From Piromyces finnis finn (Eukaryota; Fungi; Neocallimastigomycota), in contig MCFH01000028.1 of NCBI GenBank assembly GCA_002104945.1, positions 1-64,000 on the forward strand: DNA of 64,000 nt, given 5' to 3'. Of the stretch, positions 1 through 64,000 are shown in pieces. The notes beneath the pieces are model-generated. The model was given only the letters and a program-made list of their open reading frames with translations, was not told where the DNA came from and did not search any database. The position numbers were made by a program, and so were the translations under genes. Within the stretch, counting starts at the first letter, position 1, and every line of letters starts with the position of its first letter.

Positions 1-2545
1 GTTTCTTTATTTTTAAAATAGTATAAGGAATATAAAAAGTATGGAAAATAGTTAAAATACTTTCAATTACCTATTTTATTAAATATTGATTTAAAAAAAA
101 TTTTTTTGAAATTAAATTAAAACTATCTTTTAATTTACCACCTACTACCAGAATGAATACCACCATCCTTTTATTTTTCTGCCTAAAAGGAAAGGATGCT
201 TATAGACTCGAAAAATTTATTTTTTTAAACAAATAAACAAAATGGAAATTATCCTATTTTAGTAATTAGATTTAAATGAATAATTTTGTATATATTACAA
301 TATATTATGATATATTATAATGTTAAGTCAATTTGATAATAAAATATCATTTAAATATGTCAAAAAATTGTTCTTTCTTACCTATATTATTAATATAATA
401 TATTATATTATAAATAATATATGTAATGAATACATTTTATTTATAGATTCTATTAAATAAAATATATTATGATTGGCTCGGATTTAAGATTTTTAAATTT
501 AAAATTTACAATGTTAGTCTATTGTGAATGATAATCACATGTGCTGTGACAATATATTTATGTTTAGATTACATAATTTTTAAATATGAACAATTATAGA
601 TTAATTAAAAAAAAAGAGACCTTGACCGTTAAAGTGGTAGTAGTGAGAAAAAAAGAATTATGATAAGGATAGAAATCGTTTGTCTAATGAATAAAATAGT
701 ATAAAAATTTTATTATTCTTACATAGAATGTCCTATTAAATACTAAATAAGTAATGATTATGAATATTTCTTTCTATTTTGGTGAACATATAATTTGGTA
801 CTTTAACGCTACATTTACATTCTATATATCAAAAAAAAAAAAAAAAAATTAAAGTTTAAATGAAAAATGAAAAGAGTTTAAAAAAAGAATTAATTTAAAT
901 TCTGTATTTTAGTATTTAAAAAAAAAATGTAACCAAGCATCACACATTAAATCTTTTAAAAAAAAAAAATTAAATAAAAATGGATGGTTTTATCAAGGAG
1001 GTTCATTTGATTTTGGGTATAAAGCAAATAAACTATTATTATGTTTAATTTTACTTTTTTTTTTTTTTTTTTTACAAAGAAAGGCTTTAAATTTAAAAAA
1101 AAATTCAAATATTTTACACATAAAAATAAAGAATTAGAAAATATATAAAAGAGAAAAAAAAAAAAGTAGTATCCACTTTTTTTCTATTCATAGGATATGA
1201 GTTGGGAGAAAAATAGGCATAATGAATAAAATTATAAATTGATTTTAGTGAAGAGAATGGAGAATGGATTAAAAAAAAAAAAAAAAAAAAAACATCTAAA
1301 CCTAACCATAAATGAAAAATATAAAAAAAAAAAGAGGTAGAAAATAACTTTTAATTATCCATACATAAAAAAGTACAGCATATATATCAGAGTGCTTAAA
1401 GGTTAAATTCTATTAATTTAAAAAGTTATTATTGACTATGACTTTCTTTTATTCATTAAATATATATTAGTAGAGTAGTTAATATCAATGTCAAATGAAA
1501 TTGCTTACTTTACAATTCCTTTTTTTTTTTTACATTATCTATTTCTGAATTTTATTATTATTTTATAAAAAGAATTTATATATTTTTTATTATTTTTTTT
1601 ATTATATTTTTGCTTTTTGTTTTTAATTATTTTACTTTTTTTTTTTGTGTATCCTTTTTGATTTAGCTTTAATTTTTTTTTAACTAATTAGTATTTTTTA
1701 TTTTCTATTGTGTCTTTTTTTTTTCTTAATTTTTATTATAGGATTTTTTTTTTTTTTTTTTTTTTGCTTGTTTGGTGGGTTTTATTGACAGGGGGTTTTC
1801 ATTGATTTTTTGGATTGTTTGGATTGTTTTTTTTTTTTTTTTTTTTTTTTTTCTACAACGTTTGGCATTATTCTACTTTTTTTTTTTTTTACGATGATAA
1901 AGTAAAAAAAAAAAAAACATTCCAATACTAAGGAAAAAAAAAAAAATGCCATGAACACAAAGAAAATTTTTCTTTTTTTGCAGATACATTGATTTGTTCC
2001 TTAGCATGGCGGGATGTTTTTTCTTTCTTGAATGTATCATCATCTTTTTTTAAAAAAAAAAAAAAAAAATTGAGATTAAAACGAAAAAAGTGATAAACAA
2101 ATAGTAGATAAAAAAATTACAATAGGAATTATATATATTAACTCTAAAAAATTTTATTTTTTTTATTAAGGTAAAAAAAAAGGTGGAAATTTTTTTTCTT
2201 TTCTTTTCATAAAACTAAATATATATAATGAAAAAAAAGTAGGTAGTAGGTAGGTAGGGGTTGTGAAAAAATAAAAAATAAAAAAAAAAAAAATAAAATT
2301 TCTAAAGATGAGGATTAAAATTAAAAAATTAGTAATAAATATTATTTATATATATATAACGTGTGTGTGTGATTTAATGAATGACTTCTAACGATTTTTT
2401 TTTTCTGTGATGATTTAAAAGTAGTATAAATAGTAGTAAAAAAAATAATGAAAAGGATTCATTCATTGATCATCTTCATTCAGCAAAAAAAGGTGTATTA
2501 AAAGTTGTTGTTGTTGTTGTTGTTGTTTAAAAAAAATGGATTGAT

Positions 2546-4988
2546 TTAGTGAATAAAGAGCTTCTTTAATTTTTGTAAAAAGGTTAATTCTTCTGAAGAA
2601 GTGGTTGATTCTTGTTTTTCTTCTTCTTCTTCAGTAGTAGTAGAGGTGGTGGATTCTTCTACTTTTTCGGATATTTCTTCAGCTGAGGTGACTGGTTCAG
2701 TTGAAGTTTCTGATGGATCAGTAGTGGTAGTACTGTAACTACGCTTTGATGAATTATTATTTTTATCATTATTTGGATGAACAGAATTAGTGGTGCTGGT
2801 GGTATCAGTGTTGCTGGTATTGTTGCTAGTAGTAGATGAATTTTCATTAGGAGTTGGTGTTTTGGTTTCTTTAGTGTTGTTTTGTTGTTGTTGTTGTTGT
2901 TGTTGATTAGCCTTGGCTTGATTCATTTTGGAATGGATGGCCTTCTTGGCCTTCTTTATTGGATGTTTCTTTTCTTCTTCTTCTTGGAAAAGTTTTAAAA
3001 GTTCTCTTTGTTTCTTATTAATGTGTTTTGGAATTTCAACCTTGAAGTGAATCCATTCATCACCACGAACATTGGTATCCATAATGTAAAGACCACGAGC
3101 ACGTAAAATCTTTTTATCTTCTGGTTGAATACCAGCTGGAAGATCCATTTCAATATCACCATCAACGGTTGGAATGGTAACCTTACCACCAAGTATAGCA
3201 GTAGTAAGTGGTAAATTGACATTGACATGAATATCATTCTTTTCTCTTTTAAAGATTGGATGTGGTAAAATATTAACACTAATATATAAATCACCAAATG
3301 GTCCCTTACCAAATGTTGGAGCATCACCCTTACCAGCAAGACGAAGTTGAACCATAGAATCAACACCCTTTGGAATTGGAACTTCAACTGTATCAAGTTT
3401 TCTTACAAGTCTCTTACCATCACACTTCTTACATCTCTTGTCATGTGGAATGTAGAAACCTTCACCGTGACATTGACTACATGGTCTAGCCATTCCAAAT
3501 CCACCATGTTGAATAAATTCTTGACCAGTACCATTACACTTTGGACACTTTCCAGGAGTGGATTTATTATTTGTACCAGTACCATCACAATCGTGACAAA
3601 ATACCATATGATAATATTTTAATTCTTTCTTAGTACCTTTAACAATATCCATAAAATCAATGGTCATAGTGGTTTTAATATCTCTACCTAACATACCATG
3701 GTGTTTTCTGTATGGGTCATATTGACCTCCCATACCTCCCATACCTCCCATGTTACCAAAACCACCCATATTACCAGCACGTCCAAAACCTCTAAACATT
3801 TGTTCAAATATATCAAATCCGCCAAATCCGCCAAATCCACCACGACCTTGGAAACCTTGAGCTCTAGCGTTTGGATCAAAGGCTGCATGACCATATTGAT
3901 CATATTGAGCACGCTTCTTGTCATCTGATAAAATCTATAAATATTTGTAAGTTATTTTATGGTAAATTTTAGTAAATGCTGAATCTCTACGATTAATAAT
4001 CTTTCTGAGATGCATATTAATATATGATGTAAAAGCTTTGAATATAATAGCTTACTTCATAGGCGTTTTGAATTTCTATAAACTTTTCATTGGCTTCTTT
4101 TGATTTATTGGTATCTGGATGATAGGTTTTAGCCAACTACAATTATATATAAATACAACATTATATATTAATGCATGCATAAATTAATTTATCATTTTTT
4201 AAATACATTTAAAAATTATTGTGGAAATGACGTAATTACTTTATAATAAGCAGTTTTAATTTCTTTAGCGGATGCACCTTTTTTTACACCTAAGACTTCA
4301 TATAAATCCTTTTTTGTATCTTTTGATGGTACTATATGTCATATAAACACAACATTATAAAATAGTATTATAATATATGGCAATATTTAACATTTGAATG
4401 GAGAATCATAAAAACTAAAATTTATTTTATATACATGTGTGTCATATTAAATAGTTTTAATAATTACCTGTAGCATGAAAATCCCTCTTTTTAATTTTAG
4501 AAAAAACAATTTAAAAATTTTACAATAATTAATTAGTTTTTGTATATTAAAAATATTGATAGAATACTTCTGTATTTAAAAAGATGATATACCTTTTGGG
4601 TTTTTATTATATTTTTACTATTTAATAAACCTAATAAATATTTATATATTGTTGTAAATATTTTATTATTATTCAGAGACTTTTTCCAAAAATCGATTTT
4701 TATTCTTTTTTTAAAAAATATAAATTATCCTTTTAAAATTTTTTCTTCTTATTGTTTTAAGGTATATATGCCATTAAAATAAAATCATAAAAAAAATTAA
4801 GCAAATTTCCAAATAGTTATACCTTTACTTGAAGTATTTAAAGAATAATTCTTTTTTCCATTAACACTAACTGACTTATGACAATTTATAGTATTAGAAA
4901 TAGAAGTTAATGCTGGAGCAGAATTTATTAAAGTGGTATTAACAATAGATTGAACTTTAGGTAATGTATTTTTTATTTGTGAAGACAT
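2546..4988 (-). CDS. MDJ1: Type I DnaJ/Hsp40, mitochondrial/hydrogenosomal MDJ1 (DNAJA3)-like, 6 exons
   Basis: Spliced model: exon 1 4988-4823, micro-exons 4630-4593 and 4486-4468, two J-domain exons at ~4330-4060, and a last exon from ~3936 to the stop at 2546. It gives a presequence ending KRDFHAT, a J domain (DLYEVLGV...LAKTYHPDTNK...AYEILSD), a G/F-rich linker, four CxxCxGx(G/R) zinc-finger repeats (CHDCDGTG, CPKCNGTG, CSQCHGEG, CKKCDGKR) and a C-terminal DnaJ domain. Confidence 0.9.
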
Positions 4989-7028
4989 TTTTATATTCTA
5001 TTATTATATATCATTTCATCGAAAATTAAATTGAATTATATATTGAAATTTAGTAAGGTTTTGAATTTTATATATACATAGTTAAATTAGAAAATATATG
5101 TGTGGTTAAACTTTATGTTGTATATTTAAATAATAAATACTAAAATAGAAAAGAAAAATACCTTTTAATATGTATTAATCTATTGATATTGATATTAATA
5201 TGATATTCTTGTATAATATTTATTGAATGTATTGTTAATTAGTATTATTAATTTTATATAATTTCTACTTTTAAGGATAATAAATAATATAAAAGATTAT
5301 AAGTTTATTAAATAGTATAGCACAAACAAATTTATAACCTCTACAATCTTTTTACTATTTTATAATCCTTTCTAATTTTTTTTTATTTATTTTTATTTTG
5401 ATCTTTTGATAAAACTATTTTTTTTTTTTTTTTTTAAATAAAAAGAAAATGATGAGCTTAAAATTTTAAATTACCAGTATTTCTATAAAAAAAAAAAAAA
5501 GAAAGGTGTAAAGAAAAAAATTTTTTATGTTTTCTGTAGGACTCTTTTCCATATATTATGATTGTATTTTAATATATTATTAATTTAATTAAATCATAAA
5601 AATTTCAATTTTATTATTCATGGAATAGAATATAAAAAAATATATTAAATGATTCTACCGAGGTCGTATATTAAAATATATTGAATAAATTTGAAAGAAA
5701 AAAAAAGTAAAATCCTTCCGTTTAATATATTAGAATATATTGGAATATATTGGAATAAATTAAATGAAATTATAGGAAAGAAAAAAAAACATTTTTATCT
5801 TTTTGTCATTTATGGTAAATTTTATGAATTAATATTTAATTTTATATAAATGAATTAATATTAAATTGTATAAATAAATTGTATAATATATATAGATGAA
5901 TAGATAATTTATAAAATAAATAAATTCCATAAAAATGGTACATTTTAAATTTATATATGTAATAATAGCGTGAAAGTAGTAAGAGAGAATAGTAGTAGTT
6001 GGTGGTGGTGGTAGGATAAAAGATTTACATTACTTAGCAATTATAAAAAAAAAAAAAAGAATGTAAAATAACTTTTCATCATCAAGTATATAATATTTTA
6101 TGATATTTTTATAGTTTTATGTTTTATACAATCTTTCTTGCAATATTTCAAAAGAAAAAAAAAAAAGGGAATTATAAAAGTAAAAAGCACAATAGAGCCA
6201 GGTTTTAAAAATTAAATAAATAATTATAAAATAGAATATAGAAAATGGTCCAAAAAGAAATAAAAAATTTTAAAAAAGATATTTGAAGAGAAACGTTTAA
6301 AGGATGAAAATTAAAGTTAAAAAAAAGAGTTTTATTAAAGAGAATATTTTTTATTTAATATCTTTTTTGTTTTATTTTGTTTTGTTTGTTTTTTTGTTTT
6401 GTTTTTTGGTTTTTATTTAAAATTAAATGAATACAAAGGAAAACTCTAAAGAAATAAAGAATTCTTTATTCATTTTCAATTTCTTTTCAAGTTTTTCTTT
6501 ATTTTTTTTTTAATTAAAGAATAAAATATATATAAATTATTTTATTGTGAATAATATTCAAATAAACTTGAATTATAATTACAATATAAAGTATATATAT
6601 CATTCCTTTAAGATTATAACGTATATAAAGTGTATCATTTAATTTTGTTTTGTTTTGTTTTGTTTTTTTTGTTTTTGCTTTGTTTTTAGTTGTTGTTGTT
6701 TTTTTTTTTTTTTTTTTTTTTGTCTTTTTTTACCAAGATAGTAATTCTATTTTTTGATATTAGATAATTACTTTAAAAATATTAATATTTAAAACAAAGT
6801 TTAAAACTTGGAATATAACAATATGATTATAGTTTACTTTTATATTTACTATTATGATAGCTATTGGTAAGAATATTTTTATATTATATATATATTTAAA
6901 TTAAATGTTAAAAAAAAAAAAAAAGTTATTATTATTGCTGTTATTTTCTATTTAATTGTTGTGTTTATTGGTTTTATTATCTATTTAATTTTTTTTTTTT
7001 TTTTTTTGTTTTGTTTTGTTTTGTTTTG

Positions 7029-7059
<31 letters not shown>

Positions 7060-7833
7060 GTTCTTTTTGTTTTTACTTTTTTGCTTATTTTATTTTATAG
7101 GATTATTAATATTTTGTTAACAATTATTATTTTTCATTAAACAATAAAATTAAAAAGTATATTTAAAATAAACTATATAAATGTGTATAGAATTACTTGT
7201 TTAAATATATTTATATTATTATAAATAATTTGAAAACTCTATTAATAATGGTTGTGCTAACTGAATGTAAAAGTATTTGGTATAATTTTTAATTTTTTTT
7301 TTTTTTTTTTTTTTTTTTTTCATTTTTACCTTGTTTGCTATTGTCATTTTATAAATATCACTATTACTATTTTTTATATGGAAAAAATGAAGAAAAAAAA
7401 AAAGGAAAAGAAAAGAAAAAAGTAAATGCATCCTTCAAATAGTTTATTTATTTAATTCTTGGTATTGAATAAATGAATAAAAAAAGCAATGGTTCTTTTA
7501 GAAGGAATTTACGAAAAATAAGAATAAAGAATAAAGAATAGAAAAAATAAGAGAATAGATGAAAAATAATAATTGAGAAATAATAATTGGTATTGATATC
7601 TTTTTATTATCATTATCATTATTATTATTTGAGTGTGTGAATTTATTTGCTTTATTTTTAAAATATAATTTATTATTATTTTTTTTAATTGTGCATTATG
7701 TTTTTTTTTTTTTTTTTTTTATCATTATTATTATTAAATAGTTATTATTGTTTCATTTTTTAATAAAATATAAAAAAAAAAAAAAAAAAAAAACATTTTC
7801 TTTCTCTTTTTTTTTTTTTATTAGTCTGTAGTA

Positions 7834-8857
7834 TTATTCAAATGAAATTACAAATTCACCAACATCTTCTATTTTTATTTCATTAAGTGAATCTTGAATT
7901 TCATTTATTATATTAGATATCTAAAATTATAAAAAAAATAGGGAAAAAAATATTTATATATAAATAAAATATTTTATATTTATAAATGAATTGATATATC
8001 TTTTCTTGAAATATAAAGAATTAAGCTCTAAGCTCAGTAGAAAACAATACAAACCTGGCTTTTTTCATCATTCTTTATTGAAGAACTAACTATAGTAGAA
8101 AAACCATTTGCATTATCAAAAAGATTCTTATTATAGTTCGATATTACTGGTAATTTATTTATTTTTTCTTTTATGGTACTATTTTGATTTTCACATTTAA
8201 CAATTATTTCTCTTTAATATTATCATAGATTATAAATTATATATACATATACATATATATATATAAAACGTTAGTATTCCTAATCATTAACCATAAAATT
8301 TCTAAAAAAAAAAAAAAAAGTTTGAATACAAATACTAACTGGTATTCCCTAGCACGCTCAATAATATCTTGTTGCTGTAGTTGATCCATTGCTCGTATAT
8401 TTGATATATCTATCAAATTTCTAAAATGGAATAAATTTTAATACTTAACCTTAAATACTACTATAAAATATTAATATTTGTACACTTACTCTGCAGTTTT
8501 CTGAACAATTTGATTTAATTTTTCTTGTTCTCTTTGTTGACTTATCAAATGAAAGTTTTGATTACTAATATAGAATTATTTTAGATTAGTATATCATTTT
8601 ATGAATGTATTATATATATTTTATTATGAATACTTACTTATCTTCACTTATATTATCATCATTTAATAAACGAGTTCTTTCATTTGGCTATTATATCATA
8701 TAAATTAATAAATATTATTATGTTTACTATTTATTCTACAGTCGATTTGATTGTAATTACTATCAATTTTATAAAGATATCTTATTAAAAATGCATTATT
8801 ACACACACTTACTTCTATTAAATCATCATCAACACAATGACTACTACAACAGCCCAT
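7834..8857 (-). CDS. LAMTOR1: LAMTOR1/Ego1(Meh1)-like Ragulator/EGO complex anchor subunit, 6 exons (absent from the ORF track)
   Basis: GT..AG exons join in frame: MGCCSSHCVDDDLIE-PNERTRLLNDD...QREQEKLNQIVQKTAENLIDIS...NEIKIEDVGEFVISFE*. It has an N-terminal MGCC myristoyl/palmitoyl motif, an acidic dileucine sorting motif (ERTRLL), the L..IV..T..NLIDI core and a C-terminal V..F strand, all typical of this family. Confidence 0.75.
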
Positions 8858-10139
8858 TTTTGAATATGTATAAATTTATGATTTTTTTAAAAAATTGGAA
8901 AAATAAATAAATAACGTGTAAATAATAAATAAATAAATATTGAAGTGTTTGTAATAAATAAAAGTGTTGTTTCCACTCAATGATTATGTTGATAATAATT
9001 AAATAATTCCTTTAATATTTGGCTTATGTTTTTTAAAATTTAAATATAAATGTATAAATGTATAAATAAAAATAAAAATAAAAAAAAAGTAATTAATATT
9101 AAAGAATTCTTTATAATTTTTATAAATTATTTAAATTTTTAACTTTTTTTTTTTTCTTGCTATGTTATTAATTATTATTTACCTAATTATCAACAGTGGC
9201 TTTTTCTCTTTTTAAGTTTATTATTATTCAAATTAAAAAAAATCGTAAATATTTATATTATAGTAAAAATCTCTTTAATTAAATTTTCTACTACTTGAAA
9301 GAAAGCAAAAAGTATTTTTTGATTTTTTTTTTTTTTTTTAATTTTTTAAATTTATTGATATCATTGATATTTATTAATATATAGTGTTTATATGATTTTC
9401 TATAGGATTTTATACTATTTTATATATATAAATGTAATGTTTATATATAAAATTTTCTTTTTCTTATTTTTTCTAGTTAATATATTTTTATTCTTTCTTT
9501 ATATTTTATATTGATTTTATTTGAATGTTGAATATTTATTTTTCGATTTAAACGCTTGTTTTATAAAATAAATTTAATAATTTATAATTATTTTAGTAAT
9601 TAATTCGTCTTTTTCTTTATTATTTATTGATTTATATTTAAAAAAGGTATTGCTATATATTTTATAATATTTATATATAAGATTTATAATATTTTTAACA
9701 TTGATATTTTATTTAATAAGGTATTAAACTTTTTCTTGCTCTAATAAAAAAAGACATTTTTTTTAAAAAGGAAAAGAAAAATTTAAAAATTAATTTTATT
9801 TAAAAATAAAAAAAAAATTGGTAAATAACCTTAATTAATAATAAATTGATAATAGTTTATTTCTTTTATTCATTTATATATAATTGAATTTTAATATTTA
9901 AATTAGAATCTGCTATTACATTATTAATATAGGATTCTATATATTTTAAATATTATTTGCTGTTATTTTATTGCTGCAATTGTTGCATTGTTGCTGCTAC
10001 TATTACATCCTAACAAAAAAATTATAATAATAATAATAACAAATACTATTATTAGTAGTAATAGTAATGAATTAGAGATTTTTTTATTCTATAAAAATGT
10101 TATCAATAATAGTTGTTTTGTTATCAATACTTGATTATT

Positions 10140-10230
10140 TATCCATTTATTTATTCATTTATTTATATTTATTTATTTATTTGTATATTCATTTATATTT
10201 ATATTTTTATTTATATTTATATATATATAT

Positions 10231-10261
<31 letters not shown>

Positions 10262-10290
10262 TTTATTTATTTATTTATTTATTGACTTAT
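10140..10290. repeat. (ATTT)n-type degenerate microsatellite
   Basis: Runs of ttta/tatt units are directly visible. They explain the two spurious I/Y/L/F ORFs at 10097-10307. Confidence 0.8.
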
Positions 10291-13200
10291 TCATTCATTT
10301 ATATTAGTTATCTATTCACATTACCTTTATCATATTATTTAATTTAAATAATTTTTATTTTTATTTGTTTGTTAATTTAGTACTATTAAGATTATATATA
10401 AAAAAATGAAATTCATTTATAAATTATTGGCTTCAGATAAAGTAGTATTATGTTACTTGTTACTTGAAAGTTTTAAGTTTTCTAATTTTAAACATTATTA
10501 ATTTTTATTATAGCATCTTGTGACCTTGAATTTTATTTCTATTTATATTGAATAATTTAAACCTAATCCTTATAAATTTAGAAATGTTTAATGGTTAGAT
10601 TATATCAGTAGGTAATATAATAGATTTTGTAATAAAACATTTTTTTCAATAAAGAAACATGTCTTAACAATGACTAAATAAAATAACTATTTGCATATAT
10701 AGCAAAATAAGGTGTACATTTAAACTCTTTTTTTTTGACAATTATTTGAATTAATTATAAAAATGAAATTTCTCTTTTGTAAAAAGCATGTATAACTACA
10801 AAATATAAAATACAAAAGCTACAATAGTATAATTTTGTCTTCTTTTAATAATTCCAAACGTATAAAACTTTAAAACTTTCTTTGCTTTTTTTTAAAATCA
10901 TTTAAACCAATAAGTTTATTTATTTAATAAGATATTTTATTTTATAATTATAAACATATATATATAACAGCTTTCTCATTAATTAACTATATATCAACTA
11001 TAATTAAAACATATAGAGTAAAAAGTTTATATAAACTTGTGCATTAAAAAAAAAAAAAAATCAATTGTTTCCAATGATAGTAATAATTTAAAACAAAATT
11101 TAAAGTGTTTTCTTAAAAAAAAAAAATTAAAAAATATATATGATATGCAATATAAAAATGATAATAAACCCTTTTAATTTTATATGTATTTTATTTATAG
11201 TTTATACAAGAATAAGAATTATGCATTTAAAATTTTAAAAGATTATTTTTAGAAAATTAATAATTTATAATAATTGTTAGTTAGTTCACATGCTACATTC
11301 ATATTTAAGAATTAAGATCATATGGATAATTAATAATATAATTGATAAAGTTTTTTATTTTATATATTTATCCTATTTCTTATTATTTTTATATTTTTAA
11401 ATAAAGTTAAATATCGAATGATTTTTCTATTTTAAATGCAACCTTTTATCCAACACTTTCTCAAGTTGGTATCCAATCCAAAATGATGTCAAAAAAGAAA
11501 GAAGCTTTTATAAATTGAAATTCGGTAAGGATTTATATATTTTTTATAAAGCAAAAAAATATAAGCTTTCAATTTTATTTTTATTTTATTTTTTGAACAT
11601 TAAAAATTAATAGTACAGATGTATTTGATGCAAATGATATTTGCTTCCCAAGGGTATCAAATATCATTATTTATTAGTTTACTTTAATATATATACCCAT
11701 ATTTTGTAACATAAAATATATATAGGCTTTTGAATTTATATTACAATTCCAATATTATATATATTTTATAACTTTTTTTTTTTTTTTTTTTTTTTCAGCA
11801 TATCAATTATTATTGTTAGAGATTAATAGATTTTATACCAGTTCTTTATAAACATTTCCAAAAAAAAAAAAAAAAAAAAAAATAAATACAATATTATTTA
11901 TTTTTGTAGTTATTGCAAGTGATGGATCTCCCATCTCATACCATGAATATCACCAGTTTTAATAAAATTAAAGTAATTTCATTGTAACACCAAGACAGAA
12001 AAAATAGGTAATAGAAATAGGAAAAATTATATCACAAATTAAAAAACATTCATTAAAATTATTTTTAATGCTATGAAATATTGGAGGATAAAGTTTTTAT
12101 AACATATAAGATTAAAAAGTTTTTATTTAATACCAACAAAAAAAAAAACAACTGTTTTTTTTTTTTTTAAACAAATTATATTTAATGTTTATATATATTA
12201 TTAGTTAGAGTCAATAATTTTATTTTTAAAGGTTTTTTTTTTTTTTTTTTTAAATGGAAAAATAAAATTGTTACTAAAAATTTTATTCTATAACAAAATG
12301 TTTGAGAAGGATAAGACAAAATTTTATTTTTAATTATCTATTTTAAAAAGTGAACAAGTAAAGTTATTTATAACTCTTTTTTTTTTTTTTTTTTCTAAAT
12401 TCATAAAGGTAAAACTTTACTAAAAAAACATAATTAAATAGGGAATTGTATTATTCATATTACAAATGTATTATTAAATCCATAACTCATAGGCACATCC
12501 TCACATCCTCCTCCTCATCAAAATATATTAAATATGAAATGAAATTTTTAAACTTTAAAAAAAATTTTTTAATATAATTACAATCGTCAAATAAAATAGT
12601 AAATATTTTTTTATAGCCAATAAGACTAAATTTAAAAGTGACTTTGATAATTGTGTTGGGAGAATGATTGGAATAGGAAAGCCAGAAAATAAATAAACTA
12701 ACGAAATAACAAACACTTTTCTTTTTCAAGCATCCAACAATAAACCTTCTATTCATAACCAATAGGAGAAGAGGTATACTATAAAATAAAAAAATTGAAC
12801 AGAAAATAAAAAAAAAAAAGGCTTTTTTATTTTTTTATTATGTACTTATTTTTTTTTAAAACTTTTATTATTATGGTTATCCATAGTTTACAAAATAATA
12901 AAATATTATAATAATAAAACATATTGAGAAATAATAAAAAGTATTTATAAAAAAAATAAAAAGATAATATTTGTATATATAATAAAAAAAAGTTAAACAA
13001 AAATCAATAAAGTAGAATAATAGAAATAACAATTATTTTATTATTCTCATCTACTTTTCTATATATATATAAATAATAAAATAACAATAACGACAACAAT
13101 AACAAAAACAAAAACAAAAAAAAAATAATGAAATTTTAATTTTTAATATTATTAAACTATTATTTATTATTTTGCCAAATTAAATTTATAAAGAATAAAA

Positions 13201-15158
13201 TATAAATTCATATATGTTATGACAGTTAATATATAACTTCCATAATAGTTAGAATATCTATCAAAGTAATAGAAAACTATACAAAAGAAAAGAAAACAAA
13301 AATTTGTTTGCATTCATTATGATAGATACAATAGAATAATATCGTACTATTTAACTGGAGTAATAATATATATATTTTTTAAAAAATTCAGTATTTTTAT
13401 TTACTTCATTTTGAAATAATAATCAAGTTGTAATAATAATAACACAAGGTTTTTTTTTATATAGTTTAAAAAAAGAAATAATCGAATAATTAAAGTATTA
13501 TTTAATTAAAAAAAAAAAAACTTTTACATCAAAATAGATAAGAAATAAAAAGTACTATTAGCAAAAAAAATCTTTAAAGAAAAAACTTTAATATAAACAA
13601 ATAGATATTATTATATTTAACGAAATTGTAGTAAATATTTTTAAAATTGTTAATATTCAAAGTATTAAAAATAATAGTTTAAAGTATCCATAAATAACAT
13701 GTATGAAAATCAATATTTAAATATTATAATATATTAATATTATCATCAACTTATCGACATAGTCCATTTAACCTCCTTATTCATAATTAAAAAAAGACGT
13801 AATAGTAATAGCAATAGTAAATAAATAATAGTAAATAATATTAATAATTAAAATTTATTAAATATAAATATAAACTTTAAAGAAAAGAAAGTAATTTAAT
13901 AAATTATTTATTTATAAATTTACATTTTTTTCTGAACAAAGATATTATATTATAAAAAAGAATATATAGTTTTCTTGTTATTTATTTATATATATCATTA
14001 AGTTTATCTCAAATCCTATTTTATTAAATAATAAAATATAACAATATGAAATCAAACCAAAATAATTGTTATTTTATACCAAATAATAATTTAAATAGTA
14101 AGAAATAACAATAAAAAGTCAACTAAAATTATTATTAAACATACTTAATATATGATAAATACAATATATTTAAAGTATTGTCAATACCGATGGTCGTTGT
14201 TATTGTGAATTATTAGGTAGCATCGTTTTTTTATTCATTGAAATGAACGAAATTATCCATATACAAAACCTAATCCTTAGAATAATTCAAAAATTCAGTT
14301 TTATAAATAAGGACAAGATATTTTTTAAATAAAAATTTATATTGAATATATATTAACAATAAAATAATAATATATGAATAATATATTATATATACATTTC
14401 GTGATAAATTTTATTAAAAATATATAATTAAAGTAGAATATATAATTGTATGATAAACAAATCAATTAGTATAATATATTAAAATATATTGATAATAAAT
14501 AATTAGTAGATTTTAATAATAATTAAGGTTAATATATTCAAAGTATAATAATATACATAAAATTTTAAAATTTATTTTATTTGTTAATTATAGTAATTGA
14601 TTTTAATATATTACTATACATATTAATTATTAATAGAGAATAAAAATTTTTAATATTAAAAATTAATTTCTATACTAATTTTTTTTTTATTTTATTTTAT
14701 AATAAGATAAATATAATTGTAAATATTTCTTAATCATAATTTAAAAGTGTAATGGTGAATGTGGATTAAATAGCAAAAAGATTAAAGGAAAAAAAAATAT
14801 TTAATACTCTATTTAAAGCAAATTACATTAAATATCACTGGTCAAAAATATTGATTATTAAAAAATATTCAAAATACAATAAAAAGTTATATATATCAAA
14901 TATATTATAGAGAAAAAATTCATTTTTTATTTTTGAAATATTATTATTAAGCTTGGTTTATTTTCATTAAATCATCGAAGCAATATAATAATAGTAGAAA
15001 TAAACGAAGAATTTTTTAATAACATAGTAATAATTATTAGTAGAAAAAAAAAAGGATATATATTATTTTCTTTAAAATAAGTAAAGAATTCTTTTTTTTT
15101 TTTTAATTAGTTTTTAGAATTTTTAAACGTTAAATATTTGTAATATAATAAAATAAAC

Positions 15159-16158
15159 ATGGACGCTGTATCTGCTGCTACTGTACAAGGTGCTGGAGGA
15201 ACTGCTTCAACAATGGCAGGAAATACTGCTAGTGCTGCTGCTGCTAGTAATGATCTTTCTCCATATGCACAAGTTTTCCAACAATTATATCCATATAATA
15301 ATGTTGTATGTTTAATATGAATTTTATTATTTTATTTTATTTAATGATACTTCTTTAACTATTAATCTTGATTTCTAATTTCTAATGCTTTTTATTATCC
15401 TATAATTCTGTATACATAAAAGTTATTACAATCATCGCAAAATCATGTGGCACAATTTGGTTTACAAGGTACAAATCAACAAGCTGGTGCTACATCACCA
15501 TCACAAGCTCCAGATGCTATAGCAGCTGCAGCCGCAGCTTTAGCTTCTGGTGTAGCTTTCCCAAATAATACTTCATTGATGGCTGCAGCTGCAGCTGTTG
15601 GAGGTGCTTCAGCAGGTGTTGTACAAAATACCGGTGAAGAACCACTTTATGTTAATGCTAAACAATACCATAGAATTTTAAAGAGAAGAGAAGCTAGAAC
15701 AAAGTGGGAAGCATATAATAAAAATCCAAAGAAGGTTAAAGTAAGTAAATTTTTATATTTTTTTTTACCATTACCAATCTATATTGAATATTAACCATAA
15801 AAATCAATGTATGTAAAAAAAAAAGGGTTATTTACACGAATCTCGTCACAAACATGCTATGAAACGTCCACGTGGTCCAGGTGGTCGTTTCTTATCATCT
15901 AAGGAATTAGCTGATATGGCTTTACAAAAACAACAACAAGAACAACAACAACAAACACAAGCACAACAACAAAATCAAACACAACAAACCGTATCACAAG
16001 TACAACAGCAAGTTCAACAACAAATTAATGCACAAAATTTAAATCAAAATTTGAATGTAATAAATACAGCTAATGTTCAACAAGTGAATCCACAGACCGC
16101 TTCTCAACTTTCACAACAACTTTTAAATCAAGGAGTTATGCAACAACCAACTCAATAG
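15159..16158 (+). CDS. HAP2: CCAAT-binding transcription factor subunit HAP2/NF-YA (CBF-B), 3 exons
   Basis: Exons 15159-15305, 15423-15740 and 15826-16158 all join in phase 0. The conserved core EEPLYVNAKQYHRILKRREAR...GYLHESRHKHAMKRPRGPGGRFL spans intron 2. The N-terminus is Ala-rich and the C-terminus Gln-rich. Confidence 0.95.
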
Positions 16159-17866
16159 ATAAATAAGATTTTCTTTTGTATAAAAATACTATATAATATA
16201 AATTATGAGTTTTCATAGTTTTTTTTTTTTTTCTTTCTTTTTTCTTTTCCATTTTTACTTTTTTTATTCCCTTTTTTTTATTTTGTGCAAAATTATTTAT
16301 TAACTATTTATTCTATACAATTTAATAATATTAACTTAAAAATAAATTATGTTTTTTTTTTTTTTTCAAAAAAAAAAAAAAAATAATATATAATAGATTT
16401 TATATTCTATTTATTATTATCTTTATCTAATTTAAATATATCTTTTTTTATTTTTAACTATTTTATTCAAATACATCTATATATTTTATGATTAAGAATT
16501 TTCAATAGTGTAATAATAAAACTTTTAATATTTATTATTTTTTTCTTTATATATATATATAAATCATTAAGTTTAACTATAGTACTTTTGATAACAAGAT
16601 TAAAGATTAATATTAAATTCAATAATAATAATAATAATAATAATAACAATAATAACAATAAAAATAAAAATAATAAAAATAATTAAAAAAAAAGTTGTTG
16701 TTGTTTTAAAGGGTGTAAATACAAGAAGAAGTGTATTCTCTTTCTAGTCTAAAAAAAAAAAAAAAAAAAAAAATGAATGGTATAGAAAGAATGTGTATCA
16801 ATCAACCAAAGTTTTTTTTTTTTTTTGAAAAAAGAATTTCTTGGTTTACATTATGTATTTTTTTTTTAATAATAAAAAGGAAAAGGATGATAAAGATAGG
16901 ATTAAGGATACATTTAAAAATATCGACAATTAAAAATCATAAATAATAATAGCTAAATAAAATAGAAAGAAAAAACAAATAGTGTTATTATGAAATTTTT
17001 AAAGTTTTTCTTTTATAAAAATGAATTGTTTTAATTAACAAAGATGAAAAGGTAAGAGAGAAAAAGGAAATCCATTCCTTTAGAAAGTTTATAATAATTT
17101 CAAGTTTAATTTAAAATTTTATTATGTTTCTTCCACTTTTTTTTTTTTTTTTAAAAAAACATATTAATTTTCAACAAATGATTTTTTAGTAGATTAATAT
17201 AAAAAAGTTTTTACTTTTTTTTTTTTTTTTTTTTTCAAATAAAATTATTAGTTAAAAATTAATTTACCATTAAAAATATAAGCAAATTAAAAGTTGTTTC
17301 AATTTTTATCAATTTTCAATTTTTTTACCCATTTGAATTTACTTTTAAATATGTAAAATACTTTTTTTTTAAAATTAAAAAAAAATATTCTTTTCTTTAC
17401 TTTTTCTATTATACCTATATATATAATACTATACTTTAATGATAAATTAGAAATTAAATAGAATCAATGATGATAAGCATAATACTGTTGTTTATTCTTT
17501 TTTTTTTTTTTTTTTTAATTTTAAAGCCCGAAATTGATAATTACTAGTACTAATCACGTGAAGAAAACTTTAATGTTATTTTATTGTTACAATTATTATT
17601 TTTTTAAATTCAGCAATGAAAAAAAAAAAAAAAAGTAATCCTTGTTAAATGACGATAATTATAAACACAATAATATTAATATTAGCATATAAAAGAATTG
17701 AATTTTTAAATCTACAAAGTGTTTATGATAAAATATATAAAATATTACAACTTAAGTTGTACTACAATAAAAAGTTAAGTAATTTATATATATGGATAGA
17801 GTTTTTTTTTTTTTTAATATATAGTTAAAAAAAATAGTCATGACTAAGCAAATATTTTGTTTGTGT

Positions 17867-18177
<311 letters not shown>

Positions 18178-18899
18178 ATAATAATAATAAAAGTGTAATA
18201 TTGAAAAAATCTTTTTTTCTTTTTTATATTTTGAGTTGAAAATTTACATCATTATATCAATACATTCTTTTTTTTTTTTAATATAAAGTTTAAAAAGTTT
18301 TTCATTATAAAACTACTATAATTATGGTTTATTAATTCAATACAGGAAAGAATATAAAAAGAATATTAGGTCTATTAAAAATTGTTAAGATGTAAAAAAT
18401 TACTTATTTTAATATTTAAAAAAGAAAGAATTATTGAGTCATAGAGTTTATAATAAGTTTTTTACCCTTTGGTTAAACCTATAATAAAATTATTAAACCA
18501 AAAAAAGTTTTTTTTTTTTTAATATTAAATGTATTCTATTTTCTGGTTGCTTAAATATAATTACAAAATGTTATGGATTATGCATTTACATATGTATATA
18601 TTTATATTTTTAATAATCTTTTACATTATTATACATTATAGAAATAATTAATAAATTTGAATTAAGATATTGGGTGGGTGTGGATCAAAATCAAGTCACA
18701 TTCATTTTATATTAATTATGGCTGGCTGGTGGAAAAAATAAAATTAAAAATAAAAAAAAAATAAAAGGATAAATAAATAGGAAAAAAAAAAGTTTTTAAT
18801 TTTTGTGAATTATTATTAAAATTTCATTTCATTTTATAAAAAGGTCTTTTTTTTTTGATTTTATTGGTATAAAGTGAAATATATAAGTGATTAATATAG

Positions 18900-19463
18900 A
18901 TGGAAAATAAACAAGTTAGGGCGGTATATAATGAAAACACTATTCGGGTATACCAAGCCTATTCTAAGGAAATTGGTGAAGAAGCTGTAAGATTAGGAAC
19001 TTTTGGACCGAAATTTAAATTAAGTAGAATGACTTGGATAAAACCTTCATTTTTATGGATGATGTATCGTTGCGGATGGGCAACAAAAGATAAAAATCAA
19101 GAATGTGTATTGGCAATAGATATTAAAAGAGAAGCCTTTGATTATATTGTAAAAAATGCAATTTCTTCAAGAAGACCAGACATTACTGAATGTACGGTTA
19201 CGGCTGAAGAATGGAAAGAAAAAGTTAAAAATTCAGATATTCGAATTCAATGGGATCCTGAAAGAGATATTCATGGAAATCCCTTAAATTATCGTTCCAT
19301 TCAGCTGGGTTTAAGAGGAAAAGCAGTTGAAAATTATGTTAAAGAATGGATTGTTCATATTGAGGATATAACAAATTATGTACAAGATTTAAATCAAAAG
19401 AAAAAAGAAGGAATAGATATTATACCCCTTTTACCAAAAGAAAAGGTTTATTCCATGTCCTAA
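18900..19463 (+). CDS. DUF4291 family protein, intronless, bacterial-like
   Basis: 187-aa ORF with the family motifs IRVYQAY, RMTWIKPSFLWMMYRCGWA, IRIQWDPERD and RSIQLGL. It has no introns and no low-complexity tracts. Confidence 0.85.
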   Translation: MENKQVRAVYNENTIRVYQAYSKEIGEEAVRLGTFGPKFKLSRMTWIKPSFLWMMYRCGWATKDKNQECVLAIDIKREAFDYIVKNAISSRRPDITECTVTAEEWKEKVKNSDIRIQWDPERDIHGNPLNYRSIQLGLRGKAVENYVKEWIVHIEDITNYVQDLNQKKKEGIDIIPLLPKEKVYSMS

Positions 19464-20387
19464 TTTTATAAAATAATCACCACAACATAATGTTTAATGA
19501 ATAACATTGAAATTTAATTTATACATTTTATAATTTAATTTAATTAATTATTTCTTTGAGAATTGATGGAATAATTGCTATATATATTATCTATACTATT
19601 ATTACAATTAATAATTTTTGTGTATTTATTGTTCATTACCATTACTATTACCATTACTATTATTATCTATTATTATTATTATTATTATTATTTTTTTTTG
19701 CTTTGTATATATTTATTTTTTCTTAATAATTAATAATTTCTTCATTTCTCAAAAAATAAAAAAAAAGAATCAATACATTTTGTTAAATAATTTTATTATA
19801 AATCAGCATTATTGTAGTAAATAAAAGTTATAATTATAATACTAAACGCATTAGCAATAATGAAAATAAATAAATGAATAATAATAAAAAAAAGTATATT
19901 TCATTATATTCATTTGTCCATGGCATAAGCTTCAAAAAAATATAATTAGACTTCTCTCAAATACTTTATCCATAACTGATATATTTCAAAGTAATCGATA
20001 TAAAAACTTTTTTTTTTTTTTGCTTAGAATAGAATAAATAAATAAAAAACTCTATAAAAGACTTTTTTTTTTATTACGACCATTGATAATATAAACATTT
20101 TGATTAGAATTATTTTTTTAAAAAAAAAAAAAAAAAAAATTTTAAACTTTTTTTTAAAAGTTTGATATGTAAATTTAAAAATTATTGAAATAAAAAAAAT
20201 TTTTTTATCCTTCCTTTTACATACATTCTCTACCTAAATAATAATATTATCTCTCTCTTTCCATATTTATTGTAAATATATTTATATTTTGAAAAAAAAA
20301 AAAAGTGTCAATATTAGATATCTAGAAAAACAAACTATTCAATAATATAGTTATATTTATTTAAACTTGGTAAACTTTTATACCAAA

Positions 20388-20521
20388 ATGACTTCAAATA
20401 GAATGATACAAACCCGTTTTCCATATAAATTTGGGGTAAAAGGAAGAAAGGTGACAAACACTGATATATCAAGTAATAATATGGTATATTTCAAATTTTT
20501 ATATAATTATTAAATGAATAG

Positions 20522-20568
<47 letters not shown>

Positions 20569-23500
20569 TTAAAAGAGTTTTGTAACAAATGACAAACAGC
20601 AACTTGAATTAATTTGATATTCAATGTTGAAATGCTTTTTTTTATTATTATCATTGTTAAGATAAGTTAAAGCTAATTATTAGTAGTATAAAATTATAGC
20701 TAAAACTTTTTTTTTTTTAAAAAATAAAACTTTTTTTTTTTTTAATTAAAGAAAAGTATTAATAATTTTATTTATTATTCTATATCCCTTAATTGTAATA
20801 ATGTAATAATTCAAACCATTGTAATTTAAATAATAATAATAATTGATATATAAAAGAGTTCTAATAATGGAAAAAGTTTAAAAAAACGCAGATTACATCA
20901 AGGTAAAATAGACTTTGGAAAATTTGAAACTAAAGTTAATTCACAAAATGATTTGAAATCTTCGTCCAATTCATCTTCTATCGTTTCGTCTTATTTTCCC
21001 TTAAATTCAACATCAAATAAGAAATCAATACATTTACATCAACAAATGTTATCAGATTTAAATTATAAAAAGGTTTCATCGTCTGTGGTCTTAAAGCGAA
21101 TTCAAAATGAGTATTATAAGGAACAAGAACAAAAAGAAAAAAAGTATGAAGACTATGTAGAAAAAATAATAGAAAAAAACCCTTATTATAAAAGAATAGA
21201 AAAACAAAAAGGTGAAAACAAAAAACCTCGTCGAAGAACACAGGAAAACAATCAAGAAGAAAGTAATGCAAGTCCAATAGAAATAAATGATGAGGAGGAG
21301 GATGAATGTAAAAGAAAAGAAATTCGTCGCCATTCAACAATTATTATTAGTGACGATGATGATGATGAAGATGAAAAGGAGGATGAAAATCATAATAATA
21401 ATAAAGATAAAAAGAATGTTAATGATTATGATGATAAGGCATATGATGAAATTACCGATGATACGAAAAGTAATTCAAGTCAAGAAATTATTGTAAAAAA
21501 GAAGGTGTCAGGTATTAAACGAAAAAGATCAAGGATTATTGAAGATGATGATGAAGAAGAAGAAGAAGAAGAGAACAATTCTACTAATAAAAACAAATCC
21601 TCCATAGAGGATAAATCAATAAATAGGTCACAAAAGAGTATTATAAAATTATTAGATAGTCCTTTAAACAAAGAAATGAAATCAAAAGTTGATCAAACAA
21701 CCCCACACTCATCGTATAAAATATTAAATGGAATTGATCATTTCAATCTAAATCAGTATTTAAAAGACACTACATTAAAACATAATCGAGTTAATTATCA
21801 ACTTAGTTTAAGAAAAAAGAAAGTCAAGGATACCTCAACACTTGAGAAAAAAAGTCATGATACATTAAAAATTGACATGGAGAGTAAAACACATTCTAGT
21901 CAAAATATAAATGAGGAAAACAAAAGAATAGATAATAAAAAAGATGAGATGTGTCAGGAAGATTCAATTGAAGAAGAAGAAGAAGAAGAAGAAGAAGAAG
22001 AAGAGGGAACAAGTAATGCAGAAACAGTTGAAGCAGATGATGATAATGAAATTAGTTTAATGAACGAAAGTGACAGCGGAGAAACTCAATCCATTTTAAA
22101 AAATAAAGGTTCAATTATTTTGTTTGAAGATGATGAAATATTCGATGAGAATTACCAAAATCAAAATGATACTAGTGAATGTAAGGATCCAAGGAAAAGT
22201 AATTATCAAAATCAATTTATATTAAATATATTAAAGAATAAATATAGTTTAAGGAACAATACCAGTCATTATTATCATGGTAAAAATAATGTTGATACTA
22301 CAATTGATAAAAAAAATAATGATAATAGCAATTACCACCCCACCAACCATTATAGAAAAATCAATAGCAATAATGATATTAGTATTATGTCTAATGTAAC
22401 AGATTTAGAGGATGAAAAGAGTAATAGTAGTCATCAAATAAATGAAAGGAATAATATTAATTGTAGGAAGGATGACTATTTGAATAATAATAATTTGAAA
22501 AAAATAAAAAATAATAGTACTGATTTAAGACCAAAGATTAAATTAGGAAATTTATATGATTATATAAAAATTGTGAAACATAAAGATAGTTATGATCGTA
22601 GGAAAAATAATTCAAAATTGGTTTCGGTTTCATCGATAGCTTCTTCATCATCATCCTCAATGACGTCAATGAATACAACTAAATCTTTAAATAAGCGTAT
22701 GAAAATGCCAACATCAACTGTAAAACAACCTCAAATTACTCAGAGTCAAACATTAAATAAAAATAGAAATAATTATTATTTGGAATTAAATAGGAAAAAG
22801 GATAAAAAAGATAATAATGATAATGATAATAATAATATTAGTAGTAGTGGTGGTAGTAGTAGTAATAATAAAAATAATGATAAAATAATTAAGGATAAAG
22901 TAGAAAATGGATATAATATTGAAATTGATTATGATCATATTATTAATAATTTAAATATGGATTCTAACGTTAATCATACTAATCATACTTTCCATATAAA
23001 TAAAATTAACATTAATCAACAACAGAATGAAAGAAAGTTTAGTAATGAAGAAGAAGTGATAGTCATATCAAGTCCTCCTGTTATTGCTGTGCCAACTCCT
23101 CCTCCTCCTCCTCATCCTAAGGAGATAACCAACAACGACGTATCGAAAGAAACAAGAATATCAACATTTGCTATTCCAACAACTCCGCCACACCCACCTT
23201 CATCATGGATATCCATTTCTTACTTAACATCTAATATAATAACTGATAATATTATACCGTATCTTTTTCAAGATCAAGATCAAGAAAATGGAAAGCTAAA
23301 TTTTAATTATGAAAAAAGTAATTGTCTCTTACAATTCCTTTTATCTGATGTTATGAAATGGTTTTCAAAATCATTGTGTTTTGCTTCTCCATATCATCTT
23401 TTTCAACATCTTTGTAATCTTCCACTTCAAGAAATGGCAAAGGTAAAGATCTCACCCCATTTTAAACTTTTGAATAAAGAAATTTATGAGGATTTAAATC

Positions 23501-24391
23501 AATTAGGACTTGATTATTATTCAAATCGTTCGTAAACATAACTGTTTTTTTTTTTTTTTTTTTTTTTTTTTTATTATTATTAATATTTGTATATATTTAA
23601 GTTTTAATATTCAAAAATTGTAGTAAAATTGTAAAATTTTGATGTTTTTATTAACTCTATTATACTATAAATATTTCTCCTTAATTTATATAAAAAATGG
23701 TATTGATGATTAATGTATTAATATATTTTATATAATTATATAATTATTATATTATTTTTCTTTAGAGCTAACAAAAGAAGACTATAAAAAAATTTTAATC
23801 AACAAAAGAAAAGAAGTTGAACGTTTTTTAAGACATTTTGATTTACAGCCATTATTTGGAAATTATATTGGGTTAAGTCGAATGGAAAGATATCAACGAG
23901 CCATAGTCATGGCACTTTTAGATGACCTATACTATCATTATTATAATTTGTCCAAAAAACAAAATTCAGCCGTGTTGTTACCGTCACACCTCTCTAATAA
24001 ATATAGAATCCTAAAAAGTAGTATGAATAACTTTTTTCATAAAACAAAACAATATGTAAAATCCAAGAAGGAAAAGAACGTTGAAGAACAAAAAACTATA
24101 GAGATGCTTGATAAACAAATTAAGCATTATCAAAATAAACTAAGATTAATTTATTCAGAAAGCTCACCGACATCGTCATCACCGACGTCTTCATCTTTAT
24201 CCAATGAAAAAAAGAAAGTAGTATGTGGAGATGATGATGATGTAAAAACAAAACTATTAAAAGATGATATTTATACACTTTATGAAAATTATGGTGGATT
24301 TTGGCCACCTCAACCAGTATTAGGATTTATAGAAAGTTGTGAAGTAAATGATAAAGAAATATTAGAATCTATTAATTTTAAACCCTACTAG
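20388..24391 (+). CDS. ~1130-aa mostly disordered protein with a C-terminal split DNA polymerase delta subunit 4 (POLD4/Cdm1)-like domain, 3-exon model
   Basis: Exons 20388-20483, 20857-23527 and 23766-24391 sum to 3393 nt and stay in frame. The GTTCGT donor at 23528 and TAG acceptor at 23765 join ORF 20953-23535 to ORF 23882-24391. The joined segment EVERFLRHFDLQPLFGNYIGLSRMERYQRA matches the POLD4/Cdm1 core L..FD....G...G..R..R..RA. Confidence 0.6.
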
Positions 24392-24565
24392 TTTTTTTTT
24401 TTTTTTTTTTAATGATTAAATGTTATTTTGGAAATTATAATAAAAATCTTGTACATAAATAAATAATATAAACATGTATATATATATCCTAAAAAAAAAA
24501 AAAAGACAATGATAACAAGATTATTTTGAAAAAAGTAAAGATTTTTTAATTAATTATTTCTATAA

Positions 24566-24645
24566 GTATCTGTATCTGTATCTGTATCTGTATCTGTATC
24601 TGTATCTGTATTTGTATTTGTATTTGTATTTGTATTTGTATTTGT
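24566..24645. repeat. Hexamer microsatellite (GTATCT)n changing to (GTATTT)n
   Basis: Directly visible tandem hexamers with one unit switch near 24610. Confidence 0.9.
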
Positions 24646-26401
24646 GTATTTTTTTTTTGGGCATAAATCATATAATATATAATAATATAAAATGCCTGAT
24701 AGATTAAGGATCATTTTATTTCTCATTTGAACTTATTATTATTATTATCATATAGATGATATAGATGATATATAGATAATAATTGCCAATTATTTATTAT
24801 AATTATTAAAAAATACAATTAAAATATTATCATTATTATAATAATGTATTATGGAAAATACATTGCAAATAGAAAAACTTTAATTATATTTAAATTCATT
24901 CAAAAAAAAAAACCAAGAAATATTCATATACTATTGTTATGAAATACAGAAATTTATATTGTTTATATTTTTTTTATTAATTTTTAATTTATTGGAGTTT
25001 GCGGCGGTAAATACGTTATGTAAAATAAATATATAATCTTTTTGTTGTAAATAAATAGTCATTGTTAGACTATTAATCTATCATTATATACTTCATATTA
25101 TTATTCTTTATTATTCTAAAATAGTATTAAAATTATCAATATTAATCTATATATTACTGGCTGGATTTGCAATATAAAAATTATATATATATATATATTT
25201 TAAAAAAGGTAGTAGAATTTAATATAGTATTTACGAATTCATTAGTATGGTTATTCCTATTATTCCTATTCGTTTAGCATTGTTGTTAACATTATTAATT
25301 AATTTTTTCTTATGATTATTTTCTTTTTAATATTAATTATTTTTAAAAGTATTCCTATTGAAACGCATAAATACTAACCCATTTTCTGTAAAACAAAAAA
25401 CAAAAAACAAAAAACAAAAAACAAATAATACTATTTATATTTAAATCAAGATAATCAAAAATTAGTTCTTTTTGAAATAGTTATCTAAATCATAGTTTAA
25501 CAAGATTATTTTGATGTTAAATTATATATAGAAAATGAAAAACTCTAAAAGTTTAATCTATATAATATTATGCTTTTAAATAAGAATAAATTATTATATT
25601 ATTATTCTCATTCTCTTTTTTATTAATTATATTGTATTTCCATATATTTAATAGAGGAAAATTAGAGTTTTTTTTTTTAATTTTTTTTATTATTTTACAA
25701 TAAAAAAGTTAAAGTATGTAGGTAGCGTTTATTCAATAAAAATAATAAACTTATTTTAATTTTTTTTTTTTTTTTGTTCTTTAAAGCATGGTTTCTTTTT
25801 CAAATTTAAATTTTATTTTTTAGTTGAAAATTTTCTGTATTTTTTCTTTGCTATATTTAATATAAATTAAATTAAAATTTGACATTTTTTTTTTCTGTAT
25901 TTTTTTAATAAAACTTTTTATTAAAAGAAACTTTTTTTTTTTTTTTTATATGTGCTTTTATATTGAATTTTTTTTTTTTTAATTATATTATAAATATTGT
26001 TATAGTAACAAAATTCTAATCTCAATAATCTCAATAATATTAATTTTTTTTTTTTTTAAAAAATGGCTGATATTTATTTAAAGAATTTAAGAATATACGA
26101 AATAATGAAATAGAAGAACTATTAATAATAAATTTTTATTCATTTTAGGTTAAATGCTTAAATGATTGATTTAATCAAATACAATTTTTTTTTATAAAAG
26201 TTTCATAAATAAATGGATATCATTTTATTCTAATCTATTTTTTTTTTTTTAATAATAAATATTGATGTAATATACATTAATAAATGTAATTCTATTATGT
26301 ATATAGAATGAAATCAATATAATGACATGTAGCAAAAAATTATTATTATAATGCATATGAAAAAAAAAAAATAGAAATATTTAATTATTTTATTAATATT
26401 G

Positions 26402-26481
<80 letters not shown>

Positions 26482-26543
26482 CATAATAATAATAATAATA
26501 ATAATAACAACAACAACAACAACAAAAACAATAATAATAAACA

Positions 26544-26590
<47 letters not shown>
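26402..26590. repeat. (AAT)n microsatellite with aac variants, ending in an inverted (TTA)n tract
   Basis: Directly visible. It explains the poly-Ile ORFs at 26314-26668. Confidence 0.9.
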
Positions 26591-26592
<2 letters not shown>

Positions 26593-27649
26593 TATATATA
26601 TATATAATTACATTAATTACATCAATTTTATTACTGTAGGCATTATTAAAATATTATTAGAAAAATAAAAAGTATTTCTACATATTTTTAAACCTTTGTA
26701 CGAATAGATAAATAGTTAAATCGTCCATACAACTATTATAAATAGTATGGATGAATGAATGAAGGAATTAATGAATATATAAATCTAACTACAATTGTTA
26801 TTCAATGATTATTTTTTAAATAAGAAATTCATCTAATGAAAAGTAAAATAATAAAAAAAATGTGAAAATACTTAAATTTTATTGGATCAAATAAAAAATA
26901 AAACCATGAAAATTTAATTCAATTAAATCAAACTTTATTTATATATATATATATATATATTTTTTTTTTTTTGAATTTACCAACCACTTTACTACAAGAA
27001 GAAAAAACAAAGACTTATAATAATATGATAAAAAAAAAAAGAGGTTAAAATAACATTGTTTAATATTTAAAAGAAATATAAAGTTTTTTAAATTTATTAT
27101 TTACTTTTATAATAGATAAAATATATTTAATATATATTTATAATATACTATATATTCATATATAAATTAAATTTTAATGAAGAAACAATACTTTATGCAT
27201 TACCCATTTTTTTTATTAAAAAAGAATTAGAGTAATATATTAATATTTTTATATATTAAAGTAAAAATTAGCACGCTGGTGATTACTATAATAAGTAGTT
27301 GATATATAATGTATTAATTATTAATTATATATTATTATATGAATGTATTTTTCAAGATAAAGATTAAGTTTTATAATCTCTTTTTTTTTTTTTAAAAAAA
27401 ACTTTAAAATAAATTAATATTTATCCATGATATAATAATAAAAAAAGTATAAATAACCAAGAATTTCTCTTTTCAATTTTTTTTAATTGAAATACTTTAT
27501 TAAACATTTGAACTAAAGAAATATATAACAATAATAAAATATTTATATAAAATTAAAAAAAAATGTTGCTATAACAATAGAATCAAATACAATTTTAGTA
27601 TTTAAAAGAATAACCTTTATAAATTTATTATATAAATTTAATTTATTTT

Positions 27650-27778
<129 letters not shown>

Positions 27779-27874
27779 TTTATAAAATTACTATTAAAAT
27801 TAAAAAGAAAAAAATACACCTATATATTATTGTAATAATAGTTTAAAATAATAATTAATAATATAAACATCAAA

Positions 27875-28837
27875 ATGCGTCTTGATATTCCAGAGTTAAG
27901 CCAAGGATCTGTTGATTCAAACGTTTTATTAAAGAATATTTATATCTCAAAGATGAAGAATAATAATGCTGGTTATTTTTCATTCTTAAGAGAAGCTGAA
28001 ACCACTAAATATATTCCAACCGGTCGTTCTTTAGGTACTGGTTCATTTGCTATTGCTATTGAAGTTGCTCATATTGAGACCGGAAAGAAATATGTTGCAA
28101 AAATCATGACTTCTGATAAATTAAGAGGTTATGAAAAGGGAATTGAAAAAGAAATTCAAATCATGCAATATTATTCCAATGCTCTTTCCAAAATGGATAA
28201 GGACAACAATGACAACAACAACAATCTTTTAAGATTAATTGATTGTTTTAGAATTGTTACTAATGGACAAACACATATTTGTATGATATTAGATTTATGT
28301 GATCCAAATGATTTATTTGATGCTATTTGTGATAATGGAGCATTTTGTGAAGAAGAAGCCAAGAAAATGATGAAACCAATATTTGAAGCAGTTCATTGCT
28401 TACATCAATGTGGTATTGTTCATCGTGATATTAAGGCAGAAAACATTCTTTTAAAAGATGGCAAACCAATTCTTGCCGATTTTGGATTAGCAGAATTTTG
28501 TGAATTAGGTAAAAACACATTGACGGAATATTGTGGAACACCTGGTACTACAGCACCAGAAATCATTAAGAATGAACCTTATGGAAATAGTTGTGATATG
28601 TATTCCCTTGGAGCATTAACATACTTTTTATTAGCCGGATATCGACCATTTGATTGGGCAGAAGATGCAAGAGATGAAAGAGATGCAGTATTAAATAATA
28701 AATTTAGTTATCCAGAAGAAAGTTTCGGAGAAGTATCACTTGAAGCCCAAGATTTCATCAATAAATGTATGATGATTGATCCGAATGAAAGAATGACATC
28801 TGAAGAAGCCTTAAACCATCCATGGTTAAAAGAATGA
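27875..28837 (+). CDS. Ser/Thr protein kinase, CAMK group, copy 1 (intronless)
   Basis: GTGSFA glycine loop, YVAK lysine, HRDIKAEN, DFG, CGTPGTTAPE, DMYSLG, and the ending ERMTSEEALNHPWLKE. Confidence 0.93.
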   Translation: MRLDIPELSQGSVDSNVLLKNIYISKMKNNNAGYFSFLREAETTKYIPTGRSLGTGSFAIAIEVAHIETGKKYVAKIMTSDKLRGYEKGIEKEIQIMQYYSNALSKMDKDNNDNNNNLLRLIDCFRIVTNGQTHICMILDLCDPNDLFDAICDNGAFCEEEAKKMMKPIFEAVHCLHQCGIVHRDIKAENILLKDGKPILADFGLAEFCELGKNTLTEYCGTPGTTAPEIIKNEPYGNSCDMYSLGALTYFLLAGYRPFDWAEDARDERDAVLNNKFSYPEESFGEVSLEAQDFINKCMMIDPNERMTSEEALNHPWLKE

Positions 28838-30617
28838 CCAAGTATCATTCTTAAAAAAGGATATAAAAGGAATTATTAATTAAAAAACTAATATTTTATC
28901 AATATTTTTTTTTTTTATTAATTGCTTATTATTAAATATTAATAATTCTTTTTTATTTTTATATATATAACAAAGTAAATTGATAATTATCATCCCTTTA
29001 TTAAATTATTTTTGTTTAAATATTAAAATTTAAAAATTACAATGATACACCCTAATTTTATTTTATATGAAATGCTAAAAAAAAATTCTATCGAATAATT
29101 ATTATAAATTATTTTTTATAATATTATCTTATTATTATTAATATAAAATAGAAGTATTATTAATAATAAAAATATTATTATATATGTAAATAACCATTAA
29201 ATAATAAAAACAAAACCCATTAGATTAAAAATTAAAACTATAAATACCTTTTTTTTTTTTTTTTTAAAAAAAAAACATAAAATCAAAACAAAACAATTAA
29301 TCAAACGCAAATTTACCCCATCATCATAATTTATTTATTCATTATATTACTTAAAATTTAAAAATCTTAATAGCGAGTTTTAAAAATTTTAAAACAATAA
29401 CGTTTAATAGATTTTTTTTTATTTATAATTATTTTCGTATTTAAAGAATAAAAGAATTGAAATATTATATTAGAAAAATAAAAACAAAAAACAAAATAAA
29501 AAACTATCGATAAAAAATAAAATTAAATAAATAAAAAAAATAAAACAATTAACAACATAATTACTATGTTCAAAAGCTTTCTATATTGATTTTCTATATC
29601 TCTGTATTTCTATTAATTCATTTTATTGATTCTTTTTAGTATTTTTCGATAAAAAAAGAATGTTAACCTATGTACTGTATTAATCATTTTATTATTATTA
29701 ATGGAAATTTTAAGAAAAGTAATAATTATGCCATACATACTAATTATTGAGTGTTATTATGGTATGGTAAAGTATAGGTAATATAAATTAAAAAGTAATA
29801 CTATGATATTATTAAAAGTGTTACGTGTTACCTTTGGAGTTTATTTCATTCCTCTATTTTTATATACATTATTTTAAAAGATACATTCTCAATATAAATT
29901 TGTATACATTAATCTTTTGTTTACAATCATAAATTTTTTAATTTATTATTTATCCACAATCGATGAAAAAATTTTTTCTGTATAATTTAATATTTCTTGT
30001 TTTTCTGTATTTTATTATTTTATATATAATATTTATTAATAATTATTATTTAATATTTCGTTCCAGCATATTATGTTTATTTCCAGAAATAAATGCCGTT
30101 TTTTTTTATTTTTCTATATATAGATAATATATATACTATCATATATTATAATATAATCAATTGTTATAGAAATTTAAAATTTGTTGCTTAATCACCAAGA
30201 TCATCCCTTTTATGAATATAAATTAAATCTATTGTAGTAATATATTATAATATAAATAATAAAAATTTTAAATATTTTCGTAAAATGATCATATATTAAT
30301 TATATATTGATAGATATTTTACAATATAATCAAATATATGAAATTAATTCATTTTATTTTAATGTAAAAATAGGGAAAAATTAAAACTAAAATTGAAATT
30401 TAAAAAAAAAAAAAAGTATAAATACTTCAAATTTATTCTTTAAAATTTTATATTACTTCATTTTATATAAATTTTAATATGTTTAATAGTTAAAAAAAAA
30501 AAAAAAAGAAATACTAAAGCATAATTATATAAACTAGAATAGAGAAGAAAAAGTTAAAAAACATCTTTTATATTTAGTAAATAAATTTTTTTTATTAAAA
30601 GGAAAAATTGAAAAAAA

Positions 30618-31580
30618 ATGCATCTTATTCAATCTGAATTCAACAAGGAATCTATTGATTCTAACGTTTTATTAAAGAATATTTATATCTCAAAGATGAA
30701 GAATAATAATGCTGGTTATTTTTCATTCTTAAGAGAAGCTGAAACCACTGAATATATTCCAACCGGTCGTTCTTTAGGTACTGGTTCATTTGCTATTGCT
30801 ATTGAAGTTGCTCATATTGAGACCGGAAAGAAATATGTTGCAAAAATCATGACTTCTGATAAATTAAGAGGTTATGAAAAGGGAATTGAAAAAGAAATTC
30901 AAATCATGCAATATTATTCCAATGCTCTTTCCAAAATGGATAAGGACAACAATGACAACAACAACAATCTTTTAAGATTAATTGATTGTTTTAGAATTGT
31001 TACTAATGGACAAACACATATTTGTATGATATTAGATTTATGTGATCCAAATGATTTATTTGATGCTATTTGTGATAATGGAGCATTTTGTGAAGAAGAA
31101 GCCAAGAAAATGATGAAACCAATATTTGAAGCAGTTCATTGCTTACATCAATGTGGTATTGTTCATCGTGATATTAAGGCAGAAAACATTCTTTTAAAAG
31201 ATGGCAAACCAATTCTTGCCGATTTTGGATTAGCAGAATTTTGTGAATTAGGTAAAAACACATTGACGGAATATTGTGGAACACCTGGTACTACAGCACC
31301 AGAAATCATTAAGAATGAGCCTTATGGAAATAGTTGTGATATGTATTCCCTTGGAGCATTAACATACTTTTTATTAGCCGGATATCGACCATTTGATTGG
31401 GCAGAAGATGCAAGAGATGAAAGAGATGCAGTATTAAATAATAAATTTAGTTATCCAGAAGAAAGTTTCGGAGAAGTATCACTTGAAGCCCAAGATTTCA
31501 TCAATAAATGTATGATGATTGATCCAAATGAAAGAATGACAGCTGAAGAAGCCTTAAACCATCCATGGTTAAAAGAATAA
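30618..31580 (+). CDS. Ser/Thr protein kinase, CAMK group, copy 2 (intronless)
   Basis: Same motifs as copy 1, and near-identical to it after about codon 13. Confidence 0.93.
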   Translation: MHLIQSEFNKESIDSNVLLKNIYISKMKNNNAGYFSFLREAETTEYIPTGRSLGTGSFAIAIEVAHIETGKKYVAKIMTSDKLRGYEKGIEKEIQIMQYYSNALSKMDKDNNDNNNNLLRLIDCFRIVTNGQTHICMILDLCDPNDLFDAICDNGAFCEEEAKKMMKPIFEAVHCLHQCGIVHRDIKAENILLKDGKPILADFGLAEFCELGKNTLTEYCGTPGTTAPEIIKNEPYGNSCDMYSLGALTYFLLAGYRPFDWAEDARDERDAVLNNKFSYPEESFGEVSLEAQDFINKCMMIDPNERMTAEEALNHPWLKE

Positions 31581-33681
31581 ATTTTATTTATAGTATTATT
31601 TTTTCAATTAATACTTTAAAATTTTGTAAATAGTATTATTATTTAAACCAAATTAGTTTATATAATTTATTAATTATAATAAACTATTCATTATTATCTT
31701 TAAAATTATTTATTCATTAATTTATTATAACACTTTATTATTTATTTATTTATTTATTTATTTATTATTTATTTATTTATTATTTATTTATTTATTTATT
31801 ATTTATTTATTTACTCATATCATCATCATATTATAAGCATATTTTTAATATCAATGATTCATTAATTTATTCTATTTATTAATACAACAAAATACTATCT
31901 TTTTAAATGTAAATATAAATTAAAAACAAAGTAAATAATAAAGCAACTAATATAAAAAAAAATTAATTATTTTTTCTTTTTTTCCTTTTCTGTTTATTTC
32001 TTTTTATAAAAGAACTTGAATAAGAATTTAATATTTTTTTTAAATACATATTTTAATAATACTTTATTATTATTATCTTTTTTTTTTTCTTTCATCCACT
32101 ATCAATATTCCAATTTTCATTATAAAATATATTTTCTTTCTTTCTTTAACACATTACAAACAATAGAATGTAATGTATTTATAGAATGTATACATTATAA
32201 AAAATTGTGTATTTTAATTTTTAATTAATCAATTAATCTTTTAATATAAAATTAATAATTATAAAGATTTTTGTGATACAATAATTTCTGTAAATGTAAA
32301 AATAAATTAAAATATAAAATTTAATATAAATTATATTCATTACAATATATTATAATATATTAGATGGAAAGATTTAGAATATTATTATTTTCTGTATAAT
32401 GAAAAAAGATGATTCTTTTTTTTTTTTTCGTTGTAATTTTCAGGAATGGTGAATGTATTGAAAGATTATCCTCTTTCCCCTTTTTATTATTGTAAAAAAA
32501 AAAAAAAAGAAATAATAAAAGGTAAAGTTCTTAATAAAAAAGTTTTATTTTATATTAATGAGGATACTTTATCTTTAAGTAAATTGTGATTTCCTTTGTA
32601 ATTATTATTGTATTTAAATAAAGAGTATCCTTTTTTTTTTCCCCATAATTCATCACCGTTTTTTTTATAATTTATAAAAATGTTCATTCATCTTAAAATG
32701 AGCCATGCGAATTCACAATAAAGGCAAAGTTAAAAAAAAAAAAGTTGTTACATGTAAATTTTAACATTTTTAGTAAATTGAATATTTTTTAATTTCTGTT
32801 TTTTTCTTTTATTTTAAACTTTGCTGGTTGGCAGTAAAATAAAATTTATTTATTTTATAATTTATTTACTTATTTATTTTATTATTAATTAATCAACTAT
32901 TTATTTAATATATTATTTATACATTCATTTATATATTTAATTAAAAATTTTACAGAATTTTTCAAATTATTCATAAAAATTTTTGATATTTTACTTCTAA
33001 ATATTCAATATATTATATCAATATATTGCAATAAAATTCAATGGATCATGAATTATTCCTTAATATATTAATCATTACAAATCATTACATTGTAATATAT
33101 TATAAATAATACATTTAATTTATTAAGGATCAAAATAATTCATTTCTCAATTTTTTCCTACCTACGGAAAACCTAAAAAAAGCTTAAATCTTTACTATTA
33201 AAATAGGGGAAAAAATTATATATAAATAAACAAGAAAAATACTTTTTTTTTTTTTCATCATTATACAATATATAATTTAAAATTTATATAAAAGTTAACT
33301 TTTTTTTTTTTTTTCTTTAAAGAAAAAAAGTCTTTATTTTAACAATTTGTTATAAGCACATTATTAAAGCAATATTTAATACAATTTTTTAAAAAATTAA
33401 TTATCCTCTTAAAAAGATATTTTAATTATTTAAAAAAAGTTTTATTTTTTTTTTTATAAAAAATATAAATGCGTTCATTTGCTAAAACTATTATTATATA
33501 TAACTTTGTTAATTCTATATATAATAAGAATATTTATCATTATAATAATTTATCAAATCACTTATTAACTTAACATACACACTATTTGTAATAATTACTT
33601 TTAAATAATTAAAGAATAATTTTTTTTTATAAAGAAATTCTTTTGTATTTTTAATCAACAAACAGGAAGAAGGAAATAAAA

Positions 33682-34653
33682 ATGCGTTTAATTAATTTCG
33701 ATATGCCAGAGTTCAACAAGGAATCTATTGATTCAAACGTTTTATTAAAGAATATTTATATCTCAAAGATGAAGAATAATAATGCTGGTTATTTTTCATT
33801 CTTAAGAGAAGCTGAAACCACTAAATATATTCCAACCGGTCGTTCTTTAGGTACTGGTTCATTTGCTATTGCTATTGAAGTTGCTCATATTGAGACCGGA
33901 AAGAAATATGTTGCAAAAATCATGACTTCTGATAAATTAAGAGGTTATGAAAAGGGAATTGAAAAAGAAATTCAAATCATGCAATATTATTCCAATGCTC
34001 TTTCCAAAATGGATAAGGACAACAATGACAACAACAACAATCTTTTAAGATTAATTGATTGTTTTAGAATTGTTACTAATGGACAAACACATATTTGTAT
34101 GATATTAGATTTATGTGATCCAAATGATTTATTTGATGCTATTTGTGATAATGGAGCATTTTGTGAAGAAGAAGCCAAGAAAATGATGAAACCAATATTT
34201 GAAGCAGTTCATTGCTTACATCAATGTGGTATTGTTCATCGTGATATTAAGGCAGAAAACATTCTTTTAAAAGATGGCAAACCAATTCTTGCCGATTTTG
34301 GATTAGCAGAATTTTGTGAATTAGGTAAAAACACATTGACGGAATATTGTGGAACACCTGGTACTACAGCACCAGAAATCATTAAGAATGAGCCTTATGG
34401 AAATAGTTGTGATATGTATTCCCTTGGAGCATTAACATACTTTTTATTAGCCGGATATCGACCATTTGATTGGGCAGAAGATGCAAGAGATGAAAGAGAT
34501 GCAGTATTAAATAATAAATTTAGTTATCCAGAAGAAAGTTTCGGAGAAGTATCACTTGAAGCCCAAGATTTCATCAATAAATGTATGATGATTGATCCAA
34601 ATGAAAGAATGACAGCTGAAGAAGCCTTAAACCATCCATGGTTAAAAGAATGA
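33682..34653 (+). CDS. Ser/Thr protein kinase, CAMK group, copy 3 (intronless)
   Basis: Same motifs. The N-terminus is 3 aa longer, and the sequence is a mosaic of copy 1 and copy 2 variants. Confidence 0.93.
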   Translation: MRLINFDMPEFNKESIDSNVLLKNIYISKMKNNNAGYFSFLREAETTKYIPTGRSLGTGSFAIAIEVAHIETGKKYVAKIMTSDKLRGYEKGIEKEIQIMQYYSNALSKMDKDNNDNNNNLLRLIDCFRIVTNGQTHICMILDLCDPNDLFDAICDNGAFCEEEAKKMMKPIFEAVHCLHQCGIVHRDIKAENILLKDGKPILADFGLAEFCELGKNTLTEYCGTPGTTAPEIIKNEPYGNSCDMYSLGALTYFLLAGYRPFDWAEDARDERDAVLNNKFSYPEESFGEVSLEAQDFINKCMMIDPNERMTAEEALNHPWLKE

Positions 34654-34702
34654 ATAACAATATTATTTAAAAAAAATAATCATAAAAATAATAACTAAAA
34701 AA

Positions 34703-34735
<33 letters not shown>

Positions 34736-35878
34736 AAATCAAATTAAAAATAAAAAGTAATTAAAAAGAATCCTTTAAATTGTTATATATAAATCAATAT
34801 AGAAAAAAACTATTTATTTTTATATAATGTAAAATTAATTTTTGTAAATAAATAAATAAAAAAATATAATATTATTAACCATACCGCTGCTTATTAATGG
34901 TATAAACGTTATTGATAAATTTTTAAAAGTGTAGTACTTATAAATAATGTAAATAATTAAATGTAAATAAATGTATATAAAAAAGTTTAAAAATAATTTT
35001 ATTTTCTTCTTTTTAAACTTCATATATATTTGGTGTAATAACTAACTTTTTAAAAGTTCTTTCTTAGAATAAATAAACAGAAAGTATTCATTTATTTTCT
35101 TTTCTTTAAAAGAGAAACAGGTGTTGTTTTTTATTGTAAATTATCATATGAATTTAATATTTCAATATATGTAACCTGTTGTATAATTGAAAAGAGATGT
35201 ATGATTACTTTAACTATTTTTATTTACAATATTTAAAAAATATTAATGAGCATCATTGAAAATGTGTATTTCTTTCTAAACCCAAAAGTTTACATTTCTT
35301 CACATTTACTTTTTTTTTTAATTTCAAACGTCCAAATGTAGTATACAGAATGTATTTTTTTTTTTTTTTTTTTAAATAGATAGCAGAAAAAATATTTAAT
35401 AATCCATTATGAATAATGCAAACATTTTTGGACAATCAAGATTTTAGGGATACTAAAGTTTTTTCATTATTATTCTTGTCATTGATACTCAAAATAATTA
35501 AACTTTAGCTCTGACTGAATTTCAAAATACTCCGTTTTTTTCAATGATACTTTTGATGATGAAAATATTGAAATGAATCTCTTTTATCAATTATTTATTT
35601 AGATTTAAAATAATGATGATTTATTCTATTTTTGGAGAAATAGATAATATAGTCTGTGATAGATTATGATGATTTATCATAATATAATAACCTATCGATG
35701 TTTTTTATTAACTTTAATAGTTTGTCATAATCCAAGAATATTAGAATAGGGTCTTATGAGTAATTAAATAGGACCAGTGCAATTTGGTTTTCACAATAAA
35801 AAATACTTTGAGCTATGTAAGGAAGCACCAAGAAGATAATCATAAGTCTATCTTTATGTTTTACTTTTAAATATATAA

Positions 35879-36245
35879 ATAAATAAATAAATAAATAAAT
35901 AACTAAATGAATAACTAAATAACTAACTAAATAAATAAATAATAAATAAATAAATAAATAAATAACTAAATGAATAAATGAATGAATGAATGAATGAATG
36001 AATGAATAAATAAATAAATAAATGAATAAATAAATAAATAAATAACTAAATGAATAAATAAATGAATGAATGAATGAATAAATAAATAAATAAATAACTA
36101 AATGAATGAATGGATAAATAATAAATAAATAAATAACTAAATGAATGAATGGATAAATAATAAATAAATAAATAAATAACTAAATGAATGAATGGATAAA
36201 TAATAAATAAATAAATAAATAACTAAATGAATGAATGAATAAATA
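35879..36245. repeat. Compound (TAAA)n/(TGAA)n repeat with a higher-order unit (aataactaaatgaatgaatggataaat...)
   Basis: Tetramer runs, with the aataactaaatgaa motif recurring many times and three longer near-identical units at ~36095-36215. Confidence 0.85.
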
Positions 36246-36968
36246 AAAATTAATTGTTGCTTACCAAATTCCTATATTTATTTATTGATCTATCATAATA
36301 TCATTAAATATAATTTTTTTGTTTTTTTAGCAGATAAAATCAAGAAAGGTGAAACAAATTTAAGTAAAAAAATTTTTAAATTTTTTTATATATTTTAGTT
36401 TTTTTTTTTTTTTTTAAGTAAATTTATTGTTAACATTGTTATACTTTTCACATTTCATTAAAAAGTAAATAAATAAATTGATATAAGCGAAAAAAATAAC
36501 AATAACAGAAAAAGAAGAAGAAAAATAATATATAAATAAAAGAAGAAACAGTGAAAACAAAGTTACAAAAAAAAAAAATAATAAAAATTGAATTTATAAA
36601 AGTGGAATTGAACAATTAAAAAAAAGTAGTGATTGAGAATATCTATTCAGAAATTTTCGTATTAATTAAAACATGAATTGAGCATTAAAGTATGGTTAAT
36701 ACTGTTTTATTATTACAAATTTTAATTTAAGAATATATAGACAAAACAAATATATTCAAAAATATCAAATATTAAAACTATTTTACCTTAATTCATTGTT
36801 AGAAATATATCCATTTTTTGTAAAAACAATTGCATTATATTAATTCAATAATTATTTTTGTATTTTTAAAAAGAAGAGATAAATTTATATTCAATTAATA
36901 AGAATTTATAAAATTAAACTAAAAAAGGTTAATAGGACTTTTTTTTCCCCCTCTCATATATAACCAAA

Positions 36969-39305
36969 ATGTATTATACACCATTGAATACATCAACTCA
37001 TAATGAAGATTATAATTCTAATAATCAAAGATTTAATGGTAATAGTTTAAATAGAAATGTTAATACTACTCCAATACCTGGAATGAATCAAACACCTTTA
37101 CCTATACCCAACTCAGCAATTACTGGTAGTAGAAGTAGTAATTCTTCTTTTAATAATAATTATCAAACGAACCATAACCATAGTAATGTATCAGTAAGTG
37201 ATGAACTTCCTTTATTGGAATTGGGTGATCTATCCATAGTTGAACCTTCTTCTAATCAAAATTTTGTAGTGAGGTCTTTATTAAATCCTCGTAGTCATAT
37301 GCAAAGCCAACATCGTTTTTATTGTAAAAAAGCGTTAAGACCTAAATTACTACAACAAAGAAATTCTAGAGAAAAAAAATTTCCATATTCAACAATTAAA
37401 AGTAAATTATATATATATATATTTCATTATGTGTATTTCATATAATTGTTTTTATTCATTAATTATAATTTTTAATTATACTCTACATTTATATTAAATT
37501 TTAGAAACCAATGGAATAAGAAAAAATCAATCCATTTTAAAATATTCAAAATTAATTGACTTTGGTCTTGCAGAACAATTAGAAGGCATTAATATTAATA
37601 AAGAAGCAAAATCTTCACTTTTTCTTCCTAGCAATAATGGAAAAATTCTTAATGTTGAGAGCTTATTCCCAAATAAATATATAGAGTTAAAACATAATTC
37701 TAAAAATAAATATGCTAATCGAAATTTACTATCCATACCAAAATCTCCAAAAAAACTAAATTTAAATGATTTAGAAAATTCAATGATATCACAAAGAGAA
37801 TTCAAGGTAAACGTTGAATAAAGTCAAATAAAGCATTGATAGAATATAACAATTTATTATTATTTTTTTTTCCTTTTATTTAGTGATAAAATTCAATATT
37901 TCATTAATATAACTTTTATTTTTATATCTATATAAAAGTTTGATAATTTAATTAGCGATTGGAAATTCATAATAAACTCTCTAGGTATTTCAGGCGTAAG
38001 TTTTTTTTTTTATTTTTTTTAATTCAATTAAATATGAATATATATTTTAAAAGCGAAATAAATACTTAAATACTTTTTTATTTTATTTTATTTTATTTCT
38101 TATATATTTACTTATTCATTTATCCTTTATTATTATTAATGATTATATATATGTTTTAGGATTTAAATATGCTTAAAATATTCACCTTAGGAACTAGATT
38201 TTCAGATTTAGTTCATAAAATTCAACAAGAAGATACACCTAAAAAAATATACATTTCCAATATTGAAAAACCAAATATACCATCAGATTTTAATACTCTC
38301 GATATACTTACTAATCAATCTATAGGTAAATATAATATATACTCTATTATATTTATTTTTTAGATTTTATATTAATTATCATCATCATCATAATACTTGA
38401 ATATATTATTGTAATACTTAATAAAATGATCCTAGTGAATAATTTAAACTCTCAAGTTGATGCTATTCTATTAAGTGTCATTGATAATGATAAAAATGGA
38501 TTGGATACTTCTCAACGTTTAGCAGCACAAAACTTATTAATTAAAAAGAGTACAGCGCCATTAATTCGTTCAATATTTATATCGGAATATCTATCAGGAA
38601 GAAATATGATTTCACCCAACAATGAATTTAGACGTAGATTATGTGTTCTATTAGATGATTATGAATTAATTCGTTTTATTTCAAGTCTTGTTGATTCTGA
38701 AAAATTGACTCAAGATGATCAAGATGTTCTTAATCGAATCTTAGTAGAATCTTCACTTTCAGATATTATTTATGAAGATCAAGGTGATATTATGTATAAT
38801 GACAATAAAGATTCTTTAAAAACATTTACTGAAAATAATGGGGATGATGATAATGAAAATACTATGAAACAATATGGTCAAATATTACGAACAATTTATT
38901 CCGCTTCAAAGAAGTCTTCATCAGAAGAAAAAATGATTGAAAATTTCTTACAGAGATCATCCTTTTTAATTAAAACAAGTAAAATTAATCAAAAAAAGAA
39001 AAAAAGGGAAACCTTTTTTACTGGTAATACCGATTTTCAAGATCAGTTATCATCAACTTCTCATCTACTGAAATCATATAATCAAACCCCGTTTAGTATA
39101 TCATCATCCTCATCATCTTATTTACAACAACTTCAACAGCAACAGCAACAACAACAACAATTACATCAATTATATGAACAAAACCAACAATCACTAAGAC
39201 AACAAAATCAATCCTTTGATAATTTCTTGGGTCAACTTAATTCGTTTAAACTTAATAATCAATCTATATTAGAGGAACAAATGAGTCAACAACAGCAACT
39301 ACAGC

Positions 39306-39358
<53 letters not shown>

Positions 39359-39375
39359 CTACAACAACAGCAACT

Positions 39376-39414
<39 letters not shown>

Positions 39415-39799
39415 GCAACTACAGCAATTACAACAACAACAACAACAAATCCCAATACCACATACACAAATCCATAGTACAATACCTGATGCTTTTTCTT
39501 TAGAAAGTAGAAATTTAGATAAAAGTACTAATAATCACAATAATTATGAGTTAGGTTCCAATTTACCATATAATTCAGTGGTAAATCCTTTATTTTCATC
39601 AGTACCATCTTCACAATCTTTTGAACAACATCCTGTTCAAACCATGCCTAATAATAATCCACATAATATACCAGAAACTCCTACTACTCCTACACCTGAA
39701 GTACCAACACCTTTAACTCCTATTTTGCAACAACAGCAAACTCAAACAAATGAACCGGTTACTCAATCTTTACCCTTAAATTTTAATTTGAATCTATAG
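36969..39799 (+). CDS. Hypothetical protein with N-rich N-terminus, central helical region and long poly-Q tract, 5-exon model
   Basis: Exons 36969-37401, 37505-37806, 37939-37995, 38160-38325 and 38436-39799 join in frame through GT..AG. I recognised no family. Confidence 0.65.
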
Positions 39800-40085
39800 T
39801 TTTTATTCTTATCTTTTTTTTTTCTTTTTTCATATTTTTATTTTATATATAAGGAATTTAATAATAGATTATAATGATTTAATTTTTTTTTTTTTAGTTT
39901 CTTTTATTTTTTTTTTCTCTTTTTATAATTCCATAAAAAAAAAAAAAAAAAAAACATTTATAGTGAAAGGATCAAACCTATGAAATATTCAAATGATTAA
40001 AGTAAATATCTATTTCTTTTATATGAATATTAACGGATACCCAAAAATGAACATTTTTATTTTACTTGAATAATCACATAAAATA

Positions 40086-40122
<37 letters not shown>

Positions 40123-40198
40123 TAAATATAAATAATTAAAAAACTTTAAACTTTTTCTTTTTTTTTATATTTTTTTTCTTTATTTACTTTTTTATTGT

Positions 40199-40242
<44 letters not shown>

Positions 40243-40429
40243 CTATTATATATATGTAATGCATATAGATGTTTTAAAAAAAACTATATATATTTTTTTA
40301 CTTTATTTTATTATTATTATTATTTCTTTTTAATGATAAGAATATGCATTTATAGTTTGATATAAAATAAAAATAAAAATAGGATATTAGAGATATATAT
40401 TTCTTTTATATATATATTTCTTTTCATCC

Positions 40430-40461
<32 letters not shown>

Positions 40462-40593
40462 TTTAAAGTTTTATCTTTTAATTACTAATTTCTTTACTTT
40501 TTTTTTTTATACTTTAAAGAAATGTAATAGGAGAATCTAATAATAATTATATATATATATATATATATATATTTTTTTATTTCATTTTTATTT

Positions 40594-40943
40594 TTAATTG
40601 AATGCATTGTTAAAATCTGCAAAGAAATTATTGTTAGTACTTGAAGTATTATTATTACTGTTATTGTTATTATTGGCATTATTATTGCTATTATTATTAA
40701 AGAATGAGAAGGATGCATCATTGTTATTATTATCAAAGAAGTTTTGGTTATTGTTATTGCTGTTACTGTTTAAATTATTATTGTTGCCAAAGAAATCTTG
40801 ATTGGTATTACTAAAGAAGTCTTGGTTATTGTTATTATTACTACTATTACCAAATATATTATTATTATTGTTATTATTATTATTATTTGATAAGAAAACA
40901 TTATTACTGTTATTGTTATTCGATGACATGAAAACATTGTTGC

Positions 40944-41006
<63 letters not shown>

Positions 41007-43028
41007 TTGGGCTATCAAAACTTAATAAATCTACATTATTAGTGTTACTTCCTGCTGGTACTAAAGCGGTAGAATTACTATTTCCAGATGCTATTTGAGA
41101 AAATGGATTGTTCATCGATACATTATTATTATTGTTGTTATTATTACTGATACTATTTCCTGTTTTTTGAGCCATAATTGCACTAAATGAATTACTACCT
41201 CCAACATTACTGTTACCGGTATTTTGGGCCATGATAGTACTAAATGTGTTATTATTATTTCCGTTGTTATTAGATTGATTCATTAAATTACTAAAAACAT
41301 TAGTATTGTTAGTAGTACCATTTCCTGTACTCTGAGCCATAATACTATTAAATACATTATTGCTATTATTATTTCCATTTCCAGTAGTTTGTGCCATTAT
41401 GCCACCAAATGAATTATTATTATTATTATTATTATTTCCATTGCCAGTAGTTTGTGCCATTATCGTACTGAATGAGTTATTATTATTTCCATTTCCAGTA
41501 GTTTGTGCCATTATCGCACTGAATGAGTTATTATTATTTGAATTATTACCAGTATTCTGAGCCATAATATTATTAAAAACATTATTACTATTATTATTTC
41601 CATTGCCAGTATTGTTTGACATCATATTACTAAATACATTATTATTATTAATGTTATTATTAGAGTTTCCTCCAGTTTTTTGAGCCATGATTGCACTAAA
41701 GGAATTAGAGTTTTGTTGTGAAGACATTGAATTATTGTTTGAATTATTAGCAAATGGATTAGTTGAACCGGTTAACATATTACTTTGATCTGAGGACATC
41801 AATAACTTGTTATTATTGATGGTACTCATTCCATTCATGTTATTCATATTGTTCATTCCATTCATGTTATTCATATTGTTCATTCCATTCATGTTATTCA
41901 TATTGTTCATTCCATTCATGTTATTCATATTGTTCATTCCATTCATGTTATTCATATTGTTCATACCATTCATATTATTCATATTGTTCATACCATTCAT
42001 ATTATTCATATTGTTCATACCATTCATATTATTCATGTTGTTCATACCATTCATATTATTCATATTGTTCATACCATTCATATTATTCATATTGTTCATA
42101 CCATTCATATTATTCATGTTGTTCATACCATTCATGCTATTCATATTTCCATTATTTGCAAATGGATTTCCATTACTAAAGAAATTATCCATATCATTAT
42201 TTTGAATATTTTGGAAATTTTGAGTTTGAGATTGTTGCTGCATTTGGAAACTTAAAAGTTGTTGTTGGGCAGCTAAAAAGTTATTTGGTATGGAATTATT
42301 ATTATTATTAAATGAAATTAATTGGTTATTTTGACTGAATTGATATTGAGCTCCTGGTAATGGGGTTGGTTGACCTAACTCTTCATCTAAACTAGCAAAG
42401 AAATCAACACTATTATTAGTAGTCTTTTTTGCTGATGGCCTTGATGCTCTTGAATGAGTTGGTGTTTTAGTTGGTGGTTCAATTCTTGGTTGAACAGTTT
42501 CAGATGTTTTATTATCAGTTTTAACTTAACATTTTTAAAATATTATATTTTATAAATATGAAAAAAAAAAAAGATATCATTAATATATTATTCTATTAAA
42601 TATTTAAATCAATATAACCTACTTTGAGATGGTTTATTATCTTTTGGTTTATTTTTATTTTTAATGTAAGCTTCTCTAGTAGCATCAAAATCTGGATTAT
42701 TTAAATATTCTTGTAATGCCATAACAAGAGATATTGGAGCCTAATAAATTTTTTAAAGATAAAGGATATTTTAATTTAAAATGTATATACTGTATATGTA
42801 TATTGTTTTTTCTCAATTTATTTATCACTTATATATAAAATTAAATAATATTCTATTTAGTACTCACATGCTTAATATATGGAATATCTATTTGAAGAAC
42901 ACTTTGTAAACTTCTTGCAAGTTCAAAGAATTCCATAACCCTTGTTGTTTGTTGAACGAACATCTTATAAACTTCAAGAGCAATACGTGCTTGTGATTGA
43001 ATCATTTCAAAATATACCTCTTTTTTTT

Positions 43029-43067
<39 letters not shown>

Positions 43068-44612
43068 CATTAATAAAGGAAATATATATATATATATATA
43101 ATGTTTCTTATTGATATAATAAAACAATACCCAAAATATGAATTGTTCCTTCATTTAAAATATGGAAAAGTGGCATTAAATCACCAAGAAGTAAACGAAA
43201 AGCTTGGATCTTAACTACATTATCAAACTTTGTAGCTTCAAACTAAGATATTTTATATAATATAATAATAAATATTATATTGGAAATATATACTTTAAAA
43301 TTAAATTATTAATTGTATTTTTAAATATTACTTTGCAAGCTAATAAGGCATTAAGTTGTCTTTGAAGTAAGGCAACCTCACTTAATAAACCATTTTCAAC
43401 AGGAACAGAACGAATATGAGCAACCATAAGATCTCTATTTTCTCTCGAGGATACGAAATCTGTTTTTAATTGTTTGTATACTTTGATTCTTTCCTTTAAA
43501 TATTGAGCATATGGTTTTATTTTTCTCACTTGAATAATTATATTATTTGATATTATTTTATTTCAATTATTGTAATTATAATAATAGAATAGATTGAATA
43601 AGGAAAATAAAGTATATCTTTTAATATTTATTTTGGATGAAAAAAAAAAAGATAATATATATGAATTGTAACTTTAATAATAATATATAAAAATCAATAC
43701 ATACTTATTTCTAATAACATTTAAATATATCATCATTAAATATTTTTGATATATTATTAAAATTTACATTATAATTTTATTAAAAAAAAAAAAAAAATAG
43801 ATAAATAAAATATAATATATAATATATAAAATATAGGAAATATTATTTAAAGTTACAAAATATACAATATAAATAGTTAAAAGAATGTTAAAAAGGAATA
43901 GTGTAAAAGTATATAATTTTATAAAATAATATAGTATACCTATATCAGTTTTAATAGATAAATTTGGTAATTCCCACCAATCTTCTGTTGAATATGCTGC
44001 AAGATATTCTAATATTCTAATGCTATCACCTTCTCTCATTAATATATGAATTAACATTACAGCTTTATAAACAATCTTGATAGAATTATTAATTAATAGA
44101 GAATAAGTATTATATAAAATAATGATATTATAATTATAATAATTATTATAATAATAATTTTTGTTATGGTATATTACCACCCAATTGCTATCTAACATTT
44201 TTTGATGTATTAAGTAAAAATAATCATCAGGTAATATGTTTTTTTGGTGTGTAGCTTGTATTAAAACTATTATCATGATTGTTATTAATATTGTGTAAAA
44301 GGTGTTATTGTTGATATTTTAAAAATAAAAAGTTTGAATAAAAAAAAAGGAATATAAATTTTAGTATTTTATTTTTATTTTTATACAATAATATTGAAAT
44401 TATTTATTTAATACCATCAATATGCTTCTTTTTAAATGATATTTGTTTTGATATCAATAGCTTGGAGATTGATGTTTTTACCATGCTATTTGTAACAATT
44501 CCCCTTCCCTATTAATTAATTAAATATATATATATATATATATTTTTCAATTAATTTATAATTATTTTGGCTATACATATATTATAAATATTTTATTTCA
44601 ACTTACCGACAT
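40594..44612 (-). CDS. ANTH-domain clathrin adaptor (AP180/CALM/Yap1801-1802-like), multi-exon
   Basis: ANTH motifs across exons: KKKHIDVLIQAT, SNWVIVYKAVMLIHILMREGD, EKVRKIKPYAQYLKERI...YKQLKTDFV, and QAFRLLLGDLMPLFHILNEG. The disordered tail has NPF motifs (NPFA x2, NPFS), DLLSF and FFADF. The start ATG at 44612 lies in a 6-nt first exon (inferred). Confidence 0.9.
41829..42135 (-). repeat. Coding 27-bp minisatellite, 11 units encoding MNNMNNMNG
   Basis: The ccattc anchor recurs every 27 nt from 41831 to 42128. Confidence 0.95.
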
Positions 44613-46225
44613 TATGAAATTTATTTAACTTATTTATGGTTATTATTACAATTGTCTATTAATGTTCTATTAATGATATTTATTATTCATTATTATTATT
44701 TTATTTTATTTTTTTTTAAAAAATAAGTATATTTAGTATATTTTATTATAATTATGTTGTACAATAACATACTCCTATTTAAAATTTATACTCTATTTAT
44801 TTATATATTTATATTTATAATTAATCAATCCTCCATTTAATATGGTATTAATAGGTAAATAAATAAATAAATAAATAAATTATAAAATTACAAATAATAT
44901 ATTTTTATTTCCAATGAAAACAGAAAATATATATATACAAATTTATTCTAATATTTATTTTCAATTATTTATTACTTTTACTACTACCACTATTTATTTA
45001 TTTATTTTTTTCCTTCATAATCAACATTATAAAATAAAGTATCAAAACTTTAGGTACATATAACAATTAATAATTAAAAAAAAAAAAATTTAAAAATTAT
45101 ACATTTTATTTATTTCCATTTAGTTTATAAACAAAACCAAAAACCAAAACTAAAATGATAAATTGTATAAAAATAATAATATCTTTTACTAACTTTATAA
45201 ATACTTTTTTTTATTTTCTTTTTTTTTTCCTTGTTCTTTTTTATTTATTTATACTTAAAATGTGTTTTATTTTATTATTACTTTTTTCTTTCTTTCTTTC
45301 TTTCTTTCTTTCTATTTACAAAATGCTCTTTTTTTCTTCAATATTTATTATAATGAAAAAAAAAAAAAAAAAAATTTTAAAAAAATGTAATATACAAAAT
45401 AATTTAATATAAACAATTTAATTCATTTAAAAATTTTTTTTAATTAATTCTCTAATAATCAAGCCACATATAATATTGATTTATGGCTTGAAATTCTAAG
45501 AATAAATTATAAATAAAATTAAGATCAATGTATGGAAAATTAAATTAATTGTTTTTATTATAAAATTTCAATTATTGTATATTACATTATACATGTAATA
45601 TATGTAATTTAGGCTAATGAAATTTTAGAATGACTATCCTTCAAGTTTTTTCGATGATGGAAAATGAAAAAAGTTTTTCTTTTTTTTTAAATAAAAACTA
45701 AAAGGTGATGGTTAATTCTCTTTATAAAAAGGTTTTTATTTTTTTTTAAAATGTATAAATTTATGAAATTGAAATTGATTATTATAATGGTTAAAAAATA
45801 TTTATTTTTTGATATCATTTATTTTATTAGTATTCATTATATTTCTATTAAATATTTCTATAAAAAATTATTTGAGAATAGGTTGACTACCTTGTTAATA
45901 TTATTAATGAATTTTTTTAAAAATGGTATATCATTCCTTTTTTTTTTTTTTTTTTAATTGCATTTATTTTAATCTAATATTATTAAAATATTTTATTTTT
46001 TATATATTCTTTTTTATTATTTTACTTTCTCTCTTCATAAAAAAAAAAAGAGAAAATAAAAATAGTTTAAAAGGTGTAATGAAAAAAAAATTTTTTTTTT
46101 CCCTTTTTTTTTTTAAATCTATTTATTTTCTATATACATATATTAAATAGTAATGGTAATGATAAAAATTTTAACTTTATAATCAATAGATTATGAAGAA
46201 TAATAATGTTTTTTTTTTTTTTTTT

Positions 46226-49200
46226 CTAGTTTTCTTTATTTTTTTTAATTAATGGATTTTTGGATATTTTATCTGTTTCATCAAATTCTTCCGCTATATA
46301 ATCGTCAAAAAGATCAATCAAGTACTGATTTGAATTACGTTTATTATTTTCTTCTGGGGTATTCTTTTTTATAAAGGTGACATTATTATTGATTATTGAA
46401 GAAGATGAATGAGAAAGCGTTAATGAATTACCTTTATTTATCATCATAGACTTTCCTTTGGTTGGTGATGATAGACTATTATTTGATTTAGATAGCTGTT
46501 TTAGGGAAGAACTATTTCTTCTATTATTTTCTATTAAAGGAGGACTACCGGGCATAAACGATTGACTTGAGGAAGGATGATGTGAAATTGAAAATCGTTT
46601 CAACGAATTCGTTTTCTTACCTTCAAAAATATTATTTGATGAGAATGACGACGTTCTTCCCGTTAAAACAATACTGCTTCTTTTACTATTACTATTCGAT
46701 TTATTATTTAAACTGTGGATTGACGTTCTTTTATTTGAATCAATATCTGTTGTACTGGTATTCTCTGAAATTGATTCCATTTCACTTGGTATATTCTTTT
46801 TGATGGTATTGAGCGTTTTAACGGATTCTAAAAATGAAATACGTCCCTTGGAAAATAATGGATTGGAGGTGGAGGGTTCCTCACTTGGTGATTTAACATC
46901 AATAACTTCTTCTTCTTTTTGTTTAGGTTGATTATCCGGCCATAGCCTTTGTATCATTTTACATAAATCATCTTTTTTAATAGGCTTGGTAATGTAATCA
47001 TCCATTCCAGATTCTAAGCATTGTTCCTTATCACCGGGAAGTGCTGCTGCAGTAACCGCAACAATTTTTATGGGACTTAATGGATATAATTGACGAATTT
47101 TACCGGTTGCCTTCAAACCATCCATTAACGGCATATGGAAATCCATAAAGATTAAATCGTAATTCTTTTTCTTTAATGCTTCTAATACTTCTAAACCATT
47201 ATTAGCTGTATCTGCTGTAATCTTAAGATAACTATCCAACATTCTTTTTAATACATTTTGATTAATAATATTATCATCAGCAACTAAAACACTTAAACCA
47301 CTGTAATCTAATGAATTAACCTTTTTGACCACCGGATTCATACCACCAAGAAGATCAGTAAAGCTTGCTGAGGCCTGGATACTCTTTAAATCTAAAACAC
47401 TCTTAAATAGCTTGGTTTGCTTAAACGGTTTAATAAGAATATCGGTACGTTTAAAGTGAATAGTTTTTAATTTTTTCTTTGATTCTTCCATGGACCCCTG
47501 CTTCATAATAAATAAAACAGGAATTTCAAATAAAATACTATTCTCTGGATAGGATGAAAATTTATCTAAAAATTCAAATCCATTTTTATCCATATCAACA
47601 ATAATGGAATCAATCGGTTTTGTATCCTTACTCATGTTCATACGTTGATACTTTATTCCTTCTATTAATTGATCTGGCGTTTCAAAGACTTTGAATTGAG
47701 TATTCCATTTTGTAAAAAGTTTTGTTATTGTATTATCGATATACTCTTTTGAATGTAAAATGGCAATATTTCTATTTTCTAAACCTTCAAATTGCTTTTT
47801 CGATGGTTGGGCACTCTTTGCACCATAAACCTTAATTGTAAATGAAAATTTCGTTCCTTTTTTATTCTTACCACCTTCAACCCAAATTCGACCTCCCATT
47901 AATTCACTTATTTCTTTACTAATTGCTAAACCTAAACCTGTACCACCATATTGACGTGTGGTGGAAGAGTCAACTTGTGAAAATGGGATAAAAAGTCTAT
48001 CCATCTTTTCTTCGGATATACCAATACCAGTATCGGCTACTGTAAACTTTAATTCATACGCTGTACCTAAATCTTTACTACTCTTTAAATGATCTTTTTC
48101 AAGCATTGAAGCTAATAAATCATTTGCCTTTGTATCCTGTTCTACATGGGATGATAATTGAATAGGTGGTAAAGAATTATTCATTACCGTAGGTGTGTAG
48201 ATAGTAGTATTGCCATTATTTAAGCTTGCGGTATTTGATATTACTGGATTTTGAATTAAATTTGGATTATTTAATGAATCTTGAAGCAATAAATTATTTT
48301 GGGATTGTTCTTGAACTACAGTTGCTGATGCTAATAAATTACTTTGGGAATTTGATTTAATCATTGACTTAGAATTAATTGAAGCTTGTTGTGGTGGTAA
48401 TAGGGCTTGTGGTTGTATTTGTGTTGATAATATGGATTGCGTAGTGTTATCGTTATTAGCATTGTAGATATTTCCTTGATGTAATGAAGCATTGTTAGGT
48501 GGTAGTTGATTTAAAAATGGATTGGAACTATTTTCTGCTAACTTATTTCCAAAATATTTGTTTTGAATATTTATTGGGTTACTATAGTTATTTGTTTTAT
48601 TTAATAATTTTAATTGATTTTGTTGTTGTAGTTGTAAAACATTTTGATGAATAATTTCAAAAACATTAATGGGTCGAGATTCCACTGTAATCTTAATTTC
48701 ACCTTCTTTGGTAAATTTAACTATTTTATTTAACATATATATATGTATTGTTAATGATAATTATATTATTATTGTTAAGGAATAAGTATTAAAATATTAA
48801 TTTTCCTTTTATTCTTAAGGAATATTACTATCATATATAAAATATTCATTATTTATTAATAGATAGTTTACCTGCATTATTAGCCAAGTTTAATAAAACT
48901 TGATTAATTCTTGTTGGATCCCCAATAATAGTGTCTGGACAATCATCTGAAATTTCATAATATAAACTTATTTCATTTTCTAATGTTTTGGGGGCAATGA
49001 TTAATAAACAACTTTCAATGGTACTGATAATATTAACCGGTCTACTTTCTAATATCATTTTTTGACTTTCAATCTTAAGGTAATCTAAAATATTATTTAA
49101 AATACCTAAAAGAAATTCTCCTGAACTAATAATTGTTTCAACATAATCTTTTTGAAGCGAAGATAAATTAGTTTCTTTTAAAAGGGTTGCAAAACCTAAT

Positions 49201-52200
49201 ACTGAATTCATTGGGGTACGAATTTCATGTGACATATTAGCCAAAAATTTACTTTTCATTTCTGTAGCACCTTCTGCTGCTTCTTTTGCGGCTTTAAGAT
49301 CTATTTCTATTTTCTTTCTATATTCAATTTGATCTTGTAATTCAATATTTCTAACTTGCATTTCTTTTAAAAGTTGTGATGTTTTATTCTTTTCAAATTC
49401 TAATTCTGCTGTTCTTTGTTTAACAAGATCTTCCATATGATCACCATAGGATTCCAACTATTTATTTAAATTTTTATATTTATTAAATAATAATATATAG
49501 GTGTAAATATTTGGGTGTTGAATTTGAATAATAAATGATTTATATATACATATATATATTTAAAAATCTCACCATTTCAACCATTTTATCGGCAACACTA
49601 TTAAATTGTTTAGGATTAATATCTCTAACCATCATTGCTAATGTTGACATTGCTGGTCTATCATCAGGGTCTTCTGCCCAACATTCACATATAATTTTAT
49701 TCATATCTTGTATACCTTCTTCTTCACCATTTAATACTTGCATCGTTGGTCTCAACGTACTATTGCAAACAATGTTTTTAATAATATCTTTTGGATTATA
49801 ATCCATGTCAGAGAATGGTAATTGTCTTGTCATGATTTCATTAAGGATAATACCAATACTATAAATATCTCCTTTTTGATAACCAACAACTTGGTAGGCA
49901 TCACCATCAATATGAATACATTCAGGAGCTGTCCATAATAAATCGTAATAACTATCCCCATTTTCTATTTCATCATAATCATTTGCAGAACGAATGGTCT
50001 CTTTTACTTCTCTTAAACCAAAATCGGTAATTTTTAATTCCCAACGACTACTAATTAAACATTTTCTTGAGGTTAAAAGTCCATGGTATCCAATTTTAGA
50101 TTGATGTAAATATTGCATACCTTTAATAAGATCACTAATTAATGAATATTTGAATTGAAATTCTAGTTTATGATCTTGATGAGCAAGAATTTCCATTAAA
50201 CTACCCTTGCCAACATATTCTAAATTTTTTTTTTTTTTAAATTTATTACATTTTTTATAATTATAATGAAAAAAAAAAAAAGGAGGTGAATTTTATTAAT
50301 ATTTTATGAATAAGTAGTCAATATATATTAGAAATTTATTATTATTATTATTATTATTATTTACCAGTAATTAATCCAATCCCATCTAAAACATAACATA
50401 TACCCACAAAATGGATAAGATTTGGATGTCTTAATTCTCTTAATTCATAAATTTCTTCTCTCATTCCCTGGGATAGTGTGATTTTTCTAGATTTAATTTG
50501 TTTAACAAACACTTGCAAACCATTTCTATGTTTTTATTTTTAATATAATATTAATATAATATTGACGTCATCGTATATTCCCTACTAGTATAATTTGTAT
50601 TTTTATTTTTACCTATATCCGATCATTCCTGTTCTTGTATATTGCCAAGGGGTATCCGTGACTAATTCTTCATAATCAACATCCCAAAGCCAACCTTTTT
50701 TTCTTTGCCATTTTCCTTTTGATTTATACAATACATATATTATTGGAAGAAGTACTACAAGAAAAGAAATAAAGATAATATATCCATTATAATCACAATT
50801 TTCACCAAAGTACATAAAAGTACATTCACATATGCAATTCTCATTTGATTTTCCATTCTTACATATTTTTTCACATTTTGGTTCACTATCTTTATAGTCA
50901 ATACTCTCTTTAGAATCCTTAATAATACTTTTTTTCATATCCTCTATTTTTTCTTTTCCAAATAACGTATTCTTTAAATCATTTTTTATACCAATAAATT
51001 TAAAAAGGTCGTTATCTGAAATTTCATTTATAGCATCAATACCTTCTTTTATTGATTGTTTATAGTCACTACTATAATAAGAAATAATAAAATTGTATAA
51101 TCAAAAAATAAAAAAGATATAAATTATAAAATTTTAATTTTGTTTGATATCAATATAATAATTATTCTATTCAGAGATATAAATGATAGTATAAATAAAT
51201 AAATAAGGGTACATACTTTTGAGATTCTATTGAAAGTGAAGGCTGAAAAATAATTCCATTTTTATTCAAATCTTCTTCATTTGTTATATTAAATTTATCA
51301 TAATGGCCTAGTGATACTATTTGTTGATTTCTGTATTTAATTTCAATATAATTATCCATAAAATAAGAATACTGTGTTATTAGGTTAAGTGATATACTAT
51401 ATATATTTATGAAACCACGATTGTTCCGTTTTTTTTGGTCAAAAATGGTATCATAATTATAATTTATATATGTAGTATTTAATGATTCACGTTTTTTTTT
51501 TTCAAAATATTTATAGGTATCAATATAATTTATTATATAAATATATTATATTAATAAGGTTATAATTAAGATAATAAAAGTAATTTATATTGTTTTATTT
51601 TGAAGCAATAGCATTTAATGTTAAAAAATTTGGACATCCTATAAAATAGATAGATTACCTGAAAATTTTTTTACTTATTTCATCGGATTCCTCTAAATAG
51701 CCTACACTTCGAATTTTTTCATTATTATTTAAATACTTATTGATATTATTTTTCATAGTATTTTTATTATTTTTCATGTGATAATGAACTATACCACAAT
51801 TATAATTATTCTCAAGATCAATTTTTAATTTTCCGTTATCATCGAAATTACTTTCTTTGATAATAATATTATGGAAAGTTACATTTTTTGTTGAAAAATA
51901 TAAATTGTTTCTTGCATCTGAAATACCTTTTAGGAATGAATTAAGAGCAATTATATTTCCATATAATGATTTTTCTCCTTCTTTTTCTTCCTGTAAATAA
52001 CATATAGAGCGTAGCTTTTCTACTACTCCTGCTGAAATATATCCTGCAATATATCTTTGAAAAATATATATATATATATAATTTATTTTAATATAAATTA
52101 ATTTTTTCGTTAAAGTATTATTTCCTAATTATATACCTGGCTTTCCAATGTTCCCATGCTATTAAATGAAGGTTGTTATTTATATTTTCTTTTTTTCTCA

Positions 52201-52594
52201 TATCATCATTACTGTTTTCATATTCACCAACTAACACAAACATAGCATCTTTATATTCATTTGCGAGATTTTCAAATTTTGTATAAAAAGCCATTGTATT
52301 ACCGAAGAATAATTTATTACCATTACCAATTTCATTTTTAATATCATCCTCGGAAGTTTTGTCTGAACATTTTACTGATAAACCCTTGTCTTGTAATTGC
52401 TTACAAGCCTCTTTTTCCTGATTGTATGAAAAATTATCATCTTGTAAAAATACAGCTGTTCCATAATTATTACTCAATATAGGTTCTTGAGGTATTACTT
52501 TATCCGTACATATTATTATCAATAATATTGAAAAAATAAAGGTATTCAAATGAAGAGATTGTAAAAATAATGAAATTACATTTACATTAAACAT
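46226..52594 (-). CDS. Single-pass receptor hybrid histidine kinase (~1790 aa): signal peptide, BMP/PnrA-like domain, EGF-like module, TM, pseudokinase (KHD), coiled coil, HisKA, HATPase_c, degenerate REC, REC; 8 exons
   Basis: Exons 52594-52137, 52054-51659, 51396-51217, 51071-50613, 50525-50365, 50219-49573, 49457-48872 and 48720-46226 sum to 5382 nt with consistent phases. Motifs: H-box FLANMSHEIRTPMN (His codon 49229-49227), N-box QVLLNLANNAVKFT, G1 DTGIGI, G2 GGTGLGLAIS, and receiver VLVADDN...LIFMDFHMP (Asp codon 47143-47141)...VTA...ITKP. Confidence 0.9.
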
Positions 52595-54766
52595 GATTTT
52601 TCTTTTTTTTCTTTCTCTTCTTTAATTAAATTTATATATATATATATTTTTTTTTTTTTTTGAAGACTATTTTGAAAAATGATTAATTATTAACTTCCAT
52701 TAATATTGCAAAATATTAATTTATATTGTTATAAATAAATTTGACCATACATGTTAATATATATATATATATTTTTAAATTATATTTATATAATTTTAGT
52801 TATTTTTATACAAAAAATAGCTATAGTGGTAGGTATAATAGAATGACAAATTTATAAATTATTTGAAACAAAGTACTTGATATAATAGTTCTTTTTTATT
52901 ATCTTTATTTTTCAACTTTTTTTTTTTTCTCTTTTCCTCTTTCTTTTTTCTTTTCTCTTTTCCTGGAGTAAAAAGGATAAATTAATTTATTGGTATTTAA
53001 AGTTCGAGGATTTCAAAATAATGAATTTCGAGAATTTTAAACTTTAATTATTATTATATATTAATATATGGTTTAATAAAATGTTTTCTTTTATTAAAAA
53101 AAAAAAAAAAAAAACAAGTTGAATTTTAATTTCTATAAATGAATTTCTTTATCTTCGATAAAAGTAAAAATTATTCTTTTATTTGTAGTAAAGAAACTTT
53201 TTTTTTTTATCTTATTGTTGTTGATAGTAAATTTTATTTTTTTTAAAATTAATTTTTGTATTTTTATTTAATTGTTCAAATAAACATTATGATATTGTTA
53301 AAAAGTGTTAATGATTTTTAATATTTCTATTATATAATTTGATTTCCCTTTATAATTATTATTATTTTATTTCTTCTTTTATTTCTTCTTCTTCTTTTTT
53401 TACTTAAAATTTTATTATGATTTTTAAAATGGAATTCCTTTTTTTTTGTACTATAATTATTTAAATTATAATTACTTATACTAATATTATTATTATATTA
53501 TTATTGGTAAATATTTATCTTATGAAGAAATTTAATAAACAATTTTTTTATTATTAAAAATGAATGGAAAATACAATTTAATTCTAATATATTGATAATA
53601 AACTTTTAATATGTTACAGCCATAATAAATTTTATATGTCCTATAAAAAAAAAAAAAAAAACACTTGAAGCTTTTTGGAATAATTATAATAAAATGCTTA
53701 TTTTACTTTGATAATATTATTTAAAATTCATTATATTTTTAAAAAGAATATTGAATTTTATGAGCTACAAAAATACTTTATTTAATAAAGGAATAGTGTA
53801 ATTTATTTCATTTTAATCCTCCCTTTTTAGAGTTTAATTTTTTTATTATATGAAATAAAGTTTGGTGTAAAAAATTTTAAAATTCATCTTAATAAAAAGA
53901 AAAGTATTTATAAGCATAACTAAAAATAGTTCAAGAAGATAATAATCATTTATTATTTTATTTATAATATTTGATAATACACATACTTTTAAAATTTTAG
54001 TATTATTAACACATTTTGAAAATATAATTTTTTAAAAAAAAATATTTATATATTATTTTTCTTTTTTAAAATAAAACCATTAATATATATATATAAAAAA
54101 AATAGTTTCATGGGAAAATAATTTAAATTATAGAATGGAGACAAAAGAAAAAATTGTATTTTTTTTTTATTTTCTTATTGAAAAACAAGCAATGATAATT
54201 TTATTATTTTATAAAAATATTAATTTACTTTATTTCATTGCAAAAACTTTATATTTTGTTAGTTTGAATAAAAGCAAAACAATTAAAACTCTTCAATTTT
54301 ATATAGATAATGATATATCACTATTATATCCTTTTAATAATAATTTTTAATTCATTGCTCATTTAAACTAATAATGCTACTTTCTAACATTATGGGTTTT
54401 TTTTTTTTTTTTTTTTTTTTTAATAAATATTTAAAGATGTTGTATCAATTAAAAAGACTTAAAAAATATTTTATTAAAAAACTTTTTTTTTTTTAATTTA
54501 TCCATTAATTATTATAATTTATTAATAAATAAAAAGTCAAATATAATGTTATATTATAATGGTTATGATTATGATTATTTATTAATTATTGATTTAATTC
54601 TTGTTGTTATAAAAAAATAGGTTATGGTTATTATTATGGCTATTATTTGATGATTTAATTAGCATATTAAAAAAAAATACTTATTATTATTATAAGATTA
54701 AAAATGTTATTAATGTAATTTTGAAAAGAAGAAGAAAAAAAAAATGGGGTTTTATTTTTTATTATA

Positions 54767-56679
54767 TCAATTTTCATTTTCATTTAAAAGATTTTCTTGA
54801 GATAATATAAATTTAACACTGTCTAATACATTATTTACAACAGTTTTTGCAGGATAGTTTTTATCATTTTCACCAGTTTTAAATACACCAGTTCTAACTA
54901 AAATAGAATGCCAACCATAATTATTTGCCCTAATGTACACATATATATTAAGATATATAATATTACATGTTAGTTTATGATATCAATCTATATTTGGTGA
55001 TATTATTAAGGAAATTTTTCCTTTTTTTATTTTTTAATATTAAATGTATAATTAACTTATTCTAATACTAAAATAATGTTTTATTTATTAATAAAAATTA
55101 CCCTAAAACATCAACGGATGGATTATCACCAACTGCATATATATTAGAAATTTCTTCATTCAAACAATTTTTAGAAAACTTTTCCAATAATTCTTTTGTG
55201 AAATCATATGTCTTTTTTTCTGGTTTGCCAAATTGAATAATATCAATATCTTTTTCAGTTAATTCCTTTTATATAAAAAATATGCAAAAGATAATTATTT
55301 TTTTGTTGTTAACTTTTTTTTCGATTATTTAATAAATAAACAAACCTATAAATAATATAAATAATATTATCGTTTAATAAATTCTTACTTTGAAAAGTTT
55401 TGTAAATGCCATTTTAAAAGCACCTTGTCCAAAACGAGAAAGTGGGAAATCATTGGACCATAATAGATCAGCAGCAGCAAAATAACATGGTACAGCTTGC
55501 TTTTCATATGGTATTTGTTGGGTTCCAAGTTTACCATTTTGGGAACGTAAAATATCACATGCAATTTGTATATCTTGACCCCACTGTTATTTTTAATGGA
55601 ATATAAAAAATAATGAAAATAATATTATTAATAATGATATTAAATTAATTAAATATGAATAAACATTTTTAATTTTTGTGAATTTTAATTTGTATCTATG
55701 ATAAATATCAAAATAATTTTAAATAATTACAGTGTTTGAATCATTAAACATAAGAACAGCTCCAAATTGTTCATTATCTAAATCATATGGACAATCCAAT
55801 AATTGTTGGTCTTCAAATGGCCAAATAGAGGGTCTCCAAGATATAATTTCTTTTGACAAAATTGGTTTTTTAAATCCATAAGATTTAGCTACTTCTTTAC
55901 ATGAATCTATTATTAAAAATAAATTTTAAATAGTAACTTAAATTTTAATAATACAGTTGACTTTAACTTTTTATCATTTTTTTTTTAGAAAAAAAAAATT
56001 ATTATATTATATAGATATATTATAACATCATAACATATTATATCCTATTATTTTATAATAAATGTTTGTTGAAAAAAAAAAAAAAAAAAAGAATATTACC
56101 TGGACCAATAACTAAAACTAATTTATTTTTTATTTCATCTGATATAGTTCTCATTGGTGAATGACCTAATACAACTTGTTCTTCACGAATTGGCACTTGA
56201 AAACGTTGGGAAAGTTCTTGAGCTTTCTTTTTTTCTGTTTTACCACCACCATTAGTTAAAAACATATATGGAATGTGTAAAGTATTAAGAAGTTTTAAAG
56301 TCTTAAGTGTTTCAGGTAATACATTTTTACCCTTTACTAATACACCATCAATATCAAAAATGATACCAGGTTTTTTATGTTTAGTTACATTAAGGTTAAG
56401 TTTAAGATCAACTTGAGGAGTTTGAATGTTTGCTTGTTGTTGAGGGTTAATTAAAATGTCTATATTTTTAATATCACTGTCGTTTGAATTTTCAATTTTC
56501 AAATTTGGGTTATTAACATTTAAATTTAAAGTATTAGGGGTGGCTGAAGGAATTTCCTTGTTAGATTTAGCATTATGAAATTGATTTATCAACAATTTGT
56601 TAATGCAAGATTCCAATGTTAAGGTATTAATAAGTTTAATACCATTATTTTTACAGGAATTTAATATCATAGAATTCAT
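54767..56679 (-). CDS. HDHD5: HAD-superfamily IIA hydrolase, CECR5/HDHD5-like, multi-exon
   Basis: Motif I IIFDIDGVLV, motif II LTNGGG, QVVLGHSPM, SNNDLLWAND and FGKPEKKTY. Motif IV AVGDNPSVDVLGANNYGWHSILVRTGVF spans the last intron. The N-terminal extension looks like a presequence. Confidence 0.88.
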
Positions 56680-58786
56680 TTTGAATTTTGAATTTAATAT
56701 AAAAAATAATTATTTTTAAAGGTAGGGATTTCTTTTATACAAATTGTAATAATTATTAATTATATGTATTTTTTTTTAATGTATTCCTTGTTTTTGCGTT
56801 TGAATATAAGGAAAGTGCTAAAGGTTTCAAATATACACTATTGTAATATTACAAGTTTTAAAAGGGAAAAAAAAAACTTTTTGTAATATATTTAAACGTT
56901 TAAATATTTTATTTTATATATAATTATAATTATTAATAAGTTTTAATTATAGCAATTAATAATAATAATTACAATAAATAATTTTGTATTGTTTTGAAAA
57001 TCGTACAGCTTTTAAGTATTTAATAATAATGAGTATTATATAAAGAATATTTATTTATATACTATATATAATAAATCCTAATTTAATTATTATTTTTATT
57101 ATTATTATAAAAAAAATATTTAATATTTATTTTATTTCTATCCATAATTTATTATTTTAATACTTTACCTTTTCCTATTATTATTAAATAATAAAAGCTA
57201 TTTTTTCTTTTATTATTGCTAATAAACAAATTATTATTTATTTATTTTTATTTTTTTTTTTTTCTTTCTTTTGATGATATTATTATTTTTTAATTTAAAA
57301 AAAGTATTAATTTAAAAAAAAAAAAAAAGATAAAATTTTAATATTCCGTCAGGTTTAGTTTTTTTTCCTTTTAATTGATTCCTTTTTCCTTGTTGATTAG
57401 ATAAATTGATTTTGCAATTATTTTCGTATATTAAAATATAATGTATTGTATATTATATTAAAATATATATTTAATTGGTTAATATATTAATTTATTTATT
57501 ATAAATTTATATGTGGAATCTTTTTAATCTTTAACCATGCTTATGATTTTAATTACAAAACTTTAATTATAATTATTTAACGTAATAAATAAAATGTAAT
57601 TTTTTTAATAATAAAATAAAAATAAAATAAAAATAAAATATATATATTTAAAGAATAATCAAGTCAAAAGTATTTATAATTTTAACATTTAAAGAGTGCT
57701 CTTTTTTTTTTTTTATACCAATCTATCTTTATAGTATACTCAAAAAAGATGATTATAAAAAGATATATATTAAATTAAGGGATCAATAATGAAAAATAAA
57801 ACATATATTATTTATATTCTATTCTATTATAAATTAAATAGGATTAAATATGTTACAGAAAAATTTGATTTATATAATTGTGGATAATATTTAATAAATA
57901 ATAAATAATATTTAATGAATGAATGAATAAATAAATAAATAAATAATAATAATAAAATAATAAATAATAAATAATAAATAATAAAATAATAAATAATATA
58001 TTATATAATATATAATAAATTATTTTTTCTTTTTTTTAGTTAAGAGAAAACATTTATCATATTCTTATGATGATATAAAAAGTGCTATAATTGTAAATTT
58101 ACAATAATAAAAGATTACATGTCAATAGAATGTTATAAAAAATGACTCTTTTCTTTTATAGTTATATTAAATAAATTCAATAAAAGGTAGAAAAGATACT
58201 TTAATTTTTTTTTTAAAAAAAACTAAATTTAAAAACTTAAAAATTCAAAATATAATTTTATTATTAAAATTTTTATCATTTCAAATAGTTATAGGTAAAG
58301 TTTTGTTCTTAGGTTAACATCTAAGTATTAATGAATTATTTTTACCTAATATCCTAATATACAGTTATTAAATTTCTAATAAATATTAATGGATAAAATT
58401 ATTTTAATTAAAAGTAGATAAAACATTTCTATATAGTATATTTTATAAATTTATATACTCATATTAAACTGATGAAACTGTTTTATATCTTATAATTATG
58501 CCAATATCTTTATATAATTAAAACTAATTTGTTAAAATTATACTTTATACTAATATCTTTAACAAATATATATAATATACCTTTTTCTATATTAGTTGCA
58601 GTTAATGAAATTTATATATATATATAAGTTTTTATTTTTTTTACTATTTAGCTTTGTTTTAAAATCAATTAACCATTTATTTGTATCCGGTTTTTTAAAT
58701 AATAAGATTAATATAAAACATTTATAATAATAGTGGTTATAGTATTACTGGTAATATGCATAGATTTATATGTATCATTTATAATA

Positions 58787-58835
58787 ACAGAATAATTACA
58801 CAACCCAATTGATGTATTGGGTTGTGTAATTCTGT
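58787..58835. repeat. Inverted repeat/hairpin with a 16-bp perfect stem and 6-nt loop
   Basis: aattacacaacccaat (58794-58809), loop tgatgt, attgggttgtgtaatt (58816-58831). The stem extends by acagaa/ttctgt across a 3-nt bulge. Confidence 0.85.
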
Positions 58836-59349
58836 ATAAAGAAAGTGGACATAATTCACCATTTTCATCCATATAACATTTAGATAGAACATTATTAATT
58901 AAACCTTGAAATACAATTCAATTATACCCTATTGTTCATCTTGGGTACAGATTGGATAATACTTTGATAAACCAGGATCATTATAAAATAAAGATTCAGA
59001 AGTAATAAAATATCTTAAAAAATATAATTTTTATAACGACGGTAATTTTAATTCTGATAGTATTAAATTATTGATTTATTTTATAATTAAAGATAATACT
59101 AAACGTATACCTTATAGAAATGAAATGTTGGAAAGAGTATTGAAAGAATTATTTGAAAACTAAAAGTATGATAAATATTATGAAAGTAATAATTATTTTA
59201 AATTTAATAATAATAATTTTAAAGTTACTATTATATTATAAAAAATAAAGTTTCCTTTTCAAAAATAGAATTTAATAGTTTATTACGTGAGGAAAAAGAA
59301 AGTAAATGTAATTCTATAGTTAATTTTAATATATTAGAAAACCCTGAAT

Positions 59350-59829
59350 TTCTAGATATGAACAAGTATTCTTATCTTGACGAATTTAATCCTTTGTTTA
59401 TAACTTGTTTTAATACCTCTGATATATTAATGAAAACTATGGAGCATATACAGGAATAAAAGATAATAATAATAACACGGTATTACATTATGGAGCTCAA
59501 CTTGGTAATAATATGTCTTTAATATTACCTTTAATAAAAATGAATATAATATTGATGTAATAAATAATAAGGGAGAAACTCTATTACATTGGGCTTGTAA
59601 AAGCTATAATCGTGAGAGTGGTAAGACAATGATAGAATTACTAAAACTTGGTGTTGAAGCGGATAAACGAGATAATGAAGGTAATACACCATTAATAAGA
59701 TTATGTCATCAGGTTATTTTTGAACATGAAGTATTAGTTTTACTTGAATATGGAGCAGATGTAAATAAAATCAATAATAAAGGTGAAACACCGTTAATAG
59801 CAGCATGTATAGGAAAGCACATTATTTAA
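59350..59829 (+). pseudogene. Frameshifted ankyrin-repeat gene remnant
   Basis: Consecutive ankyrin repeats sit in different frames: NPLFITC, (ENYGA), KDNNNNTVLHYGAQLG, NIDVINNKGETLLHWAC, DKRDNEGNTPLIRLC, YGADVNKINNKGETPLIAAC. There are at least two frameshifts and stops, with no splice sites that rescue them. Confidence 0.75.
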
Positions 59830-61238
59830 AGGTTAATATTTCAAGTAATAATGAAGATGAAACTAAACGTTCTACTGTTGTTGTTAATTAGTGAAAGAGA
59901 AATTATATATATTTATTTATATTTGTATTATTAATATGTTTTAATCCCATCCATGATGATGGTAGTAAATAACCATCATTTGACAAATTATAAATTTATT
60001 TTATTTTTTTTATAATAATCTTAATTTCTATTTTTTTTTTCCTTATTTATTAAAAAAATTTAAAAATTTTTAAATTTTAGATATATTTGAAATTTATTAT
60101 AAAATAATGTTTTAATTTATTATATTAAACATCTATAAATATTTATAATATATTGTAATATATTTTAGTTTGAAAAAAAATACTAAAAATCAAAATATAT
60201 TAATATACTTCACCAATAAATTTATTTATATTATTTCAATTTATTTAATATATTAATTTACTTTTATCAAAAAAAAAAAAAAAAAAAATAAATAAATAAA
60301 TAATATTATAAAATTTATAATTTCAACAATAATATAATAATAGTGAACTAGTAATAAATTATTGGTGATATAGTTAATATTTCATCTTTAATCATTTTTA
60401 ATTCATAAAAATCATATCGTATTTGAATTAAAGATGACAATTAAATCTATTTAATGCAATAATTACTAGTGAAATTAGAATAGAAATATATAAAGATTAT
60501 TTATAAGGAATGAAATATACATGAAAATTAATCTAAAGATCTAAATATTATATCCATTATATATTATATCCATTGCAGAAAGGCATAAAGGAAACTAGAT
60601 TATTAAATAATAATAAAAATAGCAACTAAAATAATTTTCACTATACCAATCTAAGAAAATTTAATATTAAATTCAATAAATTTTGATTAAATATATATAA
60701 ACGTCAATTTTTATTATATATTTATATAAAATCTTTTTATTAATAAGTCATCAAGCAATATTTTTTACACATTAAATTTATATATAAATAATTCAAAAGA
60801 CACAAGTAAATTTAAAAAGAGGTATGTTAACATTTAAATATTTTATTCCCAATGAAATATTAAAATTTTCAATAAAATATTAAAACGAAAAATATCAATT
60901 AATAATAATAATAAGCCTATAAATATTAAATTTAACATAAAATAAAGAATAGATTAATTCATAATATAGTGATTTTAGCAATAATTTGTTAATAATAATT
61001 AAACCATATATTTTTCAGCAAATAAATAAATATTACAAGCTTTAGTTATTCAAAAAATAATTTTTTAAAATGATAAAATTATAAAATTTTTATATGGAAA
61101 CATTTATAAAAGAAGTAGTGTTTATTTTTTTTTTATTTTATCCATTTACTTATTTGCTTTTCTAATATAAAAAATGGTACTATTTTAAAATGGTTATTAA
61201 TTTTAAATTTCTTGTTTAAATTTAAACATAAATAGATA

Positions 61239-64000
61239 ATGTCATCAGGAAGAACTGATCAATTTTTAACAGAATTAACACAATATAAAAAGAAATTAGA
61301 AAATTTTGAACCAGTAGAACCACTTGAATATCATGTTGCCAGTTTAACACCATTTGAAAGAAAGTATATACCTTCAGCATGTGAAAAATTAGGGGGAATA
61401 AAATGTGAAAAATTTGGAAAAGGCTCAGAAAAAATATTCAAAATCGTAAAAGTTGGTGATAGTTTGTCACATGCAGAAATTAATAAAATAAATCAAAAAA
61501 AGAGAAAACAACAAGCTGAAATGCCATCTTTAAAGTTACCAGAACAAGTAGCTTACACTTTAATGGAATTATCACAACATTTTCAAATGTTTAGAGATCA
61601 AGAAAAAAATTATAATTATTATAATAATCATGGTTTAATGGATGGATATGCAGTTAATTATGTTTCAGAGTATAATTTTCAAAACCAAAACTATCTAACA
61701 GAAGATACATCATATTATAATATTGAAGATACAGACATATCGGAAAATGCATTCACTGAAACAAGAAAAAAACTTCCTGTATATAATATGAGAAAAGTTA
61801 TTCTTGAAACTGTAAGAAACAATCAAGTGACAGTTATATCGGGTAATACAGGTTGTGGTAAGTCTACCCAAATTCCTCAATATATTTTGGAAGAATTAAC
61901 AAGACAGGGTAAACCAGGTACAATTTTAGTTACCCAACCAAGAAGAATTTCAGCAATTACTTTGGCTGACAGAGTATCACAAGAAAGATGTGAATTTACA
62001 GGTGAATCTGTAGGTTATCAAATTCATTTAGATTCAAAGAAAGGTCCAAGAACTCGTTTACTTTATATTACAGTTGGTATATTATTAAGAATGTTATTAG
62101 ATGATGAAAATATGGCAGGTTCAACTGGTGTAAAATTGAAAGGTGTTACCCATGTTATTGTAGATGAAGTTCATGAAAGAAATTTACTTACCGATTTTTC
62201 ATTAATTGTATTAAGAGATTTATTAAAAAGTAAACGTGCTGATTTAAAATTAATTGTCATGAGTGCTACATTAAATGCTCAACTTTTTTCTGATTACTTT
62301 AGCACTAATACCGTGAAAACACCGATTTTGGAAATTCCTGGTTTTACTTTCCCAGTTCAAGAACTTTATTTAGAAGATCTTCTTGAAAAAACTGGTTATT
62401 TAATTCCAGAAGATCAACATAGTGAAAATAGATTAATACGTCAAGGTCAAAGTATAAGATACAATATAACAAGAAAACCACCAGCTACAAAATCTTCTGA
62501 TCCAAAATTTTATGATTTTTGGAAAACTAATTATCCAAATTATTCAGAAGATACTGCCAGATCTATTTCATATTTGAGAACAGATAACTCTATTATACAA
62601 AAAATGTTAGAATGGGAATTAGAATTAATTGCAGAAACATTAAAATATATTTTTGAAGAACAAATATTTACACATAAAGTTCCAGACGATGTTGCAATAT
62701 TAGTATTTTTACCTGGTTGGGATGATATTAACCGTTTACAATATATATTAAGTCAGTATCCAATATTTATGGATCCAAATAGATGTATAGTATTACCACT
62801 TCATTCATCTGTATCTCCAGAGGCTCAAAAGAAAGTGTTTGAAAGACCAATGAAAGGTCAAACAAAGATTGTATTAGCTACTAATATTGCTGAAACTAGT
62901 GTTACCATTGATGATGTTGTATTTGTTATTGATTGTGGTAAGCACAAAGAAAAAATATATGATCCAGTTACCAATCTTTCCAATTTAGAAGTGACATGGA
63001 TTTCTAAAGCTAACTCTAGACAACGTATGGGTAGAGCTGGTCGTGTACGTAATGGTTATTGCTATAAACTCTATACCCGTAAGCGTTATCAATCAATGGC
63101 AGATTATCAAATGGCCGAAATTTTACGTACTCCGTTAGAAGAAGTATGTTTACAAGTTAAAGTGTTAAATTTAGGTATGGCATCTGACTTTTTATCACAA
63201 GCTATCGAAGCTCCACAAGAACTTACAATTCAACAAGCCTTACAACTTTTAGAGATTGTTGGAGCTATTGATAATCAGGAAAACTTAACAACATTAGGTC
63301 GTGCATTAGCTTTGATTCCATTGAACCCAAGAATTGGTAAAATGTTAATCTACGGTTCATTATACCACTGCCTTGATCCAGTACTTACAATAGCCTCTGG
63401 AATTTCTTACAGAGATCCATTTATTTTAACCAATCAAGTTGATCGTGATAAGGCCCGTCGTGTCAAACTTGATTTTGCCATGAACTCCAAAAGTGATCAT
63501 ATCGCAATATTGAATGCATATGATCAATGGGATCAATCTGAAAATAAAATGCAATTTTGTCAAGATCATTTCTTAAATTCTTCTACTATGGAAACTATGA
63601 AAGAAATGAAAGATCATTTAAAAAAGCTTATACTTAGTCTTTTTGGACTCATTACCTATGATGAACAAATCAACGATCCAGTAATTATTGAAAAAATTGC
63701 TAAATTAAATGAAAATTCTTCCAATATGGAATTAATTAAGAGTATTGTACTTAGTGGTGTCTATCCAAATGTAGCAAAGGTTCATTTACACATTAAAAAT
63801 TCAACTTCTCAAAAGAAAAAAGCAAATAGTGAAGGAAAATTAAAATATTTATTGGCAAAATCTGGTCAAAAAGTATCTATTCATCCTGTAAGTGTTTGTT
63901 TTGGTATGAAATTAGAAGAATTTTGTGATAGAAGTATTGATATTAATGGTAATGCTATTACACATGCTAAAGGAACAGACGAAGGTGGCTATTGGTTAGC
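61239..64000 (+). CDS. DEAH-box RNA helicase, DHX36/DHX57/YTHDC2-like, truncated at the window edge (absent from the ORF track)
   Basis: Open frame from ATG 61239 to the end of the window: ISGNTGCGKSTQIPQ, TQPRRISA, DEVH, MSAT, LVFLPGW, LATNIAETSVTIDDV, QRMGRAGR, the HA2 region (LGRALALIPLNPRIGKML) and the start of an OB-fold. Confidence 0.93.
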   Translation, partial: MSSGRTDQFLTELTQYKKKLENFEPVEPLEYHVASLTPFERKYIPSACEKLGGIKCEKFGKGSEKIFKIVKVGDSLSHAEINKINQKKRKQQAEMPSLKLPEQVAYTLMELSQHFQMFRDQEKNYNYYNNHGLMDGYAVNYVSEYNFQNQNYLTEDTSYYNIEDTDISENAFTETRKKLPVYNMRKVILETVRNNQVTVISGNTGCGKSTQIPQYILEELTRQGKPGTILVTQPRRISAITLADRVSQERCEFTGESVGYQIHLDSKKGPRTRLLYITVGILLRMLLDDENMAGSTGVKLKGVTHVIVDEVHERNLLTDFSLIVLRDLLKSKRADLKLIVMSATLNAQLFSDYFSTNTVKTPILEIPGFTFPVQELYLEDLLEKTGYLIPEDQHSENRLIRQGQSIRYNITRKPPATKSSDPKFYDFWKTNYPNYSEDTARSISYLRTDNSIIQKMLEWELELIAETLKYIFEEQIFTHKVPDDVAILVFLPGWDDINRLQYILSQYPIFMDPNRCIVLPLHSSVSPEAQKKVFERPMKGQTKIVLATNIAETSVTIDDVVFVIDCGKHKEKIYDPVTNLSNLEVTWISKANSRQRMGRAGRVRNGYCYKLYTRKRYQSMADYQMAEILRTPLEEVCLQVKVLNLGMASDFLSQAIEAPQELTIQQALQLLEIVGAIDNQENLTTLGRALALIPLNPRIGKMLIYGSLYHCLDPVLTIASGISYRDPFILTNQVDRDKARRVKLDFAMNSKSDHIAILNAYDQWDQSENKMQFCQDHFLNSSTMETMKEMKDHLKKLILSLFGLITYDEQINDPVIIEKIAKLNENSSNMELIKSIVLSGVYPNVAKVHLHIKNSTSQKKKANSEGKLKYLLAKSGQKVSIHPVSVCFGMKLEEFCDRSIDINGNAITHAKGTDEGGYWL

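Follow-up and report, generated by a model that had tools for sequence, protein, structure and literature searches.

A putative receptor hybrid histidine kinase with a guanylyl-cyclase-type pseudokinase in Piromyces finnis

Gene structure, ectodomain and transcript

The window analyzed here is a 64,000-nucleotide stretch of contig MCFH01000028.1 of the anaerobic gut fungus Piromyces finnis (Neocallimastigomycota), and it contains on its minus strand a coding region (52594..46226) of eight exons comprising 1793 codons and a stop. Once the introns, all GT..AG and 82–262 nt in length, are removed, a single 1793-aa open frame results. The gene rebuilt in this way has the length and exon number of the model in the initial annotation, and each of the motifs quoted there was found in the spliced protein; that first observation is confirmed. 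The exons are as follows.

52137..52594, minus strand: exon 1, aa 1–152, signal/anchor segment (1–30) and start of the ectodomain
51659..52054, minus strand: exon 2, ectodomain, about 40% identical to the ectodomain of the relative P0151
51217..51396, minus strand: exon 3, ectodomain, 180 nt, the weakest-supported exon of the gene
50613..51071, minus strand: exon 4, end of the ectodomain, Cys-rich EGF-like cluster, TM helix and juxtamembrane WDVDYEEL
50365..50525, minus strand: exon 5, pseudokinase N-lobe with the β3 Lys506 and αC Glu522
49573..50219, minus strand: exon 6, remainder of the kinase-homology domain and start of the signalling helix
48872..49457, minus strand: exon 7, HisKA (Pfam 4.7e-20)
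46226..48720, minus strand: exon 8, HATPase_c (Pfam 3.5e-20) and Response_reg (5.1e-29)

The Pfam E-values of the domains of this gene are far beyond chance. PK_Tyr_Ser-Thr was matched at 2.6e-26 in exon 6 and at 2e-4 in exon 5, the latter being under Pfam's cut-off for that 53-aa piece. With regard to the seven junctions, for which the initial annotation had proposed confirmation from RNA, junctions 4, 5 and 6 are reproduced in intron-less contigs of relatives, and junction 1 is collinear with P0151. Junction 7 follows from frame logic and from the N-box NLANNAVKFT that is restored across the splice, and junctions 2 and 3, on either side of exon 3, from GT..AG and frame logic only. In the comparison with P0151, exon 3 falls on a stretch that is also matched by the end of exon 2, and skipping exon 3 would preserve the reading frame; since its two flanking introns have the same phase, it could be a cassette exon.

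The protein begins with a signal-like segment and has a single strong hydrophobic helix at about residues 441–462 (50785-50720), which is preceded by the Cys-rich EGF-like cluster (aa 411–437) at the end of the ectodomain and followed by KSKGKWQRKKG and the juxtamembrane WDVDYEEL (aa 474–481; 50686-50663). No match to the ectodomain was obtained in Pfam, including ANF_receptor, or in the PDB, and its AlphaFold2 model (pLDDT 40) has no usable fold. In the protein atlas, the exon 1 piece was Bmp/PnrA-like in 89 of 100 matches with a score of 0.84, and the scores for the ectodomain overall were 0.84–0.85. The ectodomain is probably a bacterial-type Bmp/PnrA-like solute-binding fold joined to a small Cys-rich module, with the fold itself taken as a lead.

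Two adjoining genes, one for a membrane pseudokinase (exons 1–6) and one for a hybrid histidine kinase (exons 7–8), could in principle have been joined on paper only, and the exon 6 frame can indeed run into the intron and then stop (ORF 49540-50196), as do the relatives' contigs P0002 and P0151, which end by such read-through. We consider this artefact highly improbable. An RNA-like contig of a relative (L001, 89% nt identity) lacks intron 6 and passes straight from exon 6 into exon 7 at precisely the modelled junction, and its protein P0001 (93% identity) traverses the junction in a single frame; a second contig (L002), matching 50769-50642, connects exons 4, 5 and 6 without introns. Exon 7 has no start codon of its own upstream of the signalling helix, the NPR1-type helix is itself split by intron 6, and the same fusion occurs in more than 100 gene models from other fungi. 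Moreover, RNA runs contained 0.65–0.70 of the words sampled from the coding region, where 0.68 is expected if all exons are spliced, 0.52 for exons 1–6 alone and 0.16 for exons 7–8 alone. The gene is real and expressed, and from the word shares and the relatives' contigs we infer that all eight exons are joined in one molecule. The separate mRNAs that the initial annotation had named as the case against its own reading are hence contradicted by the relatives' RNA-like contigs, which join the two sets of exons.

Pseudokinase and signalling helix

The kinase-like domain displayed the following features: (i) VFVKQI at aa 503–508, which includes Lys506; (ii) YHGLLTSRK at aa 596–604, in which HGL (597–599) replaces HRD so that Leu599 occupies the position of the catalytic Asp, as had been noted at the outset, and Lys604 sits at that of the catalytic Asn; (iii) TDFG at aa 616–619 (DFG 617–619); and (iv) WTAPE at 647–651 and CWAEDPDDRP at 731–740. 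It is hence a pseudokinase that has lost the catalytic Asp and Asn and kept the β3 Lys, the αC Glu and the DFG Asp.

Several lines of evidence bear on the class of this domain, which the initial annotation had assigned to the receptor guanylyl cyclases. Among solved structures, NPR1/GC-A was the best match (E 8e-34, 120 bits), followed by GC-C (E 9e-21, 78 bits) and B-Raf (E 8.5e-17, 64 bits); across comparisons NPR1 scored 120–134 bits, about twice the approximately 64–67 bits of B-Raf. With the helix included in the query, here P0001, NPR1 reached 133.6 bits and the alignment covered the signalling helix to its end at NPR1 residue 818. When the P0001 model was compared by fold, the top six matches were GC-A structures and the seventh was the histidine kinase GacS (7z8n). 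Among the best 150 of 1.84 billion proteins, 101 were single-copy pseudokinase–cyclase receptors, 17 with and 84 without a detected ANF domain, and those looked up were all from animals; the other matches were KHD–HisKA proteins, pseudokinase-only fragments and multi-kinase models. In our motif table, HGx replaces HRD in 25/25 cyclase receptors and in 19/20 fungal members. As judged from these comparisons, the domain is specifically of the receptor-guanylyl-cyclase type.

Both NPR1/GC-A and GC-C (9bcv, 9bcs, 8fx4) are, like the Piromyces protein, single-pass type I receptors, and NPR1-type receptors likewise have an HGx pseudokinase and a signalling helix, collinear as far as the start of the cyclase. 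In those receptors a class III cyclase follows, whereas the Piromyces protein has HisKA–HATPase–REC; the ectodomain also differs from their ANF_receptor domain, and Lys stands in for the catalytic-loop Asn retained by cyclase receptors. We take the juxtamembrane motif W-x-V-x-x-E-(D/E)-(V/L) to be common to NPR-type receptors and the Piromyces protein, in which the stretch before the β3 Lys is presumably about 27 residues shorter than that of NPR1.

The pseudokinase runs directly into the kinase module, as initially described, through the following two segments.

49359..49593, minus strand: cyclase-receptor-type signalling helix, aa 761–800, QRT at 781–783, spanning intron 6
49260..49358, minus strand: coiled-coil extension, aa 801–833, containing two extra heptads

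Within the first of these, MLESYGDHMEDLV begins at aa 767. Signalling helices act as switches upstream of histidine kinases and between the pseudokinase and cyclase of cyclase receptors (PMC1592074). The spacing from the Arg of the RT motif to the acceptor His is 62 residues here versus 48 in 107 of the 111 family proteins measured, a difference of +14 that equals exactly two heptads. In the AlphaFold2 model of P0001 (pLDDT 79), a single helix of 102 residues (200–301) starts where the pseudokinase ends and includes the H-box. A crude heptad-register scan did not give a clean result.

Histidine kinase, receivers and related systems

The helix is followed by a motif-complete hybrid histidine kinase, in which the H, N, G1, F, G2, DD, D, T and K motifs are all intact over the 5.4 kb spliced frame.

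49065..49259, minus strand: HisKA/DHp (Pfam HisKA; fold match GacS 7z8n), H-box SHEIRTP, phospho-acceptor His844 (49229-49227)
47822..48941, minus strand: HATPase_c, N box 957–966, G1 1192–1197, F 1206–1211, G2 1221–1227
47318..47785, minus strand: putative degenerate receiver-like domain, aa 1275–1430, acidic pair replaced (ILHS)
46949..47290, minus strand: receiver (REC), aa 1440–1553, Response_reg 5.1e-29
46229..46930, minus strand: C-terminal tail, aa 1560–1793, 234 aa, S/N/K-rich, no domain recognized by Pfam

HATPase_c is interrupted by intron 7 and by an N/Q/S/L-rich insert of about 200 aa (aa 986–1183; 48652-48059). Residues 1275–1430 align to the first receiver of the bacterial hybrid kinase P0257, which suggests a degenerate receiver, and the intact receiver possesses DD 1444–1445, Asp1489 (47143-47141), Thr1519 and Lys1541. 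The overall order is hence signal peptide, ectodomain, one TM, pseudokinase, long helix, HisKA, HATPase_c, degenerate receiver and REC.

The best NCBIfam matches were BarA and TorS. Yeast Sln1 and bacterial BarA, GacS and TorS likewise have a signalling helix directly upstream of DHp and a C-terminal receiver; however, they use two TM helices or HAMP/PAS inputs, and no pseudokinase separates the membrane from the helix. An inactive eukaryotic-type kinase N-terminal to a hybrid histidine kinase is found in group X, including Chk1 of Candida albicans, and in Dictyostelium DhkG (PMC6324907; PMC1420674). Canonical group X proteins are described as having a GAF domain and no TM segment, in contrast to the signal peptide, TM helix, lack of GAF and cyclase-receptor-class pseudokinase seen here, and a GAF domain was found in no member of the present family; the distinction from group X drawn in the initial annotation was thus upheld. 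The green-algal 2c-Cyclop/COP5-HKR1 also combines histidine kinase and guanylyl-cyclase parts in one membrane receptor (PMC6284317), but with the opposite logic (rhodopsin, histidine kinase, receiver, then cyclase output) and without a kinase-homology domain.

Fungal family, origin and proposed signalling

The pseudokinase–helix–HisKA–HATPase–REC order, which the initial annotation had proposed to look for in early-diverging fungi, recurs in Mortierellomycota and Mucorales, where over 100 proteins have it, with two to three paralogues per genome. Some of these were named automatically as 'RGC/RGC protein kinase', 'Receptor-type guanylate cyclase gcy-13' or 'histidine kinase'. Examples are KAG0228929.1 of Actinomortierella wolfii, an 'RGC/RGC protein kinase' of Podila verticillata NRRL 6337 and XP_052931599.1 of Mycotypha africana, which share HGx and a nearly identical H-box region with the Piromyces protein. 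They differ in that their ectodomains (700–1000 aa) contain Peripla_BP_4 with or without Ephrin_rec_like, whereas the Piromyces ectodomain is a shorter, unrelated Bmp-like candidate with no detectable similarity to theirs; their pseudokinases bear a large insert, and the DFG Asp, retained in the Piromyces protein, is gone from about half of them. The Piromyces protein itself is 75% identical to an Orpinomyces gene model, and its next matches are bacterial.

In this old family the gene represents the gut-fungus branch, and membership of a family that spans Mortierellomycota and Mucorales makes the join of pseudokinase to histidine kinase ancient rather than local. In the pseudokinase tree, all fungal members form one group apart from the 24 animal cyclase-receptor domains sampled (100/99*). 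In the tree of the kinase–receiver module, the gene is again sister to the Mucoromycota family with a support of 92/70, on a long branch, which lends moderate support to a common ancestry of the kinase halves. Together the trees point to a single old fungal origin of the join. An independent or transferred origin, by separate assembly with, for example, a rumen-bacterial kinase module or by movement between fungal phyla, is in our judgment unlikely, though it has points in its favor: the modest support and long branch just mentioned, the unrelated ectodomains, the linker 14 residues longer and the lack of members in further fungal phyla among the matches listed. Kinase and receiver, scored domain by domain, also matched selected bacterial hybrid kinases slightly better than they did the Mucoromycota members; however, that bacterial set was the best of billions and the fungal set was unselected. 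The best bacterial matches are just 33–40% identical, which argues against recent transfer, and collinearity is kept across the junction, where the difference in length amounts to whole heptads.

Of the module swap first inferred, by which a phosphorelay replaced the cyclase, the arrangement stands, with a histidine kinase following the helix where a cyclase is expected, but it is not specific to this gene, and the direction could be either way. As for a receptor type outside the described groups, we found no published description of the pseudokinase–HisKA family, although it may already be counted in fungal groups XV/XVI (MS-HKI/II; PMC6324907).

We consider it quite probable that the protein as a whole is a single-pass type I receptor hybrid histidine kinase of an ancient fungal family, in which a guanylyl-cyclase-class pseudokinase and helix drive HisKA–HATPase–REC. 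The protein would work as a dimer, and ligand bound by the ectodomain would signal through the pseudokinase and a rigid coiled coil to DHp. In the cyclase's place, the signalling helix is predicted to continue as one helix into the DHp helix with His844, and the signal passed along the coiled coil, its length kept in whole heptads, would switch DHp autophosphorylation. The phosphoryl group would then be handed from His844 to Asp1489 and thereafter to an acceptor downstream. Since the β3 Lys, αC Glu and DFG Asp are retained, the pseudokinase may bind nucleotide, conceivably ATP, as an allosteric input.

A canonical relay would have no middle step in Neocallimastigomycota if HPt proteins are truly absent from them, as a 2026 review states with reference to Fassler and West 2013 (PMC13769267). 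The kinase–receiver part might then feed no phosphorelay, with an intramolecular receiver, a signal leaving via the pseudokinase or tail, or a decaying gene, as would fit the low-complexity stretch inserted into the ATPase domain and the domain-free tail. We regard such a dead end as very unlikely, given the intact catalytic and acceptor motifs, the expression of the gene and the retention of the same parts in close relatives at 70–93% identity. Skn7 orthologues from Neocallimastigomycota are included in an alignment of that review, which means that receiver-type regulators are present there. The survey in PMC6324907 lists Piromyces finnis with 0 histidine kinases, a count contradicted by the present gene, and the 'no HPt' count may therefore be equally incomplete. 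Histidine kinases are missing from this lineage in published surveys, and a receptor of that kind is now found in it.

Gene structure and domain content

The exons were joined by hand from ORF pieces on the minus strand and were then checked by script, which yielded a single open frame of 1793 codons. The length of 1793 aa proposed in the initial annotation was thereby recovered by splicing, and all of the peptide strings quoted there were found at the expected places in the spliced protein. The seven introns (82–262 nt) are bounded by GT..AG in every case; the G+C content of the region is 13–33%, with the minimum in introns and intergenic stretches. The exons, with their Pfam matches and E-values, are as follows.

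Exons of the receptor gene
52594-52137, minus: exon 1
52054-51659, minus: exon 2
51396-51217, minus: exon 3
51071-50613, minus: exon 4
50525-50365, minus: exon 5, PK_Tyr_Ser-Thr (2e-4, below the Pfam cut-off on a 53-aa piece)
50219-49573, minus: exon 6, PK_Tyr_Ser-Thr (2.6e-26)
49457-48872, minus: exon 7, HisKA (4.7e-20)
48720-46226, minus: exon 8, HATPase_c (3.5e-20) and Response_reg (5.1e-29)

There is good, indirect evidence that the pseudokinase and the kinase halves belong to one gene. Sampled 31-mers of 48600-52700 were present at 0.65–0.70 in three RNA runs of the organism, the expected share being 0.68 for the spliced eight-exon mRNA, 0.52 for exons 1–6 alone and 0.16 for exons 7–8 alone. 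In contig L001, which encodes the close relative P0001 (93% identical in protein), exon 6 is followed by exon 7 at 88–89% nucleotide identity and the 115-nt intron is absent exactly at 49573|49457. Exons 4, 5 and 6 are likewise joined without introns in L002, also a contig of a relative; both contigs come from the same JGI sample, and at their ends both continue into the next intron, which is what pre-mRNA would do. Junction 1 is collinear in P0151, a relative's protein from that sample, junction 7 is based on frame logic and on the N-box NLANNAVKFT being restored across the splice, and junctions 2 and 3 were placed by frame logic only. The introns on either side of exon 3 (180 nt) have the same phase and the frame is kept if this exon is skipped; from its sequence it may be a cassette exon or the product of a small duplication within the gene. 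Both exon 3 (51217-51396, minus) and the end of exon 2 (51659-51760, minus) align to one segment of P0151 with the pattern N.Y......I.S.G(Y/H). These doubts over exon 3 and the junctions leave the join between pseudokinase and kinase untouched.

Hydropathy analysis revealed a signal-like segment at the N-terminus and a single strong helix at approximately residues 441–462. Since this lone helix is followed by a basic stretch, residues ~31–440 are predicted to form the ectodomain and those from 463 on to be cytoplasmic. Within the cytoplasmic part, the H box SHEIRTP (843–849) and the ATPase boxes NLANNAVKFT, DTGIGI, FIPFSQ and GGTGLGL leave H, N, G1, F and G2 all intact, and the receiver retains DD 1444–1445, D1489, T1519 and K1541. 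The ATPase is separated from the true receiver by a degenerate receiver-like domain, and behind the true receiver comes an S/N-rich tail of 234 aa. A low-complexity insert of ~200 aa, rich in N/Q/S/L (48059-48652, minus), is located inside HATPase_c between the N and G1 boxes; in relatives from Mortierellomycota and Mucorales the kinase-core matches are split too, which points to variable inserts at the same N–G1 place. NCBIfam placed the kinase half closest to the BarA/TorS-type hybrid kinases. The features that define a hybrid histidine kinase, namely the DHp His, the ATPase boxes and a C-terminal receiver with its acidic pocket and acceptor Asp, are present at the sequence level, and the predicted protein is a hybrid histidine kinase by these features and not a group X (Chk1-type) kinase. 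Group X proteins possess a GAF domain and no membrane anchor, whereas the protein described here has the signal-like segment and a TM helix, a different class of kinase-like domain and no GAF; the latter domain was detected by Pfam neither in the exons nor in the listed members of its family.

No Pfam or NCBIfam match, including ANF_receptor, and no PDB sequence match was obtained for the ectodomain. Its nearest protein-atlas clusters are of the Bmp/PnrA type (in 96/100 at a score of 0.85 and in 89/100 at 0.84), scores that fall below the level counted as more than a lead. The Bmp fold is related to ANF_receptor, both being of the type I periplasmic-binding kind. The AlphaFold2 model of the ectodomain had a pLDDT of 40 and was left out of the fold search.

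Class of the pseudokinase domain

Six lines of evidence, drawn from sequences and structural models, assign the kinase-like domain to the receptor-cyclase type. When exon 6 was compared with all solved structures, the best match was the natriuretic-peptide receptor NPR1/GC-A at 120 bits (E 8e-34), followed by the receptor cyclase GC-C at 78 bits, and the best ordinary kinase was B-Raf at 64 bits. With P0001, in which the pseudokinase and helix are in one piece, the NPR1 alignment became longer (133.6 bits, E 8e-38); it spans MLESYGDHMEDLV.QRTAELE.EKNKTSQL opposite 30 NPR1 residues and reaches NPR1 residue 818, which we take to be approximately the start of the cyclase domain. The 40-aa helix alone gave no significant match in the PDB, and it was the longer P0001 query that decided the point.

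When exon 6 was searched exhaustively against 1.84 billion representatives, three close relatives headed the list, followed by pseudokinase–histidine-kinase proteins. Among the best 150 matches, 101 were single-copy pseudokinase–cyclase receptors (an ANF domain was detected in 17 and not in the other 84), and those that were looked up were all animal; the remainder consisted of proteins joining the kinase-homology domain (KHD) to HisKA, pseudokinase-only fragments and multi-kinase gene models. None of these 150 was of the group X type. A probe for the cyclase domain matched the animal proteins and not the family of the gene described here.

At the position of the HRD motif, HGx was observed in all 25 cyclase receptors and in 19 of the 20 fungal members sampled. 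The present protein reads HGL, in agreement with the loss of the catalytic Asp noted in the initial annotation, and carries a Lys at the catalytic Asn position. The β3 Lys506, the αC Glu522 and the DFG Asp617 are kept, and from these residues nucleotide binding by the pseudokinase is possible. A fold search with an AlphaFold2 model of P0001, built from a 41-row alignment (pLDDT 79), returned GC-A structures in the first six places and the GacS histidine kinase in the seventh. The receptor-cyclase type of KHD proposed in the initial annotation is thus borne out by the NPR1 match, the HGx motif, the best-150 search and the fold matches, with group X absent.

The likeness to receptor guanylyl cyclases extends to the HGx KHD, the collinear signalling helix by which such receptors dimerise and the single TM helix; the difference is that they carry a class III cyclase domain, in place of which HisKA is found here. 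No Guanylate_cyc match was obtained by Pfam in any of the eight exons, and HisKA comes after the helix. The predicted protein, being without a cyclase domain, is not a receptor guanylyl cyclase.

Stand-alone genes for cyclase-type pseudokinases were also observed, in tandem arrays with members ~3.3 kb apart, on metagenome contigs (L003:2984-9774, and also L004–L008). One array member, P0003, shares 65% identity with exon 6, and an ORF pattern of 59-53-190/196-61 aa is repeated, with no histidine-kinase part called nearby. The arrays suggest that paralogues consisting of the pseudokinase alone have multiplied in related fungi.

Family and descent

Through exon 6, proteins of Actinomortierella, Linnemannia, Podila, Dissophora, Modicella and Mycotypha were retrieved that contain PK_Tyr_Ser-Thr, HisKA, HATPase_c and REC, with Peripla_BP_4 in their ectodomains, with or without Ephrin_rec_like. 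A word-indexed search from one member listed more than 100 pseudokinase–histidine-kinase proteins from Mortierellomycota and Mucorales, usually as two to three paralogues per genome. The name given is "hypothetical protein" or "histidine kinase" in nearly all cases, and a few have been automatically named "RGC/RGC protein kinase" (Podila verticillata NRRL 6337), "Receptor-type guanylate cyclase gcy-13" or "Guanylate cyclase". These proteins share with the present one a single chain in which the pseudokinase and signalling helix precede HisKA, HATPase_c and REC, and differ in having the Peripla_BP_4 ectodomain and, in nearly all those measured, a 48-residue spacing between the signalling helix and the acceptor His, as opposed to 62 residues here. 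The ectodomain described here showed no detectable similarity to an N-terminal profile of these members. A homologue search with P0151 returned its own cluster only, and low-complexity words are suspected of having filled the candidate list.

In the pseudokinase tree, the present protein, three close relatives and the members from Mortierellomycota and Mucorales were separated from 24 animal cyclase-receptor domains by a split of 100/99. Architecture and the descent of the pseudokinase, as read from these sequences, place the protein in the pseudokinase–histidine-kinase family. The initial annotation had read the arrangement as a module swap; a swap peculiar to this gene is not supported, as the same order occurs in the more than 100 listed proteins and the fungal pseudokinases are grouped in the tree. 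The simplest reading would be one old fusion in early fungi, with ectodomains exchanged later. In the DHp–ATPase–receiver tree, the present protein, a long branch, was sister to this family against the best bacterial hybrids (92/70), which is suggestive of a kinase–receiver module shared by descent.

The receiver-containing part is 75% identical to an Orpinomyces sp. gene model (eukprot jgi/Orpsp1_1) and 70–72% identical to metagenome proteins, and the next matches are bacterial hybrid kinases at 33–40%. A Dictyostelium origin, suggested by the AT-richness and the N/Q tracts, was discarded in view of the 75% match to Orpinomyces. An apparent bacterial origin of the kinase half arose because scores had been summed over proteins that contain two kinase cores; a recent bacterial transfer was unsupported by the per-domain scores, by BLASTP (49–50% identity) and by the trees.

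According to the Dictyostelium kinome paper, the cyclase-receptor class of kinases is metazoan-specific (PMC1420674). A 2327-aa gene model of Mastigamoeba balamuthi (P0004; eukprot EP00727 P010557) contains four kinase domains and, in receptor-cyclase order, ANF_receptor, kinase and Guanylate_cyc; the kinase beside the cyclase has HCD, not HGx. This model suggests that receptor-cyclase-like proteins exist outside animals and that the cyclase form may predate the opisthokonts. A guanylate cyclase expansion is mentioned in the Mastigamoeba genome paper (PMC8136499).

In our full-text literature search, no paper turned up in which a pseudokinase of the cyclase-receptor type is joined to a histidine kinase. 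The text of the main eukaryotic survey restricts groups XV and XVI to Mucoromycotina, the domains of these groups not being described in that text, and lists P. finnis with 0 histidine kinases (PMC6324907). The family may already have been counted within groups XV/XVI. Of the suggestion in the initial annotation that this is an unrecognised type of histidine kinase, the separation from group X stood and no describing paper was found; against it, the family is present in databases and, going by that survey text, may correspond to XV/XVI. As far as we have seen, the architecture exists in databases in unnamed or automatically named form and is apparently absent from the literature. A hybrid kinase in an anaerobic gut fungus contradicts the count of 0 listed in the survey (PMC6324907), and its being intact and expressed implies that the listed counts are incomplete or that the relay is non-canonical (PMC6324907; PMC13769267).

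Coupling, output and neighbouring genes

Counted from the Arg of the (E/Q/K)RT signature, the phospho-acceptor His lies 48 residues away in 107 of the 111 family proteins measured; in the present protein, P0001 and one Mortierella protein the distance is 62, exactly two heptads more. AlphaFold2 predicted for P0001 a single helix of 102 residues that extends from the final helix of the pseudokinase across the H-box. A crude scan of heptad register was noisy, so the claim of a continuous register goes no further than the 14-residue difference and the helix prediction. Signalling helices are established switch elements; roughly one in ten histidine kinases has such a helix upstream, and downstream of a kinase-like domain a survey found it only in animal receptor cyclases (PMC1592074). 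Both contexts are merged in one helix here.

We propose that the receptor would be dimeric and triggered by a ligand-induced movement outside the cell, which would pass through the pseudokinase and a rigid coiled coil and determine whether the DHp acts as autokinase or as phosphatase, with phosphoryl transfer predicted from His844 to Asp1489. The weak point of this mechanism is its output: a 2026 review reported no HPt in Neocallimastigomycota, yet aligned Skn7 orthologues from the phylum (PMC13769267).

The family indicates that the module of pseudokinase and signalling helix is not tied to cGMP production and in fungi would drive a histidine kinase. Its linker varies in length only by whole heptads, and the family offers a second natural output for studying how a dead kinase domain gates the enzyme behind it through a coiled coil. 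Anaerobic gut fungi are of biotechnological interest, and a receptor with a candidate solute-binding ectodomain is a candidate sensor of nutrients or host signals and a possible biosensor part. One could go further and, in a speculation that we consider rather improbable as a whole, regard the KHD and signalling helix as an old, output-independent transmission unit that predates the animal–fungal split and was joined to a cyclase in animals and to a histidine kinase in early fungi; in anaerobic gut fungi, listed without histidine kinases and HPt, a bacterial-type Bmp domain would then sense a gut solute (nucleoside or sugar) and feed an unrecognised or non-canonical relay.

Among the other genes in the window, the large ORFs 20953-23535, 38426-39799 and 40594-42243 gave no domain match. 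Three ORFs of near-equal length (320–323 aa) are located at 27875-28837, 30618-31580 and 33682-34653, all on the plus strand; the two that were scanned encode an ordinary active-type Pkinase (E ~1e-56), unrelated to the pseudokinase. A C-terminal piece of a type I DnaJ is located at 2546-3799 (minus), and a full-length DUF4291 ORF at 18900-19463 (plus; E 1.8e-69).
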